Origin: a virus
DNA: 64,000 nucleotides
Direction: 5' to 3' (one strand)
Virus record (IMG/VR): IMGVR_UViG_3300027852_000001
Coordinates: 1 to 64,000 of that record
The translations under genes and the position numbers were made by a program. Below, piece by piece: positions 1-64,000 of the stretch. Position 1 is the first letter of the stretch, and every line of letters begins with the position of its first letter. The notes beneath the pieces are model-generated. The model did not search any database. It was not told where the DNA came from and saw only the letters and a list, made by a program, of their open reading frames with translations.

Positions 1-60
1 ATATTTATCATTAACTTCAAGAATTTCTTCCTTACCCCATGGCTTATCTACTGTTTTCAT
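1..60 (-). CDS. cupin-fold protein, N-terminal fragment (gene runs off the left edge)
   Basis: ATG at 60..58 overlaps the upstream TGA stop (ATGA). Hand translation gives MKTVDKPWGKEEILEVNDKY. KPWG.E is typical of cupin sugar isomerase/epimerase N-termini. Confidence 0.4.
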   Translation of the reverse strand, partial: MKTVDKPWGKEEILEVNDKY

Positions 61-1061
61 AACATACCCCCAAAAGCTAATGAATAATGATCTATTACTT
101 TCATGATTTCACATATAATGCTTTCCCTAATATCACAATTTAATTCTAACTGACTTATTATTTCCTTATATCTGTATCCATTAAAATGGTAGTGTCCAGC
201 AATTATTGCACACAGAAAACGATTTTTTGTAGCACTACTCCATTTTTTCCAATTATTCCCAATAATAGTTTCATGTATAAATGGGTTTATGTCAATCCCA
301 TAAATTATAGCTTGTGATAACACGTGAGATGTCTGAACAACTCCAAGTTGAGGGGCTATGTTGAGAGAATCTACTATACCATCTCTATACTTAATTTGTT
401 CTGTAGTTAAATAATCAGCATTATGTTCTTTTAATTTTGTTCCACGACTATGTAGAACAGCACTCATTTTTCTAACAATATCTGACCTAAATGTACCAGC
501 ATTGCCTATTTCGTGGACAAGACTTCCTGTTTGTACTACATAAAAAACGGGATTGGTTACACCCTGACATGTTTCTACATCTGTAATGATACGATTTACA
601 TCTGTTTCACTCACCCCTATATTCTTATCAGTACCTATTTCAAACATGACATCAGAACGAATAGACATAGCGTATTTCATTAATTCTAATGTGTGTTCCA
701 ACTTGTCTGCATGAGACATCCATTCAGCCAGACACAGATCTATGTGTATTAAATCAAATCCATTATCTAGATCACATTTTATGGTTTTCTTTGTATTGTC
801 AATACTATTTTCTTTTTCGTTTCCAAAACTTGGACCACAGTGGTCTCTACAAATAACTACATCTGCTTGTGGATATTTATTTCTCATTATTGCAATATAT
901 TCCATATATTGTTTTGTCCTGAAAACATATCCTCTTTCGGTGTCTATTTGATTTCTAGAACATATCAACATCAATTGTTTACAAAACTGACTAGAATACC
1001 TAAAAATAGCTTCAATAACTTCTTTGCTCATCGGACCAAAAGCCAAATTAGATGTTAACAT
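57..1061 (-). CDS. GatZ/KbaZ-family (tagatose-bisphosphate aldolase-like) TIM-barrel protein
   Basis: 334 aa. Motif series is colinear with E. coli GatZ as I recall it: SRNQI (TSNQV), RDHCGP (GDHLGP), IHIDLC (IHLDAS), EIGTD (VIGTE), VVQTG (VVQPG), EHNADY (AHSTDY), NIAPQLG (KVGPALT). Confidence 0.65.
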   Translation of the reverse strand: MLTSNLAFGPMSKEVIEAIFRYSSQFCKQLMLICSRNQIDTERGYVFRTKQYMEYIAIMRNKYPQADVVICRDHCGPSFGNEKENSIDNTKKTIKCDLDNGFDLIHIDLCLAEWMSHADKLEHTLELMKYAMSIRSDVMFEIGTDKNIGVSETDVNRIITDVETCQGVTNPVFYVVQTGSLVHEIGNAGTFRSDIVRKMSAVLHSRGTKLKEHNADYLTTEQIKYRDGIVDSLNIAPQLGVVQTSHVLSQAIIYGIDINPFIHETIIGNNWKKWSSATKNRFLCAIIAGHYHFNGYRYKEIISQLELNCDIRESIICEIMKVIDHYSLAFGGML

Positions 1062-1422
1062 TTTTTAACCCCTCATTTCTCGTTATATTTACACACCCAG
1101 CCGTATTTAATTCTCTTCCTGGTTTAATGTCATTAATAACAACCCTTTGCCCTCTTGGTAAACCCATTAATAAGATATCATAAAATAACCCATTACTGTT
1201 AAGCTGCTGCTCTGTTAAGCATCTCAAACTTTCTGGTCTACCAGTAGTTAGAACAATAGAATATCCATTAAAACACCACTCTCTGAATGCTTCTGTCACT
1301 CCTGGAAGTAGCTCGCATTTCTTTGTTAAAATAGCAGAAATATCTCCGTGATGTTTAAAAATACATCCATCAATATCACAAAATACGGTTTTAATATGCA
1401 TAGCATGGTCATTATGTTGCAT
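1048..1422 (-). CDS. HAD-superfamily phosphatase (small)
   Basis: 124 aa. HAD motif I FCDIDGCIF (DxD) and motif II-like VLTTGR. 11-nt overlap with the polymerase stop and 14-nt overlap with the next gene. Confidence 0.6.
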   Translation of the reverse strand: MQHNDHAMHIKTVFCDIDGCIFKHHGDISAILTKKCELLPGVTEAFREWCFNGYSIVLTTGRPESLRCLTEQQLNSNGLFYDILLMGLPRGQRVVINDIKPGRELNTAGCVNITRNEGLKNVNI

Positions 1423-3751
1423 TTATCAATTCCTTACTAGTAGTTTTTTCCTCAGCTTGTTCATTTACTAAGTTTTGAATTTCCCAAAGTTTATCTAGAG
1501 CAACAACACCAAGAAAATCAAACTTTACGGCTCCGAGATTTTCTGCATCTGCCATTTCTAATCCTACAACCCTGTCTTTATTGCTAGCATCATAAGCCAA
1601 TGGAACAAATTCATCTATTGGTCTATCTGCTATTACTATTCCGGCAGCATGTTTAGATTGTGATTTTTTAGTTCCTTCAATTCTTATTGCCTGATCAAAC
1701 AATGGTTTATACCATTCATATGCTTTTAGAACTTGGTCTATATTATGAACTGACCACTGTAATACACCATATCTATCACCAAATTCTTCTCTGGCTTGTC
1801 TTAATTCGTCAGAGATAGAAGCTTCATCTGGCATGTGCTTTGTTATTTCGTTACACAAATCGTGTGGGGTCATGCTAATAGAATTTTCATCATCTCCCTC
1901 TTTTAGTGCTTTTACTTTCATTAAATGTTTTACTGTATCTGGATTAGCCCTAAAGACTTCTTTAAGAGCAGCTTTTCCCTGAAGTCTACCAAATGTTGCC
2001 ATTTGCGCTACATATTTTTCTCCCCAACGATCCTTCAAGTAGTCTATCACCTCTCCTCTAAATACCACACCAATGTCAGTATCTATGTCTGGAAGACTTA
2101 CGTGTCCACTATGTGTTTTAACTTCTCTCGACTTATCTATTTCGTCATGCCCAGCAATCACTACTCCCAACCCATATAATAAGTGAGAATTTGATGGATT
2201 TGTTGATGGTTTTTGTTCAATCATGTCCTTTATGTACATCCACATTCTTGGATTATTTTCATCAATCCACTTTACTTCTTTTTTCATCTCGTCAGTGAAC
2301 TGTATGTTGTGTTTTTGCATTCTTTTTGCTAGACATAAAGAGACTTCTTTTCTGTCAGAATCCATATCTCTAGTATGGAGTAGTTCAAAATTATTAGATA
2401 TCCAAGTCATAAAATCAACGTGCCCTGCATTGAAATGTGGGGGAATATTTCTACTAACATTATAGAATCTTTCAAAATACAACCCGTATTCTATTGGATC
2501 TATACCAGTTATCCCTGTTACAAAGTTAACCAAAGATCCAGCACCAGACCCCCTACCTTTTCCCCTTGGTTTATTCATCTTGTCTACAAAATTACAAACA
2601 TCCCATACTATTAAAAAGTAATCAGATAGTCCAGCTTCTTTTATTACGACCAATTCTCTTTTTAATCTATCCCAATATATTTTTTTATCACTAGGAGATA
2701 GGTGAGATAGTTTTTCTTTTGCGCCACAAATACACAGGTACTCAAGATATTCATCGGAGTTTAGTCCTAGTGATTTTGATTCGTCATTTGTAAAAACAGG
2801 AAGATATGGGTTGTGTCTAAGACTAGAATATTCTATTTGATCGGCTATTTCGATAGTCGTAGCAAGTTCTTTTTCTGTAAAATTTTCTAACATTTCGGCG
2901 TATGATGGTATGTAGTAATTTTCAGATATGAAAAAGTCCATTATATCACCAGTTTGCTGGAATCTTCTCTCTTGCTCCTCTTTCGTAGTATGCATTTGAG
3001 CACACAATAAAAGTCTTTGATCTTCTGCATCCTCTTTCCTGGCATAGTGTGCGTCTATTGTAGCTACTGTTGGAATACCAGTTTCTTCACTGAGTTTCCT
3101 TAAACAATCTACTACAACACCTTGAATGCCCATTCCTTCATCTTGTAATTCTAGGTAATAGTTTCCTTTTCCAAATACTGCGTAATGTTTTCTCATAATT
3201 GCTTTCCCAACTTCTATCCAATCTGGTTTTAGAAATTTTCTAGAACCATCTATGTTTCCGTTGTGTCCAGCTATTATTGCCGATCTAAAATCAGTAAATA
3301 ACGACTTAGGAAGTTCTCCTGCTATACACGCTGTCAGGAAAATAAGATTTCCCTTCTTGGCAAATGGGGCAATGTCATCCAAATGTAATCTTGGTTTTCT
3401 ATAAAAATATTCCGGAAGATTTGATTTACTTACCATAGCCATCAAATCTTTTATACCTTCGTTATTTCTTGCTAGTACTATTAAGTGGTGTCTTTGGTTG
3501 TTTTTTGTATTTTTTATAGTAGCATCTTGATCACATATATACATTTCACAACCAATTATTGGTTTGATTCCTTTTTTTGTTGCTGAATCATAGAATGTTT
3601 TCATAGCAGATATATTTCCATGATCAGTTATTGCCGTAGCTGGTAAACCTAATTCTACACACCTATCCACTATGTCTTTGGGAGATGCAAGACCATCAAG
3701 AAGACTATAGTATGAGTGGCAATGTAGCGGTACGTAGGTCTTTTTAGACAC
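1412..3751 (-). CDS. dnaE: DNA polymerase III alpha (DnaE-type), N-terminal part only: PHP, palm and thumb, ending about 30 aa after the KFDFLG motif
   Basis: PHP motifs YVPLHCHSYYSLLDG, ITDHGN, IIGCEMY, IDAHYA. Palm motifs GRGSGAGSLV, FERFYN, LPDIDTDI, AVKFDFLGV. No FQLES/RPGP/YQEQ/FNKSH finger motifs anywhere in the window. The track start (3790) is TTG. I prefer the GTG at 3751, six nt after an AAGGAGA Shine-Dalgarno. Confidence 0.85.
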   Translation of the reverse strand: MSKKTYVPLHCHSYYSLLDGLASPKDIVDRCVELGLPATAITDHGNISAMKTFYDSATKKGIKPIIGCEMYICDQDATIKNTKNNQRHHLIVLARNNEGIKDLMAMVSKSNLPEYFYRKPRLHLDDIAPFAKKGNLIFLTACIAGELPKSLFTDFRSAIIAGHNGNIDGSRKFLKPDWIEVGKAIMRKHYAVFGKGNYYLELQDEGMGIQGVVVDCLRKLSEETGIPTVATIDAHYARKEDAEDQRLLLCAQMHTTKEEQERRFQQTGDIMDFFISENYYIPSYAEMLENFTEKELATTIEIADQIEYSSLRHNPYLPVFTNDESKSLGLNSDEYLEYLCICGAKEKLSHLSPSDKKIYWDRLKRELVVIKEAGLSDYFLIVWDVCNFVDKMNKPRGKGRGSGAGSLVNFVTGITGIDPIEYGLYFERFYNVSRNIPPHFNAGHVDFMTWISNNFELLHTRDMDSDRKEVSLCLAKRMQKHNIQFTDEMKKEVKWIDENNPRMWMYIKDMIEQKPSTNPSNSHLLYGLGVVIAGHDEIDKSREVKTHSGHVSLPDIDTDIGVVFRGEVIDYLKDRWGEKYVAQMATFGRLQGKAALKEVFRANPDTVKHLMKVKALKEGDDENSISMTPHDLCNEITKHMPDEASISDELRQAREEFGDRYGVLQWSVHNIDQVLKAYEWYKPLFDQAIRIEGTKKSQSKHAAGIVIADRPIDEFVPLAYDASNKDRVVGLEMADAENLGAVKFDFLGVVALDKLWEIQNLVNEQAEEKTTSKELINAT

Positions 3752-4697
3752 AAGGGGTCTCCTTAGTTGACGTTTTCTGCTGATCTCCAAAGCTTAAACT
3801 GCTATACTTATGGTAAACATATTCACTGCCAAGTGTATGTAAGTCTGACCAAACTCTTTGACATATGTCGTTTTTATTGAAACTACACATACGACAACTC
3901 CAGCTACGATTTCTTTGTATTAATGTGTCTTTTAGGACGGTGGTCATAAATTTATGCAACATAGCAATAGTTATCACTAAATCTTCTTGGGATAAACTTA
4001 TTGTAATAGGACCACCATCATTAGTATAATAAAATGTTATTATTACATTTTTATATTTTGGATACAAATAACAAACTGCCAAATGATATAATCTTGGCTG
4101 TATTTCATTCATCAAAGAAATTTCATCTATTTCATTTTGTGTATGAAAATTTTGTCTTTTCCCCGTTTTCCAATCAATTATCTCAATAGTGTCTTCGTCT
4201 ATTTGTCTAACAAAATCAATAAAACCACGTACAGCAAATTGATGTGGATTTTTATCAGAATCATAACACGTCCATTCATCACCTGGCATTGCTATTGAAA
4301 ACCATTGCTCTGAATCTATAACATCGATTAAATACGGATTATAATATTTGTCTTCAAGGATAGATTCTAGTGCTATTCTACATTTTTTAAAATCTGCAGC
4401 TTCCTTAAAATCTCCAGTATTTTTGTCTATTCTGGTAGTAGTTTTTCTTATTTCTACTTCTGGATTATCAGCAACATGTTCATCCCACGATCTATGTAAA
4501 AGCCACATTGGGTCCACATTTGTTTTACCTCGTTTTTTTAATTTTATCATCCATTCAAAAACTTGGTGAACAATTGTCCCCTGTAATGCTGCTTTACCAG
4601 ATTTCGATTTCATCTGTAATATATAATTCATGAAATACGAAAACTGGCAATGATTGTATGTTCCTATTGAACTGGCACTACATTTAACTATTTTCAT
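3744..4697 (-). CDS. PD-(D/E)XK nuclease, Cas4/RecB-like with Fe-S cysteines (copy 1)
   Basis: N-terminal Cys (KCSAS), core GFIDFV...IEIIDWKTGK, C-terminal CRMCSFNKNDIC. Start moved to the ATG at 4697 (MKIVKC), which overlaps the upstream stop by 14 nt. Confidence 0.7.
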   Translation of the reverse strand: MKIVKCSASSIGTYNHCQFSYFMNYILQMKSKSGKAALQGTIVHQVFEWMIKLKKRGKTNVDPMWLLHRSWDEHVADNPEVEIRKTTTRIDKNTGDFKEAADFKKCRIALESILEDKYYNPYLIDVIDSEQWFSIAMPGDEWTCYDSDKNPHQFAVRGFIDFVRQIDEDTIEIIDWKTGKRQNFHTQNEIDEISLMNEIQPRLYHLAVCYLYPKYKNVIITFYYTNDGGPITISLSQEDLVITIAMLHKFMTTVLKDTLIQRNRSWSCRMCSFNKNDICQRVWSDLHTLGSEYVYHKYSSLSFGDQQKTSTKETPCV

Positions 4698-5061
4698 TAT
4701 TTCTTCTACCTGTTTGCCAATTAAAGCGATCATCCAAATCTGTTCTGCCTGTTTCCTGATAATGAACGATACACATAACATTAAAAATTATGGCAGATGC
4801 ATGATCTTCATCCTTATCTCCAGCGACAAACTGAAATACGTGTCTCATTAAACTAGCTATACACCTAGATACTGGAATCCCTTTTGTCCAATTGTGTTCA
4901 TCATACTTCTCCGCACCTCTAGCGTAGTGAATAGCTAGTCTTTTCAATGCTGTTGGTGGTATTAGATCGAATCTAGGCTTACCATCCTCAGTATCTCTAA
5001 CAGCCCCTGTATTAAAATTTTGTCTCTTACCAGAATCTTTGACTTCAAAATCATCAGGCAT
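4684..5061 (-). CDS. dATP/dGTP pyrophosphohydrolase-domain protein (DUF5664 / MazZ-like)
   Basis: GKPRFDLIPPTALKRLAIHYARGAEKYDEHNWTKG...ASLMRHVFQF..GDKDEDHASAI matches the family signature as I recall it (GKPR.DLIPP..L..L......GA.KY...NW.KG). Confidence 0.5.
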   Translation of the reverse strand: MPDDFEVKDSGKRQNFNTGAVRDTEDGKPRFDLIPPTALKRLAIHYARGAEKYDEHNWTKGIPVSRCIASLMRHVFQFVAGDKDEDHASAIIFNVMCIVHYQETGRTDLDDRFNWQTGRRNNENS

Positions 5062-5062
5062 T

Positions 5063-6232
5063 TTAGTTCTCCAAAATATAATTATCAGAAAACATTGTTG
5101 TTTTCGATGTTTTCTCTAAAATAGGACCAAGTTTTTTTGTTATGTCTTCTGGAATCATATCACCAATATCATTTGCGGTATCTGGCGTGACACAGAATAC
5201 TCTAAAATAGTAATTAAGTTCTTTTTTTAATCTATCCATAGCATCATTACCAGCGGCGTCATTATCAAACATACATATTACCGTCAATGCTCCTGAATTT
5301 TGTAGTATCAATCTCTGTTGTCTGGAGATACTTACTCCAAGTAATGCTACGCTATTCTTAATACCAGCGTTCTCACAGGCCCAAACATCACCCGGACCTT
5401 CACACAATATAACCGTACCAGTCTTGCTGATATACGGCTTAGCATACCAAACATTATATAGACACGACTCACTACTCAATCCCTTTGAGTGTTTCCATTT
5501 AGTGTAAAGTCCTGCATATTTCTTTTCTGGACATGTTTGTCTTTGTGGATGGTGATACATTCCACATTTATCACATTTGTCATATATACTCCTACCCGAC
5601 CAACCGACTACATATCTTCCTGTAGAATCAAGTATTGGGAAAAATGCTCTTTGATACATTGGCTTATTACGTGTATCACAAAATGAAATATGGTATTTAG
5701 CTATGATATCTTGGCTTACCCCTCTATTTGGATAATATACTTGATCTGGGTTTAACATCCCGACAACAGTTGCCAATGGAGTTCCTTTTTGTTTTGATGA
5801 AGATTGTTTTTTTCTGTGGTTCTTTATTATCTTAGCAATCTCTACATCCTGTGCAGTTTCTTCCCCACCATCACAGTCGTCCAACCCAAGAACCTTAGCA
5901 ACAAAACTTACTGATTGTATAAAACTCCAATCTTTTTCTGTCTTGCGACTCATTGTCCCACGTACTAGTCCAAAAATACTATTTGATGGTCCGGTTATTG
6001 ATGAATTATGACACCCTCTTGTTTTACATTGCCAGTGATTTGAGTTTATTGCCCAAAACATTGCTCTATCATTGTTTCCACCATGCACTGGACATGCGGC
6101 TTGCAAATAATCTCGTCTTTCTGTAAATTCTATTCCCATTGCGTCAAGAACTTCAGCTACTCGCTCACACGCGCGTGCTTGTATAAAATCAACATTTAAT
6201 TTCTTAAACTGTTTCATTTGTTTTATTTTCAA
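5063..6232 (-). CDS. dnaG: DNA primase (DnaG-like zinc finger plus TOPRIM)
   Basis: Zinc finger CPVHGGNNDRAMFW...WQCKTRGCH. TOPRIM motifs ILCEGPGDVWA and MFDNDAAGNDA. Confidence 0.85.
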   Translation of the reverse strand: MKIKQMKQFKKLNVDFIQARACERVAEVLDAMGIEFTERRDYLQAACPVHGGNNDRAMFWAINSNHWQCKTRGCHNSSITGPSNSIFGLVRGTMSRKTEKDWSFIQSVSFVAKVLGLDDCDGGEETAQDVEIAKIIKNHRKKQSSSKQKGTPLATVVGMLNPDQVYYPNRGVSQDIIAKYHISFCDTRNKPMYQRAFFPILDSTGRYVVGWSGRSIYDKCDKCGMYHHPQRQTCPEKKYAGLYTKWKHSKGLSSESCLYNVWYAKPYISKTGTVILCEGPGDVWACENAGIKNSVALLGVSISRQQRLILQNSGALTVICMFDNDAAGNDAMDRLKKELNYYFRVFCVTPDTANDIGDMIPEDITKKLGPILEKTSKTTMFSDNYILEN

Positions 6233-7649
6233 ACGATTCTTTTGTTATTAAAGAGAATGGTTGCCCTTCTATCAGTTTGCCTATCGATAACATGTTGTGT
6301 ACATTAATATAATCTCCACCGTCCATTCCTGGACCATATCTTGTGTCTGTCACTATTAGTTTTTTTGTTCCATTACATGGTGGATCTTCGTTTAGTTCTG
6401 ATTGAGTCTTTGCTTTTAATATGGAAAAATTAGAACACAACCAAACAATTCTATCTGAACCAGAAACAACCTCAGCTCTTTCTTTGTCAACTCCATCTCG
6501 ATTTAATTGAACTGTTGCTAATATTGGTAATTTAAACTTAGTTGCAAAGTTGTGTAATGATGTAACCAAAAAACCCAACAATTGATATTCCTGTAATGTA
6601 TTACCTTTAAATCCACCTTCATCCATAAGTTTTATATAATCATATACTATCAAACATGGATTCGCTCCTCCACTATTATTAAATCCAACAGTTTTGGACA
6701 ACCAACGTCTTGCTATAGAAATGATAGCACTTGGAGCTAATCCTGCTACGGAAAAATGGTCTATTGATAGATTTTCAACTTTTTCTTTGCATCCCCATAC
6801 TGCTTCGTGTTCTTGGTGGCTTTCTCTAAAACTTCCGGTCTCTATGTGATTTAATTCAACACCAGAGACTATAGATGCAAGACGATGAAGCTGTGCATCA
6901 CTTGTCAATTCTGTATCTAGATAAAGAACTGGTATTCCGTTTTCTGCAACATTTTTCGCAACATTCAAACAGAAGAATGATTTTCCTTGTTTAGGTCTTG
7001 CTCCAACGACATTAACTGTTGCTGGTCTCAACCCACCACCTATTGCCATATCCCAGTAATTAAATCCGGTTGGTAATCCTATTATTTCCTGTGGAGATTC
7101 CTCTACTGCTTTCATGGTCGATTCATATTTTTTACCGAGTGATACGACACCATTACCCTGTGCCGTAGTACTTCCTGTAAAATCAAAGATAGGTTCTTCT
7201 ATCATACCTATTATTTCATCAACCTGTTCTGTCCCTGTAATCCCCTTCAAATTTGTACACACATTGTTTGCTGCGATAAATGCTTTTCTTGCTAGGGATA
7301 ATTTATATATAGCCGCAACCATAGCCATTACATTATCTTGGGATATACTCTTTTCATCTACTATATCTTCTAGGTAGTTAGTATTTTTTCCTCCACTTGT
7401 AAAATTATCATAACCCAACATTTTTGCAGATGCTTGTATACTTGGGATGTCGAATGTTTTTGCATTATCGGAATGAACCATGTGCGATAAAATATGGAAA
7501 AGTTCTTGATTAAATGTCCAATAAAAATCCGTAGAAGATAATATATCCTCGATATCAAAAAAACAGTCAGCACCATATGTCGTAATTCCAGACATAATTG
7601 CTCGTTCCATCCCAGAGTCTTGTAAAATAGCATTTGATTTATTGGCCAT
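6204..7649 (-). CDS. dnaB: replicative DNA helicase (DnaB family)
   Basis: GLPTGFNYWDMAIGGGLRP, Walker A GARPKQGKS, LIVYDYIKLM, VQLNR motifs. 481 aa. Confidence 0.9.
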   Translation of the reverse strand: MANKSNAILQDSGMERAIMSGITTYGADCFFDIEDILSSTDFYWTFNQELFHILSHMVHSDNAKTFDIPSIQASAKMLGYDNFTSGGKNTNYLEDIVDEKSISQDNVMAMVAAIYKLSLARKAFIAANNVCTNLKGITGTEQVDEIIGMIEEPIFDFTGSTTAQGNGVVSLGKKYESTMKAVEESPQEIIGLPTGFNYWDMAIGGGLRPATVNVVGARPKQGKSFFCLNVAKNVAENGIPVLYLDTELTSDAQLHRLASIVSGVELNHIETGSFRESHQEHEAVWGCKEKVENLSIDHFSVAGLAPSAIISIARRWLSKTVGFNNSGGANPCLIVYDYIKLMDEGGFKGNTLQEYQLLGFLVTSLHNFATKFKLPILATVQLNRDGVDKERAEVVSGSDRIVWLCSNFSILKAKTQSELNEDPPCNGTKKLIVTDTRYGPGMDGGDYINVHNMLSIGKLIEGQPFSLITKESFENKTNETV

Positions 7650-8097
7650 TAACCCTGCCTTTTGTTAATGAAAGACATTTATCACATTTTTGTCCAATTT
7701 GTTCTCCACCGGGTACTGGAGACATAAACAAATCTTCGCACTCACTACATGATACCTCATATTGTAAATTTGTGTTTCTTGTTGTCTTTCTTTTTCTTGT
7801 TTTTTTTGCTATTTCTATATTTCTCTTTACTTCTTTTGGATCTGGTTCTTCTGTTATTAGGTGTGATGTATCTAGTGCTTTAGTTTCTTCTTTCTTTGTT
7901 TTAGTGGTTTTTTTTGTATTTTTTTGTGGTGTTTCTGTAATATCACCTAATATTTTTCGTATATCACTTACTATTGTTTCAGCTTTACTTTTCTGTTGTG
8001 GTTCTAGCTTTTCTCCAGTCATGGTTTCATAACCACCACAAACATCCGACCAATTTCCTTTTAATATTCCGTTTCTTATCTTCTCTAGTGGCGTCAT
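7639..8097 (-). CDS. hypothetical Lys/Glu-rich protein with C-terminal zinc ribbon
   Basis: 152-aa ORF with an 11-nt overlap with dnaB. Contains CSECEDLF...CDKC. Confidence 0.5.
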   Translation of the reverse strand: MTPLEKIRNGILKGNWSDVCGGYETMTGEKLEPQQKSKAETIVSDIRKILGDITETPQKNTKKTTKTKKEETKALDTSHLITEEPDPKEVKRNIEIAKKTRKRKTTRNTNLQYEVSCSECEDLFMSPVPGGEQIGQKCDKCLSLTKGRVNGQ

Positions 8098-8099
8098 TG

Positions 8100-8522
8100 T
8101 TAACCCCCTTCGTTATATCTTGCTCTTACTAAACAGTTTATGTTTTGACAAACAACCTCTATTCGTCTCGTTACATAAGATATTTTTTCTATTCTTAATT
8201 CTATGTGTTGTATCCATTTGTTCAATTGTGAACGATCATCCCCAAATAATGAACCAATATTTTGTGATGACCACTTTATAAATGATTTACATTCATTCAT
8301 TTTTTGTTGAAGAAATAAAGCATATTGAGATAATATTAAAGCATCTTCTGATAATTGCGTTGACGACCTAGTTCTTAATATGTTCCTATCAAATTTGAGT
8401 ATATCTTCTACCTCATAACTATCTGGTTGATACGATGGAAGTCCTATCGATTTCATCCAATCATTCATCTGTTGTTGGTATTTAGATACTTTTATTTCTA
8501 AATTACTCATAATATATTTCAA
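8100..8522 (-). CDS. hypothetical protein
   Basis: 140-aa minus-strand ORF in the packed array. No motif recognised. Confidence 0.5.
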   Translation of the reverse strand: MKYIMSNLEIKVSKYQQQMNDWMKSIGLPSYQPDSYEVEDILKFDRNILRTRSSTQLSEDALILSQYALFLQQKMNECKSFIKWSSQNIGSLFGDDRSQLNKWIQHIELRIEKISYVTRRIEVVCQNINCLVRARYNEGG

Positions 8523-8862
8523 CTAATCTAAAACCATTTAGTTTACACCATTCACGTTTTTTTCTGTCTATGTCTTGTTGCTTGTGAAATTCTATTCGTG
8601 TTTTATGAAAATGTTTAACATGTTCTGTGTGTTGTCTTCCGTGGCATTCCACTACCAATTTCAACGACGGTATAAAAAAATCTAAAATAAAATTATCTTC
8701 TGGTATTCTAACTTCTTCGAATATTATATCATGTGGATACGTTAAAGCTAGTTCCTCTCCTGTTTCATATTGAAATTTTGATTTACATTTGGTTTTGTCT
8801 CTACGGGTTTTATTGGTAAGTTTTAATTTTACTTTATTACCTTTTGTAGACATTACTTCCAT
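8503..8862 (-). CDS. restriction-endonuclease-fold protein (DUF559/Vsr-like)
   Basis: ILDFFIPSLKLVVECHGRQH resembles the D...E.(D/H)G..H core of DUF559-type PD-(D/E)XK endonucleases. 119 aa. Confidence 0.4.
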   Translation of the reverse strand: MEVMSTKGNKVKLKLTNKTRRDKTKCKSKFQYETGEELALTYPHDIIFEEVRIPEDNFILDFFIPSLKLVVECHGRQHTEHVKHFHKTRIEFHKQQDIDRKKREWCKLNGFRLVEIYYE

Positions 8863-8863
8863 G

Positions 8864-9406
8864 TTATACTTCTATATCTTTTTTATCTATTCTCGCCATC
8901 AACCCTATCGTCCCATCAAATAGCGAACACTTAACTCCAGCTTCTTGTAGCATCTGCCAACCAAGCGTAGTAGACTCTATCCAATGTTCTGGCATGTGCT
9001 CACCCATAATCTTAACATGACCAACCACTTCAGTTATCCCTGCTTGAATTATTGCCTTAGCACATTCAGAACATGAATAAAAAGGACAATATAGAGTAGA
9101 ATCTTTTGTTGATTTTCCTAGTCTTGCTGCATTAAAAACAGCACCATTTTCTGCATGTATTATCATTCTATATTTTGTCTGCTGGTCATCTAGCCTAGCT
9201 CTCGTCTCTGCTACTCCACACGGAAATCTATTAGATGAATATGATATTATTCTATTATTCTTACAGACAATAACTGCTCCGTTTCTTGTGTTTGGGTCTG
9301 GACTTTCTGTATTTGCATATCCATACGCAAGTTTCAAAAAATTTTCAGCATATGTATTATTAGTTACTGAAAACGGCTTAGGTAACCATTCTAATCCTTT
9401 TGACAT
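8864..9406 (-). CDS. deoxycytidylate (dCMP) deaminase
   Basis: Zinc motifs HAENGAV and CPFYSCSECAKAIIQAGI. 180 aa. Confidence 0.8.
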   Translation of the reverse strand: MSKGLEWLPKPFSVTNNTYAENFLKLAYGYANTESPDPNTRNGAVIVCKNNRIISYSSNRFPCGVAETRARLDDQQTKYRMIIHAENGAVFNAARLGKSTKDSTLYCPFYSCSECAKAIIQAGITEVVGHVKIMGEHMPEHWIESTTLGWQMLQEAGVKCSLFDGTIGLMARIDKKDIEV

Positions 9407-9425
9407 ATTATTTTCCCAAAATTTA

Positions 9426-10457
9426 TTATGGCAAAACTATTTTACGAACTTCACTCTCAAGAGCGTTTAGTTGCTCCGGATTGTCTTTTAGGAACTTTGA
9501 TAACTTAGAAATACCTTGGAATTTTGGAGAATTTTCTTCTGTACCAAACATAGGTATAGAATACCACGCTCCAGCTTTCTCTATCAACCCAAGATTCTCT
9601 GCTGTTATTATTGTGTCTCTTACTGTATCTATTCCTATACCGTACCTTAGAGGAAGTACACACGGAAGCAATGGTCTCCCCATTGCGGAACACTGTACCG
9701 TTACGTGCATATCGTGACCGTCTGGAGCATTTGTTTCTGCATTCCTCTCCCACTGCTGAGTCCACGTTACTTTTAACCATACTGAACACGCATATTGGAT
9801 AGCAGCCCCACCTTTTTCTACATACTTTGGACCACGAGGGTCTCTACTGCTCATCAACTGAGATATAAAAATCAATATTACATCTTGTGAGTCTACTATT
9901 TGCTGAGCCCTTCTAAAAAATGCAGACAATAACTTTGCTGGTCCTGCCATATCTTTGTTCTGGCCTATTTGATCTTCGTTTTCTTTCATTGTTGACAAAG
10001 CCGCAATACTATCTATTACAACAACAGCTTTCTTGGTTGTTTTTGCTATTCGTTCGATAATATCTAAATAATTTTCAGCAGTTAACGCTGCTTCTACCTT
10101 GTGTGGAATGATTTGTAATTTATCTTGATCTAAATCTTGTATTGTCGACAAAAGTGCTGGAGTACATCTTTTTTCTATGTTCAAATAAAATGTTGGACGT
10201 CCAGCTTTTTGTGCATTTTTAAGAATTTCAAGACAAAGTGTTGTTTTTCCACTTTTTGGTTTTCCTGTTATAAGACATATTGTTCCATCAGGTATTCCAC
10301 CACTCAAGGCCATGTCTAAAGACAATGGTGTATTTAGAATATCTTTGGAACTAGGGGGTAGTGCTGCAGAAGCACTATCCATAATTCCTTCTCCATACAT
10401 TCTTGTTAAGGTTGAATCAAGAGTTTCTTTTGTTATTTTTTTAGATTTTTTAGCCAT
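9426..10457 (-). CDS. RecA/RadA-family recombinase
   Basis: LDMALSGGIPDGTICLITGKPKSGKTTL (Walker A) and VVVIDSIAAL (Walker B) parallel RecA LDIALG..G.P.GRI.EI.G.ESSGKTTL and V.V.DSVAAL. 343 aa. Confidence 0.8.
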   Translation of the reverse strand: MAKKSKKITKETLDSTLTRMYGEGIMDSASAALPPSSKDILNTPLSLDMALSGGIPDGTICLITGKPKSGKTTLCLEILKNAQKAGRPTFYLNIEKRCTPALLSTIQDLDQDKLQIIPHKVEAALTAENYLDIIERIAKTTKKAVVVIDSIAALSTMKENEDQIGQNKDMAGPAKLLSAFFRRAQQIVDSQDVILIFISQLMSSRDPRGPKYVEKGGAAIQYACSVWLKVTWTQQWERNAETNAPDGHDMHVTVQCSAMGRPLLPCVLPLRYGIGIDTVRDTIITAENLGLIEKAGAWYSIPMFGTEENSPKFQGISKLSKFLKDNPEQLNALESEVRKIVLP

Positions 10458-10908
10458 TTTCTATTCTTCTTATTTTGGCTAACGGTCCCTCGTTTCCAGT
10501 ATCTACGAAAGTAGAATTCCCTTTAACATCACTTACGCGTTTATGTTCTTTTTTTGATAATAATTTTTTATTTTCAATTAATTCTTCTATTCTTTTTTTT
10601 GTAAATTTTGCCACAGATGCTACAGTTTTACTTGCAACAAGTGCTTTTATATTTCTTTCTCTAATTATTTGAATTAAAGCAGTTTGTATTTGTGTGTCTG
10701 TTATGTCAAAAATTTTTCCTAAATTAGAAACACCCTTGATTTCACGTCTATATTTTGGTCCCCAATATTTTTTATCTGACCAAAATCTTGGTGCAAGTTT
10801 TGCATTAACATTTAAACACACTAGTTCTATTAAGTAATCTCTGAAATATACCTTCAAACCTGGGGTAGTTGGTGAATCATATGTTTTTTTGGATTTTTCT
10901 TTACTCAT
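10450..10908 (-). CDS. hypothetical protein
   Basis: 152-aa minus-strand ORF with an 8-nt overlap with the recombinase start. Confidence 0.5.
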   Translation of the reverse strand: MSKEKSKKTYDSPTTPGLKVYFRDYLIELVCLNVNAKLAPRFWSDKKYWGPKYRREIKGVSNLGKIFDITDTQIQTALIQIIRERNIKALVASKTVASVAKFTKKRIEELIENKKLLSKKEHKRVSDVKGNSTFVDTGNEGPLAKIRRIENG

Positions 10909-10913
10909 TATAA

Positions 10914-11381
10914 TTATTTCCGAATTAACATAAATCCAGCTTTTATTTCTGTTTTTTGTTCTTCAACCACTTTATCAAAATTTGGTTGTCTGTACCACAT
11001 AATATTAACCATTTGTCCATCAAAATATCCCAAACCAAGACACGTTTCCCTCATACCTCTCCAAACACCAATCTGTTTGTTTCCAAAGAAATACCCATCT
11101 TGGTTGGACGGTAATGTTATTACATCTCCACCGACTTTCTGTAGTCTCATACCAGTAATGTGAGTGTCTTTATTCTCTTTTAACCACTCACCAAGTCTAG
11201 TCCATGCATGTTTTTGTCCTGGTACATTGTCTTGAATTACTGTTCTACCATCAGATAGAGATATAAGAAATCTTGTCTGTGGAGTGTGTTTTGTTACTTC
11301 AAAAGATATTTTATCATCATTCATGTTATTCGTCACCACCTTCCGCACGATCTCCGTATGGTGATCTATTAAGTTGCTCAT
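10914..11381 (-). CDS. hypothetical protein
   Basis: 155-aa minus-strand ORF in the packed array. Confidence 0.5.
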   Translation of the reverse strand: MSNLIDHHTEIVRKVVTNNMNDDKISFEVTKHTPQTRFLISLSDGRTVIQDNVPGQKHAWTRLGEWLKENKDTHITGMRLQKVGGDVITLPSNQDGYFFGNKQIGVWRGMRETCLGLGYFDGQMVNIMWYRQPNFDKVVEEQKTEIKAGFMLIRK

Positions 11382-11661
11382 CGGCCCTCATAGATTCACT
11401 TGGTGTCATACTATGAACACCCTTACCCATATCCAATGCCCTTCTCTTATCTGTTGGTTTTATTCTTAACACCCTATCATCCATATTTCTTGCTGTTGTT
11501 GGTTGTGTTTCTTCGGCTTCCTTATCAAGAAATCCATCAAGCAATAACATAGCTTCATTGATAAATGCTTGCTTGGTCTTTGTGTCTTTTCTTCCAAGAT
11601 TAACTTTTGATTCTTGCAAAAATTTTTCAAAAGTTTTTCTAAATTTCTTATACCCAGTCAT
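11326..11661 (-). CDS. hypothetical protein
   Basis: 111-aa minus-strand ORF. Its 3' end overlaps the downstream gene's start by 56 nt, so that gene's start is uncertain. Confidence 0.45.
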   Translation of the reverse strand: MTGYKKFRKTFEKFLQESKVNLGRKDTKTKQAFINEAMLLLDGFLDKEAEETQPTTARNMDDRVLRIKPTDKRRALDMGKGVHSMTPSESMRADEQLNRSPYGDRAEGGDE

Positions 11662-11968
11662 TTCGCAATCTCCTTTGTGCTACAAGTAGTGATGTCGGAT
11701 TTTTAATTTCAAGAAATTCTACATATTTATCAAAACAATTCTTGCTACATTTTGTAAGATTCCAAAACGATAATCCTCGTTCTCTGTCTTTTTTATATAT
11801 ATCATGACTTGTTGGGTTAAACAAGTCTCCGCTAGAAGAAGCCATAACAAAATATAAATTAGTATTACCATCTATCGATTTAATTATAGCTACAACATTG
11901 CTTGCAGAAGACAAACAATTGTTTGAGACACATGAAAATCCATTAAAATCAATTGATGTTATTTTCAC
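11648..11968 (-). CDS. hypothetical protein
   Basis: 106-aa minus-strand ORF. Confidence 0.5.
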   Translation of the reverse strand: MKITSIDFNGFSCVSNNCLSSASNVVAIIKSIDGNTNLYFVMASSSGDLFNPTSHDIYKKDRERGLSFWNLTKCSKNCFDKYVEFLEIKNPTSLLVAQRRLRNDWV

Positions 11969-12294
11969 TTACTTCTCACACTAAAAACTACATCAGAATC
12001 TGGAGCACCGTCTTCTTGTTCTATAATTTCAAAAAACATAAAATCATCAGGAGCACCTGGATAAAATTGTCCAACTATTTGTTCTACCTGAGAATATTGT
12101 CCGCAATAACCACATTTTGCTACTACTCTAGTAATCACGTTTTGGGAACCAACACTGTCGGATGTTGCCTTTTGTATTTGTAGTAATTTTTTTTCACAGC
12201 CGATACATTTCAATTCACACATCCCAGCGTTGCGTAATCCCTGTAACTGACGTTTGTTTAAATTACCATTCATATTAATTTCTGTTTTATCCAT
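11965..12294 (-). CDS. hypothetical zinc-ribbon protein
   Basis: 109 aa with CELKCIGCEKK...CGYCGQ. ATGA-type 4-nt overlap. Confidence 0.5.
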   Translation of the reverse strand: MDKTEINMNGNLNKRQLQGLRNAGMCELKCIGCEKKLLQIQKATSDSVGSQNVITRVVAKCGYCGQYSQVEQIVGQFYPGAPDDFMFFEIIEQEDGAPDSDVVFSVRSK

Positions 12295-12620
12295 TAATCT
12301 TTCTCTCCAGTTTGAATATATTTTGTGGGATCTTTTAGAATGTCTTTATCTATTTTTGATTTATTTTCTCTCCACCAAGGACGACAATTAAGTTTATTCT
12401 TACCTTCACCTAATCTATCTTTTGGCTTAGATCGAGATTTTGGTCTACCTGTACATGGATTTTCTGTTCCCTTTACTATAGCGGCAGCACCACTCCCTAT
12501 CAATTTAACCAAACTGTCTTTACCACATTTCTTACAAGTAATTAGTGGTTCTACTAGCATTCCGTGGAATGCATCAAAATGATCTCCACAGTTTTCACAT
12601 TCATATTCATATGTTGGCAT
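12294..12620 (-). CDS. FmdB-family zinc-ribbon protein
   Basis: N-terminus MPTYEYECENCGDHFDAF...ITCKKCGK is the CxxC_CxxC_SSSS (FmdB) signature. Confidence 0.7.
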   Translation of the reverse strand: MPTYEYECENCGDHFDAFHGMLVEPLITCKKCGKDSLVKLIGSGAAAIVKGTENPCTGRPKSRSKPKDRLGEGKNKLNCRPWWRENKSKIDKDILKDPTKYIQTGEKD

Positions 12621-12626
12621 ACTTAA

Positions 12627-13253
12627 TTATACCTCCTGTTGTCTTTCTCGTTCCAAAAAAGTTCCATATTTTTTGGTAAATTGAGCCAATCTTTGTTTGT
12701 CGTTATACGAAAATTTTCCATCAGTAGTTTCAAGTGAGATGTAATGTTTTATTAATCTAACAGCTTCTGGTGATTCATGATTTACTTTTTTAACAGCACT
12801 GGTGAGCATTCTAAGCATATCTCCTCTTTTCATAAAAGCTCTAATTAGTAATAAACCAGCACCAACAAAAATAATAACAATCACTGAACTTCCGATAACA
12901 ACCCATCCAGCCCCGTTGTAGTTAATTGTTTCAGCTTGAATTTCATTTTTCCATACAGAAATGTCTTCTAGACTACATGTTATTTCTTCTGCAACTTGAT
13001 TAACTTGTTCTATTTGACAAGTAATATCTTCTATGTTTTCCGCAACAACAGTAGCATCTGCTTTTTGGTCTATTAAGTTTTCCAAAGAACCCATATCATT
13101 TCTTACACCCTGTATTTCAGTTTTTACCGCTTCGGGAGAAAGGCATGATACTAATAGCAAGACGAAAAAGACAGAGGCAAAACATTGAATTAATTTCTTG
13201 ACGATCTTCGTCTTATTTCTTTGCGTTGTGCTTTTTTCTTTCTTTTGGTACAT
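12627..13253 (-). CDS. putative lipoprotein / membrane protein with coiled coil and C-terminal TM
   Basis: Signal-like FASVFFVLLLVSC (lipobox LVSC) and later TM GWVVIGSSVIVIIFVGAGLLLI. Overlaps the RNase H 3' end by 64 nt, so the start is uncertain. Confidence 0.5.
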   Translation of the reverse strand: MYQKKEKSTTQRNKTKIVKKLIQCFASVFFVLLLVSCLSPEAVKTEIQGVRNDMGSLENLIDQKADATVVAENIEDITCQIEQVNQVAEEITCSLEDISVWKNEIQAETINYNGAGWVVIGSSVIVIIFVGAGLLLIRAFMKRGDMLRMLTSAVKKVNHESPEAVRLIKHYISLETTDGKFSYNDKQRLAQFTKKYGTFLERERQQEV

Positions 13254-13663
13254 TTCCCATTTTTCCTTTCGAACACTTCATTAACCAATGCGTCTGCTCT
13301 TTTATTCTCTCTACGCGGAACCCACTTAATTGTATATTCGTCAAATTCTTTCAGAAGCTCTAAGACTCTATCCCTGTGGGCCTCAAGTTCTGGTTTGTTG
13401 ACCTTATACGCTTTGGTTACTTGTCTTACTACTAGTTGACTGTCACCTATTATGTGGACAATTTTTATGCCGTGTTTTATACTCCCTTGTAGTCCTGCAA
13501 TTAATGCTCTGTATTCCGCTATATTGGATGTTCCTTGGCCGCACGTTCTTTTTCCGCTAGTCAGTACTCTTTCTTCGTTCTCAACGTCACATAGCAACCA
13601 TCCATATGCCATAACTTCTTTTCTTATGCCGCCATCAAAATACAAAATTGCTTCTTCATTCAT
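13190..13663 (-). CDS. rnhA: ribonuclease H (RNase HI-like)
   Basis: ILYFDGG, NIAEYRALIAGL, IIGDSQLVV, ENKRADALVN. Start set to the ATG at 13663, which shares one base with the upstream TAA (TAATG). Confidence 0.75.
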   Translation of the reverse strand: MNEEAILYFDGGIRKEVMAYGWLLCDVENEERVLTSGKRTCGQGTSNIAEYRALIAGLQGSIKHGIKIVHIIGDSQLVVRQVTKAYKVNKPELEAHRDRVLELLKEFDEYTIKWVPRRENKRADALVNEVFERKNGKCTKRKKKAQRKEIRRRSSRN

Positions 13664-14616
13664 TAGAATGGTGTCACACCCCCTCCAATTTCCGTATCTG
13701 CTCCCTCGCACATATCTCTAAAAAAGCACCTAGAACAAGCACGTTCATTATCGGTCCTTTCGAAAAATGATTTATCATCTTTGTTATTAAAGGCGTCTGT
13801 TAGTAGTGGATATTCTTTTCTTATTATACCAGCCTGTCTTTTCATTCTGTCCATTGTTACATTAAGGTTGGGAATTGCAGAATCTTTAATTTCTTCATAT
13901 GCTGCCAGATATACCGGAACAATGATAATATCGGACGGATCTTTAGCCCATCCTTGCTTAATAGCATACATAGCGTATGTTGTTAATTGATCTATAACAG
14001 AATCGCTTACTCTACCGGTTTTCCAATCAAGCAACCAGACCTTTCCTTCGTACTTAAATCCACAGTCTATTTTTACTGTAACTTCTTCTCCTGTGTTCAT
14101 CTGGAATTTTTGGAAATCTTCCAAAGATAACCAATCTTCTGGTTTTAAATTTTTAATGATATTAAACAGATAACAATCGTAAAAAGCTTTTAATGATTTT
14201 AATATCTTTGTTTTGTATCCAGTTAATTTTTCTTGTGGAATTTCTTCTTGGTAAAAATGTTCTGATAGATTTATATTATATTTTGGACTTTCTTCCCATC
14301 TTTTTTCAAATGATTGTTTCCAACCCTTCCTAAGAAGTTGTACAGCATCATGTTGAGCGTGTTCTAGTGTCTTCCATTTTCCAGAACATCTTCCCTCTTT
14401 AATAATATCTTCTATCACATCGTGAACAATACTTCCTACGAACATTGGTAGATTAGTCATGTTTTTTAACATATATGCTCTGCGAGATTCTTGGGGAGCA
14501 CTTCCTCCCCATCCACCCCATGCAACGTGATACATTAAATGATATCTTCTCCTACACTCTCTCAGGCATTTAACGCGACTTTCAGACCATGCGTATATTT
14601 GTTCCAATTTAGACAT
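13663..14616 (-). CDS. PD-(D/E)XK nuclease, Cas4/AddB-like with Fe-S cysteines (copy 2)
   Basis: CLRECRRRY near the N-terminus, KIDCGFKYEGKVWLLDWKTG core, C-terminal CSRCFFRDMC. Confidence 0.7.
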   Translation of the reverse strand: MSKLEQIYAWSESRVKCLRECRRRYHLMYHVAWGGWGGSAPQESRRAYMLKNMTNLPMFVGSIVHDVIEDIIKEGRCSGKWKTLEHAQHDAVQLLRKGWKQSFEKRWEESPKYNINLSEHFYQEEIPQEKLTGYKTKILKSLKAFYDCYLFNIIKNLKPEDWLSLEDFQKFQMNTGEEVTVKIDCGFKYEGKVWLLDWKTGRVSDSVIDQLTTYAMYAIKQGWAKDPSDIIIVPVYLAAYEEIKDSAIPNLNVTMDRMKRQAGIIRKEYPLLTDAFNNKDDKSFFERTDNERACSRCFFRDMCEGADTEIGGGVTPF

Positions 14617-14652
14617 TAATTTCTCCGATACTGTTTCTTATAGGCGTTAAAT

Positions 14653-15846
14653 CTACCCATTCTGCTGTAACCTTTCGCCAATACCGTCTCTATTAATGTA
14701 ATAAGTTCTATCCCAAAATGGGAAAAACTCTGGAGAGAATCTTGTAATACTACCTTTTATGTCCTGTTGTAATGTAACAATAGAGAAACCAACATGAGCA
14801 GCAAGCTTTCTCTTTCTCATGAACCTAGTCTGATCTTGCATACATCCAGCCTGAACACAATGAACATTACGAGGAAAACAATATTCTTGTTTGTGGTAAT
14901 GTCCGATAATACATACTGCTGGTTTTTCACCACCCTGGAACGATTCTACTAACTTTTGACTTGCGTATGAGAATGCATATGAGCTTCCTCCACCAGCATG
15001 GATAACCTTGACGATAGCCTTGCCTTTGGGGGCCTTTAGTTCAAAGTCTGCTTCCATATATCCCATATAAACTAGATCGTCTCGTCCCTGGGCCTTAGCT
15101 TCTAACATTAAGAAACGACCGAACTCAATTCCCTCTCTCTGTTGGAACCAACCCTCGTGGTCATCACCATCAACAAAATATGTTTTAATCCCAGGTCTAG
15201 AAGGCCAGTGGTCAATAGCATACTGACATTGATCTGCAATTCCATGCGCAAGAAGTTCGTGGGTATTGAATCTACACTCACCATCTATATAGTTACCTGG
15301 ACATAGTACTGTGTTGATGCCTCGTGCTGCAAACTCGTCATAAGCCGCGTTCATAACATCAAGTCTCTCTGCTTTGCTGCACAGATGCATATCTGCAATT
15401 ACACCAAAAGATATTGGCTTTTCATAAAAATGATTTTCTATGGTTATACCACTGTTTGATTGTTCAGCAGATTTTCCTAATTGAATCGTATTTCCTCTGC
15501 GTTGGATTATATATCCTCTTTCCTCCATGTCGTCAATAACAGCCAGCACATCTTCTTCTGTTGAATGCATTTTACTGGCAACTTTAGCCGCCGTTGTAGC
15601 CTTCTTTATTCGTCTAGCAACTTCAGACCTAAACAATGGATCATTCGGATCAATACCAACTTGAGGTATTCCAGCCATGATAGTTTCTGCTTGAGTAATA
15701 AGTTTTCTGGCTTTCCAAACTGTTATTCCCAATTCATTAGCCACTTCTTCTCTTAATACTCCAGTACTATTCGTTTTGTTGTGAGCACGAATAAGATTAA
15801 CTACCTCTTGAATTTGCTCATCTACTTTTGGTTTATCTTTAGCCAC
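14653..15846 (-). CDS. winged-helix plus calcineurin-like metallophosphoesterase
   Basis: N-terminal HTH-like segments, then GVIADMHLC, CPGNYIDG, VDGDDHEGW, HAGGG, IIGHYH phosphoesterase motifs. Confidence 0.6.
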   Translation of the reverse strand: MAKDKPKVDEQIQEVVNLIRAHNKTNSTGVLREEVANELGITVWKARKLITQAETIMAGIPQVGIDPNDPLFRSEVARRIKKATTAAKVASKMHSTEEDVLAVIDDMEERGYIIQRRGNTIQLGKSAEQSNSGITIENHFYEKPISFGVIADMHLCSKAERLDVMNAAYDEFAARGINTVLCPGNYIDGECRFNTHELLAHGIADQCQYAIDHWPSRPGIKTYFVDGDDHEGWFQQREGIEFGRFLMLEAKAQGRDDLVYMGYMEADFELKAPKGKAIVKVIHAGGGSSYAFSYASQKLVESFQGGEKPAVCIIGHYHKQEYCFPRNVHCVQAGCMQDQTRFMRKRKLAAHVGFSIVTLQQDIKGSITRFSPEFFPFWDRTYYINRDGIGERLQQNG

Positions 15847-17631
15847 TTAGCTATCTCCTTTCGGAATGTCGCATTTACCGCTTGGACAATCATTAACGGC
15901 AGCTTCTGCCTTAGAACTAGTTAAATATTTTTCAGCTTCTTCTATTGGTAATGGAATTAAAGGAGATTCACCTTTGCTTCCATCCATATACACAGTAACA
16001 CCCTTTAAGAACATTATATATTCCATTATGGTATCAGATAGAGTTTCTGAATCATAATCTGATGGAAGATTTATTGTTTTTGATATAGAATTATCTATAT
16101 GTTTTTGACATACTTTCTGCATCATCAAATGTTCTTCTGGTGAAATATTATGTGCTCCCTGAAAATGATCAGTTGGTCTCCCTTCTTTGATGAATTTCTT
16201 TAGTAGTGGATGAATTACGGTTTCACTCCCCTTTATTTGACTGTTTTCGTCATGCGTATCAGAGTGTCTGTTGAACCTTCTTTTATATACGGGTTGAAAT
16301 AATGGTTCTATTCCAGACGAACATCCAGAAACAATAGATGTTGTTCCTGTTGGTGCCATAGTCAAGATAGCACAGTTACGAATACCATGCTCTTTTATAA
16401 GTCTTATATGTCTTCTGGTAAGATGTTTTTTAACAAATCCTGTTTTGACATGCTTGTCTGCATCAAATGCTTCAAAAGATCCTTTTTCTACAGCAGTCAT
16501 AATACTAGTATGATACGCTTGTTTTTTTATAAAATCCATTACTTCATTAACTATTTTTCTACCTTCTTCAGTAGAATATTTTAATCCAAGCTCTAGAAGC
16601 ATATCATGTAAACCCATGACTCCCAAACCTATTCTTCTGTGTCTCTGAGATGTTTCTTGTATTAATGGAAGTGGATAATTATTCTGGTCTAATACATTAT
16701 CTAAAAATCTTGTACCAAGTGCTGTGGTTTCTTCTAACATGTCCCAATCTATTTCACCATCAACCACATGTGTGTGTAAGTTAATTGCACCAAGACAACA
16801 ACATCCATATTCTTCTAAAGTCACTTCTCCGCACGGATTAGTTGAAGAAATTTCTCCACCTTTCGCATATGCTATTGTGTTTTGTTCCTGCATTAACCCC
16901 ATATTTATAATTCCTGGATCTCCGTTTTTCATAGAATTTTTAATTATTTTATTCCAAACATCAATAGCAGGAACTTGTCCCAACACGTCTCCATGCCATT
17001 TAAAAACAATGTCTTTTTTTTCTTTGATAAGTTTAAAAAATTCATCATCAACTAGAATTGATATGTTGGCATTTGATAATTCTTGGTTGTCTAATTTTGC
17101 TGATAAAAACTCTAGAAGATCTGGATGTCTCCAATCTAAACAATACAACAAAGCCGAACGCCTACCCCCACCCTCTCTAAGTTCATTACATACTGCATTA
17201 ACTGCTCTCATCAAACTGACAGAACCAGTCGCTTCACCACCAGTTCCTCTTATTGGTGTACCTCTTGGACGAATTTTTGAGAAATTAATACCAACTCCAC
17301 CGCCAGTTCCTGATATTATGGTTACGTTTCTTAGAACATCTCCCCAACCTTCTCTGGAATCTTCTGCTGGTATTACGAAACAATTTAAAATTTGACCTCT
17401 TGGCCTACCAGACCCTCTCCAAATTCTACCACCAGGAGAAAATCTATTTGTTTCCAATATATCTAAAAATCTTTTGTAATACTCATCTCGTTTTACACCT
17501 AATTCAGCATCTGCTATAAATCTTGAAACTCTCTCACAAGCTTGGGAAAAAGTTTCTTCAGGATGTATTGCGTACCGATCCTTAAAAATATCCAATGCAA
17601 AATCAGTTGGATTATACTTTTCTAGACTCAA
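15847..17631 (-). CDS. nrdJ: ribonucleotide reductase, class II (adenosylcobalamin-dependent, NrdJ-like)
   Basis: 594 aa. Active-site TNPCGEVTLEEYGCCCLGAINL, NCFVIP, GGGVG, TMAPTGTTS. No separate beta subunit nearby. Confidence 0.85.
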   Translation of the reverse strand: MSLEKYNPTDFALDIFKDRYAIHPEETFSQACERVSRFIADAELGVKRDEYYKRFLDILETNRFSPGGRIWRGSGRPRGQILNCFVIPAEDSREGWGDVLRNVTIISGTGGGVGINFSKIRPRGTPIRGTGGEATGSVSLMRAVNAVCNELREGGGRRSALLYCLDWRHPDLLEFLSAKLDNQELSNANISILVDDEFFKLIKEKKDIVFKWHGDVLGQVPAIDVWNKIIKNSMKNGDPGIINMGLMQEQNTIAYAKGGEISSTNPCGEVTLEEYGCCCLGAINLHTHVVDGEIDWDMLEETTALGTRFLDNVLDQNNYPLPLIQETSQRHRRIGLGVMGLHDMLLELGLKYSTEEGRKIVNEVMDFIKKQAYHTSIMTAVEKGSFEAFDADKHVKTGFVKKHLTRRHIRLIKEHGIRNCAILTMAPTGTTSIVSGCSSGIEPLFQPVYKRRFNRHSDTHDENSQIKGSETVIHPLLKKFIKEGRPTDHFQGAHNISPEEHLMMQKVCQKHIDNSISKTINLPSDYDSETLSDTIMEYIMFLKGVTVYMDGSKGESPLIPLPIEEAEKYLTSSKAEAAVNDCPSGKCDIPKGDS

Positions 17632-18263
17632 GGATTATCTCTCCCCTCTATTTGTATTGGACCAAAACCCTCGTCCTCTATTATATTAGGATCAGTAGTA
17701 ACCATATTATTATGGACATATTCGTATATTATGTTTCTGAAAGGTTTGATAAAACAATTAATATAATCGTCCGATAAAGAATAAGAACATGAATCAGCAG
17801 TTCTTAGACTAAACCAATTGTCAATGTTTCCCTTTCCTACTTTTGCTATAAATTGTCTGATAGCTTTTTCTGTTGGGTTGGGTCTTATGTCGTACATATG
17901 CATAGACACTAATCTTATTACTTTGTCTATAAAATCTTCAGATGCCCCCCATTCCTGCAGTACAACTTTAGCAATTTGCGATGATTTGATGTCATGGTTT
18001 GGAAATTTTGAAGTTAATGATTTATCAACCACAACACAACATTTGCCAAGATCATGGAATAGGCCAGACACCAAAGAGATGTCATTATCTTCCCTGAGCA
18101 AGTCTATCACAGACATTGTGTGATCCCAAACTGTTTTATCATCCCTTTGTATTACTTTTCTAGTTGCTTGCAAGTAATCAAAATCCACGTCAGTAGATTC
18201 CCAATACTGACTTGGAAATTCGACACTTCTCATTCCTCTGATTATTTCAGTTATTTTATTCAT
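17628..18263 (-). CDS. HD-domain phosphohydrolase
   Basis: WDHTMSV...GLFHDLGK (H...HD) motif. 211 aa. Confidence 0.6.
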   Translation of the reverse strand: MNKITEIIRGMRSVEFPSQYWESTDVDFDYLQATRKVIQRDDKTVWDHTMSVIDLLREDNDISLVSGLFHDLGKCCVVVDKSLTSKFPNHDIKSSQIAKVVLQEWGASEDFIDKVIRLVSMHMYDIRPNPTEKAIRQFIAKVGKGNIDNWFSLRTADSCSYSLSDDYINCFIKPFRNIIYEYVHNNMVTTDPNIIEDEGFGPIQIEGRDNP

Positions 18264-19096
18264 TGATTATTGGCTATAGTTTCATCTATGTATTCTTTTA
18301 CAGTTGTTATTGATATAGCGTATGCTAAATGGGTCATAATTTGGTTACTATAAGATACTGTTACTGAAAATGGTATTCCTATCAAATAGTAATGTCCATC
18401 ATATTCTTTAAATAGACCTCCTCCGCTAGATCCTGGAGATATATGTGATGTATTTTGATATAAAATCCAATGCTTGTCTCCATTGTCTCCTACAAGAATT
18501 CTTGAAATTATACCAGTAGTTGGTGTTGGAGATTGTCCTAACTGACATCCCACAGCTATTATCTCATCAAAAACACGAACATTTTTTAACATTTGTTCAT
18601 TTGCAATCATTGCTACGTTGAATGTTTTATCAGACACAAAAGATATTATTGATATGTCATATGGAACATCTTCAAATAAAACATCTGCACAATAAACTTC
18701 TGCTTCTTGATTTTCTCCACTGAATGTAATTATACTGCATCCAGTATCCACCACATCAAATATTACTTCTCCAGTTATAGAATTGATACCACTTAGGTAT
18801 TCATTTACTCTGTCATGTGTTACATGTGCATTGGTTAACACTATATATTTGTAAGTATTTTTTTCTTGTGTATTTATTTTGGAGATTATAGTACCAGATC
18901 CGCTTCCAAACATTGTCCGCACCTGAACTGTTGTGTTCAGTGTTTCTTGTTGTTTAATGCTTACCTGATCTATCACATCCGGTAAGGTTATTTCATCTGA
19001 TTTTGTATTTGCTGATGAAAAAGCAATAACAATAATTACAGCCAAAAAAGATGAAAATAACAACATTTTTTTACTAATATTCATAATATTCTCCAA
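18260..19096 (-). CDS. exported trypsin-like (S1/HtrA-like, no PDZ) serine protease
   Basis: N-terminal TM/signal MLLFSSFLAVIIVIAF. Catalytic TNAHV (His) and SPGSSGGGLF (Ser). Confidence 0.7.
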   Translation of the reverse strand: MENIMNISKKMLLFSSFLAVIIVIAFSSANTKSDEITLPDVIDQVSIKQQETLNTTVQVRTMFGSGSGTIISKINTQEKNTYKYIVLTNAHVTHDRVNEYLSGINSITGEVIFDVVDTGCSIITFSGENQEAEVYCADVLFEDVPYDISIISFVSDKTFNVAMIANEQMLKNVRVFDEIIAVGCQLGQSPTPTTGIISRILVGDNGDKHWILYQNTSHISPGSSGGGLFKEYDGHYYLIGIPFSVTVSYSNQIMTHLAYAISITTVKEYIDETIANNQ

Positions 19097-19105
19097 AAAA
19101 TTATT

Positions 19106-19555
19106 TTAAGAAACAAATTCGTCTATACCATCAAGTGCTCCTTTTAACACTGACGAAATTATTTCCATAATAAGTTCCTGGTCTGTTGTTAGATTTAGAT
19201 TAGCCTTTGTTACGAATCTTTCTAGTACGTCTATGACAGCAAGTCCATAGACCTTGTGGTTTTCTTGGAAATTTCTTTGAACAAATAACTTTGCTCCATC
19301 AAAATTTGGTTCTCCGGGCACTTCTAATAAATCTTTCAGTGCTACTAAACTTACTTTCAGACTTAATATTTCATTCTCTGGCATATCTCTTTCTGACAAA
19401 AGTAACTTTGTGGCTATCTTGGAAAATAAATAAGAGTTTTCTTTTATTTCTTCTACATTTTGCTGCCATGGATTTTGCGGAGTAAATAATGAACATCCAG
19501 AAATAGAAAATACCATCATTGCGAGTAGTGATACAAGAATACAGTTTCTTTTCAT
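19106..19555 (-). CDS. lipoprotein
   Basis: Start at MKRNCILVSLLAMMVFSISGC (lipobox ISGC). 149 aa. Confidence 0.6.
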   Translation of the reverse strand: MKRNCILVSLLAMMVFSISGCSLFTPQNPWQQNVEEIKENSYLFSKIATKLLLSERDMPENEILSLKVSLVALKDLLEVPGEPNFDGAKLFVQRNFQENHKVYGLAVIDVLERFVTKANLNLTTDQELIMEIISSVLKGALDGIDEFVS

Positions 19556-19612
19556 TTTTGTTTCCTTTCGTACAATTATAAAATTAATCAGTAACATACT
19601 TATACACATATG

Positions 19613-19936
19613 TTATTTTTGAGATCTCCTCTTTTCAAACTTTTCTCGTCTTCTGTTTTTATTATCTTGATTTTCATCTACTTCTTTTTGTTTTCCAAAT
19701 CTCCATGTTTTTTTAGGTTTTCTAAATAGACTATCATCTTTTTCGTCTATTCGATAACATTCGGAACAACATACTTCACCATTTTTTGTGTGCGTTTCCC
19801 TACAAACACCTTCACATTTTCTTTCGTGTCCACATGCACACAAATCTATACCACTTAATCTATGTTTATTTGGTTTATTTCTTTTTGTTTTTCTTGTATC
19901 CATATCATTATCTTCTTCGTACATCTTAGTCTCCAA
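19613..19936 (-). CDS. hypothetical basic Cys-rich protein
   Basis: 107 aa with CACGHERKCEGVC...CCSEC and Lys/Arg-rich termini. Confidence 0.5.
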   Translation of the reverse strand: METKMYEEDNDMDTRKTKRNKPNKHRLSGIDLCACGHERKCEGVCRETHTKNGEVCCSECYRIDEKDDSLFRKPKKTWRFGKQKEVDENQDNKNRRREKFEKRRSQK

Positions 19937-20536
19937 TTAAATATTACCGACCCTCTTCATCTTATCAATTGCTCGTTTCTTTAACCTAAAAACTGTAGAA
20001 TCAAACATACCACAATCTTTTGCTGTTTCTCTAATAGTTTTTCCACCGAAAAAAATTTGTCTTATTACAATTCGTTCGTCGTCTAGTAATGTCTTCATTA
20101 AGTCTTCGACTAGTATTTTATTGTCAGCAACATTGTCATTTTCTCCAGTTTCTATTGTCTTTAATGCTTCTGGAGATATATTGCTTGCTTTTGTGTATTT
20201 AATTTCATGATTTTTTGCATGTTTTAATGCCCATCTTATTCTATTGTATAAAAATGTCATAAATGAACTTGTGGCTTTTCTTTTAGTTGTTCCATTTTCT
20301 AGTACATAAAATGATCCAGTATTGTTATAACAAATTAAACATTTTAGAAGTTCTAGCGTTGCTAAATTTATAAATTCCTCTTGTTGAGAATTGCATCCTG
20401 TTTGAAATACTAACTTATTTATTAGAGGTTGGTATTTTCTACAAGCAAAATCAAAATAGGATTTTGTTATCCTCCTCTGTTTTACCATCATGCTTGTTTT
20501 CCTTTGTTTATGTCTTTTTCCATTTTCGGAGTCCAA
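19937..20536 (-). CDS. sigma-70-family (ECF-like) RNA polymerase sigma factor
   Basis: C-terminal region-4 HTH TIRETAKDCGMFDSTVFRLKKRAIDKMK, with a region-2-like segment upstream. 199-aa ORF; the true start may be MMVKQ. Confidence 0.6.
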   Translation of the reverse strand: MDSENGKRHKQRKTSMMVKQRRITKSYFDFACRKYQPLINKLVFQTGCNSQQEEFINLATLELLKCLICYNNTGSFYVLENGTTKRKATSSFMTFLYNRIRWALKHAKNHEIKYTKASNISPEALKTIETGENDNVADNKILVEDLMKTLLDDERIVIRQIFFGGKTIRETAKDCGMFDSTVFRLKKRAIDKMKRVGNI

Positions 20537-21138
20537 ATTCCATCCACTATACCAACATCAATAGCTTCTTGTGGTGTCATCCATTTTGTTTTACTCATTA
20601 GTTCTTTTAACTTACTAACACTAAGTTTTGTTCTACGAGACAAATCTGTTACTTTCTGTTTATAGTCAGCCTCAACATACCTTAACATTTCAGCATGTCT
20701 TTCTATTGAATCAATTGGATGTTGTAGTATAACAGAATGCAGCATCATGGATGAATTTTTTGTTATAAATCTTTTGTTTTTAGTTCCATACGCAGCTATC
20801 ATAGCTCCCATTGAATTAGCCTGTCCTCTGACTATGGTAACAATAGGACATGGAGTTGCTAGCATCTGATCTATTATTGCATATCCAGAAGACAAACACC
20901 CTCCAGGACTATTTATATACATATATATTGGTTTATCTACCAGAGAAAATACCTGAAGATAACTACAAATATGAGCAGAAACAGATTCAGTTATTTCTCC
21001 TGTTAGTAAAAGCCTTCTAGTTCTAACTAAAATTTCTTCTGCCAATTCTGTAACATTAACTTGCTCATTTTCATATTCACATTCATCTTCTGACATTGCT
21101 TTAATTTGTTTGTGAAATCTATTCATTTCTATCTCCAA
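20488..21138 (-). CDS. clpP: ClpP-family serine protease
   Basis: LLLTGEI, PIYMYINSPGG, GQANSMGAMI (Ser), MLHSV (His position). Confidence 0.75.
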   Translation of the reverse strand: MEIEMNRFHKQIKAMSEDECEYENEQVNVTELAEEILVRTRRLLLTGEITESVSAHICSYLQVFSLVDKPIYMYINSPGGCLSSGYAIIDQMLATPCPIVTIVRGQANSMGAMIAAYGTKNKRFITKNSSMMLHSVILQHPIDSIERHAEMLRYVEADYKQKVTDLSRRTKLSVSKLKELMSKTKWMTPQEAIDVGIVDGIWTPKMEKDINKGKQA

Positions 21139-22006
21139 AAGGATGATATAACTTATGAGTATTTTTCAGACTAGTTTCGTCAACAGCAAGATATCGTTGT
21201 GTTGCAGATACGTCTCTGTGACCCAATAAAATTTTAACTATATCTAATTCAACTCCTTTTTTCAACAGATTTGTAGCAAAACTTCTTCTAAGAGTGTGAG
21301 GTGTTGTATGTTTAATCCCAGAAACAACAGACAAAGAACGGAGCATATCACCAACTGCTCTTCTAGACATCCTTTTATTTCCACACGTAGTAAAAATAGC
21401 ATTTTCTTCATTTGTACCTTTTGACTCTATATATAATTTTAAAGAATCTACACATCTATGTGTAGTAGGTACGATTCTGTCTACACAACCCTTGCCTCTT
21501 ACAAAAAATTCTCTCTTAGAACAATTTATATCACATAAATTTAAACCACACAACTCAGAAACTCTTAATCCACTATAATATAAAATTAATAAAATAGTGC
21601 CATCGCGGAGAATGTTATCTGTTCTCCTCCTCTGTTCCAAACTTCTAATAAGAGTATCAAAATTTTCGTCATCCAATACTTTAACATCTATTGTCTCCGT
21701 ACTAACTGGGTTAATTAGTTTAACTATATTGCCATCTATTAGATCAAGACTAATTAAATGATGACACAAACACATTATTGACGCTTTTTTTCTTTTAATC
21801 GTGGATGGTTTTAATATTTTGTCTTCCAAAGAAGAGAGAAATGCTTCTATTAGACTAATATCAATTTGTCTATTCTGTAAAAATAATACAAACTCTTCTA
21901 CATCTCTAAGATATGCACTGATTGTAGATGTAGACAAACCAAGTTCTGTTGTAATATATGTCACAAACTTATCCAATTGATATAATTCTGACGAACTACT
22001 ATTCAT
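21119..22006 (-). CDS. tyrosine recombinase (XerC/D-like integrase)
   Basis: SGLRVSEL, HTLRRSFATNLL, LLGHRDVSATQRYL catalytic motifs. 295 aa. Confidence 0.85.
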   Translation of the reverse strand: MNSSSSELYQLDKFVTYITTELGLSTSTISAYLRDVEEFVLFLQNRQIDISLIEAFLSSLEDKILKPSTIKRKKASIMCLCHHLISLDLIDGNIVKLINPVSTETIDVKVLDDENFDTLIRSLEQRRRTDNILRDGTILLILYYSGLRVSELCGLNLCDINCSKREFFVRGKGCVDRIVPTTHRCVDSLKLYIESKGTNEENAIFTTCGNKRMSRRAVGDMLRSLSVVSGIKHTTPHTLRRSFATNLLKKGVELDIVKILLGHRDVSATQRYLAVDETSLKNTHKLYHPFGDRNE

Positions 22007-22050
22007 ATTATACGTCTCAAAATAATTCTTGTTTTATTTTTATTAAATTT

Positions 22051-22875
22051 TTATACTCGACGATAATCTGATTCTACACCATCTGTCCCGTCGTCCAATT
22101 TCAGCAATTTAATCCCATGCATAAATAGGGGTGCCTTGTTGTTCATTATATTATAAATTCTTACGGCAAGTTTTCTTATTTCAAGATCTGCTGCTGGATT
22201 TGCTCTTAATTCTATAAAGTGGCGAATAGCTCTTGCATTCATAGTGACAACAAGCCTTGTCTCTGTTGCATTTGGTAAAACAGACCTAGCAGCTTGACGA
22301 GCCTTCTTTCTCTTTTCTGTCTTGCTCTCTACGTCATCATACATTTCGAATAATTTATCTGTAAGTGCTTTATAAGTATCTAGAGATTCTACACAACTAC
22401 TCTTCCACAACTCATAAGCTTCTGGTTCACTATCTTTTAGCTCTTGTATTGCTGGTGGTACTATAAAATTAACATCAGAAGAATCAACATATCTTTGACT
22501 TAGTTGGGAGAAAGAAGCAAGCCTGTGTCTGACTAATTCGTGAGTAAGACTTCTAGATACACCCCATATTGCGAAATTGAATGAAGCATGTTCTATACAA
22601 GCACCATGTCCAACTTCTATCAAATGCTTGATATGTTCTTCGTGTGTTCTTCCAGTCTTTTTTCCATCCTTCTTTGGCCACGACTGATAACACATTCTTC
22701 CAGCAAATTCTGTTATCCAAGAACTATCATCGTCACCTAAACTCATCATCGAATCAAGGTTTGCATCCATTTCTTCCCAAACATACTCGTGTTCATCTAG
22801 AAATCCTGCAATTCCATCTATTTCCATAATTGGCTTTCCAATCAATGCGACGCTTGGTTCTGTAATAAATCCCAT
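22051..22875 (-). CDS. thyX: flavin-dependent thymidylate synthase
   Basis: ThyX signature RHRLASFSQLSQR (RHRxxSxxxxSxR). 274 aa. Confidence 0.9.
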   Translation of the reverse strand: MGFITEPSVALIGKPIMEIDGIAGFLDEHEYVWEEMDANLDSMMSLGDDDSSWITEFAGRMCYQSWPKKDGKKTGRTHEEHIKHLIEVGHGACIEHASFNFAIWGVSRSLTHELVRHRLASFSQLSQRYVDSSDVNFIVPPAIQELKDSEPEAYELWKSSCVESLDTYKALTDKLFEMYDDVESKTEKRKKARQAARSVLPNATETRLVVTMNARAIRHFIELRANPAADLEIRKLAVRIYNIMNNKAPLFMHGIKLLKLDDGTDGVESDYRRV

Positions 22876-22879
22876 TTTA

Positions 22880-24331
22880 TTAGTTCCTTATATTATACGA
22901 TAACTTTACACCACTAAACTCTTTCGGAGAGATAATAGCTAATTGGTCAACAACCCTTTGTCTTAAATCAATTGCTATATCCATAACTTTTACTAACTCT
23001 TCGGACTTAATTGTATCAGATGTTCTATGAGGAAATATAAGTTTTATCAAACCTGAACCTATTCTAATAAGAGACATCTGATTTCTACGAGTCATATCTC
23101 CAAACTCAACATTATTAGATATTACATTAGCATAACTCCTGTTTCTCATTCTATGCATTATTTCACTAAAATAATCCGCCATAAAACCATGGCTTTGCGC
23201 TAATTTTGATTCACTAATTTGAGGAACTCTCCATCCGGGGATAAACCCATTTATACGATCCAAAAAAGCTCTGTCAGTATTAATTATTTGTGGCAGTGGA
23301 GAAAATAACATTCTATATCTAGATGAAACAGTTTTGTTTGTTCTGTCACAATCTATATTTCCCGCAAACATTATTGAGCATCCAGAAGAAAACTCTGCAG
23401 TACCTCTACCGAATTGTCCACTGTTCATAAAATCTTTTAATATATCAACTAAATCATCCTGTCCAGACCATTTATTTCCACCTCTGTGAGATGCAAATTC
23501 ATCAAACATAACAACATCACGATACCCAATTAGACCCAATTGTCTTTTCAATTTATTATAAAACAATGAAGCAACTGTTGTTTGTCCACCAGATGCGACG
23601 AATCCATAAGAACTCAAAGATTGATATGCGAATGTTTTTCCAGTTTCTGGTGGGCCTAGTTCTACCATATTAACATTTGATTCAATAAATGGAATTAATC
23701 TGACAATATACATCATTTTTTCTTCTGCAGAAAAATATTCAGGATCAAAACCAATACTAGTAATTATTATATCCAACCATTCATCATCTGTGAATTTTTC
23801 TCTTCTTTCTATCCATGAATTAATATCTATATTCGTTATTTGCATTGGTTTGAATTTAGTTATTAAGAATGGATATAATTTATTTCTCATCTTAAAAGAA
23901 TCATCATAGACTATGGTAAATACCCCCCACGCACCCGTTGTTAGGATTGTCTCTCCGTATTCTTCTATTATGTCCTTGTCTATTCTTATATATTGATTAC
24001 CCAAAGCAGACACGTCAACCCAATATTCATCTTTGGATTCATCGAATCGACACATAATCCTGCCTATAAGAGTATATTGACCATTTTCCCTAATTTTACT
24101 CTTAATTAATTCTTTCTGGTCTGACTCCATAAAGTGATTCTCTAATAATTCACTTATTTTTCTAATACCAATTTGAGGATCTTCTGGATTGACCATTTCC
24201 GAAATAAGATAATCAACAACAAAAGAAGGAAGTTTCTTAAAATTATCTCCTAAATTTACTAATCCTTTATCTACTACAATTCCTTTTTCTGGAAAAATAG
24301 AACAAATTTTATCAGCAGCTGTAACACTCAT
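22880..24331 (-). CDS. BrxL-type (Lon-related) AAA ATPase domain protein without a Lon protease domain (TIGR02688-like)
   Basis: VELGPPETGKTFAYQSLSSYGFVASGGQTTVASLFYN...VVMFDEFA matches my recollection of the BrxL_ATPase core (ELGPRGTGKS...GGQ.TVA.LF.N...FDE). 483 aa versus about 680 for BrxL. Confidence 0.5.
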   Translation of the reverse strand: MSVTAADKICSIFPEKGIVVDKGLVNLGDNFKKLPSFVVDYLISEMVNPEDPQIGIRKISELLENHFMESDQKELIKSKIRENGQYTLIGRIMCRFDESKDEYWVDVSALGNQYIRIDKDIIEEYGETILTTGAWGVFTIVYDDSFKMRNKLYPFLITKFKPMQITNIDINSWIERREKFTDDEWLDIIITSIGFDPEYFSAEEKMMYIVRLIPFIESNVNMVELGPPETGKTFAYQSLSSYGFVASGGQTTVASLFYNKLKRQLGLIGYRDVVMFDEFASHRGGNKWSGQDDLVDILKDFMNSGQFGRGTAEFSSGCSIMFAGNIDCDRTNKTVSSRYRMLFSPLPQIINTDRAFLDRINGFIPGWRVPQISESKLAQSHGFMADYFSEIMHRMRNRSYANVISNNVEFGDMTRRNQMSLIRIGSGLIKLIFPHRTSDTIKSEELVKVMDIAIDLRQRVVDQLAIISPKEFSGVKLSYNIRN

Positions 24332-24405
24332 GTAATATTAATCCTTAACATACATACAGTATACTCTTGGCTCGCATTAGCCGCCACAATTTCGTTTAAG
24401 ACGTT

Positions 24406-24639
24406 CTAAGAGAACAAAGACAGCGCATCTGATCTCTTTACCATATCCTTATCAGATAGTTCATCAGAAACGTTCTCTGTACGTTCTTGACACCTGTCGT
24501 GCATTGGTTCCCTATCAGACATGTAGTATTCCAAATCGTCATCTGTTGGTCCGTTATAGACAGCTGTCACTAAAAACTTTACCAGTTCTCCTTTTTTTAT
24601 ATCCATTCCACATATACAACATTTCATTTTATTGGACAC
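24406..24639 (-). CDS. hypothetical small protein
   Basis: 77-aa ORF and first gene after the 307-bp AT-rich intergenic region. Has CCICG near the N-terminus. Confidence 0.5.
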   Translation of the reverse strand: MSNKMKCCICGMDIKKGELVKFLVTAVYNGPTDDDLEYYMSDREPMHDRCQERTENVSDELSDKDMVKRSDALSLFS

Positions 24640-24946
24640 TCCAGGATATCTTGTACTGGTTTTTTTGTTTTAGCTTATATCAATTTCTTACTAATTAAAC
24701 AAGATAAGTTGGTAGATATATGCCAGACAGAAAATACTATGTTTTTGTACTAAGATTTTAATAGTTACCAACAACAACTTATCAGTCATCCAAAGCTATC
24801 CAATTTGATTGGATAACTCTTCTAGTTCTTAAAACATCTAAGCTTCTATAAATAGAAGAGTGCAAAAACAACAAAGCGCTCCAAAAAAATATTATAAATT
24901 TTCAAAAAACTAATATTTCATTTTTCTTCTTTATCTGTTAAAGTAA

Positions 24947-25474
24947 TTATTTACTACTATTAAGTTCCATTGATAAAATTGCATCTCTATTTTTGTTACT
25001 ATCTTCGTTGGACATATCATCTATTATGAGTTTTCCGTCAAGATGGTCTATTTCGTGTTGCCATATTGGAGTAAATTTTGCATTTCCAATAAAGCTTAGT
25101 GGTCTTCCGTTTATTCCAACTCCTTCTAAGACAGAAGACACATGTCTGTTTTTATTAACTACGATTCCAGGCAAAGAAAGACATCCTTCTGTTGAAATAA
25201 TATTTCCACTCAAATTAATAAGTTTTGGATTCCATATTGACTGTATATATTTACCATGCATCCAGATAAACATTCTAGCTTTAAAACCTATTTGAGGAGC
25301 AGCTAATCCGACCCCTCCATTTTCTAACATAATCTTTTGCATATGCTCAACAACAGCCTGTTTATAGCTTTTTGGTTTATTTCTTTTCCAGTCATTTGAG
25401 CAGCTAGATATTGGAACTTGTCTTTCTTCTATTACAGTCTTCAATATTGGGTCTGGATATAAAACTAATTTCAT
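24947..25474 (-). CDS. def: peptide deformylase
   Basis: All three motifs are present: GVGLAAPQIG, EGCLSLPG, QHEIDHLDG. Confidence 0.9.
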   Translation of the reverse strand: MKLVLYPDPILKTVIEERQVPISSCSNDWKRNKPKSYKQAVVEHMQKIMLENGGVGLAAPQIGFKARMFIWMHGKYIQSIWNPKLINLSGNIISTEGCLSLPGIVVNKNRHVSSVLEGVGINGRPLSFIGNAKFTPIWQHEIDHLDGKLIIDDMSNEDSNKNRDAILSMELNSSK

Positions 25475-25722
25475 AACTTACAATCCTGGATAGAAAAATA
25501 CAAAGCAATACTCTCTTCAAAACTACCAGGTTCTGCGTCTCCGTAAAGTTTTAACCATTTCACAAAATGCTCGTCTGTCCCATTACCATCTTTTCTGTCT
25601 GGCAATTCCGGATGTACGACTTCCGTCTGTGGTCTGTAGTTATCAGGTATATCTCCAGTACACACTTCAACTATAAATGCTTTACTTCTACTTTTTGCTA
25701 CTATTAGTGGTCGTCTGATCAT
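25471..25722 (-). CDS. hypothetical protein
   Basis: 83-aa ORF with a 4-nt overlap with def. Confidence 0.5.
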   Translation of the reverse strand: MIRRPLIVAKSRSKAFIVEVCTGDIPDNYRPQTEVVHPELPDRKDGNGTDEHFVKWLKLYGDAEPGSFEESIALYFSIQDCKL

Positions 25723-25879
25723 TTGATATTTCTCTTTCGTTTTTTAATTCTGTGACTAATACTCCGGTTATTCTTTTTGCAGCACTTCCAATTAGTGACT
25801 TACTTATTGGACCGTGGTATTTTATTGCTTCTCTTAGACCGTTGACTACTATTTTACTTATTTGTTGTCTTGTTCGCAT
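25688..25879 (-). CDS. hypothetical protein
   Basis: 63-aa minus-strand ORF. Confidence 0.4.
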   Translation of the reverse strand: MRTRQQISKIVVNGLREAIKYHGPISKSLIGSAAKRITGVLVTELKNEREISNDQTTTNSSKK

Positions 25880-25906
25880 TTAATATCCTATATTTAAATT
25901 TATATT

Positions 25907-27790
25907 TTATTCAACTAACTGGAAATCTCTACTTGAACATAGTTTTTGGAAAATTAAGATTAATTCTTGACTATATTCAGAAGTATCCCCAGATGCGTGT
26001 AGGTGTTTTCCATTACCTAAGTCAGCTATTTGATTCATAAGATTTACGTCAGCAGAACTACCAACACTAACTGCAAATACTTTAATACCCATGTTTGCAG
26101 CTATCTCTGTCTGAGCTATAGCATAGTCTGCTGCTTCTTGTTCATTGTATTGACCGTGTTCATTAGTATTTGCTATTCCGTCAGTTAATAAAATTATTAC
26201 TTTACGAGAAGATTTTCTAGCTCTTTCGCTAGACAATTCTTCTATAGCTTTTTGTAGTCCTCCACCAACATTAGTCCAGGTATCATAATGCCCTGCTTGC
26301 ATTTCTGACAATCTATTGCTTATATCTGCATAATTTTTTGTTAAATCTACTTCGTGATGTGCTGTTCTACCATAGACTTCCAAAGATAGCAGGTCTTCTG
26401 TATCCATAGAGGAGACGAAGTTCACCATAAAGTTTACGGAATTTTTTACAGCTTGCATTGGTTGTGTTGGTGTTTCGGATAATTCTGGTGTTTTGTTATT
26501 CTGTGGTCTTCTATCCATTAAATAATTGACGAATGTTTTTATTCCGTATCTGTATCTAAAACTACTGTTCGCGTTATACATAGTAGTAGAACTGCTTGCT
26601 GTGTAGTTTTGTATATAATCAAGCCAGATGGATTCCGATGATTCTGTTGATGCTCCTAATATTGGTTCTACCCATTCTAATTCATTACTGCCTATCCATC
26701 CATTTGCATTACCTTGACTAGTTGATTCTATTTGGTGTGTTTCCCACAATCCACCCTGTTGTCCACTATTCCAACGTGCCAATCCTAGTGCTAAAGCAAC
26801 CCTATATTTATATACTCCATTTGAATCAAATTCGCTACTCATTATATCAGATACTTCATTTTGACTATATCCGATATTTATTAAGTATGCCTCTATTGAT
26901 GTGTCTGTCCAGTTTTGATTATATGCTAGACGTACAAATCCTTCGTCTGATTCTGGTGAGTAATCATTTCCACTATGCAGTCCTTCTGTTTCCCAATCTA
27001 GTGTTCCGTATCCAAGCTGTTTCATGTACCCCCATCCTGGACCACTTGCTTGAGGTATGTCTCCATTATTGTCAATCCATTCTGCTGGTATTTCGTTGTC
27101 CCAGGTAGATTCGTTGTCTTCTATTCCACCAGGAAGATTATCCCAGACATCGTATAGATTAGTTTGTGTTTTTTTGTAGTTTCTAAGTTCGCTATCATCA
27201 GTATGTGATGCTGATAGGTCTGCTACTAAAGATATATCTCTAGGGACTAAAACAGCAGTGGCTGATGCTGTAACATTTGTTGATTTAAGTCCGAAAAGAT
27301 TTGCAAATATTAAGTAGACAGGTCCATTTTGGTGGTTATTCGTTTTCTTAGCAGTAACCCTAATTGCATCTGGACTTGATGTTGCTGGTTTAAATAGATA
27401 GCATGGATAGTTTTCTACTTCAGATGTATCAAACCCGTGAGAACTAGCCTCCTCGTCATTTGTTACATAGTACGCATTTAAGAATTCAAAGTCAGAATCA
27501 CATAAGTAAAATTCACCAATCTTATGGCCAAGTACTCTATTCTTGTTCGTTACCGACCTTGCAGCGTCTTTTGCTAATGTTTTTATTTCATCAATATCTC
27601 CTTCATGAGATAATTGACTAGCTCCAGCCAGAGATGCTGCATCTGCAACAATTTGTAAATCTCCCTTGGTGTTATATAAAACTCCGCTGTCTATGGCGAA
27701 TACTGCAAAGCCTAGTATAACAAAAAGAAGGACTACAACTCCAACTAAGACAACTCCTGTTTTTCTGTTGTGTCTCATGTTATTCTCCAA
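25907..27790 (-). CDS. TadG-like membrane-anchored von Willebrand factor A (vWA) protein
   Basis: N-terminal TadE/G-like segment GVVLVGVVVLLFVILGFAVFAIDSGVLY...ADAASLAGA. MIDAS-like VADLSASHTD (DxSxS) and VIILLTDGIAN. Confidence 0.65.
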   Translation of the reverse strand: MENNMRHNRKTGVVLVGVVVLLFVILGFAVFAIDSGVLYNTKGDLQIVADAASLAGASQLSHEGDIDEIKTLAKDAARSVTNKNRVLGHKIGEFYLCDSDFEFLNAYYVTNDEEASSHGFDTSEVENYPCYLFKPATSSPDAIRVTAKKTNNHQNGPVYLIFANLFGLKSTNVTASATAVLVPRDISLVADLSASHTDDSELRNYKKTQTNLYDVWDNLPGGIEDNESTWDNEIPAEWIDNNGDIPQASGPGWGYMKQLGYGTLDWETEGLHSGNDYSPESDEGFVRLAYNQNWTDTSIEAYLINIGYSQNEVSDIMSSEFDSNGVYKYRVALALGLARWNSGQQGGLWETHQIESTSQGNANGWIGSNELEWVEPILGASTESSESIWLDYIQNYTASSSTTMYNANSSFRYRYGIKTFVNYLMDRRPQNNKTPELSETPTQPMQAVKNSVNFMVNFVSSMDTEDLLSLEVYGRTAHHEVDLTKNYADISNRLSEMQAGHYDTWTNVGGGLQKAIEELSSERARKSSRKVIILLTDGIANTNEHGQYNEQEAADYAIAQTEIAANMGIKVFAVSVGSSADVNLMNQIADLGNGKHLHASGDTSEYSQELILIFQKLCSSRDFQLVE

Positions 27791-27795
27791 AATAT

Positions 27796-27999
27796 TTATA
27801 ACTTAAATGTTTTACCTATAGACGGACATCTTTCTACTTCTTCTATAATAATAGCTCTAAGTCTAGCTTCTAGTTTTTCGATAGCGTCTTTTGAAACTCT
27901 ATCAATTGGCATTCCAGGTCTCATAGAAGCAAATTTTGCTAAAATAAATTTTTTTGTTGCTGACACATTTAATATTGTTGACATATGGGTTCCTAACAA
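27796..27999 (-). CDS. hypothetical small protein
   Basis: 67-aa ORF. The start may be MSTILN. A weak histone-fold/DUF1931-like impression is not supportable by eye. Confidence 0.45.
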   Translation of the reverse strand: MLGTHMSTILNVSATKKFILAKFASMRPGMPIDRVSKDAIEKLEARLRAIIIEEVERCPSIGKTFKL

Positions 28000-28045
28000 A
28001 GTGCTATAAAAATTAAAATTGCATAAACGATTTTCTTGAATGTAC

Positions 28046-28483
28046 TCATGATGTTCTCTGCCTATTGACCCTTTTAGTTATTCTGTTAACTCCTTCATCG
28101 TTTGTATTTTTTTCAGGATATGCGAAATATTTATAAACAAGACGTCCTTCCACAAAGATACCGTAGTAATGGTGATCGATTATCTTTACGGTGAATTCAG
28201 GTATACCTTCGTTGAAAAATTCCGCCACAAACGCATCGTGTTGTTCGGTGTCATTATCGTGATCGTAGAGTAACTCAAGATAGTAGCCTTCTTTAGTTTG
28301 GAGTTCTGGACAACTGAGGCCGTTTCCATTAACGACTATTTCGCCAGTACAAGGTTCACCCCAACCTTCTTCCAGGTGTTCTTGGTGCCATTCTGCCAGC
28401 CCTTTAGTGTCAAAAAATATTGCTCCAGCAGATCCGTCACCAAAGCTTTCTAGTGAGTAATAAAGAGTTAATTGATTATCCAT
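28046..28483 (-). CDS. hypothetical acidic protein
   Basis: 145-aa minus-strand ORF. Confidence 0.5.
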   Translation of the reverse strand: MDNQLTLYYSLESFGDGSAGAIFFDTKGLAEWHQEHLEEGWGEPCTGEIVVNGNGLSCPELQTKEGYYLELLYDHDNDTEQHDAFVAEFFNEGIPEFTVKIIDHHYYGIFVEGRLVYKYFAYPEKNTNDEGVNRITKRVNRQRTS

Positions 28484-28484
28484 A

Positions 28485-28727
28485 TTATATTTTATCCTTT
28501 TTATTAAAAATTAATACGAAACCACGTTTTTTCCATTCATCAATATATTTTTGTAGTTTATCTGAATAATCACCACTGATATCACCACAGATAATGTTAT
28601 ATTCAGCAACTTCAAGTCTTAATAGGTCCAGATCTTCTGGGTCAACATCATCAATCCTGTCTATTGACCAAAAATTCATCAACTTATTATCGAAAGTTGG
28701 TTGTCTATATAAATAAATAGTACACAT
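28485..28727 (-). CDS. hypothetical protein
   Basis: 80-aa minus-strand ORF. Confidence 0.5.
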   Translation of the reverse strand: MCTIYLYRQPTFDNKLMNFWSIDRIDDVDPEDLDLLRLEVAEYNIICGDISGDYSDKLQKYIDEWKKRGFVLIFNKKDKI

Positions 28728-28734
28728 TATGTTT

Positions 28735-28938
28735 TCACCTAGTAGTTCTATTACGTATTTGTCTATTACACGTCCCTTGTCTTGATTCTGTTTTATCTTC
28801 CTGTGAGATTGTTTCTCCTATATGGTTTTCTATTTCTTCTATGAAATGGACACATTCTGGTCCTACGAATCCTTCACCTTCTATCGAGCAATTTCCACTT
28901 TCATCTATTTCTACTATTATTGTTTTATATCTACTCAT
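28735..28938 (-). CDS. DUF2997-like small protein
   Basis: IIVEIDESGNCSIEGEGFVGPECVHFIEEIENHIG fits the DUF2997 pattern (I.i..dG.v.iev.G..G..C...t..le..lG). Confidence 0.5.
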   Translation of the reverse strand: MSRYKTIIVEIDESGNCSIEGEGFVGPECVHFIEEIENHIGETISQEDKTESRQGTCNRQIRNRTTR

Positions 28939-28943
28939 TTTTG

Positions 28944-29282
28944 CTATTCCTTGTTTGCCGGTTCTACATCTTCTTTGGTAAATTGAGTAAGATTTAATGT
29001 TGTGTTTTTAGCTATTTGTTTCTTTAGTTTTACTCTAGTAAACATATGACGATAATCGTAGTGTTCACTTATCACAACGTTATTTCCATGTTGTTCCCAT
29101 GTTATATATTCAAGATATCTGTGTTGTTTACCTGTATATTCTTGGTTTGTAAGATCGCATACTCCGTCTGTAGCCACAAATGACCCAATGATCAAACAAA
29201 TTTTTTCAATATATCCATGTTGATGAGCAATTTTTACTAAAGCCAAGTCCCCGATTCTAGCTTGTATTTTTCTTTTTATCAT
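28944..29282 (-). CDS. hypothetical protein
   Basis: 112-aa minus-strand ORF. Confidence 0.5.
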   Translation of the reverse strand: MIKRKIQARIGDLALVKIAHQHGYIEKICLIIGSFVATDGVCDLTNQEYTGKQHRYLEYITWEQHGNNVVISEHYDYRHMFTRVKLKKQIAKNTTLNLTQFTKEDVEPANKE

Positions 29283-29542
29283 AGACTTATCTCACAAAAT
29301 TTACCACCTGGTGAAAAATTTGCTATTTCCCATTCGATAGCAGATTCTCTATTTTTATTTTTGTGTAATACTTTACCAGGAATAGAAATAACTTCCCAGA
29401 CTTGTTCTATTTCGTTGAATTCTACATTAGAGGCTTTTCTGACGTTTTTTACAGATCCAACAGAGAAAAGATCTACTTCGTCTGTGTATAAACAATGTAA
29501 GTTTCCGTGTTCATCTATATCTATAGTTACCTTTTCAGCCAT
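29279..29542 (-). CDS. hypothetical protein
   Basis: 87-aa ORF with a 4-nt overlap. Confidence 0.5.
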   Translation of the reverse strand: MAEKVTIDIDEHGNLHCLYTDEVDLFSVGSVKNVRKASNVEFNEIEQVWEVISIPGKVLHKNKNRESAIEWEIANFSPGGKFCEISL

Positions 29543-29907
29543 TTTTCTGCTTCCAGTTTAGATTTATTCCAAATCTTTTTAAAGGAATCTACTGACCAAT
29601 GGAAATCTCCATTTTCTCTATATTCTTGTGCTTCCATAGTATTGAGTAAATCACCAATAATATCTTCTGCTTTTTCATTTCGGAACCACAATGAAATTGA
29701 GATAGCTCTCCATCCGGCTCTTTGGACAACTGTATCTGCTATGCAAACAGAATAATGTTCACTCAACTCACCAGCCCAGTCAGGACAATTCCATACACCT
29801 TTTGTCTCAAGTGTTATTAGATCTTGGTATACTACATCAGCTTCTTCTCTTGTGAGTATTTTGTTCTTTATTATTTGTTGTCCAATATTTGTTTTGTCTG
29901 GTTTCAT
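29527..29907 (-). CDS. hypothetical protein
   Basis: 126-aa minus-strand ORF. Confidence 0.5.
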   Translation of the reverse strand: MKPDKTNIGQQIIKNKILTREEADVVYQDLITLETKGVWNCPDWAGELSEHYSVCIADTVVQRAGWRAISISLWFRNEKAEDIIGDLLNTMEAQEYRENGDFHWSVDSFKKIWNKSKLEAEKWLKR

Positions 29908-29908
29908 A

Positions 29909-30934
29909 TTATCCGTTCCTTGGCATGGTTTCTTCTAGTGACAGTGGACTTACTATTACGTGTTTTACGTTTTCTCTTAATTCTGGTAGATTTTTTGCGC
30001 CACCAAGAGATAATCCTGCTTTAATCCCACTAGCATATTCTTTCATGACGTCAGAAGTTAACCCTTTATTTTCCACAACCATTACAACTCCTTCTGGGGC
30101 TATATCTTCTCTTTCTGAGACATCACGACTACTCATACCTCGATACATTTCTTTTCCATCAATAAGAGGAGCACAGTCGGTTCCTGCTAGCAAATATCCT
30201 ATCATACAAGCATCAGCGCCAGCCCAAAGAGATTTAACCATATCTCCACTAGTACGGATACCACCATCTGCTATTAATGAAACTTCTTTTCTCCTTCCAC
30301 CAAGTGCTTGGTAAATTTCATGAATTGCGGATAATTGTGGCATACCAAACCCAGTCACAATTCTGGTTGTACATGCAGCACCAGGACCAATACCTATTTT
30401 AATTGCATTGACTCCAGCTTCTTCGAATCTTTTTGCCGCTTCTACAGTACACACATTTCCTGCCATTATAACAAAATCGTTTTGTGATTGTATCTTTGTT
30501 ACTGTTTCTAGGGCTTTATACATCTTGTGATGATCACCATGTGCAATGTCTATACAAATTACATTGCATCCAGCATCTACAAGTGAATTTACTTTAAGTC
30601 CAATATCTCCCTGGATACCAATCGCGCACCCAACGGCTAATCGTTTTGTTGGTGGTGATAGTTCATATGCTTTTTCGATAGTTGAGACTTGATGCGATAA
30701 CTCTTCTTCGTCCCCCATACTTATGTGTCTAGATAAAATTCCCAAACCACCAGCATTGTTCATGGCCAGGAGCATCTTTAGTCCAGTTACTGAGTCCATT
30801 GGAGAGGAAACAATAGGTACGTCTACAGATAAACCGCCAATACTTGTTATGATACTAGGAGTTTTTCTTGAATCAAGACTTGAGTATCTAGGAACAAGAA
30901 GTATATCATTAAAACATAATTTGTTACCTGTCAT
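29909..30934 (-). CDS. guaC: GMP reductase / IMP dehydrogenase-family enzyme without CBS domains (GuaC-like)
   Basis: 341 aa. FNDILLVPR, catalytic loop GIGPGAACTTR, ADGGIRTSGDMVKSLWAGADACMIG. The size and missing CBS pair favour GuaC over GuaB. Confidence 0.75.
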   Translation of the reverse strand: MTGNKLCFNDILLVPRYSSLDSRKTPSIITSIGGLSVDVPIVSSPMDSVTGLKMLLAMNNAGGLGILSRHISMGDEEELSHQVSTIEKAYELSPPTKRLAVGCAIGIQGDIGLKVNSLVDAGCNVICIDIAHGDHHKMYKALETVTKIQSQNDFVIMAGNVCTVEAAKRFEEAGVNAIKIGIGPGAACTTRIVTGFGMPQLSAIHEIYQALGGRRKEVSLIADGGIRTSGDMVKSLWAGADACMIGYLLAGTDCAPLIDGKEMYRGMSSRDVSEREDIAPEGVVMVVENKGLTSDVMKEYASGIKAGLSLGGAKNLPELRENVKHVIVSPLSLEETMPRNG

Positions 30935-31204
30935 CTAGATACATCCTCCACAACACCCATGAGGGATAGTTTTGTTTATTTTGAATAAAGTAAATTCTTT
31001 TAGGTCATCTGGGAAATCTTCTGGCCATTCTTGAATATCCCATTCACCTTGATCTACATCTGCTTCCCAATTTTTATCAAAACTACAATGTCCACCACTT
31101 AGTAAACAATTTCCGAAAATAAATTCTTTACCATCAAGTGTTACTATTAAATTACCACTACAGAGGTTTGGATAGCTTCCGTCGTATTTAATTTGTATGT
31201 TCAT
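30935..31204 (-). CDS. hypothetical Cys-rich protein
   Basis: Start set to MNIQIKYDG, whose ATG at 31204 lies one nt after the upstream stop. Ends in CCGGCI. Confidence 0.45.
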   Translation of the reverse strand: MNIQIKYDGSYPNLCSGNLIVTLDGKEFIFGNCLLSGGHCSFDKNWEADVDQGEWDIQEWPEDFPDDLKEFTLFKINKTIPHGCCGGCI

Positions 31205-31205
31205 A

Positions 31206-31412
31206 TTATTCTTCTGGCCCCCATGTACCGGAATGTATAATCTTACCATCTCTGACGACACGAACATACCCACTTCCGTCTGCTTCTACATGAGCAGTTG
31301 AGAATGTTCTCCAGGTATTGGCTTCTGCTGTTGCAGAATCACTACCGAGACGGTGAGTTTCTTTACATCGAGAAGAATCTTGACCAAATGCTTTTGCTAT
31401 TGTGTTTGCCAT
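31206..31412 (-). CDS. hypothetical protein
   Basis: 68-aa minus-strand ORF. Confidence 0.45.
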   Translation of the reverse strand: MANTIAKAFGQDSSRCKETHRLGSDSATAEANTWRTFSTAHVEADGSGYVRVVRDGKIIHSGTWGPEE

Positions 31413-31423
31413 ATTATTTCATC

Positions 31424-31852
31424 CTATCTGTATCCAGTTATTTCTAATCTCTGTCTTCCAGTTTTAGCACACCTAGTTCTACTCACTGCTCTTCCTTGTT
31501 CTTCCATTTCTTTTAATAGTTTTCTATAAGCATAGTTACCCTTTAATTGACCGACCCATTTTTCTCCATACTTGTTTGAATCAAATTCAGAGATAATTGC
31601 TTCATAGTTCCCATCTTCATTTAAGAGAAAACCGATGTCATTTGATGATCTTCCTACGTATGCTCGTCTGATTATTATATGTGCTCGTTGTTTTCTCACA
31701 TCTCCATGATATCCATATAGGCTTTGTGGTATGTCAGATACTTCTATTTGTTCTAATAGCCAATTTCCTGTTTCGATTAGTGCTTGTATTAATGCATCCT
31801 TATCTCTGAATTGTGTTTTTACTACACAGTATCTACTCATGGTATAGTCCAA
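31424..31852 (-). CDS. DUF1257 (Ycf35-like) protein
   Basis: MSRYCVVKTQFRDKDALIQAL...YGYHGDVR.QRAHIIIRR...NDIGF resembles the DUF1257 family. Confidence 0.5.
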   Translation of the reverse strand: MDYTMSRYCVVKTQFRDKDALIQALIETGNWLLEQIEVSDIPQSLYGYHGDVRKQRAHIIIRRAYVGRSSNDIGFLLNEDGNYEAIISEFDSNKYGEKWVGQLKGNYAYRKLLKEMEEQGRAVSRTRCAKTGRQRLEITGYR

Positions 31853-31859
31853 TCAATTA

Positions 31860-32843
31860 TTATAGAATTACTCTACGCTTAAGTTCTCCAACAAATCCAC
31901 CCGACTTATCTGTGTCTTCCATTGCTTTTTCTCTTATTTTGTTTAATGTGGAAGTAACACTTTCTTTAACTCTACTGGAATCAAAATCTGACGGTTTTAC
32001 GCTACTATCCAGGAAGGTTGAAGTAAACTCAGCCAACATGTCTTCAATATCACTATCATTGAAAATATTCATGTTTCTGAATTTGTTTACGTATTTACGG
32101 AAATGTGATATTGAGTTTGGCGTTAATCTCTTAACCTTATCTTCATCTTCAAATATATTGCCATTGATCCTTGCTGAAATTAATTCGCAAAATCTTACCG
32201 TTTCATGTCTCATAGCTGAGACGTATTCAGACACAAAAGAACCAACCTCTTCTCTCATTTTACTTCGTAATTCTAAATTTTTCTCCTTGTCTTTTTCATA
32301 TTGGTCTGCGACTTCTTGGGCATTAACTTTTTCTATGTCTGATATACCAGAGATACGGAAAGTAAACCATTCAAATCTAAACTTACTTCTTAATTCTTGA
32401 CGACTAGATGGATAATGATTTTTTAGACATTTGTCCCAAAACTCTGGGTGTGTATTTTTAATTTCCTCTTGCATTTCTCCAAATCTTGAAACAAAACTAC
32501 TTACTCTTTCATAGTATTCTTCCTTTAGAGCTTGTAGTTGTGCTTCCACAGTCCCTACCATATTCTTTGGAACAAAATGTGCGCTTGTAATACCAAAAGG
32601 AACAGACCATCTCTCCAGTGTTTTTCTTCCTTTTTGTTCAATTTGTCCAAGTAGCTGTATCTCCCTTTTTGGGACCATCAACTTTCTTCCAAAATTTACT
32701 AATTCTGTTGGAATCTTTGTTGTATCTAAATCCATTCGTTCCATATCAGCAGCTGTGACCATTTTTCGACCACTCCAGCTACTAACTCTTAAATTTACTA
32801 GAATTCCGACATCAAATAAATTAATTGTATCTGTTTCTGACAT
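31860..32843 (-). CDS. hypothetical protein (helical, possibly DUF3150-like)
   Basis: 327 aa. The N-terminal VNLRVSSWSGRKM pattern recalls DUF3150, but I cannot verify it. Confidence 0.5.
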   Translation of the reverse strand: MSETDTINLFDVGILVNLRVSSWSGRKMVTAADMERMDLDTTKIPTELVNFGRKLMVPKREIQLLGQIEQKGRKTLERWSVPFGITSAHFVPKNMVGTVEAQLQALKEEYYERVSSFVSRFGEMQEEIKNTHPEFWDKCLKNHYPSSRQELRSKFRFEWFTFRISGISDIEKVNAQEVADQYEKDKEKNLELRSKMREEVGSFVSEYVSAMRHETVRFCELISARINGNIFEDEDKVKRLTPNSISHFRKYVNKFRNMNIFNDSDIEDMLAEFTSTFLDSSVKPSDFDSSRVKESVTSTLNKIREKAMEDTDKSGGFVGELKRRVIL

Positions 32844-32852
32844 GATTCTGCC

Positions 32853-34424
32853 TTAATTAAGTTTAATTTTTCTCTTAGTTTCCCCGGTAGTACTCTTTAC
32901 TTTTATCTTTGAAGATTTTGCGTGTTTTTCACACCACTGCTCGATTATTTCTAGACGAGAAGATTCTGTTTCCGACAAAGGAACTATTTCATCAATAGCT
33001 TTTATTAGATATTCATGAGATAATTCTTTTTCGTCAAAGAATGCAAGCTTTAACCCAAGTTTTACTATTTGTTCTATATCTGCTCCAGTGTACCCAACAG
33101 TAGCACTTGCTAATGACTGTATATCAAAATCGCTAGCATTTCTATTTACATTTTCAATATGAATTTTGAAAATTTCAGCACGTTCGACTAAATCCGGGAG
33201 ACTCAAACCAAAGATCTCATCGAACCTACCTTTGCGACAAAATTCTGGAGGAAGAGATTCAACTTGATTTGCAGTAGCTACAACATATATCGGTGATTTT
33301 TTATCACTTAACCATTTGAGGAATGTACCAAACATCCTTTTTGATGTCCCGCCATCATTGTCAGAACTTCCCCCGAAACCTTTTTCTATCTCATCTAATT
33401 GTAGGACACATGGAGACAGTCTTTCCAACATTTTAATGGATTCTTTCATTTTGGCTTCTGATTCTCCAACGAATTTATCCATTAAATCAGATACATCTAG
33501 TGAAATTAGTGGTAAATTTAATTCTGATGCTATGGCTATTGAAATTAATGTTTTTCCACAACCAGGAATACCAACAAGCATTATACCTTTTGGAAATTCT
33601 ATTCCAAATTCTCTGGCTTGTTCCGTAAAACATGGCTTATCTAGGGATACGTGTTTTTTAATAGCACCATATCCACCAACAGTTGATAAACCTCCATCTG
33701 GTGGTTCCTTATATGTTAGGAGACCAGATGCTTTGACGACCGATGCTTTTTCTCTTCCTATTGTTTTCACAGCATTTTCGTCTAGGTCTTTATGTCTACT
33801 TAAAGCTAAGGCCACTCTATCAACAATTTGCTGTGACGTCATTCCAGTACATGCGCCGATTAGGTGCGGCATCATTGTTGTATCTGGTTCGAATTTTTCG
33901 CCATCCATTCCTATAACGTCACTAGTAGCAAATCTAATTCTTTCTTCAATTTGTTCTTTATTCGGGAGATCAAAATCTAAAACAGTTATGTCATGAAGTA
34001 GTTTTTTCGGGATAATTAATCCTGGTCCAACAAAAATTATTGTTTTGTTTAAAGATGCAACTATTTGTTTTAGTTTATCTAATACGCTTATGACTATATC
34101 TGAAGTTGGATAAGTTTCGTGTTTCAGATATTCTCCAAAATCTTTGAGTATAAAAATTGCATCTTCTTCAAAATCTAAGATTGCTTTTAGGTGATCTTCT
34201 ACAGGAGCCTTATCTTTAACTTTACTTGATGGATTTTCATTTTCATCAACCCATCCAAAAGCAACAGACCAAATAAAAGTTTTTCTTTCTATTGCTTTTG
34301 CAGCGTTAGACAGTTCTGTTATAGCTCTGTCTTTTTCGAATGTGTCTACGCTTAATATTGCATGTCCAGAACACACGTATTCTTGTATTTTTTTGGAAAA
34401 TTCGCTCATAATAGTATATTTCAC
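32853..34424 (-). CDS. AAA+ ATPase, classical clade (Ycf46-like)
   Basis: C-terminal AAA module GIMLVGIPGCGKTLISIAIASE (Walker A), VLQLDEIEK (Walker B), TANQVESLPPEFCRKGRFD. 523 aa, like Ycf46. Confidence 0.75.
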   Translation of the reverse strand: MKYTIMSEFSKKIQEYVCSGHAILSVDTFEKDRAITELSNAAKAIERKTFIWSVAFGWVDENENPSSKVKDKAPVEDHLKAILDFEEDAIFILKDFGEYLKHETYPTSDIVISVLDKLKQIVASLNKTIIFVGPGLIIPKKLLHDITVLDFDLPNKEQIEERIRFATSDVIGMDGEKFEPDTTMMPHLIGACTGMTSQQIVDRVALALSRHKDLDENAVKTIGREKASVVKASGLLTYKEPPDGGLSTVGGYGAIKKHVSLDKPCFTEQAREFGIEFPKGIMLVGIPGCGKTLISIAIASELNLPLISLDVSDLMDKFVGESEAKMKESIKMLERLSPCVLQLDEIEKGFGGSSDNDGGTSKRMFGTFLKWLSDKKSPIYVVATANQVESLPPEFCRKGRFDEIFGLSLPDLVERAEIFKIHIENVNRNASDFDIQSLASATVGYTGADIEQIVKLGLKLAFFDEKELSHEYLIKAIDEIVPLSETESSRLEIIEQWCEKHAKSSKIKVKSTTGETKRKIKLN

Positions 34425-34433
34425 CTATGATAA

Positions 34434-34625
34434 TTATTTTGAAGTTTTTCTTTGGGAAACTATTGATGTTTTTTTATTTCTGATTAGTCCTATTTTTTTA
34501 AGAAGTTTTGTTTCTTCTGTTATATTTGCTTGACACAAAAGACACCAATGTTCGTAGCATATATTTTTCCCAATATATCCCATTATTGCATATTGTCTGC
34601 ATTTAGGGAAGTCGCATTCATCCAT
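34434..34625 (-). CDS. hypothetical zinc-binding small protein
   Basis: Start moved to MDECDFPKC (ATG two nt after the upstream stop). Has C/H-rich CYEHWCLLC. Confidence 0.45.
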   Translation of the reverse strand: MDECDFPKCRQYAIMGYIGKNICYEHWCLLCQANITEETKLLKKIGLIRNKKTSIVSQRKTSK

Positions 34626-34627
34626 AA

Positions 34628-34903
34628 TTAATACCTGACGATAATATGTTGGTCTATAGAGTCTGGTTGTACTTGGTCTTCGTATTGAACATCTCCACAA
34701 TCAGATAAAACTTGGCCTAATCGTTTGACAATATCAGATCCTTTGATCGTTTTTGGACATCTTTGGAGTTGCCTAGCCAATGGTCCCAAAATTCCTTTGT
34801 GAACTTCTAATGTTGTCATTCCAGTTGTTGTGTCTACCTTTAATATATTAAAAGCATTATTATCGTTATTTGACAATTTATTCTGTCTCCATATTTGGTC
34901 CAT
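34628..34903 (-). CDS. hypothetical protein
   Basis: Start moved to MDQIWRQ (ATG at 34903). Confidence 0.45.
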   Translation of the reverse strand: MDQIWRQNKLSNNDNNAFNILKVDTTTGMTTLEVHKGILGPLARQLQRCPKTIKGSDIVKRLGQVLSDCGDVQYEDQVQPDSIDQHIIVRY

Positions 34904-35045
34904 GAATGAATTCAAGTTCATCGGCAAAATATTCACCGTGGTTTCCATTGTTCCACATAACACTGATTACTGCCATGTTGTTGTAGAAATCTATAGATGA
35001 GATTGTTCCACGACCACAGTATTTGTGTTCTACAACTACTTCCAT
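34878..35045 (-). CDS. hypothetical small protein (not in the ORF track, 55 aa)
   Basis: Hand translation: MEVVVEHKYCGRGTISSIDFYNNMAVISVMWNNGNHGEYFADELEFIHGPNMETE. It fills an otherwise empty gap. Confidence 0.4.
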   Translation of the reverse strand: MEVVVEHKYCGRGTISSIDFYNNMAVISVMWNNGNHGEYFADELEFIHGPNMETE

Positions 35046-35086
35046 AATTATTTGTCCATTTGTGTATATATATACTAGGAGGTTAT

Positions 35087-35341
35087 ATGAAAATTTTATT
35101 AACTAAGATAACGCTGTCTTTACTTATTTGTCTATTTTCTACTGGATGTCTTGTTAGGACATCAGGTGGTGGTAGTTGGGAGTTATATGTTGGAGTTAGA
35201 ACCCAACAAACAGGAGAACTACCGGCAGAAGTAGAGGTTGAATCAAAAATGTTGGATTTCTTGACGGAAGATGGTACGACATCAGAGAAAATAGCATCGA
35301 TAATTAAAGGACTTATTTGGGCCGCTGGATATTTTCTTTAA
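35087..35341 (+). CDS. lipoprotein (the only convincing plus-strand gene)
   Basis: Strong SD AGGAGG six nt before the ATG. MKILLTKITLSLLICLFSTGC carries the lipobox STGC. Its 3' end overlaps the convergent minus-strand gene by 4 nt. Confidence 0.7.
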   Translation: MKILLTKITLSLLICLFSTGCLVRTSGGGSWELYVGVRTQQTGELPAEVEVESKMLDFLTEDGTTSEKIASIIKGLIWAAGYFL

Positions 35342-35550
35342 TTATATCTGTTGGTTATTAACAACCATTGTTCGTAGTCGTGGACATAAATTCCAGATTT
35401 ACCACTTTTTGTTAATATTCCTGTTTGACCATCAAACCATCTAATGAAATATTCTACTTCTCCTTCAGGATGATGTTCTTTTATTAGATCAATTGTTACA
35501 AATACAACTCCGTCTTCTGTTAGATATTTTTCTTTTGGTATTCTATTCAT
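35338..35550 (-). CDS. hypothetical protein
   Basis: 70-aa minus-strand ORF. Confidence 0.5.
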   Translation of the reverse strand: MNRIPKEKYLTEDGVVFVTIDLIKEHHPEGEVEYFIRWFDGQTGILTKSGKSGIYVHDYEQWLLITNRYN

Positions 35551-35756
35551 TAGAGTCTTTCCGACATACTCTTTATTTCACTAAGCTTGACAACTTCGAT
35601 CTTACTTGAAGGTACTTGTTCTCCAGTTCCTTTATTCTTCTTTGATCCAACAAAGAATTTTACTGTAATACTATTTCCTCCAAGATCTACTATTTCGCAA
35701 GGACAATAAGTTGCATCTTCTGTAATTAAGACTACGGTGCTTCCCTTTTCAATCAT
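35550..35756 (-). CDS. hypothetical protein
   Basis: 68-aa ORF with a 1-nt overlap with the downstream start. Confidence 0.5.
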   Translation of the reverse strand: MIEKGSTVVLITEDATYCPCEIVDLGGNSITVKFFVGSKKNKGTGEQVPSSKIEVVKLSEIKSMSERL

Positions 35757-35758
35757 TT

Positions 35759-35917
35759 CTAACCCCTAATTTGTGTTTGTAATTCTTCCTTAGTTACCTG
35801 TAAATCAAACATTAGATATTGTATAGCTATTCTTAGTGTAGCAAAATCTACCTTACCAGTGACATCATATTCGTCTAGCATAGATACGATGCAATCAAAA
35901 AATTCTTTATCAGACAT
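35759..35917 (-). CDS. hypothetical small protein (not in the ORF track, 52 aa)
   Basis: Hand translation: MSDKEFFDCIVSMLDEYDVTGKVDFATLRIAIQYLMFDLQVTKEELQTQIRG. It exactly fills the gap. Confidence 0.45.
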   Translation of the reverse strand: MSDKEFFDCIVSMLDEYDVTGKVDFATLRIAIQYLMFDLQVTKEELQTQIRG

Positions 35918-35918
35918 A

Positions 35919-36119
35919 TTATTTAAACCATTTACTTATATAGTATAGAATAGTTACAGCAAGAAAAGTTGCTGTTCCTATACCAAAAACTGTTCCTGGT
36001 ACAATCCATAATGGTAGTGTTATAATCCACCAAGACCATGTTGTAACAATTGTTTCTCCAAACCCAAGTTTCAAGAAAAACAAAATTAAAAACATAAGTG
36101 TGAAAAATCCAAATTTCAT
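35919..36119 (-). CDS. small membrane protein (2 TM)
   Basis: FFTLMFLILFFLKLGF and ITLPLWIVPGTVFGIGTATFLAVTILYY. Confidence 0.55.
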   Translation of the reverse strand: MKFGFFTLMFLILFFLKLGFGETIVTTWSWWIITLPLWIVPGTVFGIGTATFLAVTILYYISKWFK

Positions 36120-36120
36120 A

Positions 36121-36441
36121 TTATATTCTTATTAATCCTATTTTAAAACCATTTACGGTTTGTGTTGCATGAACAATATTAAAAAAGATCCATTCAAGTC
36201 CAAGCTGTGGTGCCACACTAATTTGTCTAGAACTGCATCCTTTTATTTTTGTCAAATCAACCTTACACTGAAGAGTTGCGCTATTTTCCGTAACTTCTGT
36301 AATTGTTCCTGAGATTATATCGCAAGATACGGATGGTATTAAATCTACTCTGACAAAACACTCCCTTCTATAGTTTTCTCTACGAATTTCCTCTCCATGC
36401 GGGTCTACACAATCGTTCCATATTTTTTGTAGCCAATCCAT
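36121..36441 (-). CDS. hypothetical protein (downstream of the Ubl operon)
   Basis: 106-aa minus-strand ORF. Confidence 0.5.
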   Translation of the reverse strand: MDWLQKIWNDCVDPHGEEIRRENYRRECFVRVDLIPSVSCDIISGTITEVTENSATLQCKVDLTKIKGCSSRQISVAPQLGLEWIFFNIVHATQTVNGFKIGLIRI

Positions 36442-36451
36442 TTATTACACC

Positions 36452-36688
36452 TCATAGGTATGATGCTGTTGAATTAAGAGGCATCATCTCATATTCGTCT
36501 AGCCAAGTTTTTTCACATTCTTCACATCTTACTAATTGATAGAAGCAACCAGAATCTCCAGGGACTAGACCTCCTTTTAAATCGAGTTTACCATAAGATC
36601 TACAGAACACACATCTATTTTCGTCACAATATGGGGCTCTTAGTTTTAAATCTCCCAAGACAATTCTATTGATTAATCGGAACACCAT
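36452..36688 (-). CDS. zinc-ribbon protein translationally coupled to E1
   Basis: 78 aa with CDENRCVFC...C...CEEC. Its start overlaps the E1 3' end by 23 nt. Confidence 0.55.
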   Translation of the reverse strand: MVFRLINRIVLGDLKLRAPYCDENRCVFCRSYGKLDLKGGLVPGDSGCFYQLVRCEECEKTWLDEYEMMPLNSTASYL

Positions 36689-37334
36689 GTGCTTCCATTT
36701 CGTTTGTTAGTAAATTTAGACTGACATCACAATCTACTTCGCATCCTCTTAGCCATTTTGCAAATTGTGCTACCATCATTCCTGCTGCTATACTTGAACA
36801 ATAGAATGTTGTTTTTGCAGTACATGTTCCACGGTAGGCTTCGGAAGCCTTGAATAGTGTTGTTCTGTAGTGTTCAGCTGATGCTTTGTTGAATACCGAA
36901 AGAATTCTCATATATTCAGCGCTCATTCTTCCGTCTATGAATAGATCAGATCTGTCGGATATTTTATTAAAAATTGATTCTCTTACTTCTATCTTATCAA
37001 CACAACAGAATACAACCCCACCAGGAAATAGTAATGGATTGAATCTGGAATTAGATAATGAGACATCAATAGAGCCATTGACTTTGAGACAAGATTCAGA
37101 AACTGCTCCTACTTTAGAGCATCCAAGGTCTGTTTCGTTAAACCCCTGTGCTCCTAGGTTTTCTATTTGTACCGTATCAAAGTCTATTAGCTTGATTTTC
37201 GGGACGCCTATGGTCGCAAGTTGTATAGCTACTTGTCTTCCAATAGCTCCTACTCCAATAACAGTTGCTTGAATTCTGTCTAGTGAATCTGGAGGAACCA
37301 ATTCTCTTTGTCTAATATTTCTGTTTGGTGTCAT
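36666..37334 (-). CDS. ThiF/MoeB-type E1-like adenylyltransferase
   Basis: Rossmann VIGVGAIGRQVA (GxGxxG), then KLIDFDTVQIENLGAQ (E1 D.D.V...NL..Q). The ATG at 37334 follows a GGAG SD and shares one base with the JAB TAA stop (TAATG). Confidence 0.75.
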   Translation of the reverse strand: MTPNRNIRQRELVPPDSLDRIQATVIGVGAIGRQVAIQLATIGVPKIKLIDFDTVQIENLGAQGFNETDLGCSKVGAVSESCLKVNGSIDVSLSNSRFNPLLFPGGVVFCCVDKIEVRESIFNKISDRSDLFIDGRMSAEYMRILSVFNKASAEHYRTTLFKASEAYRGTCTAKTTFYCSSIAAGMMVAQFAKWLRGCEVDCDVSLNLLTNEMEAHGVPINQ

Positions 37335-38158
37335 TATGTATTCTCCATGATCATTTCTGTGGTTATCGGATTTTTCCTTATCCAAGAATGCACTGCACTC
37401 TCTAGTAACTTACCAATTGGTTTATTGATTTTTGTAAATTTATCTTGACCAATCTGTTCTTCATAATACGTGTCCATTTCTTGGTCATATAAATTCCATC
37501 TTTCCGTGATTGGATTCCAAAATTCGACATCTCCGTCGTCATCATAGCTAATTGTTAAATCACTATAATCAAATTCATTTTGACATTGGCTTATGATGTC
37601 TGAGTCGATCCCCTCGACAAGCATTCTTTCTGGAATTACTTTTAATTTATATTCTTCTTCCCATTTTTCTTCGGAAGATCCTGGAAATTCACTATCCCAG
37701 GCAATGGCAGTTTTTAATTGTGTAATAGTTCCTGGACCTATATTAACCTTTAATCTACATGATGTTTTTCCACCCTTGGCGAGAATAAACATTATTGCCC
37801 AATTTGGGTGAGAAAAAGCATCTTTAAAATTTTTCTCATCTATAGAAGATGGGTTTGGACTATCCCCTGGGTGTGTATGTATTAGGATATTAGAACACTG
37901 CCATGGCATCAGACTATCGTCCAACATTTCATCTAAAAAATCAGCAATATCTTCTGGATCAAATTCAAATGTACATGAAGTGCATCGTGATTTTATCAAG
38001 CGGAAGTCTGTCACTAGAAGTGGGTCTTCTGTGTCGGTAATTCCATATCCTGCTACTTCTGTATCTCCATAATCCCTCATAAACAATAGTTTGCTCCAGG
38101 CATATGGAGTGAAGCGTATTTCGTTGTTGAATGAAGTCATTGGGTTAGTATTATTCAT
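37334..38158 (-). CDS. JAB/MPN (JAMM) metallopeptidase
   Basis: Full JAMM signature: E34 (DTEVAGYG) and H94-T-H96-PGDSPNP-S104-SI-D107 (HxH-x7-S-x2-D). Confidence 0.8.
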   Translation of the reverse strand: MNNTNPMTSFNNEIRFTPYAWSKLLFMRDYGDTEVAGYGITDTEDPLLVTDFRLIKSRCTSCTFEFDPEDIADFLDEMLDDSLMPWQCSNILIHTHPGDSPNPSSIDEKNFKDAFSHPNWAIMFILAKGGKTSCRLKVNIGPGTITQLKTAIAWDSEFPGSSEEKWEEEYKLKVIPERMLVEGIDSDIISQCQNEFDYSDLTISYDDDGDVEFWNPITERWNLYDQEMDTYYEEQIGQDKFTKINKPIGKLLESAVHSWIRKNPITTEMIMENT

Positions 38159-39449
38159 TTATTGTTTCTTTCAGTAGACATCCACTATCTAAATTATAAC
38201 AATCTGTACATAATTCTCTATTGCAATTATCGCAACACTTTGTTTTACAAGAAGAACAAAGAATTTTTAAACATGTCTCACAGGTTGAAGCACATTCTGG
38301 ACAAATTATTTCACCACATTCAGAACATTCACTTAATTCTGAACAATCTTCACAATAGACTACGTCGCAAGAAGAACAAACTACCCTACAGTCTGAACAT
38401 ACAATATTTTCACACTTTTCACAATTTTCTGCACAACCTAGACAAGTATTTCTTCCACAGGTAGAGCATTCTACTCTACATTCTGAGCAGGTTCCTGTTC
38501 CACATGAACCACACTTACTCATACAACTGTCACATAATGTTTCATTGCATTCGCCACATTGGCTAGCACATGAATCACATACCATGTTGTCACAATCTAT
38601 ACATTGACGATGCCATTCTTCAGCGCACGAAGAACATAATGTATCACCACATTCCACGCATATAGACATGTCATCTTCTGGTCGATAGTTTTCACATCCA
38701 TCACAAAATATTTCTCCTTCGTGAGACGGATTGTACCAAGAACACAATTCGTCGTATGGAGATGATGAATTATATGTCCTTAATATTGATTCAACAATTG
38801 TGAATAAGTCTTCTAATCTACCAGATAGAACTGCTTGTTCTATCATCTCATCCCCCTCACCTTGACATAGAGAGCCAGATGAGTTTACGTGTGGGTGAAA
38901 ATATCCCTTGTTAGAACATATCGGATAAGTAGCTTCTACAGACAAAAACGATAACATCGATTTTGTTAAATCTAGAACAATTCTCATGTTTCCGAAATTG
39001 AATTCTCTATCCCCATCAGTAAGTTCTACGTCAGAGATTATGACTGATAATTGTCCGTTTTTGTAGGTTACATTATCTGCTCCTCGGTCTGATACAATAG
39101 CAGATATTTCTTCCATAACATGTTTTAGACTAAGTTTATTCTTACCACCAAGACTGAGGACATGCGACATCCTATTTTTAATGTTATCCATTTTCCATGA
39201 TATGTCATCAACACAAGGAGATAATACATTTTCAAATAATTGTTTAACACAACTTGTGCTAGTTATTCTTTGTTTTGACTTAATTATAGCAACTATTACT
39301 TTTGATAGTCTGTTTGCTTTTTCTTGTCGTCGTTGTACGTATGACATATCTAATACTGAATTAAGTTCACCATCTTCTATTTCGTGTGAGTATTTACTAA
39401 AGAATTCTAGAAATTTATTAGCTGCTCTTATAATTAATTTTTGGTTCAT
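38151..39449 (-). CDS. E2 (UBC-like) ubiquitin-conjugating-type protein fused to a C-terminal CxxC repeat array
   Basis: FHPHVNSSGSLC (aa 184-195) has the same spacing as eukaryotic E2 HPN[IV]xxxGx[IL]C. Residues 249-424 carry 44 Cys in about ten C-x2-C-x4-C-x2-C-x3 units. The stop overlaps the JAB start by 8 nt (ATGAATAA). Confidence 0.7.
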   Translation of the reverse strand: MNQKLIIRAANKFLEFFSKYSHEIEDGELNSVLDMSYVQRRQEKANRLSKVIVAIIKSKQRITSTSCVKQLFENVLSPCVDDISWKMDNIKNRMSHVLSLGGKNKLSLKHVMEEISAIVSDRGADNVTYKNGQLSVIISDVELTDGDREFNFGNMRIVLDLTKSMLSFLSVEATYPICSNKGYFHPHVNSSGSLCQGEGDEMIEQAVLSGRLEDLFTIVESILRTYNSSSPYDELCSWYNPSHEGEIFCDGCENYRPEDDMSICVECGDTLCSSCAEEWHRQCIDCDNMVCDSCASQCGECNETLCDSCMSKCGSCGTGTCSECRVECSTCGRNTCLGCAENCEKCENIVCSDCRVVCSSCDVVYCEDCSELSECSECGEIICPECASTCETCLKILCSSCKTKCCDNCNRELCTDCYNLDSGCLLKETINE

Positions 39450-39471
39450 GGTTATATCTTTTGGATATTTA

Positions 39472-39507
39472 CAAAAAAAAAGGGAGGGGGCTTAACACCC
39501 CCTCCCT
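39472..39507 (-). terminator. intrinsic terminator between the Ubl gene and the E2 gene
   Basis: Perfect 10-bp G/C-rich stem (39481-39490 with 39498-39507), 7-nt loop, then about 8 U on the minus-strand RNA (A-run 39473-39480). There is no T-run on the plus side. Confidence 0.8.
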
Positions 39508-39554
39508 CGTGTCTTCAGAATACAAAGATCAAAAATTCTATCGCAATCTTATAT

Positions 39555-39791
39555 CTAGTTTGCGCCTTCTACCTTCGATGGAGTAAGAGATACCCGATCT
39601 CCATCCTGGAGCACATATTCGCCATATGCCTGTACACTGGTTCCATTGGACCTTACCTTGATAACAAAATCGTCTAGGTCTCCACCGTCAAAAGAAACAT
39701 TCAGAAACGCATCTAGTGTTGTTCCTTCAGCTACTGGGAAACGTACTGGAACTCCATTGCCACTATTTGATACCATGAAAACATCGATCAT
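39555..39791 (-). CDS. ubiquitin-like beta-grasp protein (ThiS/MoaD-like)
   Basis: 78 aa from the ATG at 39791 (GGAG SD; the track start at 39851 is TTG). L.DGDRVSL.P.KVEG tail resembles ThiS/MoaD ..GD.V.i...vgGG. Ends in VEGAN. Confidence 0.6.
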   Translation of the reverse strand: MIDVFMVSNSGNGVPVRFPVAEGTTLDAFLNVSFDGGDLDDFVIKVRSNGTSVQAYGEYVLQDGDRVSLTPSKVEGAN

Positions 39792-39874
39792 TTTTTTTCT
39801 CCGCAAATAATTCGTTCTGTTGTTAGTAATTACGATACGCAAAAAATACAAGAATTAGACTCAAGACACTATAT

Positions 39875-40084
39875 TTAGTTTGTATGCAAATTATTATCTC
39901 CAATTATTTCCGAAAAACTAGAAACAAAACGATTCATTTCATCTTCTATTTCGCTAACTTTTGAGCAATTATCTGATAAATCTTTAATACACTTGAAGAG
40001 CAACAGAGGAAGTGCTTCTTTTCTCAGTTCTCCTAATTGTAGTCTTGTTGATATCTCACTCCATTCTTGCTGTGTTTTATACAT
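39875..40084 (-). CDS. hypothetical protein
   Basis: 69-aa minus-strand ORF. Confidence 0.5.
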   Translation of the reverse strand: MYKTQQEWSEISTRLQLGELRKEALPLLLFKCIKDLSDNCSKVSEIEDEMNRFVSSFSEIIGDNNLHTN

Positions 40085-40101
40085 ACTGTATCTCTCAATA
40101 T

Positions 40102-40323
40102 TTAAACGTAATTTGGCTTGTGTCTGTGTGTTGTTTGGTTTTTCTTAGCGAAATTGACTATTTCACTAGTTGACCAAGGAGTCCTTCCTCCTACACTATC
40201 TATGTCAATTGTGATTGAATTAGCATCTGGATACAATTCACTAGCTTTAATACCAGCATCATGACACGAAACAGACAGAATAGGAACACGAACGCCGTCC
40301 ACGAGAACCAAATACAATCCCAT
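40102..40323 (-). CDS. hypothetical protein
   Basis: Start moved to MGLYLVLVDG (ATG at 40323). The track's N-terminal extension runs through the GC-rich structured spacer. Confidence 0.5.
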   Translation of the reverse strand: MGLYLVLVDGVRVPILSVSCHDAGIKASELYPDANSITIDIDSVGGRTPWSTSEIVNFAKKNQTTHRHKPNYV

Positions 40324-40358
40324 CTTAATTTTCCTTAAATGAATAGACGTGAGAAACA

Positions 40359-40443
40359 GAGGGGCTTCGGCAGTCAAATATAAGCTGGGGTCACCCTGGC
40401 CGCGCGACCAGTCTCTCGGTCTCATATTCCGCCGAAGACCCTC
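40359..40443 (-). ncRNA. GC-rich structured leader/spacer element (unassigned class)
   Basis: On the minus-strand RNA, 40443-40429 pairs with 40373-40359 (15 positions: 13 WC, 1 GU, 1 mismatch). This encloses about 55 nt that contain a CUGGUC-GCGC-GGCCAG hairpin. It fills the 129-nt gap between two CDS. Confidence 0.45.
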
Positions 40444-40452
40444 GGTCTCTCA

Positions 40453-40809
40453 TTACTTTGTTTTCCTAACTAAATCTAAACGTCTTACAATAAAGATCAA
40501 TACTTCATTAAGCTCGACGAGAAATGCTATCTGTTGTTGGTCTTTTTCTTTTAGTAGGTCATAAATTACATAAAACCCATTCCACTTACCTACTTTATAA
40601 TTTGCATCTTTCAACTGTTTGTTCAGGTCATCGATTGAGATATCTACCAAATCTTGTCCCTTCGTCTCATACCATTCTCCGTCTAGCCCATAAGCAAATG
40701 TTGTTTTTTCTTTATTTCGTTTAGAAATTTTCTTTACAATTTTTATACTAATTAAAATAACAAGGAACCACGGTGTTATTAATAAAATTGTAAATATGAT
40801 ATTTGTCAT
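40453..40809 (-). CDS. membrane-anchored hypothetical protein
   Basis: N-terminal TM IIFTILLITPWFLVILISIKIV. 118 aa. Confidence 0.5.
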   Translation of the reverse strand: MTNIIFTILLITPWFLVILISIKIVKKISKRNKEKTTFAYGLDGEWYETKGQDLVDISIDDLNKQLKDANYKVGKWNGFYVIYDLLKEKDQQQIAFLVELNEVLIFIVRRLDLVRKTK

Positions 40810-41882
40810 AATTTATCTGCACTATCACATAAAAATACTTCTAAGTCATTGTGTTTTGGTCGTATCACTTTCATTATGTATTGATCTAATTTGTTAGTAT
40901 TGTTGTCTAAAATCAAAAACATAGCCGATTGATGTAGGTTACCCTTAACATGGCCAGCAAATTTATGTCTTTCTGATTTATCTGGAGTTTTGTCAAACTC
41001 GCTTTGCAGTAGATTCATTACTCTTAAGTAGCGTTGTTCTAACTCATACGCGATTGTTCTTAAGATTGAGTGATATTCTATATCTACTACATCCAATAAA
41101 TCCGGATTAACTTCACCATGAAGCATTTCATTCCAAACACCTACTGGTGTGAGTTTTCTTAGTAGGTTATGTCTACGGATATAATCAGCAGCTTTTAACT
41201 TTACTCTCAATCCGTTGTCGAATTTTACGACATATCCCTCTAGTTTTGTTCCATTCGCTATTTTTAGTTGGCCTCTGCAATATCCTAACCATTCTTGATC
41301 ATAAGATTTAACTAGTGTAAAACCAAATTCTTCACTCCACTTTTCTACTTGCTCTATGTCATATTCTTCTCCAGTATGCCTATTATATGCGCCAAGTAGT
41401 ATTAAATCTCTTTTGCATCCATAATCAACCACTATTCTAGTTAGTGGTCCAATTATTTCAAATATTAAAGTTACATCTTCTGGTAAATTATTTAAGTTGT
41501 ATTTTTTTAACATGGCTGTGGCGAATACTGCCCCATCGCTGCTAAAAGATCCTCTTGTAGCAATCTTGAATTCACCATTGACTCTGTAAAGAATTCCTAA
41601 CCACCCATCTTCTTTCTTGGTTATGGAAAATCCATTTCCCCATGGTAGATTTCTTTCTTGTGTATCCTGTCTTTGGTTCATATTGAAAAATTTAGGGAAA
41701 GGACGTGCTACTATTTCACCAGTTACCCTATTCAATATAATTCCACGGCTGTTTATTGTTAGGTCATTCCAGATTTTGCATCCATTGACATATGTGTAGA
41801 TTCTTAGGTCTCCACAATCATCACACCTTAATAGACCTTGCTTTACTAATTCGTCTCTTTGTTCTACGTGGTCGTGTTTCAT
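40806..41882 (-). CDS. RNA ligase (T4 Rnl1-like nucleotidyltransferase)
   Basis: Motif I TKKEDGWLG (KxDG). About 358 aa, comparable to T4 Rnl1. The ATG at 41882 is preceded by AAGGAGAA. Adjacent to tRNA genes. Confidence 0.6.
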   Translation of the reverse strand: MKHDHVEQRDELVKQGLLRCDDCGDLRIYTYVNGCKIWNDLTINSRGIILNRVTGEIVARPFPKFFNMNQRQDTQERNLPWGNGFSITKKEDGWLGILYRVNGEFKIATRGSFSSDGAVFATAMLKKYNLNNLPEDVTLIFEIIGPLTRIVVDYGCKRDLILLGAYNRHTGEEYDIEQVEKWSEEFGFTLVKSYDQEWLGYCRGQLKIANGTKLEGYVVKFDNGLRVKLKAADYIRRHNLLRKLTPVGVWNEMLHGEVNPDLLDVVDIEYHSILRTIAYELEQRYLRVMNLLQSEFDKTPDKSERHKFAGHVKGNLHQSAMFLILDNNTNKLDQYIMKVIRPKHNDLEVFLCDSADKL

Positions 41883-41913
41883 TGTGGTTCTCCTTATATT
41901 TTTACACAAAAAC

Positions 41914-41987
41914 TAAGCCGGGTGGGACTCGAACCCACGACTTTCGGATTAGAAATCCGATGCTCTGTCCAACTGAGCTACCGGCTC
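41914..41987 (-). tRNA. tRNA-Arg(UCU): tRNA-Arg (anticodon UCU)
   Basis: 74-nt cloverleaf: GAGCCGG-UA-GCUC/AGUUGGACA/GAGC-A-UCGGA/UUUCUAA/UCCGA-AAGUC-GUGGG/UUCGAGU/CCCAC-CCGGCUU-A. Confidence 0.9.
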
Positions 41988-41997
41988 TTTGTTTTAG

Positions 41998-42348
41998 CTA
42001 CTTTTCTGAATCATTCATCTCCTTGATTTTTTCTGTCAACTTCCTGGATTTAAAACCAATTTTATTTTCATATTCCTTCCAAATGCGTGTTCTAAGACGG
42101 ATATCTAAGTTAAATATTGCTTCAGCTAACGACTTTTTGCGACCAAGAGCTTTGTTAAAATTATCTCCTGGGTGACAGATTGATACACCTTGTCCTACTT
42201 GAGTTCCATTAACGTTCACGACAGTAACAGAACATCTACGGCCTTCTTCAACATAAACTCCCGTTAGTCCCTCAACTTCATATGATTCTAAAAATTTATG
42301 ATCAAATCTTATTTCAACTACATCTGAACCTTTTGTTACTTTTAACAT
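41998..42348 (-). CDS. hypothetical protein
   Basis: 116-aa ORF with an AAGGAG SD. Confidence 0.55.
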   Translation of the reverse strand: MLKVTKGSDVVEIRFDHKFLESYEVEGLTGVYVEEGRRCSVTVVNVNGTQVGQGVSICHPGDNFNKALGRKKSLAEAIFNLDIRLRTRIWKEYENKIGFKSRKLTEKIKEMNDSEK

Positions 42349-42364
42349 TTTTTCTCCTTTGTAT

Positions 42365-42402
42365 CAAATAAAACTGGTGTCGCCCCCCATAGAGACGACA
42401 CC
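42365..42402 (-). terminator. intrinsic terminator after tRNA-Lys and the downstream structured RNA
   Basis: Minus-strand RNA GGUGUCGUCUC-UAUGG-GGGGCGACACC (11 bp including 2 GU), followed by AGUUUUAUUU. Confidence 0.6.
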
Positions 42403-42570
42403 GTTACTCCACCTACACATGGCAGGCTAGCTTTAATTGTTATACACAAGTACAGATACCTTGCCAGTTTATGAGACCGGAGTTTCCTTGATCAGTGGAT
42501 GTGTTGCTTTTACACCACAAGGTATCCCCCAGAGATATCTTATCTAGAAAAATTCTCTGAGTTGTACTAC
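42403..42570 (-). ncRNA. candidate structured RNA between tRNA-Lys and the terminator
   Basis: 168 nt with no ORF. Hand-found helices: CAGAGA/UCUCUG, GAUACCUUG/CAAGGUAUC (9 bp), GUGGUGU/ACA(U)CCAC, CCGGU/ACUGG. Confidence 0.4.
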
Positions 42571-42643
42571 TGGGCCGGGTGGGGCTCGAACCCACGACCA
42601 CCCGCTTAAAAGGCGGATGCTCTACCGACTGAGCTACCGGCCC
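42571..42643 (-). tRNA. tRNA-Lys(UUU): tRNA-Lys (anticodon UUU)
   Basis: 73-nt cloverleaf: GGGCCGG-UA-GCUC/AGUCGGUA/GAGC-A-UCCGC/CUUUUAA/GCGGG-UGGUC-GUGGG/UUCGAGC/CCCAC-CCGGCCC-A. Confidence 0.9.
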
Positions 42644-42649
42644 TGATAT

Positions 42650-42841
42650 TTATTTATTTGTGTTTTTTTCTAAAATGGTTGCTAGTTCACCTAGTCCGTA
42701 AAATTCAATATTAAGTTCTTCTTCGTGGAATTTTATCCACCCACTACCGTCGCTGTAAAATTCAATATAGCAGTCTTCGTCAAATACTGACGATACTTCA
42801 TTTATCATCCTACGAATAGAACATATTGTTGTTTTTGTCAT
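42650..42841 (-). CDS. hypothetical protein
   Basis: 63-aa minus-strand ORF. Confidence 0.45.
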   Translation of the reverse strand: MTKTTICSIRRMINEVSSVFDEDCYIEFYSDGSGWIKFHEEELNIEFYGLGELATILEKNTNK

Positions 42842-43194
42842 AATTGTTTTATTCCACCTTCATTAGTAGTATACCAAACTTGTACGTTAAATCTACTCAA
42901 TTTTTTCTGACACGAAGCACATGGCTTGGCCATACTTAGTGAATTATCTTTTCTCAACACTCTTACAACAAGAATGTTTATGTCTCCAAATCTTTGGAAA
43001 GCTTTAGTCCTGACAAGCTTATGAAGTAACACAACTTCGGCATGTTCTGTCCAAAAATTCTGACCACTTACTCGTCTGTTGTGTGCCGTAGCTATTACTT
43101 CCATTGATTTAGTAAAAGCTATAGCTGCCATGTGTGATCTAACAACATTTCCATATCCAGCAACTTTCCTAGCTTTTCTTACCAAGGTTTTCAT
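42838..43194 (-). CDS. CDA-fold zinc deaminase (small; cytidine/dCMP/tRNA-adenosine deaminase-like)
   Basis: HAEVVLL and PCASCQKKL zinc motifs. 118 aa. Confidence 0.6.
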   Translation of the reverse strand: MKTLVRKARKVAGYGNVVRSHMAAIAFTKSMEVIATAHNRRVSGQNFWTEHAEVVLLHKLVRTKAFQRFGDINILVVRVLRKDNSLSMAKPCASCQKKLSRFNVQVWYTTNEGGIKQL

Positions 43195-43203
43195 GGTTCA
43201 CCT

Positions 43204-43440
43204 TTATCTATTATTTTGTGCTTCTCTAAAACAACATGATATGTCAAACATTAAATATTTTAGCAAAAGATTTAATCTACTCTCAATCATTAAAACAATT
43301 CTTGGGTGTTGATATGGTAGGCTAGTTAGCATATTAAAATAACCAACATAAATTGTTCTTACTTGATCGTTCAGTTGTTTCTGACATTCTTCTGGAAGAA
43401 AATGTATTTGAACCGCACAAAATTGTAATGTATTTATCAT
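43204..43440 (-). CDS. hypothetical protein
   Basis: 78-aa minus-strand ORF. Confidence 0.45.
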   Translation of the reverse strand: MINTLQFCAVQIHFLPEECQKQLNDQVRTIYVGYFNMLTSLPYQHPRIVLMIESRLNLLLKYLMFDISCCFREAQNNR

Positions 43441-43445
43441 GTTTA

Positions 43446-43712
43446 TTACTGGTATTCGTGATAGTCGTCATCTCTTACGGAATAACTGTCTGACACTAGA
43501 CAGTCGACATCGAATTGGGAATATACTAAGAACAGATGAACGTCATCTTTTGCGTCATCAACAAGAACACTACCATCCTCAAAAACAACTCTCCTACGCC
43601 ATTCATGTTTTAAAAGTGCAAGATTTTGTTCAAAAATTTTAAGAAATCTTTCTCTAATATCATCAGGTAGAAGATTAGCTGATTGGAATATTTGTTCAAT
43701 TAGTTCATTCAC
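43446..43712 (-). CDS. hypothetical acidic protein
   Basis: 88-aa minus-strand ORF. Confidence 0.5.
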   Translation of the reverse strand: MNELIEQIFQSANLLPDDIRERFLKIFEQNLALLKHEWRRRVVFEDGSVLVDDAKDDVHLFLVYSQFDVDCLVSDSYSVRDDDYHEYQ

Positions 43713-43776
43713 TTCTTAAACCCCATAGAATTAATAATCAAGGCAATAAAAGATAACCAAAATAATGTATACATTG

Positions 43777-44025
43777 TTAGTTCATCAAAAGATTTACGAG
43801 CACCGATACCACAACAGATACAAAACTCACACCAATTATTATTACTACTGTTCCAACTTTTTGGGTTTTTGCCTGTTGTTCTCCAACCCTATTTAACAAA
43901 TCTAACCACTGATCTGTCCTGTCATCTGCCTTCAATGCATTGTTTTGTATAGAGCTATTAACATTATCCAACTGATGAGTAATTCTGGCAAGATTACAAT
44001 TCATAATTTCTAACTGAGAAGACAT
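43777..44025 (-). CDS. tail-anchored membrane protein
   Basis: Coiled N-terminus and C-terminal TM VGTVVIIIGVSFVSVVVSVLVNLL. Confidence 0.5.
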   Translation of the reverse strand: MSSQLEIMNCNLARITHQLDNVNSSIQNNALKADDRTDQWLDLLNRVGEQQAKTQKVGTVVIIIGVSFVSVVVSVLVNLLMN

Positions 44026-44027
44026 AG

Positions 44028-44216
44028 TTATTTTCCTTGGTGTTCTTTTAAATTACAAAATTCACACGATTTTCCACCATCTACCCAACGATAAACTGTA
44101 CCCTTAGACATACGCTTTTCGCAGTAGGCACACGAAAAAGGTTTACGTGACTTAATATTATCACTACTCCACGGCCCCATTTTCTTTGTCTGGCAATATA
44201 AAACAAACATCATCAA
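44028..44216 (-). CDS. hypothetical zinc-ribbon protein
   Basis: 62 aa with CAYCEK...CEFC. Confidence 0.45.
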   Translation of the reverse strand: MMMFVLYCQTKKMGPWSSDNIKSRKPFSCAYCEKRMSKGTVYRWVDGGKSCEFCNLKEHQGK

Positions 44217-44419
44217 GGCCCCCCGAATGGTTCCATCATAGCCATATACATTTCATGAACTAACGCTGTGATGTTTGCGTGATCTTCTGCTGTTACTACC
44301 TGCTTCTTTCCGTCAGACATATAAATTTCTTGATCTGTTCCTGGGTTACCAGAGAATGGGTCAACCCTCATAACAAAGTGAAGGTTCAAATATGCATTAT
44401 CTGCTAATCGGTAAAACAT
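44213..44419 (-). CDS. hypothetical protein
   Basis: 68-aa ORF with a 4-nt overlap. Confidence 0.45.
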   Translation of the reverse strand: MFYRLADNAYLNLHFVMRVDPFSGNPGTDQEIYMSDGKKQVVTAEDHANITALVHEMYMAMMEPFGGP

Positions 44420-44435
44420 TAATTTAATCCTTTAT

Positions 44436-44648
44436 TTAGCTGTTTTTTAGTTTATTGAGAGACTCAGTCATTGTTTGTATAACTAGATCCATATGTTCGG
44501 TTAATGTATGATGTCTACCGCTGCGCATCATAATAACAGTTTCATTTTCATCGTAACCACATCGTATAGATTCTATTTCATTTGGGTCAAGCATCAATTT
44601 ATCTGATACTTGTACCAAAAAAACATTAGTTGTTATTGCGTTGTACAA
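44436..44648 (-). CDS. hypothetical protein
   Basis: 70-aa minus-strand ORF. Confidence 0.45.
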   Translation of the reverse strand: MYNAITTNVFLVQVSDKLMLDPNEIESIRCGYDENETVIMMRSGRHHTLTEHMDLVIQTMTESLNKLKNS

Positions 44649-44649
44649 T

Positions 44650-44871
44650 TTATTCTCCTAACCATTCGCTGACTTCTTTCGTCATCCTAGACAGGACGAA
44701 AGATTCAAGAATTATAGACGGATGATTTTTTCTACACAGCATATACATTTTTACCCGTTTTCCCAGAAAGAACCTTGCTATTTTTAATGGGGTATCGCTG
44801 TTTATTTTGTAAGATCCTACTATTTCTTGTGGGTTAAAACATATTATATACACTTTGTCTGTCAGTATCAT
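44650..44871 (-). CDS. hypothetical protein
   Basis: 73-aa minus-strand ORF. Confidence 0.45.
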   Translation of the reverse strand: MILTDKVYIICFNPQEIVGSYKINSDTPLKIARFFLGKRVKMYMLCRKNHPSIILESFVLSRMTKEVSEWLGE

Positions 44872-44895
44872 CTAACCACCATTCTACCCAAGAAC

Positions 44896-45291
44896 TCAGT
44901 TATCATAAGCAGTGAATGCTTTCCAGTAATATTGTTCATCGCACAACCCTACTGTAATATTTGCAACATTTTGAAAAGCAGCAAGGTATAATGGTAAGAA
45001 AAATTCTTTTACAAACTGCCTTAAAGCTAGCAAGTTAGTTGACCTATACCTGTAATATTCTTGGGTTACACTTTCTCTCCGTGGCATATAGTTATCTGCT
45101 ATTAGTAGCCAATATGGTCTAATTGTCGCATCTGTTTGTGCTTCTCTTATTTTGATATTCACAGGGACATTTGCATCACCAAAACCACGAAAATATGTGG
45201 CTATTTCTGCTGGGTTAACAGGCTCCCAGTCAGGCCCTTTTCCGTCAACATTACTCCATAAAGATACTTCTACTTCTTGCAGTAATTCCAT
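44896..45291 (-). CDS. hypothetical protein
   Basis: 131-aa minus-strand ORF. Confidence 0.5.
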   Translation of the reverse strand: MELLQEVEVSLWSNVDGKGPDWEPVNPAEIATYFRGFGDANVPVNIKIREAQTDATIRPYWLLIADNYMPRRESVTQEYYRYRSTNLLALRQFVKEFFLPLYLAAFQNVANITVGLCDEQYYWKAFTAYDN

Positions 45292-45297
45292 ATTTAT

Positions 45298-45489
45298 TTA
45301 CTCCACATGTTCGTAAGAAATTTTATCAATATGAACCTCAAGACCACAGGCATCACAAACCAACATATGGCCATCTACTGAAACCATTTCGTCAAACAAA
45401 TGCATATGTTGCGGACAGAATAGTTGTCTCCATACCTTTATTTGTTCGTCGGTCATATACGGATATGTTATCCCAACATATTTTTTCAT
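45298..45489 (-). CDS. hypothetical protein
   Basis: 63 aa with CPQH...CDACG. Confidence 0.45.
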   Translation of the reverse strand: MKKYVGITYPYMTDEQIKVWRQLFCPQHMHLFDEMVSVDGHMLVCDACGLEVHIDKISYEHVE

Positions 45490-45512
45490 ATAGTTTTTTT
45501 TGTTCCTTAGTA

Positions 45513-45758
45513 TTACTTATGGTTTCTTCCTGCACCAAGAGCTTCGTTAATCCTACATGCAATATCAAATCTCAGGTATTCTAGATTTAGGGTTAGATCA
45601 TCAACTGCTTCAGACGCTTTTTGAGCATTCTTTATATTTTCTTCGTGTCTCCGTCGAGTTTCTTCGACAAGATTTAGGAGAGATTGCTGTTGTTCTTCTG
45701 GAAGAGACTTAATTGTAATTAGTGCTTCTTCGATACATTTCTCGAAGTCAGATTGCAT
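45513..45758 (-). CDS. hypothetical helical protein
   Basis: 81-aa minus-strand ORF. Confidence 0.45.
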   Translation of the reverse strand: MQSDFEKCIEEALITIKSLPEEQQQSLLNLVEETRRRHEENIKNAQKASEAVDDLTLNLEYLRFDIACRINEALGAGRNHK

Positions 45759-45760
45759 TG

Positions 45761-46279
45761 TTATGAAACCTTTCTGATCTTTTTAATTCCTCGTCGTGAT
45801 CCATTGTTCCTGTTTGCAGCTCTTGTTGTTTTGTTCTGAGCTATTTTTTTCTCTGCTACCAACAGCCTGTCCTCACTTACCCTTGAGATATCGTCTTTAG
45901 TCCAACATCCACACTTAGTCCCCCAAATTTGTTTGGGGCGTCTGCTAGACACAGAAAGGGCTGATCTGGTATTTACTAGGGTATGTCTCTTTTTCTTTGG
46001 ATAACCATCAAGGCCAGTCTCGAATGCTACTTCGTCCTGTCTCGTTCTTCGTGTAGGAAAACCAAACGTTCCATCACCGCACGAATCTTTTTGCCATTGT
46101 GGTCCACCAAACTTTTTGCCATCCTTAACACGAACAGTGAACTCAGTCCTTGAATTTCCTGTTTTTCTAGCCCATTTCGCGCTTGTTCCACCGTTTTTGT
46201 TGTAACATTTTCCTTTGCTTGGAGGTTTTAGGGTTTTAGTTTTTGCATTACCGGAGCAACAAGAACACTTACTGGTCAA
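45761..46279 (-). CDS. hypothetical highly basic protein
   Basis: 172 aa, K/R-rich, with N-terminal CSCCSG. Confidence 0.5.
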   Translation of the reverse strand: MTSKCSCCSGNAKTKTLKPPSKGKCYNKNGGTSAKWARKTGNSRTEFTVRVKDGKKFGGPQWQKDSCGDGTFGFPTRRTRQDEVAFETGLDGYPKKKRHTLVNTRSALSVSSRRPKQIWGTKCGCWTKDDISRVSEDRLLVAEKKIAQNKTTRAANRNNGSRRGIKKIRKVS

Positions 46280-46668
46280 TTTTTGCCTCCGATTACTTTT
46301 ACGTATTCGTCTATTCCCATATCTTCATCGCAATTAGGACATAGAGGAAATCCGGAATAGAACAATTCATTCACGCCAACCTCAACAGATACATCAAGAC
46401 AATAGAAACATTTACATCTTATGATTACATCATCTATGGGATTTGTTGTATCTTTGACTTTAGATAATTCGCCAATTGGAGATGGAACTTCTTTCCAATC
46501 TTCAGCTACTAGAAGTTGTTCAACGACTGGGTTTTCCAAAGCGTCGTATTCTCCAAACCAAACATTGCAGTGTCCCCGAAAAACACCACCGCATTCATCA
46601 TTTGCCACAACAATACCTGTTCGGCCATCAGATACCATAACGAATTGTCTAAGTTGTCCTGTATCCAT
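46276..46668 (-). CDS. hypothetical protein
   Basis: 130 aa with CKCFYC...CPNC. Confidence 0.5.
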   Translation of the reverse strand: MDTGQLRQFVMVSDGRTGIVVANDECGGVFRGHCNVWFGEYDALENPVVEQLLVAEDWKEVPSPIGELSKVKDTTNPIDDVIIRCKCFYCLDVSVEVGVNELFYSGFPLCPNCDEDMGIDEYVKVIGGKN

Positions 46669-46759
46669 ATAAATTCCTACCAGTTATTATGGTTAGTTAT
46701 CCAGTCAGTAATTTTCTTGAGTTCTTCGCAAGACAAAGAAGGTGATAGAGATTTTTGCG

Positions 46760-47026
46760 TTACTGTTGTTCATCCATGTATTGTCTATACATATCTTCTA
46801 TGTCTTGTTGGTTTTGAAATTCGTCATCTACACAGAAGTTTTCAAGTATTTGCTCTCTTGTAACACTTACCCTATCTTCTGGGTGCTCTTGTTGTCCAAA
46901 TTCTTCGTATCTACTAAGTGCTATAACTGCTTCCTTAGCATACCCAGCTTGATAGATTGCATCCTCGATGTCGTCCCCTTCCAGCACCTCCACTTTTCCG
47001 TCTAGCCAAAATAGCTTAAATATCAT
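46760..47026 (-). CDS. hypothetical acidic protein
   Basis: Start moved to MIFKLFW (ATG at 47026), which overlaps the stop of the hand-found upstream ORF. Confidence 0.45.
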   Translation of the reverse strand: MIFKLFWLDGKVEVLEGDDIEDAIYQAGYAKEAVIALSRYEEFGQQEHPEDRVSVTREQILENFCVDDEFQNQQDIEDMYRQYMDEQQ

Positions 47027-47192
47027 TGATATTCTCGTATTTAGTTTGTTCTGGGACCGTATCGACTCCGTCACACCAAAGTCCTTCTTTTGTTGTTAAA
47101 TGTATTTCCATCAGGTATTTACCACCAGGGGAAACATAGACTTCGTGTTCTTCCTTACATACGCTACATACGCCTGTCATTGGTTGACTCAT
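47016..47192 (-). CDS. hypothetical small protein (not in the track, 58 aa)
   Basis: Hand translation: MSQPMTGVCSVCKEEHEVYVSPGGKYLMEIHLTTKEGLWCDGVDTVPEQTKYENINDI. Confidence 0.4.
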   Translation of the reverse strand: MSQPMTGVCSVCKEEHEVYVSPGGKYLMEIHLTTKEGLWCDGVDTVPEQTKYENINDI

Positions 47193-47342
47193 TTATCGGT
47201 TTCCTTCTCGTTCCTTTTTACAGACAGTGCATCTCCAGATCTGTGTTCCGTTTACTGGTGTCTTCCTTGGGTTATGGACTCTATTACCTGGTCCGTGAAA
47301 CTTATCCTGCGCCGCGTGCTGACAAGTACATTTCAAAATCAT
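47193..47342 (-). CDS. hypothetical small Cys-rich protein (not in the track, 49 aa)
   Basis: Hand translation: MILKCTCQHAAQDKFHGPGNRVHNPRKTPVNGTQIWRCTVCKKEREGNR. The stop abuts the next ATG. Confidence 0.45.
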   Translation of the reverse strand: MILKCTCQHAAQDKFHGPGNRVHNPRKTPVNGTQIWRCTVCKKEREGNR

Positions 47343-47351
47343 AGTTTCTCC

Positions 47352-47756
47352 TTATGAGTAGTGTTTAGCCAAAAACGGGATTGTTTTATAATTAAAATAT
47401 TTTTCATATGTTATAGGTTGGTTGTGCTCATGAAAATTTTTACGTTCAATTATAGATGACTCAAAACCATTGTATTGACAACAAAAATGACATAGTCTCC
47501 CAACATAAGTAAATCCAGGGCGTTCGACGAACTCTCTGTCTACATGATTTACTACTACCATCTCACCCTTGTGATTATAATAATAACAACAACTACTATC
47601 TGGACCACAGTTAGATATCCATCCGTGGAAGATATTAATACATGCACAACTATGCGGTTCATCAAACAGAGATTCTTGACCAAGACCGCGACACAATTGA
47701 CAGTATGGATTTGGTGGTGGAAGAATAAAAGAAGTTGGTCTTATATTTTGTTGCAT
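47352..47756 (-). CDS. hypothetical Cys/His-rich protein
   Basis: 134-aa minus-strand ORF. Confidence 0.5.
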   Translation of the reverse strand: MQQNIRPTSFILPPPNPYCQLCRGLGQESLFDEPHSCACINIFHGWISNCGPDSSCCYYYNHKGEMVVVNHVDREFVERPGFTYVGRLCHFCCQYNGFESSIIERKNFHEHNQPITYEKYFNYKTIPFLAKHYS

Positions 47757-47759
47757 TTA

Positions 47760-48110
47760 TTAATTCAATCCAATTATTTCTGTTTCTATTCCTCTCTTCT
47801 TGGCTTCTGTTACAATATGTTTTGTTCCTTTGGATGTTTCTATATTATCATGAAAAGCTATAAGTAGGTGTGGCTTTGTGTCTAACATCTTAATATTTCT
47901 TCGTGGTCCCGCTGATTTACCATATTTTTCCCATGCAGCAGGAAACTCTACAACTTCAAGACCGATGGATAGTGCAACTTCACGAGCCATTAAATCAGCA
48001 CCGTCGCATCCACCCTCTATGATTATTGTATCAGATGGTAGTTTGGATAACCTTCTTCGAATAATGTTTGGGTTCATCCAATTCCTACTGCCACACACCA
48101 CTACTTTCAT
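47760..48110 (-). CDS. SLOG-superfamily DUF2493 protein
   Basis: VVCGSRNW...IIIEGGCDGADLMAREVA...EFPAAWEKYGKSAGPRRNIKML...LIAFHDN matches the DUF2493 pattern along its length. Confidence 0.65.
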   Translation of the reverse strand: MKVVVCGSRNWMNPNIIRRRLSKLPSDTIIIEGGCDGADLMAREVALSIGLEVVEFPAAWEKYGKSAGPRRNIKMLDTKPHLLIAFHDNIETSKGTKHIVTEAKKRGIETEIIGLN

Positions 48111-48131
48111 AATGATTCATTTATCCCTTAT

Positions 48132-48206
48132 TGGGCCGAATGGGATTTGAACCCATGACCTCGTGTTTATAAGACGCGTGCTCTAACCAGGCTGAGCTAC
48201 CGGCCC
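48132..48206 (-). tRNA. tRNA-Ile(UAU): tRNA-Ile (anticodon UAU)
   Basis: 75-nt cloverleaf: GGGCCGG-UA-GCUC/AGCCUGGUUA/GAGC-A-CGCGU/CUUAUAA/ACACG-AGGUC-AUGGG/UUCAAAU/CCCAU-UCGGCCC-A. One C-A mismatch in the anticodon stem. Confidence 0.85.
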
Positions 48207-48215
48207 GTTCTGTGT

Positions 48216-48359
48216 TTATTTTCTCTTGTTTTTGATTGCGCAGTAAGCCCTAGCGTCACCATAGTTTTTGAACAATTCTACAGTTTTTCCATTTTCGTCT
48301 ACGGCTTTGTATGGGAAAGTTTGCGATTCACTATTTCTTTTTGGTTCAAGATATTTCAC
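48216..48359 (-). CDS. possible small protein (GTG start, 47 aa)
   Basis: Hand translation: VKYLEPKRNSESQTFPYKAVDENGKTVELFKNYGDARAYCAIKNKRK. No SD seen. Confidence 0.25.
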   Translation of the reverse strand: MKYLEPKRNSESQTFPYKAVDENGKTVELFKNYGDARAYCAIKNKRK

Positions 48360-48362
48360 ATG

Positions 48363-48617
48363 TTATCCATTCAAAATAAGCATGGCAATAAAAGTAATGA
48401 CAGCACCAGGAAGACATGCTTGTCCACCGACTGGTATTAGCATCATTAGTCCTCCGTGCCACCATTCTATACAAGGTGGCTTATCGTAGTATACTAGCCA
48501 TGTATTGATTGTGTAGGGCCAAAGACATGCTCCTACGGCAAAAACTGCTGCTAGAATTACAATCCATATAAGACCAAAACCACCGAAAAAACAAATCACT
48601 GACTTTAAAGTTGACAT
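48363..48617 (-). CDS. small membrane protein
   Basis: Start moved to MSTLKSV (AAGGAAG SD). TM FFGGFGLIWIVILAAVFAVGA. The track extension reads through the tRNA-like RNA. Confidence 0.55.
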   Translation of the reverse strand: MSTLKSVICFFGGFGLIWIVILAAVFAVGACLWPYTINTWLVYYDKPPCIEWWHGGLMMLIPVGGQACLPGAVITFIAMLILNG

Positions 48618-48656
48618 TTTTACTTCCTTTGTATACGATTTAAACATTCCAAATAA

Positions 48657-48800
48657 GCAGTGACGTGGGAGTTGAACCCAAGCTCGCGGTATTCCGGGAA
48701 CCGTAGCCAATTCACAGTCGGGGTTACACCGACACTTTGTTTCTCGACAATTAACTTAGCCGCCCGATTCGTTACCCCGCCGTCCGGGGTGCGCCACCGC
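48657..48800 (-). ncRNA. oversized tRNA-like RNA (about 144 nt) with extended acceptor and 6-bp D-stem
   Basis: GC-rich island. 5' GCGGUGGC pairs with 3' GUCACUGC (8 bp, 2 GU). This abuts a T-arm (U)UGGG-UUCAACU-CCCA(C). D-arm is ACCCCG-GACGG-CGGGGU. The middle is about 95 nt, with hairpin GUCGG-UGUAACC-CCGAC. Confidence 0.5.
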
Positions 48801-48805
48801 AAAAA

Positions 48806-49240
48806 CTAAGACAATAGTTCGTCAACAGACGGTAAACCGCTCAATACATCCCGAACTTGGTCTGCATCTTCTGCGAACTGAACATCAATCGTTGCTTTGT
48901 CTACAGCATTGTTCAATTTTGTTACTGCTTCGTTTTTCCGAGTTTCTTCTTTGGTGCAATGTGCTTCAAGTTGTTTATACCACTTGTAATATTCAGTTTT
49001 TATATCTCTTTCTTCCTTATTCAGACGATCATGTCTCTTCTTTAGTTGTTGGTATTCCCTAAGAAGGTTCGGAGGTAAAGCTTCAGCTTCTTCTGTCTCA
49101 ATGTCAGCAACACAATATTGCGATACAGAAGGATTACCATGTCGTCCAAGAAGAGGAAACTTCTTTTCAATAAAACTACGAATTTTCCCAGCTTCCTTTG
49201 ACACCATCTTACATAATAGATCTCGTTGTTTCTGATTCAT
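48806..49240 (-). CDS. hypothetical coiled-coil protein
   Basis: 144-aa minus-strand ORF. Confidence 0.5.
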   Translation of the reverse strand: MNQKQRDLLCKMVSKEAGKIRSFIEKKFPLLGRHGNPSVSQYCVADIETEEAEALPPNLLREYQQLKKRHDRLNKEERDIKTEYYKWYKQLEAHCTKEETRKNEAVTKLNNAVDKATIDVQFAEDADQVRDVLSGLPSVDELLS

Positions 49241-49257
49241 TTTTGTTTCCTTTGTTA

Positions 49258-49425
49258 TTATTCTAATTCAATCTCTTCCCAATCCAAACGACACCCAGGC
49301 CAATTACAAGTATTATTATGTTCTTCTTCGCAGTATTCTATAGCTTTTTCTTCGCTAGAAAATACTCTTAATGGGATTGAATTTCCATCATATCCCTGAT
49401 CTTCATAAACTACATATACTTTCAT
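49258..49425 (-). CDS. hypothetical small acidic protein (not in the track, 55 aa)
   Basis: Hand translation: MKVYVVYEDQGYDGNSIPLRVFSSEEKAIEYCEEEHNNTCNWPGCRLDWEEIELE. Confidence 0.4.
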   Translation of the reverse strand: MKVYVVYEDQGYDGNSIPLRVFSSEEKAIEYCEEEHNNTCNWPGCRLDWEEIELE

Positions 49426-49430
49426 GGATT

Positions 49431-49736
49431 TTACTCAGTTATTTTAATAGACATTTCTCGTGAAACAAATATCTTTGCGTAGTCCATATTCTCCTTTTCT
49501 GTACTGTCTATTTCTTCTCGCCACAGACTTTCAAAACTCCCATAATCACGAACAAAACCAGTGTTTAGGTCAACAAAAACACAATCTTCAATAAAATTGC
49601 TGTCTGTGGCACACGGTACTGCCCAGTGAAAAATTTTATCATTTTCAAATTTAAAGACATCTCCTGGTCCAATGTCTTGAAATTCCTGATATTCCTTCTT
49701 TTCACCCATATTTACTGAAACTTTTGTTAACGCCAT
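49431..49736 (-). CDS. hypothetical protein
   Basis: Start moved to MALTKVSV. Confidence 0.45.
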   Translation of the reverse strand: MALTKVSVNMGEKKEYQEFQDIGPGDVFKFENDKIFHWAVPCATDSNFIEDCVFVDLNTGFVRDYGSFESLWREEIDSTEKENMDYAKIFVSREMSIKITE

Positions 49737-49954
49737 GGATATTCCCTTTCTTTTTCTCTCTGTTCCCACAATCTACACATACCATCAGAATTAATGTCTT
49801 TACATAATGGATGTATATTAGAATGTTCTTTATGTACAGGGATTCTTCGTCCGGTTACTGGGTCGATATTTGACGGAAACTCAATATTTTTATGGGTACA
49901 GAAATGTTGAAAATTAAAATGGTGATATTTACAATCTACACATATTTTTTTCAT
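49727..49954 (-). CDS. hypothetical Cys-rich protein
   Basis: 75 aa with CVDCKYHH...C...C. Confidence 0.45.
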   Translation of the reverse strand: MKKICVDCKYHHFNFQHFCTHKNIEFPSNIDPVTGRRIPVHKEHSNIHPLCKDINSDGMCRLWEQREKEREYPWR

Positions 49955-50214
49955 TTCTTGCCCTTTAGATTTTCAAGAAACTTATGCCACTCATCTACTT
50001 GTGTTTTACTAGCTTCTTCGGGGTGATTGTCAGCCCATGACTGTAGCCAAGAAACAGGGTTTGGATTTGGCCTAATAGCACAGGCCCACATACAATGATT
50101 ATAAGAAAGCAGATATGGTGCATCATCTCCGAATGGTTTTCCGTTTGCATCTGGGCCATACAAAACCTGACACACATCTGCTAGCATCGCTGAAGTTTGT
50201 GAACTTGACAACAT
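49951..50214 (-). CDS. hypothetical protein
   Basis: 87-aa ORF with a 4-nt overlap. Confidence 0.45.
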   Translation of the reverse strand: MLSSSQTSAMLADVCQVLYGPDANGKPFGDDAPYLLSYNHCMWACAIRPNPNPVSWLQSWADNHPEEASKTQVDEWHKFLENLKGKK

Positions 50215-50219
50215 AATAT

Positions 50220-50477
50220 TTACCCACCATCCTTTTTATCGCATTTTACCATTTTCCAACAAGTTATTTTTTCGCTCAGCTTTCCACATTCTGCATCAAT
50301 AATAGTTCCTTCGCTTTGAATTTCTCCCAAAGAATTGATACATAAATTACCGTGAGACATATCGCTATCCAGGGTATGAGAAATCCTAAGAAGTCTTACT
50401 GCAAGTAAATTACACCTACTGCTTAGACTTTGACGAGTCAAGAATATCTCATGTTCCAATTGTTCATCCAATGTCAT
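50220..50477 (-). CDS. hypothetical protein
   Basis: 85-aa minus-strand ORF. Confidence 0.45.
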   Translation of the reverse strand: MTLDEQLEHEIFLTRQSLSSRCNLLAVRLLRISHTLDSDMSHGNLCINSLGEIQSEGTIIDAECGKLSEKITCWKMVKCDKKDGG

Positions 50478-50501
50478 TTTGTATTCCTCTGTTGTGAATT
50501 A

Positions 50502-50729
50502 TTAAAAATGTTTTACTGTCATTTGATTGCATACTTGCACAAGCTGTATTGCTACTCCAGGACTAATTGCTACCCCATTCCTTAGAGAAAAATACCACTT
50601 GAAGTCAAGACGATTACATCTAATAGTTCCAATTACCGTCTCTTGGTCGTCCTGCTCAACAACACTCCACATCCCCATTCCTATTTTTTCGGAAATTCCT
50701 ATTTTATTGTTCACATAATGAATATGCAT
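50502..50729 (-). CDS. hypothetical protein, paralogue family C
   Basis: VIGTIRCNRLDFKWYFS resembles MVGILEYRKESQTWFFS (60649..60870) and FGCIYQDNDSVWRFML (59519..59728). Confidence 0.45.
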   Translation of the reverse strand: MHIHYVNNKIGISEKIGMGMWSVVEQDDQETVIGTIRCNRLDFKWYFSLRNGVAISPGVAIQLVQVCNQMTVKHF

Positions 50730-50745
50730 TATCTGTGGTCCTGGG

Positions 50746-50961
50746 TTACTGTGGAAATAAAGTTTCCATTAAAGTGTGAAAAGCCATGTCTTGCTCTTGT
50801 TTGCTTGAATCTTCTGATTGATAGATGTCAATCATATCTCTAACAATTTTTTGTTCAACATCAGTTAGACTAAGATATAACTTAATGTATTTTGTAGCAA
50901 AATATGTCATTTCACTCTGTCGGCAAGCTAGTTTCCATTTTTCTCCATATTTATCGTCCAT
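50746..50961 (-). CDS. hypothetical protein
   Basis: 71-aa minus-strand ORF. Confidence 0.45.
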   Translation of the reverse strand: MDDKYGEKWKLACRQSEMTYFATKYIKLYLSLTDVEQKIVRDMIDIYQSEDSSKQEQDMAFHTLMETLFPQ

Positions 50962-51172
50962 TAGATTGTTTCCTATTTTCGATAAACTTTTCGAGAGTGA
51001 TAAGGTCTTGCCTTAGTGGACTAACGGCCAAATCCCATCTTGGTCCAAGCTCTGACAAAAAAGCAAACACAATTTTGGTTGCATTGTGGACTAGCTTCAG
51101 TTCTTCGTCAGTATATGATAATTGGTTGTGTAGCTTTCCAGCCTGCCGTGCTTGTTCTTGGTCTATTTTCAT
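50951..51172 (-). CDS. hypothetical protein
   Basis: 73-aa minus-strand ORF. Confidence 0.45.
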   Translation of the reverse strand: MKIDQEQARQAGKLHNQLSYTDEELKLVHNATKIVFAFLSELGPRWDLAVSPLRQDLITLEKFIENRKQSNGR

Positions 51173-51465
51173 CCAAAGACACCTCTAAGATTGTCATCGG
51201 TTTGTTTTCTGAGAAACTCTTCTACACTTTGTTTGTGGTTTGGTTTTACTGTTGGTTTGGTTGGTCCAATTATTTCATATTCATGTGGAAGTAGAAAAAA
51301 CCTACCCGAATCTAATTGCATTTCACACAACACTTCTTCTTTGCTGAAGTACAGCTGTTCGTTTCCACGGATAACTACCCCAATATTTCCAGCAGTGTAT
51401 ATTCCGTTAGGGTGATCATTTACCAATGCAATAGTATCACCAATACATGCTTTATGTCCTGCCAT
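51169..51465 (-). CDS. paralogue family A protein with conserved C-terminal ..DNLRxxFG tail
   Basis: Ends EEFLRKQTDDNLRGVFG. Start set to MAGHKAC. Confidence 0.55.
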   Translation of the reverse strand: MAGHKACIGDTIALVNDHPNGIYTAGNIGVVIRGNEQLYFSKEEVLCEMQLDSGRFFLLPHEYEIIGPTKPTVKPNHKQSVEEFLRKQTDDNLRGVFG

Positions 51466-51466
51466 A

Positions 51467-51850
51467 TTAACCACCAATAGTCATAATGAATTTATAAGGA
51501 ACTATTACCCAATCAGTAGACAATAGATGGTGTGGTTCTGGGTGCCATTTACCACAATAATGTTCTTCAACGAATAGTTCTATCTCTCGTTCTCCTAGTA
51601 CAATATACTTTTTATACCAAGAAGACATTTTCATTTTTAATCCAGGAGTTTCCATTATCATCGCCAGAGCTTCCCTGAATGGATATTGCTCTAGATAATT
51701 CATTCTATCTCGTGAATTCAATTTTCTTAGTGTTTCGGATGAAAGATCCCAACATGTACCACGAGTTTGTTCTTTCCCGTTTGGGGCGTAGATTACATGC
51801 CATTCACCAATAGTTCGTCGCGTGTAAAGTTTCTCGTGATTTTCTGTCAT
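51467..51850 (-). CDS. hypothetical protein
   Basis: 127-aa minus-strand ORF. Confidence 0.5.
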   Translation of the reverse strand: MTENHEKLYTRRTIGEWHVIYAPNGKEQTRGTCWDLSSETLRKLNSRDRMNYLEQYPFREALAMIMETPGLKMKMSSWYKKYIVLGEREIELFVEEHYCGKWHPEPHHLLSTDWVIVPYKFIMTIGG

Positions 51851-51859
51851 TGTTTTTTA

Positions 51860-52132
51860 TTATTCAGTTAGGTTGTCGAGGAGTCTTTCTTTCGCATTGG
51901 GGAACATAACTTCATATTCTGGATTTGGCTCACCAAGTTCATATTCGCTCCCACTTGATGTTACTACCAAGCCATCACCTGTCTTGTGTTTGATACTAGA
52001 AGTAAATATATTACGTCCATTCTCAAACCTGGGATGACCGAATACATTTCCTTGCAGTGACAGCTTAACAGTTTCCGGTGCCTGTGTCGGGGAAAAGCTT
52101 GGAGAAACAACAGCCCAGTTTTCGATTCGCAT
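51860..52132 (-). CDS. hypothetical protein
   Basis: Start moved to MRIENWAVV (ATG two nt after the upstream stop). Confidence 0.45.
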   Translation of the reverse strand: MRIENWAVVSPSFSPTQAPETVKLSLQGNVFGHPRFENGRNIFTSSIKHKTGDGLVVTSSGSEYELGEPNPEYEVMFPNAKERLLDNLTE

Positions 52133-52134
52133 AT

Positions 52135-52371
52135 TTATTCTCCGGTAAAATCTTTTAGTGGATCTGTTGGTCCACGCCAATCGTTGTATATGTCTACTCC
52201 GTATTTTACAACAGCCCACGCAAACTGTCTCGAATCTGGTTCTTCATTCATTGGTGTGCTAAGTAGATTGTCCTTTCCTGGACGAACAACCATAACTCGC
52301 ACCAATTCCTCGTCTGGGTCTATGATGACTACTTCAAGACCATCTGGTGTATACCCAAATGATTTATGCAT
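52135..52371 (-). CDS. hypothetical protein
   Basis: 78-aa minus-strand ORF. Confidence 0.45.
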   Translation of the reverse strand: MHKSFGYTPDGLEVVIIDPDEELVRVMVVRPGKDNLLSTPMNEEPDSRQFAWAVVKYGVDIYNDWRGPTDPLKDFTGE

Positions 52372-52408
52372 TTTATTTCTCTGTGTTAAACTGTTAATTT
52401 TTTAGGGG

Positions 52409-53170
52409 TTAAATATTCCACATTTTTACTTCTTCCTGGGCTTCTTGGTTTGTTATTTCTCCACTGCCAATATCTTTTAACCATCCAGATACCATTCGTG
52501 GCTTAGACATGAACCCTAGCAAATTATCCCATGTACTGAATCTTACCGTTCCAAGATGTGTAGAGTTTGAGGAAAATGCCTCAATATAGTATTCCTTCCA
52601 TTCATTATCAAAACCAATTCTAATACATGATTCCATATTTGTATCAACCCTTTCAGCCCTAGAAACTTTAGCTCTAGCCTTGGCTTCCTCTTGTTCTTGT
52701 TTTGCAGTATCCCATGGACATTCTGGTCCACCATCATCGTATTTTTTTAGATGTAAAGTTACATCATCTGCAGGAACCTTTGAGACTGGAGGAATAGATG
52801 GTAGAAACCTATCCATCCATTCTAGTCCACTAGGAATATGGCCGTGTTCTGCCAATTCTCTCATTGTACCGTAGTAGTTTGTTTCAGTATGGTGTGTTAC
52901 AATACTAATTTTAGAATGCCCACCAAAACATCTTTTCACGTATAACAATTGTGTTGCTAGGTAGTGATTTGCACGACCAACAAGTTCGTTGAAGGTTACT
53001 GACAATATATCAGCGTAACCAGTAGTAAATATAACATTAGCTTCGCACAACTGTGTCCTGGCTATGTTTAGGGCTTGTTGTTCGCTATCTGCTTCAATTT
53101 CACCATATGTTGGAGTAAAATTACCAATACTATTTATGTGTCTGGCCATATGACACGTTTTGTATTTCAT
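52409..53170 (-). CDS. hypothetical protein
   Basis: 253-aa minus-strand ORF. Confidence 0.55.
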   Translation of the reverse strand: MKYKTCHMARHINSIGNFTPTYGEIEADSEQQALNIARTQLCEANVIFTTGYADILSVTFNELVGRANHYLATQLLYVKRCFGGHSKISIVTHHTETNYYGTMRELAEHGHIPSGLEWMDRFLPSIPPVSKVPADDVTLHLKKYDDGGPECPWDTAKQEQEEAKARAKVSRAERVDTNMESCIRIGFDNEWKEYYIEAFSSNSTHLGTVRFSTWDNLLGFMSKPRMVSGWLKDIGSGEITNQEAQEEVKMWNI

Positions 53171-53367
53171 TGTATATCCTCAAATATAACAGCGAAGCAA
53201 GAAATCCCCTGATTTTATTTCAAGGGACTTTTTGCCACGCTGTCAAGTAATATGATCCATCAACGGTATGGCATATACGGCTGGGTTGCCTCCACCCTCC
53301 AGAGCTATACCTACGGAATCCGACGTAGAGGTACGCCTTATATTAAGTGACAACGTAGCGTCATCTG

Positions 53368-53883
53368 TTAGACGCCAACAGCTTCTAGAACACGAACATT
53401 TGGTCCTTTAGAAGCAATTTCATCATATCCATCATTACTTGGGCGATCTGGTGGACAGCCGTTACTACATGCATCCCCGATCAGTGTGATTTTTGTTTCA
53501 GGAAGTAGGTCTGACAATTCTTCTATTGTTGACCTTACACAAGCCATCTTGTTAACTCCGGTTACAACAATTTCTTCTGCATCACCTCTGTAACTGTGTA
53601 GCCAGTCATCAATAGCTCTCATGACTACTTCCCCTCCTCCATCTTCGTCTTTGTGAGCAATTCTTGCATTTCTGTAATCGGCTACCAAATCCATGAGGCA
53701 TGAGTGTGTCCTGTTTTTAACTTCGACACCCAATACACCCATTCCTCTTGTGTATTCCAGGAATAGAATCCCATCCCTTCTTTCCATTGCTGAGATGATT
53801 TCTCTACTTACGTTTTCCAACATCCAGTCGCTTCTAGAAGCAGAAAACCCAGGCTGCATATCAATTACCAAAAGAATGTTCAT
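53368..53883 (-). CDS. isochorismatase/cysteine-hydrolase-family protein (nicotinamidase-like)
   Basis: MNILLVIDMQPGF (family LVIDMQ.DF) and VVTGVNKMACVRSTI (catalytic Cys context). Confidence 0.5.
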   Translation of the reverse strand: MNILLVIDMQPGFSASRSDWMLENVSREIISAMERRDGILFLEYTRGMGVLGVEVKNRTHSCLMDLVADYRNARIAHKDEDGGGEVVMRAIDDWLHSYRGDAEEIVVTGVNKMACVRSTIEELSDLLPETKITLIGDACSNGCPPDRPSNDGYDEIASKGPNVRVLEAVGV

Positions 53884-53918
53884 TTTAATCCTTATGTTTG
53901 CTGAGTTTTCAATAATGT

Positions 53919-54296
53919 TTATTCATTAAGATGGGTAATGACTTCTCTCAACACCTGCTTTGTCGGTGAAACATAATCTTTAACGTTACACATAGCGACA
54001 GAGAATCCAGTTATGATCAATGCGATCGTCAGCACAACCATGCAAGTAGTTAAAATTTCTCTCTCATTTTTATTTTTTATATTTTTTGCTCCCCAAACAG
54101 AAACACAAAGACAAACCATACCCAAACAAAAAATTGCTATACCAATAATTATATTGTAAAATCCTAAAACAGCCGTTTCATGAACTACTGTTGTTGAAAT
54201 TTCTCCGACCTTTGATACAACAGGACTGGCCATACTTGCCAGGTCTTCAACTCGTTCTGCAAGATTGTTAACTACTGTGTTAATTGTGTTTTCCAT
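53919..54296 (-). CDS. membrane protein (multi-TM)
   Basis: 125 aa with GFYNIIIGIAIFCLGMVCLCVSVWG and MVVLTIALIITGFSVAM. Confidence 0.5.
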   Translation of the reverse strand: MENTINTVVNNLAERVEDLASMASPVVSKVGEISTTVVHETAVLGFYNIIIGIAIFCLGMVCLCVSVWGAKNIKNKNEREILTTCMVVLTIALIITGFSVAMCNVKDYVSPTKQVLREVITHLNE

Positions 54297-54306
54297 AGTT
54301 ATTTCC

Positions 54307-54567
54307 TTATCCTTCTGGGGTTCTCTGACATACCGGACACGGATGAGAGATACATTTTATTGTATGGCTTGCTGGTAGAACAATTTGTGGAGTTAGTTTT
54401 CCAGTTCCTCCATTTTGTCCAGATCCATAAGCATGGTCTATGTGAATGTCATTTATCGCAACAAATTTAGTTGCCCAATCCATTGAATAATATGTTGTTA
54501 ATTGCAGGACAACTTCAGCATCGTCTCCCATCCTTTCACACCATTCTCTAAGTTGTTTGGCAGTCAT
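54307..54567 (-). CDS. hypothetical protein
   Basis: 86-aa minus-strand ORF. Confidence 0.45.
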   Translation of the reverse strand: MTAKQLREWCERMGDDAEVVLQLTTYYSMDWATKFVAINDIHIDHAYGSGQNGGTGKLTPQIVLPASHTIKCISHPCPVCQRTPEG

Positions 54568-54575
54568 TGGTCTGT

Positions 54576-54995
54576 CTATCCAAAAATAGCTCTGAGATTG
54601 TCATTCATTTGTTGTTTGAGAAATTTGTCTACGTCTCTGGTTTGTTTATTCTTTTTACAGATGGTGTAGTTTTTTCTATTAAGCCAACCAGAAGAACCGT
54701 CATGCATTTCGCACAACACAATTCCATCTTTATCAACAACCATTATAACACCAACATCTTTTGAATCAATTATCATGATTTTATCACCAAGCTGTGGTGC
54801 ATCTTCAATCACTAAATATTCATGTGGCATTAAATAACAACTATGTCCACAATCCATTTGACACAATACTTCATCTTCGTGCTCATAGCAATTGCCTGGA
54901 TCAAATACAACCACCCCTTTATCTCCAGGAGTGAGATCTGAATTTGTTACTGCTCTCGAAATACTAATCTTGCATCCAACATCAGCCTTTGGCAT
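54576..54995 (-). CDS. paralogue family A protein (two tandem domains) with C-terminal ..DNLRxxFG tail
   Basis: Ends DKFLKQQMNDNLRAIFG. Start moved to MPKADVG (GGAGAA SD), because the track extension reads through tRNA-Leu. Confidence 0.55.
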   Translation of the reverse strand: MPKADVGCKISISRAVTNSDLTPGDKGVVVFDPGNCYEHEDEVLCQMDCGHSCYLMPHEYLVIEDAPQLGDKIMIIDSKDVGVIMVVDKDGIVLCEMHDGSSGWLNRKNYTICKKNKQTRDVDKFLKQQMNDNLRAIFG

Positions 54996-55019
54996 TTTAT
55001 TCTCCACTATAGATGTAAC

Positions 55020-55103
55020 TACCGAGGGAGGGACTCGAACCCTCAAACCCTTGCGGGAACGGGATCTTGAATCCCGCGCGTTTACCAATTTCGCCACCCC
55101 GGC
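55020..55103 (-). tRNA. tRNA-Leu(CAA): tRNA-Leu (anticodon CAA), class II with long variable arm
   Basis: 84 nt: GCCGGGG-UG-GCG/AAAUUGGUAAA/CGC-G-CGGGA/UUCAAGA/UCCCG-UUCCCGCAAGGGUUU-GAGGG/UUCGAGU/CCCUC-CCUCGGU-A. Confidence 0.9.
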
Positions 55104-55112
55104 TTATGTATC

Positions 55113-55472
55113 TTAATTGTTTAGTGGGTCTGGTCTGCAGTTTAGATTTCCATATGCTCGTTCGAAGAACAGTAGGGCTTGTTCGACATCACTTTCAGAC
55201 CTAGTTCCATGAAATGTCACTGTTGCCCATATAGACGTTTCCGTATTTAGGAAGTATAAGTCTGATTCAAACTCTACTTGATAATCAAGACCATTATTAA
55301 TTCTTGAAACGTCGTAAACGTGAGCATTAATGAAATACAACGTATTACCTGTAGAATCAATTACCCTGATTTGCCAATGAGATTCAGCGCCTGTGTGGTT
55401 GATTGGCATTTGCTGAGTATATTGACGGAATCCATTCCTAGATAATGCAGACGTTAGTTCTTCTTTTGTCAT
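55113..55472 (-). CDS. hypothetical protein
   Basis: 119-aa minus-strand ORF. Confidence 0.5.
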   Translation of the reverse strand: MTKEELTSALSRNGFRQYTQQMPINHTGAESHWQIRVIDSTGNTLYFINAHVYDVSRINNGLDYQVEFESDLYFLNTETSIWATVTFHGTRSESDVEQALLFFERAYGNLNCRPDPLNN

Positions 55473-55475
55473 TAC

Positions 55476-55754
55476 TTACTCCTCTGGACAATCACACCCA
55501 TTACATGGCTGCTTACAGGTTCCTTCACCATTCCATCCACCGCAGTGACAATTACATTGACACTCATCTTTATCATATGGGTCTGGATCATATACTGAAA
55601 TATGTGCTATGTTTTCTTTGAATTCATTTATATTGTTGTATGCCCACTCAATAGCTTCAAACTCGATATCCGGGCATGTTTCCGTTATAGGAACATCCTT
55701 GACTATGGTAAACCATGTTCTATCAGTTAGGGCAACTAGAAATTCTATTTTCAT
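55476..55754 (-). CDS. hypothetical protein with Cys-rich C-terminus
   Basis: 92 aa with CQCNCHCGGWNGEGTCKQPCNGCDC. Confidence 0.5.
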   Translation of the reverse strand: MKIEFLVALTDRTWFTIVKDVPITETCPDIEFEAIEWAYNNINEFKENIAHISVYDPDPYDKDECQCNCHCGGWNGEGTCKQPCNGCDCPEE

Positions 55755-55774
55755 TTTTGTTATTCAAACCGTAG

Positions 55775-56014
55775 TTATGAAGATTTTTCTACAATACTGC
55801 CACTTTTATCCAGTTGTAGTGGAATACTAGTGCTTATATGCCTATATTTTACCATAGTACCATCTGCTCTTATTCCAAGAATTGCTCCTCCGGGGATTTC
55901 TCTTCCTGAATGATCTACAACAATTAGATCAATTTTTCCTTCATCAAGACAATGAACTAATTTTAGTAGAGTTGGCTTTTCCAGTACTTTCTCATCATAA
56001 ATTTTAAGTCTCAT
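55775..56014 (-). CDS. hypothetical protein
   Basis: 79-aa minus-strand ORF. Confidence 0.45.
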   Translation of the reverse strand: MRLKIYDEKVLEKPTLLKLVHCLDEGKIDLIVVDHSGREIPGGAILGIRADGTMVKYRHISTSIPLQLDKSGSIVEKSS

Positions 56015-56037
56015 AAATTTATCTCCTTATTTTTAAT

Positions 56038-56111
56038 TGGGGGCACAGGGATTCGAACCCTGGACCTAACGATTATGAGTCGTTTGCTCTAACCAACTGA
56101 GCTACACCCCC
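56038..56111 (-). tRNA. tRNA-Met(CAU): tRNA with CAU anticodon (elongator Met, or Ile2 if lysidinylated)
   Basis: 74 nt: GGGGGUG-UA-GCUC/AGUUGGUUA/GAGC-A-AACGA/CUCAUAA/UCGUU-AGGUC-CAGGG/UUCGAAU/CCCUG-UGCCCCC-A. No initiator features (paired 1:72, no GGG/CCC anticodon stem). Confidence 0.85.
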
Positions 56112-56137
56112 TCTGTCAAATAATCTTCGTCGAAGAT

Positions 56138-56233
56138 TCACTCACCAACTCGGCGACAAAGACGGCAACCCATAACAATAAAGAAACTAGCCAGGAACCA
56201 ACTGCCTCCAACACCCATTGTAATAGCCAGCAT
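56138..56233 (-). CDS. possible 31-aa membrane peptide
   Basis: AAGGAG SD six nt before the ATG. Hand translation: MLAITMGVGGSWFLASFFIVMGCRLCRRVGE. Confidence 0.35.
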   Translation of the reverse strand: MLAITMGVGGSWFLASFFIVMGCRLCRRVGE

Positions 56234-56269
56234 TGCTGTTCTCCTTAGATTGAATAGGACCTATGAAAT

Positions 56270-56623
56270 TTAGAAATATTTCGAATAGAATTCCTGAACA
56301 CCAATTCCATCATCTGAATTATCGAGGAAAACAAAGAACCTAATTGCACCTCCAGTAACACTTATTAGGTGATCAATTACCTTTTTCTGTTCTCGCTTAT
56401 CGTCTGTTCTGAAACAAATACTTCCTTTACCTTGATCTTGGCTGATCCTTCCACTAGCAACAAGGGTTTCATCATAGGCTTGTGCTCCCCGATGAAATTC
56501 ATCTTGAAATCCAGGTTCTGACTCCTCATAGTATGAATCTCCGAAGTATACCCATGCTACATCATCATCATTCTCATGACCAATACTAAGGTAGTCATTA
56601 TATACAATTGTCGAGGTTTTCAT
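56270..56623 (-). CDS. hypothetical protein
   Basis: 117-aa minus-strand ORF. Confidence 0.5.
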   Translation of the reverse strand: MKTSTIVYNDYLSIGHENDDDVAWVYFGDSYYEESEPGFQDEFHRGAQAYDETLVASGRISQDQGKGSICFRTDDKREQKKVIDHLISVTGGAIRFFVFLDNSDDGIGVQEFYSKYF

Positions 56624-56682
56624 TTATTTATAGACCTTTTTGGAAACACTGATACAATCAAGAAGAATCTACTTCTTTAGAG

Positions 56683-56961
56683 TTACATATTAAAGTTTGC
56701 CATTTCTTTCATCAAGCATTCTTCGTGGTTACTAAGCACAGTTTTTGCAATTTCTACCGCATCTTCTTGTGCTTTTTCTAAAGACTTATTCCTGTCTCAA
56801 TATGTTGTGTGTTGGTCCATTTTTCCGTACATAACGCACGGTAACCAACAAATTTTGCCACGCTTTATGAAAGGGATACAACTTAATCTCAGAGATCCAA
56901 CGATAGCCTCTGAATAATCACAATCACCCGTGCTCCATGTTGTCCATCTAATGGATTTCAT
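56683..56961 (-). pseudogene. 92-codon reading frame interrupted by one in-frame TGA (nonsense pseudogene or recoding site)
   Basis: Hand translation: MKSIRWTTWSTGDCDYSEAIVGSLRLSCIPFIKRGKICWLPCVMYGKMDQHTTY-TGA-DRNKSLEKAQEDAVEIAKTVLSNHEECLMKEMANFNM. TGA lies at 56799..56797. The second part has no start codon of its own. Confidence 0.4.
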
Positions 56962-57009
56962 TATGAATTCTTTTTCCTACTATTTTATCCAAAAACACTT
57001 CTGAGGTTG

Positions 57010-57225
57010 TCATCCAGTTGTCTGTGTAATAATTCCTATAATTATACAGACGAATAGTATTGCAGCTAGTACAATAATTAACCTACCAACAAAACCCTCA
57101 TCCCACCCATTGCATAGATCATTCTTGAATGAATTAAATGCTAACCCAGATATAACACCAAGTACGGATAGACAAAAAATTGCTACGATGATTGCAGCGA
57201 CCCACATTGCGATTGAATTTACCAT
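57010..57225 (-). CDS. small membrane protein (2 TM)
   Basis: Start moved to MVNSIAMWVAAIIV. The ATG at 57225 shares one base with the upstream TAA. Confidence 0.5.
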   Translation of the reverse strand: MVNSIAMWVAAIIVAIFCLSVLGVISGLAFNSFKNDLCNGWDEGFVGRLIIVLAAILFVCIIIGIITQTTG

Positions 57226-57476
57226 TATTCCAGACCGCTTTCCGTCAAGATATCTTTCATGTATACCCAATCGGTAATTTCAAAACACGTAACAGTATCC
57301 GTAGACGGGTCTCTCCAGGACCGTACTGTTGCCGATATTTTTGTGTCGAAGTATTCTGCCAGACAGAGTATGTGTAGTTGATCGTATTTGTTTTTACACA
57401 GACACTCGGGACTATATATGCCATATCTGCTGCTGACGAGTTTGGGAAGTCCGTCTTTAGTTTTTGTCCACTTCAT
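57225..57476 (-). CDS. hypothetical protein
   Basis: 83-aa ORF preceded by a GGAGGA SD. Confidence 0.5.
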   Translation of the reverse strand: MKWTKTKDGLPKLVSSRYGIYSPECLCKNKYDQLHILCLAEYFDTKISATVRSWRDPSTDTVTCFEITDWVYMKDILTESGLE

Positions 57477-57477
57477 G

Positions 57478-57651
57478 CTATCCTCCGTACTTATTGACTA
57501 AATGGGAGATAATTCCAAATATGATTACTGTTATTGCGCCGACACATAAACCTATTGTAATTCCAGTTCCTGGTGCAAAAAACAGAGACAATGTGAAAAC
57601 TAAGAAAAATACAGAATAGCAAACTAAACAAATAAAACGATATGGAGACAT
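57478..57651 (-). CDS. small membrane protein (2 TM; replaces track ORF 57491..57697)
   Basis: Hand translation in another frame: MSPYRFICLVCYSVFFLVFTLSLFFAPGTGITIGLCVGAITVIIFGIISHLVNKYGG. Its 3' end carries the SD of the next gene. Confidence 0.5.
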   Translation of the reverse strand: MSPYRFICLVCYSVFFLVFTLSLFFAPGTGITIGLCVGAITVIIFGIISHLVNKYGG

Positions 57652-57710
57652 TACGTACCACCCGAACTAAACAAACAGATTTTATTCCAACAACCATAAA
57701 AAAATATAGA

Positions 57711-57801
57711 GAGTGGGTCCGTTAATGAGAGTGGGATTCGAACCCATCACTCAACTACCCAACGAAGCAATTGAGAGCCACCAAGGAATCTCGACCCACC
57801 C
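57711..57801 (-). ncRNA. tRNA-like element with non-canonical acceptor (possible tRNA pseudogene or tRNA-like RNA)
   Basis: T-arm UGGG-UUCGAAU-CCCA. The outer 9-bp helix GGGUGGGUC/GACCCACUC is separated from it by UCUCAUUAACG. There is also an inner CUCAA...UUGAG arm. No 7-nt anticodon loop found. Confidence 0.35.
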
Positions 57802-57814
57802 CCTATATTTTAAA

Positions 57815-58009
57815 TCAAACACCGACGAAAGGTTTGATTACTTCGATACCAAAACGATAGGCTTCAAGTACCACATGAAGAAGCGTATCACCGGTAACTA
57901 GGATACTCAATCCCTGAACTTCAAGGACGAATTCATCATGATCTTTCATAGCCACCACGGTGATATTACCAAAATATGTATTTCCGTTGTGGATTACTCT
58001 AATTGTCAA
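57815..58009 (-). CDS. hypothetical protein
   Basis: 64-aa minus-strand ORF. Confidence 0.4.
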   Translation of the reverse strand: MTIRVIHNGNTYFGNITVVAMKDHDEFVLEVQGLSILVTGDTLLHVVLEAYRFGIEVIKPFVGV

Positions 58010-58019
58010 TTTAATTTTC

Positions 58020-58250
58020 CTATAGACAGGTTAATTCAGATACTGCTACGTGGTCTCTGTTCGGATTGGCGTTACAGTTTCCATTAAATCCTTCGTTGTC
58101 GTCATCCCACCTCACAGTTACCATCAAACGAGCCGCTGGGTGTGATCTCCATGGTTCACCCATAGCTGTGCCTACCATAAACCCTCGACGTACCCTACTT
58201 CCCCTTTGGATGTGGATAGTTTGTGACTTTATCTTTTTCATTCTCGCCAT
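58020..58250 (-). CDS. hypothetical protein
   Basis: 76-aa ORF. Start uncertain (56-nt overlap with the upstream ORF). Confidence 0.4.
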   Translation of the reverse strand: MARMKKIKSQTIHIQRGSRVRRGFMVGTAMGEPWRSHPAARLMVTVRWDDDNEGFNGNCNANPNRDHVAVSELTCL

Positions 58251-58482
58251 GTGTTTTTCCGAAATTTATTAGGTCCAACAATAGCTTTGTTGGGTGGTAG
58301 AAAATATGGCATTGATAGCTATATTCCCCCCAATGTCTGTGTGATGCATCAGTAAGTGAATCCCAATCTGACGTTTTCTTTACCTTGGATAGAAAGAACC
58401 GCAATATTTTAATTTCTGCTGAAGGCCCCTCAATTTCTTCTTGCTTATCTAGCCGTTTTGTGATACGTTCTCTGATGTTCAT
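58195..58482 (-). CDS. hypothetical protein
   Basis: 95-aa minus-strand ORF. Confidence 0.45.
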   Translation of the reverse strand: MNIRERITKRLDKQEEIEGPSAEIKILRFFLSKVKKTSDWDSLTDASHRHWGEYSYQCHIFYHPTKLLLDLINFGKTHGENEKDKVTNYPHPKGK

Positions 58483-58491
58483 TTTTGTTAT

Positions 58492-58779
58492 TCATTCATT
58501 AACTGATCTTTGTACGTCATCTAGGGTTGTGGTTCTATCTCCATCTTTGACCATCATTAGCCAAATTTTAGCAGCCGACTCCCTAGAATTCCAATTAGCT
58601 GTTCCCATATGTTCTACAGCTTCAATAGCTGCATCGAACATTTCTTCTACTGTGGCACAATTTTCAGGGGTAATTTCCCTAATTTTGTTAGCCAACCTAG
58701 GCAAGACGTCATTGGCGAATTCGTGGTTTTTGACGTTTACTGCCCATTGATCCACAAGTGCTGCTATTTTCCTCTGCAT
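58492..58779 (-). CDS. hypothetical protein, paralogue family B
   Basis: ITPE..MFDAAIEAVEH...AAKIWL...DDVQRS is shared with 60277..60636. Confidence 0.5.
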   Translation of the reverse strand: MQRKIAALVDQWAVNVKNHEFANDVLPRLANKIREITPENCATVEEMFDAAIEAVEHMGTANWNSRESAAKIWLMMVKDGDRTTTLDDVQRSVNE

Positions 58780-58797
58780 TGTGCGTTACTCACAATA

Positions 58798-58995
58798 TTA
58801 GTCCAGTGTTTGCTCAATCTTTTTTGGGTTGATTTGTTCCCGAGTTGCCTTTACTGTTTGCCAGATCAGAAATGATTCTAGCATCGACAACCCACATCCA
58901 CACCTAAGCAGTGTGTGCATTTCAGCTGTATTAATATTTGCTAGGTCAGCATTTCCAAGGGCTTTTGTGACCTTTTTGATTGTGTCTAATTCCAT
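58798..58995 (-). CDS. hypothetical protein
   Basis: 65-aa minus-strand ORF. Confidence 0.45.
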   Translation of the reverse strand: MELDTIKKVTKALGNADLANINTAEMHTLLRCGCGLSMLESFLIWQTVKATREQINPKKIEQTLD

Positions 58996-59067
58996 AATAA
59001 TTATTCCCTTTGATTAGAATAATGCGAAAAACACCTCCAAGTTTTCGCAGAGAGGGCAGACGTTGGA

Positions 59068-59514
59068 CTACTTTCTCAGTCTGTTAAATCGCATATTTTG
59101 TAGTCGGTTAAAATCTTCCTCTTGACTGGTGCTGTGCATTTTCACTGGAGGCTTACTCGAAACCTGTTTGTACCAGACTATCCGTCCACGATCTGGGAAT
59201 CCAATGAAATCGTTATCCTTGTGGTAATATCCGTTTGAACCATGCTTGTCCATTAGTACTAGAATGTGGTCAAAATAATCAGCAAGCAACGCTGCTGCCA
59301 TTTCTCTGGTCAAACCACCATCGACAAGGTCTTCTTCCGTGAGGCCCCTTAGATCGATTTTTACGGCTTCTCCGATTACTGGAGTTTTTACTTTTACCCT
59401 CCACGGAAACGCATTAGCCATTGGAATTACGACAGGATCATCAATTGTTGTGTGTGAAAACATTTTATTACTACAGCCACCACAACATTTATCGCAATTT
59501 TCACACATTTTCAT
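59068..59514 (-). CDS. hypothetical protein with N-terminal Cys cluster
   Basis: 148 aa with MKMCENCDKCCGGC. Confidence 0.5.
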   Translation of the reverse strand: MKMCENCDKCCGGCSNKMFSHTTIDDPVVIPMANAFPWRVKVKTPVIGEAVKIDLRGLTEEDLVDGGLTREMAAALLADYFDHILVLMDKHGSNGYYHKDNDFIGFPDRGRIVWYKQVSSKPPVKMHSTSQEEDFNRLQNMRFNRLRK

Positions 59515-59518
59515 TAAC

Positions 59519-59728
59519 TTAATAATTTTTTCCGTCGATTGTTTTGTTCTGTATAATACTCATCATCCTAGATACCTCATGTATTTCTTCCGTCGTAGCT
59601 GCTGATACTAACATAAATCGCCACACCGAGTCATTGTCTTGATAAATACATCCAAACCTATCTAATCCATCAGGCTGGTTGTATCGATGTACTCCGATAT
59701 ATGTAGACCCTTCTATAGAGAATACCAT
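59519..59728 (-). CDS. hypothetical protein, paralogue family C
   Basis: 69 aa. See 50502..50729. Confidence 0.45.
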   Translation of the reverse strand: MVFSIEGSTYIGVHRYNQPDGLDRFGCIYQDNDSVWRFMLVSAATTEEIHEVSRMMSIIQNKTIDGKNY

Positions 59729-59737
59729 ATTGTCCTC

Positions 59738-60046
59738 CTACCCAAATACACTTCGTAGATTATCGTTCAGTTGACGCCTCAAAGACTCGTCGGTGTCGAT
59801 ATCATCCCTTTTTGTGTCCTGCATCCCACTTTGTTCGCAAACTACATAGGAATCAAAGACAAAACGTCCGTAGTTTCCACCATCGTACAACACCCACGCA
59901 TCTGGTTGTCCTGTATCAAATTTTGTGTTTTTGTATTTTAATGGAAATTCGATAACAGTGAATTGTTCTCCGAAATATGCATTACCAGAATCTATGATTT
60001 CTATAGTATCACCAGGTTTCGCCACTACTTTTTCTTGTGTTCCCAT
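59738..60046 (-). CDS. paralogue family A protein with C-terminal ..DNLRxxFG tail
   Basis: Ends DESLRRQLNDNLRSVFG. Confidence 0.55.
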   Translation of the reverse strand: MGTQEKVVAKPGDTIEIIDSGNAYFGEQFTVIEFPLKYKNTKFDTGQPDAWVLYDGGNYGRFVFDSYVVCEQSGMQDTKRDDIDTDESLRRQLNDNLRSVFG

Positions 60047-60075
60047 GTTGCTTTATATCATTTTGACAAAATACA

Positions 60076-60276
60076 CTAGCTTTCCACCGATTCCGCATTC
60101 CAGTTAAATCGGATTGGTCCTATGGATAGTTCGTCATCAATCACTATTCCGTCTAAACGTTTCATTTTTATACGGAAGTAGAATAACCCAATAATTGCCC
60201 AGCCAAGATCTTTAATACGTATCCAGAAAAATGTTGGACAATACGAGATTGTGTATCCTTTGATTTTTAATAGCAT
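60076..60276 (-). CDS. hypothetical small hydrophobic protein
   Basis: 66-aa ORF whose stop abuts the upstream gene. Confidence 0.4.
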   Translation of the reverse strand: MLLKIKGYTISYCPTFFWIRIKDLGWAIIGLFYFRIKMKRLDGIVIDDELSIGPIRFNWNAESVES

Positions 60277-60636
60277 TTAACTACGTCCCCTGTCGATGTC
60301 TCTCTGAATCTCATCTATTGACTTAGAACAGTCATCGTAGTAGATACTTCGTAGCCAGATTTCCGCTGCTTCTCTCTTCTCGGGAGAACTGACCAAATAC
60401 TCCATGGCTTCAATTGCTGCTTCAAACATAGTCTCCGGGGTTATTCCACCACAGGTCATTTCCTTCACATCTTCAATATCATCTACGTGGACGTTTTGAA
60501 GATTTTCTACTCGAAAAGGAATATTATCAGCATCCGACTGATTCCATAGATTGCGGTTCCATGGATTGTTGAGAAGAGTTTGGTTGGTTTCCAGAATTCC
60601 TTCGATGACTAGTCGCACTCTAAATCTTCGTCCCAT
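60277..60636 (-). CDS. hypothetical protein, paralogue family B
   Basis: ITPETMFEAAIEAMEY...AAEIWL...DEIQRD. Confidence 0.5.
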   Translation of the reverse strand: MGRRFRVRLVIEGILETNQTLLNNPWNRNLWNQSDADNIPFRVENLQNVHVDDIEDVKEMTCGGITPETMFEAAIEAMEYLVSSPEKREAAEIWLRSIYYDDCSKSIDEIQRDIDRGRS

Positions 60637-60648
60637 CTTTTGTCTCCT

Positions 60649-60870
60649 TTATCCGTTTGGGTAATTTTGATTAAGCCAGGTAAGGTTATTTTTAACCCAT
60701 TTTGTTGCATATTCACCTAGACGAATTCCATCTGCTGTACTAAAAAACCATGTTTGTGATTCTTTCCTGTACTCTAAAATGCCAACCATGATTCGTTCAG
60801 AATCTGATGTAATCATACAACTAAATGGATATCCGTCCATCTCAACTACTGAATCTATATACAAAATCAT
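60649..60870 (-). CDS. hypothetical protein, paralogue family C
   Basis: 73 aa and first gene downstream of the repeat-rich intergenic region. Confidence 0.45.
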   Translation of the reverse strand: MILYIDSVVEMDGYPFSCMITSDSERIMVGILEYRKESQTWFFSTADGIRLGEYATKWVKNNLTWLNQNYPNG

Positions 60871-60977
60871 TGTTTTTACCCCCTTAAGGGACTATACTGT
60901 AGTTTGAGGTATTACACGGCGCTAGCTATTGTTGGGTACAAAATTTATCGTTGTTTTTTGTAGGTTGCGCTGTGTTA

Positions 60978-61012
60978 CCCACTTACTCCCACCATCTCCC
61001 ACTACGACCCAC
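60978..61012. repeat. four CCCAC motifs at exact 10-bp spacing
   Basis: CCCAC at 60978, 60988, 60998 and 61008 (taCCCACttactCCCACcatctCCCACtacgaCCCACta). Confidence 0.8.
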
Positions 61013-61212
61013 TAATAGGTACAGAATCGTATATAGGAAGTAAACTGGCTATGGTGAGGTGCTGGACTTGCAGTAGCTTGACTATTAACCATGTTGTGCC
61101 GGAATCGTTGATATTGATAGTAATAATGCGGTTTTTGCACGACACACAAGGTAGGTTAGATTATGTCTTTACTACAACAATTAACCCCTAACAGTATACA
61201 CAGATACCAACA

Positions 61213-61230
61213 GGAGAGGGGAGGGGGCGG
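61213..61230 (+). other. G-tract (GGAGAGGGGAGGGGGCGG)
   Basis: Read directly. An unusual G-run for this AT-rich genome. Confidence 0.6.
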
Positions 61231-61296
61231 ATCTTGTAGTTTTTTTTGTACCTGAAGCCCACACACACCAAGACTACTACAAAAAACCCCGAAACC

Positions 61297-61346
61297 TTGT
61301 AGGCGCGCCGGGATTCTTTGTAGGAGCCCATAATATATTTTGTAGG
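61297..61346. repeat. three TTGTAGG direct repeats phased at 21-22 bp (further copies and variants elsewhere in the spacer)
   Basis: TTGTAGG at 61297, 61318 and 61340. Another exact copy at 60958. Variants TTGTAGT at 61234 and TTGTACC at 61246. Inverted CTACAA at about 61173 and 61278. Confidence 0.8.
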
Positions 61347-61354
61347 GGTGATAA

Positions 61355-61726
61355 CTAATCTTCAATACTACCAATTAATGAGCTAAAACACGCCCATTTA
61401 ACGGTTTCTCTTTGTACTTCAGTACATCCCCACTGTACTATCCACACAGGACCATTGTGTTCATCATTTTGTCTCGAATAACAGACTCGTCCTATGAACG
61501 TTGATCCGTCATAATCTTCGAAGACTACTGGAATACTGAATTCGGGATCAGAAACACTTGTTGGAGGTAGTGCATTTGAGATGTGTGTCCACTTTATATT
61601 ATGTTTTTCCACGTTAAAAACCTCATTTTCGATTAGAATAATGCGGAAAGTGTCGACGACTTTTTGCCCTATTCTCCAAACATTTCTATATATTTTGGGG
61701 CACACCAGCAACAAAGTTCTATCCAT
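61355..61726 (-). CDS. hypothetical protein
   Basis: 123-aa ORF. The N-terminal 58 nt overlap the upstream gene, so the start is uncertain. Confidence 0.45.
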   Translation of the reverse strand: MDRTLLLVCPKIYRNVWRIGQKVVDTFRIILIENEVFNVEKHNIKWTHISNALPPTSVSDPEFSIPVVFEDYDGSTFIGRVCYSRQNDEHNGPVWIVQWGCTEVQRETVKWACFSSLIGSIED

Positions 61727-61854
61727 GGGAAATTAACAACATCCCCATCAAGCCTCAACGTCCTGACTACAGATTTTCCACCACAGAGTTCGCATTGCTT
61801 CTCTTTATCATCACCCACTATTCCGTCTTGCCAATGCTCGTGGTTCTCTAACAT
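61669..61854 (-). CDS. zinc-ribbon protein (tandem paralogue 1)
   Basis: CELCGG...RLDGDVV...CCWC...YIEMFGE. Confidence 0.5.
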   Translation of the reverse strand: MLENHEHWQDGIVGDDKEKQCELCGGKSVVRTLRLDGDVVNFPWIELCCWCAPKYIEMFGE

Positions 61855-61857
61855 TAT

Positions 61858-62031
61858 TTACTCCCAGAACAATTCTTGATATCTCCGGTCACACCACTCA
61901 CAGAGATCAATATAAGGCTTATGAACAATATCCCCATCCAACCTCGGCGTATTGACTACGGCTACAGAGCCACAGAATTCACACCTTAGCTCCTTTTTCT
62001 TCTCGTCTTGCGACCCACATTCCTCAACCAT
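61858..62031 (-). CDS. zinc-ribbon protein (tandem paralogue 2; not in the track, 57 aa)
   Basis: Hand translation: MVEECGSQDEKKKELRCEFCGSVAVVNTPRLDGDIVHKPYIDLCEWCDRRYQELFWE. Colinear with 61669..61854. Confidence 0.5.
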   Translation of the reverse strand: MVEECGSQDEKKKELRCEFCGSVAVVNTPRLDGDIVHKPYIDLCEWCDRRYQELFWE

Positions 62032-62080
62032 TTTGTTCTCCTACAAAAAAGATGATTATGTAAATCTTGTACTACAAACA

Positions 62081-62144
62081 ATGGCTGACGGGATTCGAAC
62101 CCGTACCTTCCTCCGTGATATGCGCCTATTTACAACACAGCCAT
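62081..62144 (-). ncRNA. truncated tRNA-like minihelix (64 nt: acceptor plus T-arm, no D/anticodon arms found)
   Basis: AUGGCUG ... ACGGG-UUCGAAU-CCCGU-CAGCCAU. Only 33 nt lie between the acceptor 5' strand and the T-arm. Confidence 0.4.
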
Positions 62145-62305
62145 TCTCTTCCCATTAAAAATTTATATATTATATAGATAATTCAGGAGCGCACATACTT
62201 GAGTATGTACCACTCCCTACTAGCCGGGTGGACTTGAATGCATTTGCCCCTCTTTCTATATAGTTTGGTGCCTATGAAATAACGTAATTTGTTGTTTTAA
62301 AGATA

Positions 62306-62401
62306 GTCAGAAACCCCACCGAAACTGACATCCTGGAAATACGTAATCCGCAATGTACTCCAGGTTCCCGCGATACAACATCTAAATCGCACGCCTCGCG
62401 G
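62306..62401 (-). ncRNA. three consecutive hairpins in a non-coding spacer
   Basis: Stems 62368-73/62396-401 (CCGCGA/UCGCGG), 62332-37/62359-64 (CCUGGA/UCCAGG) and 62306-10/62325-29 (GUCAG/CUGAC). Confidence 0.4.
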
Positions 62402-62409
62402 ATGATCAA

Positions 62410-62652
62410 TTATTCTTCTAGACTCTCGATCTGACCACTTCTATTCAGGGTACAGTTGAGGGTTAGTGGTAGATTTTTGTATCTGACGAATATTCCTTCA
62501 TCATCAAATCTACCAATAATGACTTCTCTTTCTCTTTCACCGTCCCAATAGGTAGCAATAATCACTACCCCACAGGGTACGTTTCTCAGTTTCAATTTGA
62601 TGTGACCAAGTGGTCTTTCAGTATCAACTTCAAATTTCATAGTTTTCCCCAT
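62410..62652 (-). CDS. hypothetical protein
   Basis: 80-aa ORF with locally AT-rich composition like the other genes. It is flanked by GC-enriched non-coding sequence. Confidence 0.45.
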   Translation of the reverse strand: MGKTMKFEVDTERPLGHIKLKLRNVPCGVVIIATYWDGEREREVIIGRFDDEGIFVRYKNLPLTLNCTLNRSGQIESLEE

Positions 62653-64000
62653 AGTAAAAGTAGCCTATTGTCCCACAATCTACCACCGTAGCGCGGTTCG
62701 TTGCATTATTTACACCGGTAAAAGACTATATCGCCTACCAGACCGTTGTCTGTCCTAAGTGCTTCCCCCAATCTTTCGGAGTTCAAGCCACATCTTGCAA
62801 CTAACACTGCGTGTGTGACTTGCATTTCTACCTGTCTCTGGTTAGTACTAGACACTAGAATAGATTGCGGAACAATAGGTTACTCATCACAGAATAATAG
62901 AGAGTACATGCAGGGATGCCCGGACTCGAACCGGGACAATCGAGAATCAGTCGACGACCTGTTGTCTCATTTATAGGCTGTTACAGGGTTGATTAAGTCC
63001 TGTCATTTATCTAATATCACCATTTGCACCCGAGACTTCAGTCTGACGTGGTTTTTACGCCAATTAGGCTGACCACCGCGCTGCCTGTTGCGCCACACCC
63101 CTGCACATACTCTCACCAAACGAAAAAAGGGACACAGACTACTTTGCATCTCTTAACCAAGCGCGCCCGGACTTGCACCGGGGTCTTTCGGACTATTGGC
63201 TGCAATAGCCTTTGTCAAATGTTTTCCTTGTTAAACTACGCACTTGCACCGAATCCCCACCGAATCGGTAACGGCTACCTACAACCGAATAAGGGTTGCG
63301 ATAGTTTCCCGCCCCACCATGGAGGCACTACACTATTGATTTGTTAGATAATGCCCGTGACTGTCGAAGTCTGGCAGACTGCGCCACGGACAGTTTCGTG
63401 TATCTTTATTTTCTACAGGCTTTTTCTAATTTACCTGCCAGGACATAACGTGAGACGGTATCGCCAGACGACAAAAGAACCCGTTTATTCGCGCCACATC
63501 CTGAGCCACGCCCGTTCAGCGTACCATCCGACACGTAACTTGTAAAGTTAAACGTCAGACGAATCCAAACAATTATTGGAATTGTCTACTATCCAATTCG
63601 GTCAGACCTTTATATCCTAGTCGATACTCGGACCCAGTGGTTAGAAAAGGAATTCCAGCAGACTGTTCTTCAAGAATTGCTTCAAGGATTGCCTATCTGC
63701 GTGACATTGCGTTCGTGGACCTTGCGGTTGGTATCCAAACTTTACCGTTGACTAGCCTTTTTCTTCCTTGGTACGACTTTCGCTCTCCCCTCCACTATCG
63801 GGCGACTAGGCCGTCATTTAGCTTTGGTGGCTAGTATCGTACATAGACTCCGACTAATAGACTTAGGACGGACCCCTACCACGAACGTAGACCCCTTTAT
63901 CGGGCTTCAGACTGATTGCTCGACTACTAGACCCCATTGGATTATGAGACCATTCGCCTACTAAATCAACCCTGACGGTTTACCGATGACTAATCGGACC
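62653..64000 (-). ncRNA. ORF-poor, GC-enriched region; candidate large structured RNA(s). Strand inferred from tRNA-like modules; extends past the window edge
   Basis: No minus-strand ORF of 60 aa or more, and only odd-composition plus-strand ORFs. About 48% GC in line 63841-63900 versus 30% in line 1-60 (hand counts). Contains multiple helices, T-loop-like motifs and short direct repeats. Confidence 0.45.
62904..63110 (-). ncRNA. expanded tRNA-like module closed by a 15-bp helix
   Basis: 63110-63096 pairs with 62918-62904 (12 WC plus 3 GU). Inside are acceptor AGGGGUG/CAUCCCU, D-arm GCGC-AACAGGCA-GCGC, stem GUGGU/ACCAC with a 19-nt loop, about 113 nt of extra sequence, and T-arm CCCGG-UUCGAGU-CCGGG. 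Confidence 0.5.

What the first reader, a model, noticed from the sequence alone, without database searches (positions are those of the whole stretch)
36452..39851. Virus-encoded ubiquitin-like conjugation cascade: Ubl, E2, JAB, E1 and a zinc ribbon in one coupled operon
Seen in sequence:
- Five consecutive minus-strand genes.
- A 78-aa ThiS/MoaD-like beta-grasp protein.
- A 432-aa protein whose FHPHVNSSGSLC segment reproduces the spacing of the eukaryotic E2 active site HPN[IV]xxxGx[IL]C.
- A JAMM peptidase with the complete E...HxH-x7-S-x2-D signature.
- A ThiF-like E1 (GxGxxG plus D.D.V...NL..Q).
- A CxxC zinc ribbon.
- The enzyme genes are translationally coupled: E2/JAB overlap by 8 nt (ATGAATAA), JAB/E1 share TAATG, and E1/zinc ribbon overlap by 23 nt.

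Established knowledge: the Ubl-E2-JAB-E1 order is that of bacterial Bil (BilABCD, ISG15-like) operons and the Ubl/E2/E1/JAB operons catalogued by Iyer, Burroughs and Aravind. Bil systems are host defences that tag phage tail proteins.

Inference: here the whole cascade sits inside a genome that otherwise looks like a large phage (replisome, RNR, ThyX, tRNAs). It could be a phage weapon against competing phages, a host-takeover tool or a virion-maturation device. I regard this as the most likely undescribed system in the window.
Basis: partly seen in the sequence, partly recalled or inferred. Interest (0 to 1): 0.9.

Follow-up and report, generated by a model that had tools for sequence, protein, structure and literature searches.

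The report
Phage ubiquitin-like tagging module, unconfirmed E2
A large phage carries a conserved set of genes resembling a ubiquitin-style protein-tagging system, linked to a Cdc48-like unfolding ATPase; it belongs to an apparently undescribed family, and its supposed 'E2' enzyme could not be shown to be a real E2.

Summary
The five minus-strand genes, their motifs and their overlaps are all present as described. Three assignments hold: a ThiF-type E1 (Pfam 9.5e-22), a JAMM peptidase with a complete motif, and a ThiS/MoaD-like Ubl ending in a conserved ...K[IV]EG-A plus a variable tail.

The 432-aa 'E2' is not confirmed. It belongs to a large family (3,681 representatives) with invariant HPH-x6/7-Cys. 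There is no Pfam or PDB sequence match. A confident AlphaFold model (pLDDT 82.6) gave no UBC hit in Foldseek. hhalign to E2s is colinear but only marginal.

The system is not Bil. The E1 is a single 222-aa domain, and the E2-like protein lacks BilB's Cys-then-His motif.

Ubl, E2-like, JAB and E1 recur in the same order in 36 of 38 bacterial loci, mostly Planctomycetota and often on mobile elements. They also recur in 23 IMG/VR contigs, many of 160–190 kb.

Three corrections to the finding:
- The zinc ribbon is not conserved.
- A strong terminator separates the Ubl gene from the enzyme genes.
- A Cdc48/PAN-like AAA+ ATPase and a DUF3150 protein, 2 kb downstream, are co-conserved.

The best reading is a new variant of prokaryotic Ubl conjugation coupled to an unfoldase. 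Its targets and its role in infection are unknown.

The parts
39555..39791 (-). Ubl precursor, 78 aa, ThiS/MoaD-like; C-terminus ...TPSKVEG-AN
   Evidence: The window protein hits Pfam ThiS only weakly (E 0.09). Of 21 family members, 19 hit ThiS (best 1.1e-5) and others hit ThiS-like, TGS or Ub-Mut7C. The best PDB profile hit is MoaD (E 0.42). The motif ...GDRVS.TP.K[IV]EGA plus a 0-6 residue variable tail is conserved in about 48 loci. No structure was predicted for it.
39480..39508 (-). Intrinsic-terminator-like hairpin plus T9 between the Ubl gene and the enzyme genes
   Evidence: The scan found a 12-bp stem with 8 GC pairs and a T-run. The RNA fold gives MFE -32.3 kcal/mol and z = -4.96. 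Non-identical hairpin plus T-run sites follow the Ubl gene in 7 of 20 viral and 8 of 51 bacterial relatives.
38721..39449 (-). E2-like protein, N-terminal part (aa 1-243): three long helices, then helix / beta-meander / HPH loop (38889-38897) / Cys195 (38865-38867) / two helices
   Evidence: The AlphaFold2 model built on a 40-sequence alignment has pLDDT 82.6 and pTM 0.73. Invariant residues are G153, H185, P186, H187, C195, G197, Y226 and W238. The family has 3,681 representatives at E<=1e-3. There is no Pfam hit in 48 members and no UBC hit in Foldseek PDB or BFVD. hhalign against 7 eukaryotic E2s is colinear, with P = 0.017-0.026 and a score of 19.9 against a shuffled-column maximum of 18.9.
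38175..38705 (-). E2-like protein, C-terminal cysteine array: ten CxxC-x4-CxxC units at a period of about 15 residues (44 Cys in 188 aa)
   Evidence: A regex count gives 10 units against a family median of 4. The CxxC pairs are nearly invariant across the family. There are weak RING/PHD/IBR similarities only: RNF8 RING E 0.005 and Foldseek 1wim and 2ysm, not significant.
37334..38158 (-). JAMM/MPN+ metallopeptidase, 274 aa (JAB core about aa 10-150, variable C-terminal extension)
   Evidence: Pfam Prok-JAB scores 24.9 bits against a gathering score of 25. PADLOC JAB models hit at 1.3e-5 and NCBIfam Cap3 at 5.8e-4. The family profile's best PDB hits are Rpn11 and CsRpn11 at E 0.03. The E...HxH-x7-S-x2-D motif is conserved across 46 homologs.
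36666..37334 (-). ThiF-type E1-like adenylating enzyme, 222 aa, single domain; GVGAIG, DFD..N..Q and a conserved G-x-C-T (Cys171 from the ATG start, Cys188 in the 239-aa ORF)
   Evidence: Pfam ThiF 9.5e-22; PADLOC CBASS E1-E2 models 2e-12; NCBIfam ThiF/MoeB 8e-18; PDB MccB, MoeB, UBA5 and BubCD. Family conservation is shown.
36452..36688 (-). Small CxxC protein (78 aa) overlapping the end of E1 by 23 nt; lineage-specific and probably not part of the conserved system
   Evidence: It has two CxxC pairs. It has no family hit and no homolog in 62 bacterial or metagenome loci or in 23 viral loci. The gene after E1 varies between relatives.
32853..34424 (-). Classic-clade AAA+ ATPase, 523 aa (novel N-terminal domain plus one AAA module), co-conserved with the cassette
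   Evidence: Pfam AAA 2.6e-29; PDB Cdc48/p97/VAT D2 about 4e-59; NCBIfam PAN/FtsH/CDC48; phrog_8638 3e-119. Homologs (E 1e-57 to 1e-225) lie within 6-8 kb of the cassette in 25 bacterial and 12 viral loci.
31860..32843 (-). DUF3150 protein, 327 aa, immediately after the AAA+ gene, co-conserved
   Evidence: Pfam DUF3150 5.4e-19. Viral homologs reach 1e-129, directly after the AAA gene. Ten or more consistent weak hits (4e-7 to 4e-3) fall on the gene at the same syntenic position in bacterial loci.

Best explanation
This is a phage-borne copy of a conserved, apparently uncharacterised Ubl-conjugation-type module.

Shown:
- The module comprises a ThiS/MoaD-like Ubl made as a precursor (...KVEG-AN), a JAMM peptidase, a single-domain ThiF-type E1 and a protein with an invariant HPH...Cys motif.
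- These four keep the same order in bacteria and in a clade of roughly 160-190 kb phages.
- They are linked to a Cdc48/PAN-like AAA+ ATPase and a DUF3150 protein.

Inferred mechanism:
1. The JAMM peptidase trims the tail after the conserved Gly. It may also reverse conjugates.
2. The E1, presumably a homodimer like MoeB, ThiF and UBA5, adenylates the exposed Gly. It may form a thioester on its conserved Cys171.
3. The Ubl passes to Cys195 of the E2-like protein.
4. The C-terminal array of ten CxxC-x4-CxxC zinc knuckles on that protein acts as a built-in target-binding, E3-like module.
5. The AAA+ ATPase, with DUF3150, unfolds or extracts the tagged proteins.

The terminator after the Ubl gene would let the modifier be made in excess over the translationally coupled enzymes. 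The targets are unknown, as is the role of the module in host takeover, virion maturation or exclusion of rival phages.
For: - Domain assignments: E1, JAB and Ubl at family level.
- The conserved EG-A plus variable tail parallels the Gly-plus-tail precursor that BilC trims in Type II Bil (paper 10.1101/2023.09.26.559546).
- Synteny: JAB and E1 are present in 36 of 38 genome loci and Ubl in 43 of 47. In 23 viral loci the counts are Ubl 22, E2-like 20, JAB 23 and E1 23.
- E2-like role: the HPH and Cys residues are invariant across a family of 3,681 representatives. The model's element order is helix, beta-meander, HPH loop, Cys, two helices. The hhalign alignment to E2s runs colinearly from helix alpha-1 through HPN to the Cys.
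- AAA+ and DUF3150 linkage holds in two different gene orders: upstream in most bacterial loci, downstream in the window, in L057 and in the phage clade. The AAA+ is closest to Cdc48/p97/VAT and PAN.
- No sulfur-metabolism partner appears among the conserved neighbours.
Against: - The E2 assignment fails every database test. No Pfam UQ_con or Prok-E2 hit in 48 members. No PDB sequence hit with a 40-sequence profile. Foldseek on a confident model found no UBC hit in the PDB (best E 0.1) and only unnamed viral homologs in BFVD.
- The hhalign probability is 2-3%, and the score only just exceeds the shuffled-column null.
- HPH plus Cys could be a metal site rather than a thioester site.
- The Ubl fold was not modelled, and the window protein itself scores below Pfam's threshold.
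- The JAB sits on the Pfam threshold (24.9 against 25).
- AAA+ relatives occur in other phages without any Ubl genes, so the link may be loose.
- There are no biochemical data.
Confidence: 0.5

Rival explanations
1. It is a Bil-type (BilABCD) system carried by a phage. It tags structural proteins of competing phages and so acts as a superinfection-exclusion weapon.
For: The gene order Ubl-E2-JAB-E1 matches Bil, as does a Gly-plus-tail Ubl precursor. Bacterial relatives sit on mobile elements where defence genes tend to accumulate: as cargo of Tn7-like transposons (L001, L002), beside integrases (L006) and beside a serine recombinase (L007).
Against: - Membership fails. The E1 is one 222-aa domain against the two-domain BilD of about 535 aa.
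- There is no similarity to BilB (hhalign probability 0.6%), and the catalytic motif order is reversed.
- PADLOC returns only generic JAB and CBASS-E1 matches.
- Bil has no AAA+ or DUF3150 partners.
- The function was not tested in any way.
Confidence: 0.12
2. The 432-aa protein is not an E2. The E1 conjugates the Ubl directly, without an E2, as UbaA does with archaeal SAMPs. The HPH-Cys / zinc-knuckle protein would then be the substrate, an adaptor or a regulator, possibly with a new fold.
For: All profile and structure searches for UBC were negative despite a confident model. The fold has no significant PDB neighbour, with TM-scores normalised to the query of 0.18 or less. One family member occurs without JAB or E1 nearby (L006).
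Against: The protein sits between Ubl and JAB-E1 in about 95% of loci. It is translationally coupled to JAB. Its invariant Cys lies 9-10 residues after an invariant HPH, as in E2s, and the hhalign alignment is colinear. Bacterial E2s were first recognised at similarly marginal significance (PMC1779556).
Confidence: 0.25
3. It is a sulfur-carrier or biosynthetic system of the ThiS-ThiF-JAB type, like CysO/Mec+ or thioquinolobactin QbsCDE. The Ubl would be thiocarboxylated, and the Cys-rich protein would relay sulfur or bind metal.
For: The best curated matches of the E1 are ThiF and MoeB and MccB and MoeB in the PDB. The Ubl resembles ThiS and MoaD. From my own knowledge of the CysO/Mec+ and QbsE/QbsD systems, JAB trimming of a ThiS-like precursor is known in sulfur pathways.
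Against: No rhodanese domain is present on the 222-aa E1. No Thi, Moa, Cys or other sulfur-enzyme partner appears among the conserved neighbours, which are instead an unfoldase-type AAA+ ATPase and DUF3150. Carriage by large phages and transposons fits a protein-directed conflict function better.
Confidence: 0.1

Closest known systems
Type II Bil (BilABCD; CEHH/6C operons; Chambers et al., bioRxiv 10.1101/2023.09.26.559546)
   Same: It has four genes in the order Ubl, E2-position protein, JAMM peptidase, E1. The Ubl is mostly a single beta-grasp domain with a conserved Gly followed by a short variable tail that the JAMM enzyme removes. It is carried on mobile DNA.
   Different: BilD is about 535 aa with inactive plus active adenylation domains and a zinc site; here the E1 is a single 222-aa ThiF domain without CxxC pairs. 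BilB has Cys followed by His (the CEHH motif) and is a recognisable E2; here the protein has HPH before the Cys, a long helical N-terminus and a zinc-knuckle array, and shows no detectable similarity. Bil has no AAA+ or DUF3150 partner.
Eukaryotic UBC E2 enzymes (for example UBE2D2; UBE2W as I recall it carries HPHV...C)
   Same: The motif H-P-[NH]-[IV]-x3-G-x-[IL]-C has identical spacing in the window protein. The element order is helix, beta-meander, motif loop, Cys, helices. The hhalign alignment is colinear.
   Different: There is no Pfam UQ_con match and no Foldseek match to any of the many E2 chains in the PDB. Most family members are one residue shorter between His and Cys. The segment after the Cys (CxGxG then a helix) differs from LDIL...W. 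The protein also has an extra 100-residue helical N-terminus and a C-terminal Cys array.
Ubiquitin/Cdc48(p97), SAMP/PAN and Pup/Mpa pathways (a modifier plus a classic-clade AAA+ unfoldase)
   Same: A small modifier system is genetically linked to a Cdc48/PAN-like AAA+ ATPase. The JAB is closest to Rpn11-type deubiquitinases.
   Different: The AAA+ protein has a single AAA module with an unrelated N-terminal domain. No proteasome or protease gene is identified nearby. The linkage is genomic only. The partner protein DUF3150 has no known function.
Caldiarchaeum-type 'eukaryote-like' operon (Ub, E1, E2, small RING finger, Rpn11; PMC3082918, PMC5654768)
   Same: It combines a Ubl, an E1, an E2-position protein, a Rpn11-like JAB and a zinc-finger element in one cluster.
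   Different: Those E2 and E1 proteins are recognisably eukaryote-like (a UBC-type E2). Here the zinc fingers are fused to the E2-like protein as a 4-12 unit CxxC array, and the E1 is a minimal ThiF.
DUF1257-DUF2997-AAA+ trio of phages (for example Rhizobium phage RHph_I4, MN988552)
   Same: The AAA+ ATPase family is the same (29% identity over 94% of the protein, phrog_8638). The bacterial loci carry DUF1257-like and DUF2997-like genes before the AAA+ gene.
   Different: Those phages have no Ubl, JAB, E1 or E2-like genes. The window has no detectable DUF1257 or DUF2997.

Membership tests
Bil (BilABCD) systems | Four genes encoding Ubl, E2, JAMM DUB and E1 | tested here: inconclusive
   Ubl, JAB and E1 are present in the Bil order. 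The protein in the E2 position is not demonstrably an E2.
Bil (BilABCD) systems | E2 homologous to BilB (catalytic Cys followed by a conserved His; CEHH in Type II) | tested here: not met
   hhalign of the family profile against E. aridi BilB gives probability 0.6%. The motif here is HPH-x6/7-C, so the His precedes the Cys.
Bil (BilABCD) systems | E1 (BilD) with inactive plus active adenylation domains, about 500 aa | tested here: not met
   The E1 is 222 aa with one ThiF domain. The BilD sequence in the paper is about 535 aa.
Bil (BilABCD) systems | Ubl with a conserved Gly followed by a tail removed by the JAMM peptidase | tested here: met
   The sequence feature is met...K[IV]EG-A plus 0-6 variable residues in about 48 loci. 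Cleavage itself is not testable here.
Bil (BilABCD) systems | Anti-phage defence by tagging phage tail proteins | not testable with these tools
   This needs infection assays and mass spectrometry.
UBC / E2 superfamily | Significant match to a UBC or Prok-E2 profile | tested here: not met
   Pfam found none at E<=1 for the window protein and none at E<=0.01 in 48 members. A 40-sequence profile found no E2 among PDB sequences. PADLOC and NCBIfam found none.
UBC / E2 superfamily | UBC fold in a structural comparison | tested here: not met
UBC / E2 superfamily | HPN-type motif about 10 residues before the catalytic Cys, after a helix plus beta-meander | tested here: met
   HPH and the Cys are invariant, spaced 9-10 residues apart. 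The DSSP element order of the model is H108-122, strands 127-173, HPH 185-187, C195, H199-208, H212-224. hhalign is colinear with P = 0.017-0.026, which is marginal against the shuffled null.
JAMM/MPN+ metallopeptidases | The E...HxH-x7-S-x2-D zinc site and a JAB-domain profile match | tested here: met
   The motif lies at E33, H94, H96, S104 and D107 and is conserved in 46 homologs. Pfam Prok-JAB scores 24.9 against a cut-off of 25, which is borderline. PADLOC JAB hits at 1.3e-5. Rpn11 is the best PDB profile hit at E 0.03.
ThiF/MoeB/E1 adenylating enzymes | ThiF-domain match above the curated threshold, with the nucleotide-binding GxGxxG and the Arg/Asp motifs | tested here: met
   Pfam ThiF scores 77.7 bits against a cut-off of 28.1. 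GVGAIG, DFD..N..Q, CVD and a conserved G-x-C-T are present.
ThiS/MoaD-like beta-grasp Ubls | Beta-grasp domain ending in a C-terminal Gly | tested here: inconclusive
   The window protein scores below threshold (13.8 against 22.5 bits). Of 21 family members, 19 hit ThiS (best 1.1e-5), along with other beta-grasp families. MoaD is the top PDB hit at E 0.42. A conserved Gly is present.
Sulfur-carrier (ThiS/MoaD-ThiF/MoeB) biosynthetic systems | A rhodanese or sulfurtransferase and Thi/Moa/Cys pathway partners in the neighbourhood | tested here: not met
   The E1 has no extra domain. The conserved neighbours are the AAA+ ATPase, DUF3150, DUF1257-like and DUF2997-like genes and small unknown ORFs. 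Only part of the window's ORFs were scanned against family libraries.

The most novel reading that the evidence does not exclude
Large phages, and mobile elements of Planctomycetota, encode a self-contained 'tag-and-unfold' pathway. A ThiS-like Ubl would be activated by a minimal E1. It would then be passed to a Cys-dependent conjugating enzyme of a previously unseen or extremely diverged non-UBC fold, fused to its own zinc-knuckle target-recognition array. The tagged proteins would be processed by a dedicated Cdc48/PAN-like AAA+ ATPase working with DUF3150. This would be a viral and bacterial counterpart of the ubiquitin-Cdc48 axis, used during infection to dismantle host or rival-phage proteins.
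Probability: 0.25. Interest if true: 0.9.

Novelty: new variant of a known kind. Interest (0 to 1): 0.72.

Why it matters
Bacterial ubiquitin-like conjugation (CBASS type II, Bil, Bub) has so far been described as host defence. This is a related but distinct module whose closest relatives of the window copy sit in a recurrent clade of roughly 160-190 kb phage genomes. It is also abundant in Planctomycetota mobile elements.

- If the HPH-Cys protein is a true thioester carrier, it either extends the E2 superfamily far beyond what current profiles and Foldseek detect, or it is an independent invention of an E2.
- The conserved link to a Cdc48/PAN-like ATPase gives a testable prokaryotic and viral model for how modifier tagging became coupled to unfoldases.
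- It also assigns a context to several families of unknown function: DUF3150, phrog_8638 and a family of more than 3,600 sequence clusters with no Pfam model.

Tried and rejected
- blastn of the cassette, and tblastn of the JAB, E2-like and DUF3150 proteins, against 50,697 GenBank phages: no match.
- Word-indexed homolog search for the E2-like protein found only 9-11 proteins and gave a false impression of rarity. The exhaustive HMMER search corrected this.
- The first AlphaFold run, on the full-length protein with 9 sequences, was too poor to use (pLDDT 60.5), and its Foldseek hits were noise.
- Exact look-up of the window's E2-like protein in contig indices: not on record.
- The first scan of genome contigs, with alignment A4, failed for lack of a conserved stretch. 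It was repeated with a tighter alignment.
- The last homolog search, meant to deepen the E2 profile, returned almost only UBE2D-like sequences and was not used.
- Bil membership was considered and rejected on E1 architecture and the E2 motif.
- Iyer 2006 classes 6a-6e were checked and none fits.
- Burroughs et al. 2011 (PMC5938088), which might describe related RING-associated systems, is not held. Prior description there cannot be excluded.
- The zinc ribbon was rejected as a system component.
- The IetA and TRIP13 PADLOC hits of the AAA+ ATPase were judged to be generic AAA similarity.
- Literature searches for DUF3150, DUF1257 and DUF2997 found nothing informative.

Full report
OBSERVATION. 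The five minus-strand ORFs exist as described.
- The Ubl candidate is best read from the ATG at 39791, which follows a GGAG and gives 78 aa. Homolog N-termini align with this start. The finding's end coordinate of 39851 is a TTG extension.
- The E2-like gene is 38151-39449 (432 aa).
- The JAB gene is 37334-38158 (274 aa).
- The E1 is best read from the ATG at 37334, giving 222 aa; homologs align from there.
- The small CxxC protein is 36452-36688 (78 aa).
- Direct reading confirms the junctions: ATGAATAA, an 8-nt overlap between E2-like and JAB; TAATG between JAB and E1; and a 23-nt overlap between E1 and the CxxC gene.
- The motifs are confirmed: HPHVNSSGSLC with Cys195; JAMM E33/H94-x-H96-x7-S104-x2-D107; and E1 GVGAIG and DFDTVQIENLGAQ.

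One feature contradicts the idea of a single coupled operon. The 105-nt gap between the Ubl gene and the E2-like gene holds a strong intrinsic-terminator-like hairpin at 39508-39480, with a 12-bp stem and a T9 run. Its MFE is -32.3 kcal/mol with z = -4.96. Non-identical hairpin-plus-T sites follow the Ubl gene in 7 of 20 viral and 8 of 51 bacterial relatives, by a rough criterion.

DOMAIN ASSIGNMENTS.
- The E1 is secure. Pfam ThiF scores 77.7 bits against a cut-off of 28.1. PADLOC CBASS E1-E2 models hit at 2e-12. The closest PDB sequences are MccB, MoeB, UBA5 and BubCD.
- The E1 is a single domain with no rhodanese and no second adenylation-like domain. It has a family-conserved G-x-C-T (Cys171 from the ATG) where ThiF, MoeB and E1 enzymes carry their loop cysteine. 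That positional equivalence is my inference.
- The JAB sits on Pfam's threshold (24.9 against 25 bits). It has the complete, family-conserved zinc site. It matches PADLOC JAB models and NCBIfam Cap3 models, and as a profile it matches Rpn11 and CsRpn11 best in the PDB at E 0.03.
- The Ubl is weak on its own (ThiS E 0.09). At family level, 19 of 21 members hit Pfam ThiS (best 1.1e-5), and others hit ThiS-like, TGS and Ub-Mut7C, which are all beta-grasp families. MoaD is the top PDB hit.
- The Ubl C-terminus is strikingly conserved...GDRVS.TP.K[IV]EGA followed by 0-6 variable residues. This is the Gly-plus-tail precursor arrangement that BilC processes in Type II Bil.

THE 'E2'.
- This protein belongs to a large family. 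The word-indexed search found about 10 members. The exhaustive HMMER search found 3,681 cluster representatives at E<=1e-3 and 782 at E<=1e-30, typically 340-360 aa long.
- Invariant residues are G153, H185, P186, H187, C195, G197, Y226 and W238, plus CxxC pairs in the C-terminal part.
- No Pfam model matches any of 48 members. NCBIfam, PHROGs and PADLOC give nothing. A 40-sequence profile finds only coiled-coil noise among PDB sequences.
- An AlphaFold2 model of aa 1-243 built on 40 sequences is confident, with pLDDT 82.6, pTM 0.73 and the core at 85-96. It shows three long helices. These are followed by helix 108-122, a beta-meander at 127-173, the HPH loop, Cys195, and helices 199-208 and 212-224. 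That order of elements is the order found in UBC.
- Foldseek nevertheless found no E2 in the PDB (best hit E 0.1, unrelated). In BFVD it found only four unnamed viral proteins, which look like family members (E 2e-5 to 8e-3).
- hhalign of the family profile against seven diverse eukaryotic E2s gives one colinear alignment: E2 helix alpha-1, the strands, HPN onto HPH, and Cys onto Cys. The probability is only 2-3% and P = 0.017-0.026. The score of 19.9 compares with a shuffled-column null of mean 12.9 and maximum 18.9 over 30 shuffles.
UBE2D2 was later verified as 100% identical to database entries.
- The window's exact spacing (H-x9-C with Gly at +7) is shared by few relatives. Most are one residue shorter.
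Topology, invariant residues and context still point to an E2-like role. My estimates are about 0.45 that it is a diverged UBC homolog and about 0.6 that it carries the Ubl on Cys195.
- The C-terminal 188 residues hold 44 cysteines arranged as ten CxxC-x4-CxxC units at a period of about 15 residues, against a family median of four. Similarity to RING, PHD and IBR fingers is only weak.

CONSERVATION AND CONTEXT.
- Genome scan. A scan of one genome per species returned 55 loci, nearly all from Planctomycetota MAGs (Pirellulales, Planctomycetaceae). Two copies occur in Planctomicrobium sp. SH661. A few loci are from Thiobacillus, Chloroflexota and Hydrogenedentota, and one is from a Nitrososphaerota MAG.
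- Synteny in genome loci. The window's proteins find JAB and E1 in 36 of 38 loci with enough flank, and Ubl in 43 of 47, always in the order Ubl, E2-like, JAB, E1. JAB E-values are around 1e-40 to 1e-50 and E1 around 1e-55 to 1e-76.
- Mobile-element context. Some copies are cargo directly after Tn7-like tnsA/tnsB/tniB/tniQ genes. Others lie next to integrases (L006) or a serine recombinase (L007).
- Viral contigs. Scanning IMG/VR with the JAB alignment found 23 viral contigs, many of 160-191 kb, with JAB 55-67% identical to the window's. Ubl is present in 22, E2-like in 20, JAB in 23 and E1 in 23. The identical E2-like protein is recorded on a 168-kb contig.
- Isolated phages. No GenBank phage has the JAB, the E2-like protein or DUF3150.
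- The window. It is phage-like. It encodes PolIII-alpha (phrog_405, 2e-154), RNR, a DnaB-like helicase, primase, an exonuclease, RecA/UvsX, ThyX, an Rnl1-like ligase and five tRNAs, and every gene examined lies on the minus strand. I did not see structural genes in the ORFs I scanned.

TWO CORRECTIONS OF SCOPE.
(i) The zinc-ribbon gene has no homolog in any related locus, and the gene following E1 differs from relative to relative. It is best treated as a lineage-specific ORF.
(ii) All-against-all clustering of neighbouring ORFs showed two further co-conserved genes that are also in the window.
- The first is a 523-aa AAA+ ATPase at 32853-34424. Its closest solved relatives are the Cdc48/p97/VAT D2 domains at about 4e-59, and its closest curated families are PAN, FtsH and CDC48.
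- The second is a DUF3150 protein at 31860-32843.
- The pair lies upstream of the cassette in 25-30 bacterial loci. It lies downstream in the window, in L057 and in the phage clade, where AAA E-values reach 1e-225 and DUF3150 reaches 1e-129. A linkage kept through rearrangement argues for a functional connection.
- The bacterial loci also carry DUF1257-like and DUF2997-like genes before the AAA+ gene. The same trio occurs without any Ubl genes in Rhizobium phage RHph_I4.

COMPARISON WITH KNOWN SYSTEMS.
- The gene order and the Ubl precursor resemble Bil. Two defining Bil features were tested and not met: the two-domain BilD and a BilB-type E2 with Cys before His.
- None of classes 6a-6e of Iyer et al. 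2006 fits.
- Literature searches found no description of this family, of its AAA+ association or of a phage-encoded version.
- Burroughs et al. 2011 was not available, so an earlier mention cannot be excluded.

MECHANISM (inferred).
1. The Ubl is made in excess because of the terminator after its gene.
2. The JAB exposes Gly76.
3. The E1 adenylates it.
4. The Ubl passes to Cys195 of the E2-like protein.
5. The zinc-knuckle array of that protein selects targets.
6. The AAA+ ATPase with DUF3150 acts on the tagged proteins.

The rival explanations are E2-independent conjugation with the 432-aa protein as adaptor or substrate (0.25), a Bil-like exclusion weapon (0.12) and sulfur transfer (0.10). 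Nothing here tells us the targets or the benefit to the phage.

VERDICT. The cassette is real, conserved and apparently undescribed. It is a new variant of prokaryotic Ubl-conjugation systems and is not Bil. Its central 'E2' claim remains unproven. Its boundaries should be redrawn to drop the zinc ribbon and to add the AAA+ and DUF3150 pair.

Noticed in passing
window 31860-34424 (minus strand): A Cdc48/PAN-like AAA+ ATPase (523 aa, phrog_8638) and a DUF3150 protein lie 2 kb downstream of the cassette. They are co-conserved with it in 25-30 bacterial loci and in the phage clade, in two different gene orders.
   Followed up: yes
window 39480-39508 (minus strand): A strong hairpin plus T9 terminator follows directly after the Ubl gene. 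Non-identical hairpin plus T-run sites follow the Ubl gene in 7 of 20 viral and 8 of 51 bacterial relatives. This suggests the modifier is expressed in excess of the enzymes.
   Followed up: partly
window 38175-38705 (E2-like protein aa 249-425): The cysteine array is expanded to ten CxxC-x4-CxxC units in this phage copy, against a family median of four (range 0-12).
   Followed up: partly
window 40806-41909 and 41914-41987, 42571-42643: An Rnl1-like RNA ligase (phrog_562, 2.7e-53) sits immediately next to tRNA-Arg(TCT) and close to tRNA-Lys(TTT). This could be a tRNA-repair arrangement. In relative L072 the ligase lies after DUF3150 instead.
   Followed up: no
L001 1-9000 and L002 1-8400: In two bacterial contigs the cassette is the first cargo after Tn7-like tnsA/tnsB/tniB/tniQ genes, with Ku genes nearby. 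In L002 the element sits beside dnaA, dnaN and gyrB.
   Followed up: no
L041 and L057 (Planctomicrobium sp. SH661, NZ_CP195791, 3.52-3.56 Mb): A cultured, fully sequenced planctomycete carries two copies about 26 kb apart in opposite orientation. One has AAA+ and DUF3150 downstream, as in the phage. It is a possible experimental host.
   Followed up: no
L063 (Rhizobium phage RHph_I4, MN988552, 60899-64221): The same AAA+ family is followed by DUF1257 and DUF2997 genes in an isolated phage that has no Ubl genes. The bacterial loci have weakly similar 127-aa and 70-aa genes before their AAA+ gene.
   Followed up: partly
L006 8001-9344: One family member (447 aa, on a 3.1-Mb contig) stands without JAB, E1 or Ubl nearby, next to an N6-methyltransferase and integrases. 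The E2-like protein can therefore occur alone.
   Followed up: no
L001 12497-12685 and 33 other bacterial loci: A conserved ORF of 62-71 aa (MTQSQLDRAVA...DWDELD) lies either after E1 or just before the Ubl gene in 34 loci. It is absent from the window, and no family was assigned.
   Followed up: no
L083 10084-11433: In one viral relative the gene after E1 encodes a 449-aa protein with 17 CxxC motifs. It may be a second E2-like paralog.
   Followed up: no
window 18260-22006 and 29909-30934: The phage-like window also encodes a trypsin-like peptidase, a tyrosine recombinase (Phage_integrase, 1e-35) and a GMP-reductase/IMPDH-family enzyme (4e-81).
   Followed up: no

Follow-up and report, generated by a model that had tools for sequence, protein, structure and literature searches.

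We found that the C-terminal tail of a phage-encoded E2-like protein, an array of closely spaced cysteine pairs, characterises a very large, as yet unnamed family of proteins in which ten CxxC knuckles are the norm. The protein is encoded in the 64,000-nt stretch of viral DNA that we analysed (the window; positions 1 to 64,000 of IMG/VR record IMGVR_UViG_3300027852_000001), in a cassette that also holds genes for a ThiS-like Ubl, a JAB/JAMM peptidase and a minimal E1 (Table 1). Judging from sequence, we give roughly even odds (a probability of about 0.5) to the reading that the tail is a multi-zinc B-box/RING-like module fused to an E2, where it would play an E3-like role as an in-built adaptor or scaffold.

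The E2-like gene and its cysteine array

The E2-like ORF is a genuine gene, as seen from its homologues, from the strand that it shares with the other large genes of the phage and from its coupling to its neighbour: translation is coupled to that of the next gene, JAB, via a ATGAATAA overlap. At the same time, scans of Pfam, NCBIfam, PADLOC and PHROGs returned no family match for the protein or its canonical relatives (the best PADLOC hit, to an unrelated candidate model, had a non-significant E of 0.014). We also saw no match among 50,697 GenBank phage records, either for the operon in blastn or for the protein and its tail in tblastn, and a homology search with the tail only yielded no matches, probably due to composition filtering.

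The sequence-only reading had counted 44 cysteines between residues 249 and 424, falling in a near-regular 15-residue unit C-x2-C-x4-C-x2-C-x3, and both observations hold. The tail maps exactly to positions 38178-38705 and is 25% cysteine, as against five cysteines across the other 256 residues (49 in the whole protein). It contains 21 non-overlapping CxxC motifs with a 15-residue period, and the spacers between them (11,4,7,4,3,4,3,4,3,4,3,4,3,4,5,4,3,4,4,4, in order) bear out the proposed unit, preceded by a head knuckle and an x11 loop; the string that had been quoted as an example is present in the protein, starting at residue 291. Cysteine autocorrelation in the window protein is maximal at lag 15 (28 pairs), with a peak at this lag in seven of eight homologues as well, the exception being the degenerate P0007. 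TRF detected no array-wide tandem repeat in the DNA, which rules out a recent DNA-level repeat expansion and suggests that the units are old and diverged, and that they are maintained at the protein level.

Nearly all knuckle cysteines are invariant or at least 90% conserved (20 of 20 are invariant in alignment A7). The non-cysteine positions of the array are far more variable than the core (2.87 vs 1.93 bits), where conservation is limited to a Gly/Asp that follows every second knuckle and to a hydrophobic residue preceding the remaining ones; such low conservation of the array surface would fit a plain spacer as well as it would fit a variable recognition surface. The window tail is also strongly acidic (pI 4.06, with 37 D/E vs 12 K/R), as are canonical arrays, whose net charge has a median of -9. 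In the AlphaFold model the knuckles sit at hairpin turns, with array pLDDT of 80-95 up to approximately residue 340 and low values past approximately residue 348, the last third of the array being modelled with low confidence. The window protein and its relatives also have a few extra cysteines outside the CxxC pattern (C405 and C424 in the window protein); these are not conserved across the canonical family, and sister sequences end in ...CxxC-x3-H-x-C-(L/I)-L.

This arrangement may represent a chain of structural zinc sites, in which the 44 cysteines would provide up to 11 Zn(Cys)4 centres; predicted zinc content is about 5 per chain in canonical members and about 11 in the window protein. 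Changes in repeat number by single units at constant cap spacing are suggestive of sequential B(i)-A(i+1) zinc sites. On the other hand, the short-spacer zinc fingers known to us are all cross-braced, and this precedent would favour interleaved sites, in conflict with the sequential pairing.

Metallothioneins are small, stand-alone proteins with irregular CxC/CxxC clusters and bridging thiolates and without hydrophobic core positions. We rejected a metallothionein identity for the tail on account of its strict CxxC motifs, 15-residue period, conserved Gly and hydrophobic positions and fusion to an enzyme, as well as the lack of a Pfam match; Fe-S binding was rejected on motif grounds. Among the BFVD matches, one bears the source label 'Prokaryotic metallothionein'.

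Table 1. Features of the cassette in the window
Feature	Position	Strand	Remarks
Ubl gene	39555..39791	(-)	78 aa from Met21 of the listed ORF; ThiS-like beta-grasp; ends in ...TPSKVEG followed by AN
E2-like protein with C-terminal CxxC array	38151..39449	(-)	432 aa; the gene under study
N-terminal basic helical region, residues 1-107	39129..39449	(-)	pI 9.65; three long helices in the AlphaFold model
E2-like core, residues 108-245	38715..39128	(-)	helix, beta-meander, HPH...Cys loop, then three helices
Putative catalytic motif HPHVNSSGSLCQG (H185, P186, H187, C195, G197)	38859..38897	(-)	invariance in alignments
Head module, residues 249-286	38592..38705	(-)	CxxC-x11-CxxC-x4-CxxC-x7-CxxC
Repeat array, residues 291-417	38199..38579	(-)	17 more CxxC knuckles, alternating x3/x4 spacers
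Terminal Cys424-Leu-Leu	38172..38180	(-)	equivalent of the H-x-C-L-L cap conserved in the phage clade
JAB/JAMM peptidase	37334..38158	(-)	274 aa; start overlaps the E2 stop
Minimal E1	36666..37334	(-)	single ThiF-type adenylation domain; 222 aa from ATG at 37334

A large family with a variable number of knuckles

The tail is not peculiar to this one protein: it is shared by a large family, of which the window protein is an expanded phage variant. The family defined by the N-terminal domain comprises at least 3,623 clusters at 50% identity (E<=1e-3), with 797 clusters at E<=1e-30 and 1,144 proteins at E<=1e-10. Its genome matches are almost exclusively to Planctomycetota, and the 120 family proteins listed are all called 'hypothetical protein' by their sources and lack Pfam domains. 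We found no description of the family in the searchable literature; an earlier mention in Burroughs, Iyer and Aravind 2011 (on prokaryotic RING fingers) is possible.

About two thirds of the members examined have exactly ten knuckles, in the pattern CxxC-x11-[CxxC-x4-CxxC-x3]n-CxxC, and the spacer series 11,4,3,4,3,4,3,4,5 or 6 recurs in 212 of 348 tails; variants with 8, 12 or 14 knuckles depart from it by a whole number of 15-aa units. One of the ten-knuckle members comes from Maioricimonas sp. JC845 (L040, 1634-2734). Expanded arrays of 15-26 knuckles characterise the large-phage lineage to which the window belongs (21 in the window, 15 in P0002, 26 in P0005), with 17-21 knuckles on IMG/VR contigs of 55-181 kb, and the window array is a doubled version of the ten-knuckle tail. 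Some viral members have kept the head and lost the regular repeats, suggesting that the head is the essential part.

Operon partners

The E2-like gene has a ThiS-like Ubl gene on one side and genes for a JAB peptidase and a ThiF-type E1 on the other, the order of genes seen in Bil. Pfam ThiS matched 16 of the 18 Ubl family members (best E 4.8e-5), which share the C-terminal motif TPxK(I/V)(E/D)G(A/S/P) and extend 0-44 residues beyond it; PADLOC gave no match for the window Ubl. The JAB gene has an intact HxHx7Sx2D motif at 37838-37879 and is matched by generic PADLOC JAB models, while its Pfam Prok-JAB match (E 2e-5) scores 24.9 bits, slightly below the curated cut-off of 25 bits. The E1 gene, which overlaps the JAB gene by TAATG, matches Pfam ThiF at E 9.5e-22 and has a GxGxxG motif at 37239-37256 and a conserved RG(T/S)CT loop cysteine at 36819-36833. 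PADLOC E1-E2 (Cap2-type) models cover only the adenylation domain of this E1, and its matches in GenBank phage records are limited to distant crAss-like ThiF genes. E1s of the family are 218-253 aa long, with 222-239 aa and one ThiF domain here.

Related loci, which we collected by back-translated motif scans, contain the E2-like ORF in 124 of 124 cases, with all four genes present in 60; the partial sets in the remainder are probably due to genes being cut by the ends of the loci. There is no separate E3 gene in the cassette, and the next downstream ORF is not conserved in related loci. A 78-aa zinc-ribbon ORF (36452-36688, overlapping the E1 stop) was considered as a fifth operon member and rejected, as it is not conserved in these loci.

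The E2-like core

The core contains the motif HPHVNSSGSLC, in which H185, P186, H187 and C195 are invariant among 127 sequences; the same residues together with G197 are invariant in alignments A2, A4 and A6 (HPH-x6/7-C-x-G), and HPH[VIL] is present in 155 of 156 family sequences. The third motif residue is a histidine rather than the asparagine of the E2 HPN, while the spacing is near the HPN-x7-C of E2s. When the core was aligned by hhalign with four human E2s (sequences approximate), the scores were non-significant (E 0.11-0.14) and the register was correct, with HPH...C opposite HPN...Cys and the preceding strand included. AlphaFold modelled the core with pLDDT mostly of 80-97 (74-97 by 10-residue block), and the order of its secondary-structure elements (N-terminal helix, four-strand meander, active-site loop, C-terminal helices) fits that of UBC.

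On the other hand, Pfam UQ_con and Prok-E2, like every other Pfam family, had no match to the window protein at E<=1, the N-terminal and core profiles found no E2 and only coiled-coil noise among PDB sequences, and Foldseek of the confident model against the PDB returned no UBC/E2 in the top 50. HMM and Foldseek tests thus fail to confirm the E2 assignment, which rests on operon context, the invariant HPH-x6/7-C motif and secondary-structure topology. The term 'E2-like' that had been used for this protein is likewise not confirmed by those tests. It is the gene context, a Ubl-E2-JAB-E1 set in at least 60 loci, that suggests that the protein works with the E1 and the Ubl.

The head module resembles B-box1 and RING fingers

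All eight cysteines of the head module are invariant in alignment A4. B-box1 domains have the consensus C-x2-C-x7-12-C-x2-C-x4-C-x2-C-x3-6-H-x2-8-H, which the head spacing follows, with cysteines replacing both histidines (the spacer before the last pair is x7 in the window vs x3 in canonical members). The profile of the canonical array, a Cys-biased query, matched MID1 B-box1 (2FFW, E 2.1e-4; 2JUN, E 9.6e-4) and the TRAF3 RING (E 5.8e-3), and the window head module matched the RNF8 RING in phmmer (E 0.005); these B-box and RING E-values are modest and are inflated by the Cys-rich composition. The Pfam zf-B_box and RING models did not match the window protein. In the AlphaFold model a helix (273-279) follows the third knuckle, as in RING fingers. 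Foldseek comparison of both structure models with the PDB gave no structure at E<=0.001, the top matches being tandem PHD and RING fingers at non-significant scores. A RING1-IBR-RING2 architecture with a catalytic Cys, as in RBR/IBR ligases, was rejected, as the C6HC spacing is absent and the corresponding Foldseek matches (E 0.06-0.7) are non-significant.

Compared to the B-box1 and RING modules of eukaryotic E3 ligases (MID1 B-box1, RNF8, TRAF3, TRIM28), the module described here has only cysteines as candidate ligands, continues as an array of 10 to 26 knuckles with x3/x4 spacers only, resembling overlapping B-box patterns, and is fused in cis to an E2-like domain. B-box/RING modules in eukaryotes are E2-activating.

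A possible mechanism and its alternatives

The sequence-only reading had proposed, beside a redox sensor and a multimerisation scaffold, that a chain of zinc knuckles could act as a built-in E3-like substrate adaptor. That proposal is strengthened by the similarity of the array profile to MID1 B-box1 (E 2e-4) and to RING fingers. The cysteine pattern, the family, the operon, the variation in repeat number and the B-box/RING-like sequence similarity are observed, whereas zinc binding, E2 catalysis and the E3-like or adaptor role are inferred. In the scheme that we favour, trimming by the JAB peptidase would lay bare the ...K(I/V)(E/D)G end of the ThiS-like Ubl; after adenylation by the minimal ThiF-type E1, the Ubl would be handed to Cys195 of the E2-like core. 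The cassette has no E3 gene of its own, so an E3-like function would fall to the fused zinc array. The four-knuckle head, universally conserved and with B-box1/RING spacing, would adjoin the E2 active site, and the repeated knuckles may build a rod that is stiff and very acidic and whose surface evolves fast; this rod could present or select targets or could space the enzyme from them. In Planctomycetota the array has stayed at 10 knuckles, with the phage lineage lengthening it to 15-26, and the tail constitutes the defining C-terminal domain of a distinct, uncharacterised E2-like family.

Alternatively, the array could be a passive zinc-stapled acidic rod, serving as a spacer or ruler, an oligomerisation scaffold or a nucleic-acid mimic, with repeat number setting its length and no E3-like role. 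The high variability of the surface beyond the Cys, Gly/Asp and hydrophobic positions is consistent with this, as are the strong acidity of window and canonical tails and the variation of length in whole 15-aa units. We nevertheless consider a passive rod rather unlikely, since the head has the spacing and profile similarity of modules that activate E2s in eukaryotes and is retained in some viral members without regular repeats, and since the operon offers no other candidate for target selection. It is more doubtful still that the N-terminal domain is something other than an E2, with a convergent HPH...C motif, and acts as a substrate, regulator or metal chaperone of the Ubl/E1/JAB trio. A UBC fold that gains no HMM or Foldseek support despite a confident model would be explained in that way; at the same time, the invariance of H185, P186, H187 and C195 at near-HPN-x7-C spacing, the correct hhalign register including the preceding strand, the UBC-like order of secondary-structure elements and the occupancy of the E2 slot of the cassette in at least 60 loci all argue for an E2.

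Two further explanations concern the thiols themselves. Oxidation of thiolates, or loss of zinc in the course of infection or stress, could unfold the tail and so switch the E2 on or off, making the array a redox or metal sensor, as Hsp33 and zinc-containing anti-sigma factors are switches of this kind and as the protein has 44 zinc-type thiolates. Such a sensor seems very improbable here, considering that the thiol switches that we know of have one or two sites rather than 5-11 in a rigid repeat, that the phage repeat expansion would have no obvious meaning for a switch and that the operon encodes no redox partner. Least probable among the explanations considered is a catalytic role for array cysteines, which would relay the Ubl from Cys195 by transthiolation, as in RBR, HECT and RCR E3 ligases. 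RBR ligases (ARIH1/2, HOIP, HOIL-1, RNF144) do appear among the weak Foldseek matches, and C405 and C424 are extra cysteines outside the CxxC pairs; however, those matches are non-significant (E >= 0.06), the extra cysteines are not conserved in the canonical family, and every conserved cysteine lies in a CxxC pair with zinc-ligand spacing. A B-box/RING-like module with an E3-like role remains the reading that we prefer.

Relation to known conjugation systems

Bacterial Ubl conjugation (CBASS Cap2/3, Bil, Bub) is a new and active field, in which the choice of targets without an E3 is an open question. Members of the family described here invariably combine the E2-like enzyme with a B-box/RING-like zinc array in one protein, and look like E2-E3 chimeras. 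We rated the system as a Bil-like conjugation variant. We would also suggest, tentatively and with the balance of probability somewhat against it, that the cassette represents a further, undescribed class of prokaryotic Ubl conjugation, abundant in Planctomycetota and captured by large phages, in which the E2 would carry the E3 function in cis, in the form of a new linear multi-zinc fold ('overlapping B-boxes', with no PDB match) whose evolvable length was doubled by phages, for example for reaching or binding other targets in phage-host or phage-phage conflict. If the array works as we propose, it would offer a simple model of how E3-type function operates and arose in prokaryotes, add a candidate class of defence or counter-defence in Planctomycetota and their mobile elements, show phages carrying and remodelling such systems, and possibly reveal a zinc fold absent so far from solved structures.

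The earlier statement that no characterised E2 or Bil component has a comparable tail agrees with the searchable literature. A close likeness is to BilABCD (Type I/II, bacterial ISG15-like anti-phage systems), which shares the gene order Ubl, E2, JAB/JAMM, E1 and has no separate E3; both also have a Ubl with a conserved Gly and, in many members, a short overhang after it that the JAB enzyme of Bil cleaves off (PMC10557695; 10.1101/2023.09.04.556158; PMC11601596). The window cassette is at the same time not a Bil system in the strict sense, as its E1 is a single ThiF domain of 222-239 aa, as opposed to the large IAD-AAD-CYS enzyme of about 70 kDa in Bil, and its E2 has no PADLOC, Pfam or NCBIfam match. 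Moreover, the Ubl here consists of a single ThiS-like domain, compared with two beta-grasp domains in the Ubls of Type I Bil, and no zinc array has been described for Bil E2s, unlike the E2-like protein here with its N-terminal helical extension and predicted 5-11-site zinc array. The window copy also differs in being phage-borne and in that PADLOC models match neither its E2 nor its Ubl, although the release used may lack Bil models.

Archaeal and bacterial eukaryote-like operons resemble the cassette in combining a Ubl, E1, E2, JAB-type peptidase and RING-class zinc finger. In the Ub/E1/E2/small-RING/Rpn11 operons of the Caldiarchaeum subterraneum type, the RING finger is reportedly encoded as a small protein of its own, next to an E1 and an E2 whose eukaryote-like character is evident from sequence (PMC5654768, PMC3082918); the cassette here differs in having a zinc module that is fused and repeated and an E2 too divergent for HMMs. 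Type II CBASS Cap2/Cap3 and Type I/II Bub (6E/DUF6527) share with it Ubl-type conjugation, ThiF-type adenylation domains and JAB peptidases. Unlike in the window cassette, however, in Cap2 an E2 is fused to an E1 and the conjugated protein is a CD-NTase, and Bub has Ubl-E2 or E2-E1 fusions, a DUF6527 protease and a Ser-based E2; the E2s of Cap2/Cap3 and Bub also differ from the window protein in having no CxxC array. The Bub E1 is likewise of a minimal, homodimeric type (PMC11601596).

An array of CxxC knuckles in a Ubl-E2-JAB-E1 cassette

Translation of the Cys-rich E2-like gene places 44 of its 49 Cys within residues 249-424 (exactly 38178-38705), as counted in the sequence-only reading, and Cys make up 25% of this tail vs 2% of the rest of the protein, an enrichment far beyond chance. 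The array comprises 21 non-overlapping CxxC motifs (knuckles), separated by 11,4,7,4,3,4,3,4,3,4,3,4,3,4,5,4,3,4,4,4 residues and laid out as ten C-x2-C-x4-C-x2-C-x3 units behind a single head knuckle. The unit length of about 15 residues proposed earlier is borne out by these spacers and by a lag-15 peak in Cys autocorrelation, which is present in the window protein and in seven of eight homologues (the exception being the degenerate P0007); the example string quoted for the unit is also there, beginning at residue 291. Tandem Repeats Finder detected no array-wide DNA repeat, so the units are ancient and maintained at the protein level.

The gene belongs to a tight minus-strand cassette encoding a Ubl, the Cys-rich protein, a JAB peptidase and an E1, in which E2 and JAB overlap by ATGAATAA and JAB and E1 by TAATG. 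Pfam ThiS is matched by 16 of the 18 Ubl family members (best E 4.8e-5). The Ubl tail of related loci is near-invariant, TPxK(I/V)(E/D)G and then A, S or P, followed in stop-to-stop frames by 0-44 unconserved residues (e.g. L040 902-1363, L063, L069, L047), which suggests that the Ubl would need obligatory C-terminal processing, in some cases of a long pro-peptide. The zinc-ribbon-like ORF that overlaps the E1 stop was found in none of the related loci and is probably not a cassette member.

Cassette genes, adjacent ORF and tRNAs in the window
Feature	Position	Strand	Properties
Zinc-ribbon-like ORF	36452-36688	-	78 aa; two CxxC-type pairs; 23-nt overlap with E1 stop
Small ThiF-type E1	36666-37334	-	ThiF E 9.5e-22; GxGxxG; conserved RG(T/S)CT loop
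JAB/JAMM peptidase	37334-38158	-	Prok-JAB E 2e-5; HxHx7Sx2D intact
Cys-rich E2-like ORF	38151-39449	-	432 aa, 49 Cys (translation)
Ubl	39555-39791	-	78 aa
tRNA Arg-TCT	41914-41987
tRNA Lys-TTT	42571-42643
tRNA Ile-TAT	48132-48206
tRNA Leu-CAA	55020-55103
tRNA Met-CAT	56038-56111

The E2-like array family

A first search gave eight relatives only, each with a CxxC array, the arrays differing in length. Exhaustive searching with a profile of the first 246 residues found representatives of 3,623 clusters at E<=1e-3 (797 at E<=1e-30), and a second, word-indexed search returned 1,144 proteins at E<=1e-10. The 120 matches listed of these 1,144 are all named 'hypothetical protein' and none has a Pfam domain; Pfam and NCBIfam hold no model for the family. 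The window protein belongs to a large undescribed family, of which it is an expanded member carried by a phage. The array is real and more general than had been believed. The possibility had been raised that homologous operons lack it; the complete proteins examined all keep at least the head module, that is, the first four knuckles.

Canonical members are about 345 aa long and run from a helical N-terminus through a core with an invariant HPH-x6-C-x-G to the array, in which four A-x4-B-x3 units stand between one head knuckle and a cap knuckle; an acidic linker follows. Exactly ten knuckles are present in 101 of 156 family sequences, and 212 of 348 tails have the identical spacers 11,4,3,4,3,4,3,4,5 or 6. 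In variants with 8, 12 or 14 knuckles the difference is a whole number of 15-residue units. Counts of 0-2 knuckles come from truncated or frameshifted calls. After the linker, many bacterial members (L040 1634-2734, P0018, P0022) end in a conserved motif similar to V(Q/H)(P/S)xx(L/V)G(Q/E)AAV(P/S)A and loosely like the Ubl tail ...TPTKIEGA; JAB or E1 might use this peptide for docking or as a pseudo-substrate. The phage clade is without it and mostly has an H-x-C-L-L end. Some members have unusual architectures: P0010 (733 aa) is a tandem duplicate of the whole E2-like-plus-array protein, P0044 (783 aa) carries a GYF domain and a trypsin-like (HtrA/MarP-type) protease N-terminal to the E2-like domain, and P0151 (440 aa) and P0009 seem to be E2-JAB read-throughs caused by frameshifts.

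Scanning one genome per species with back-translated THPHV-x5-CEG yielded at least 120 loci, almost all in Planctomycetota (Pirellulales, Planctomycetaceae, Phycisphaerae) and with a maximum of 12 knuckles. Cultured organisms among them include Novipirellula rosea, Maioricimonas sp. JC845, Planctomicrobium sp. SH661 and Allorhodopirellula solitaria, and several Planctomycetota genomes or MAGs hold 2-3 cassette copies. All 124 loci examined encode the E2-like protein and 60 contain all four cassette genes, the remainder being partial, probably because the ends of the 8-kb loci are cut. In one locus (L004; 1-6110, 11549-12871) the cassette adjoins Tn7-like TnsB (rve/Mu-transpos_C), TniB, TniQ and an IS110 transposase, and in the Maioricimonas locus L040 a 550-aa ORF and a 432-aa ORF, the latter reverse-transcriptase-like by eye, lie at 4555-7502. 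Such neighbours are typical of mobile defence cargo, which is only suggestive.

A probable, highly divergent E2 core

Residues H185, P186, H187, C195 and G197 are invariant in the family alignments, and the window's HPHVNSSGSLC is close to HPNINSNGSIC of UBE2D2. In hhalign comparisons with human E2 sequences, the HPH motif and the preceding GxFxI strand were in register, but the E values of 0.03-0.14 were not significant. The core elements of the predicted model follow the order helix, beta-meander, active-site loop and three helices, and in related loci the E2-like gene occupies the E2 slot of the cassette. At the same time, the window protein did not match Pfam UQ_con or Prok-E2 at E<=1, a PDB profile search with the core found no E2, and no UBC was among the top 50 Foldseek matches of the confident model against PDB. 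Taken together, we consider the core a probable yet highly divergent E2 (roughly 85%), and quite unlikely to be something else. Residues 1-107 (39129-39449, minus strand) form a basic bundle (pI 9.65) of three long helices that is conserved family-wide and lacking in canonical E2s; it might dock E1 or drive oligomerisation.

Published accounts give as the characterised bacterial families Type II CBASS, Type I/II Bil and Type I/II Bub (PMC10557695; 10.1101/2023.09.04.556158; PMC11601596). These papers do not mention an E2 with a CxxC array, in keeping with the earlier statement that no characterised E2 or Bil component is known to have such a tail, and Iyer et al. 2006 make no mention of Planctomycetes. 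Full-text literature searches returned no such system, an earlier computational mention in a 2011 prokaryotic RING-finger paper being possible. The cassette shares with Bil the Ubl-E2-JAB-E1 gene order and the absence of an E3 but differs in E1 architecture and HMM recognition, and on these two points falls outside Bil. An abundant putative E2 with a fused B-box-like array, together with its phage expansion, should be of note to specialists.

Resemblance of the array to B-box and RING fingers

Against PDB sequences, the whole window protein weakly matched the RNF8 RING (E 0.005, residues 231-313) as well as B-box, FYVE and p44 fingers. A profile built from 29 canonical arrays, a Cys-biased query, matched MID1 B-box1 (2FFW, E 2.1e-4; 2JUN, 9.6e-4), the WDFY3 FYVE (1.9e-3) and the TRAF3 RING (5.8e-3). 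The head spacing, C-x2-C-x11-C-x2-C-x4-C-x2-C-x3/7-C-x2-C, is the B-box1 consensus with its two His replaced by Cys. Successive A-knuckles, A(i) and A(i+1), are likewise 11 residues apart, so that the whole array resembles a series of B-box patterns that overlap.

An AlphaFold model built with a 127-sequence alignment (pLDDT 77, pTM 0.63; 77-95 and mostly >85 for residues 250-340) has a short strand before each knuckle and, like RING fingers, a helix after knuckle 3. Foldseek searches of PDB gave nothing at E<=0.001, the best matches being tandem PHD fingers, the TRIM28 RING and ZCCHC4; RBR ligases were among the matches of a first, poorer model. In BFVD (predicted viral structures), model m37ea9677a07f had 12 matches at E<=1e-3, all uncharacterised phage or giant-virus proteins and apparently Cys-rich, judging from three source labels: amidoligase (A0A6J7X5D3), LIM (A0A6J7X2B6) and 'prokaryotic metallothionein' (A0A8S5MS56). 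CxxC arrays of this kind may recur in phages as a module joined to different enzymes.

The 21 knuckles together with C405 and C424 supply the 44 Cys, which would allow up to 11 putative Zn(Cys)4 sites. Repeat number changes by single units while cap spacer and cap type stay constant, which favours sequential sites, with predicted pairs head+A1, B(i)+A(i+1) and B(n)+cap. In every known x2-x4-spacer finger, however, adjacent knuckles sit in different cross-braced sites, and the head of the window model looks RING-like; both count against sequential pairing.

A possible mechanism

By analogy with BilC, JAB would cut the Ubl after the conserved Gly; the ThiF-type E1 would then adenylate it, possibly forming a thioester on its loop Cys, and the Ubl would pass to Cys195 of the E2-like core. 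The fused head module could serve as a B-box/RING-like element beside E2~Ubl, and the repeat rod could provide reach, multivalency or a variable recognition surface. Shown directly are the sequence features; the chemistry as a whole, like the function, zinc binding and E2 fold, is our inference.

Both the window tail (pI 4.06) and the canonical arrays (median net charge -9) are strongly acidic, so direct nucleic-acid binding by the array is unlikely. With this charge the array could be a passive acidic spacer, scaffold or mimic, which we think unlikely. Its Cys might also form a redox or metal switch or relay the Ubl, both of which are very unlikely. Every knuckle Cys is invariant in an alignment of the array, and nearly all are invariant or at least 90% conserved in a second alignment of 40 sequences. 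Mean entropy at the non-Cys array positions is 2.87 bits vs 1.93 for the core, the only semi-conserved ones being the hydrophobic residue that precedes B-knuckles and the Gly/Asp that follows A-knuckles.

Array expansion in phages

Scans of IMG/VR gave 21 loci, 17 of them with an E2-like ORF. On contigs of 55-181 kb the arrays reach 17 (L126, L131), 18 (L143), 19 (L136), 20 (L129, L133) and 21 (L135) knuckles, and the family proteins P0002 and P0005 have 15 and 26. Most expanded phage proteins end in C-x2-C-x1-3-H-x-C-(L/I)-L, the exceptions being P0005, L126 and L131; the window protein's own end is CTDC-YNLDSG-C-LL. Four viral loci (L127, L128, L130, L138) keep the head and have an irregular, Cys-poor tail. 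This range of array lengths and the head-only viral members indicate that the head is the constant part and the repeats the variable part, and the 21 knuckles of the window protein have expanded from an ancestor-like state with 10.

The window covers part of a large phage genome. Its ORFs of at least 250 aa, 21 in number, all lie on the minus strand, GC is 31-45% (mostly ~35%), and besides five tRNAs it has PHROG matches to DNA polymerase, primase, DnaB-type helicase, ribonucleotide reductase (RNR large subunit) and RNA ligase and encodes an AAA ATPase of phrog_8638. The cluster of the window protein itself is recorded on a 168-kb contig, and no DNA match to 36000-40500 was found among 50,697 GenBank phage records. 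Just downstream of the cassette, ORFs of 68, 70 and 66 aa (35338-35756, 35919-36119, minus strand) have homologues in L129, L132, L136 and L140, IMG/VR loci that likewise carry the cassette. These common small neighbours place the window and L129, L132 and L136 in one phage lineage, pointing to conserved local synteny around the cassette.
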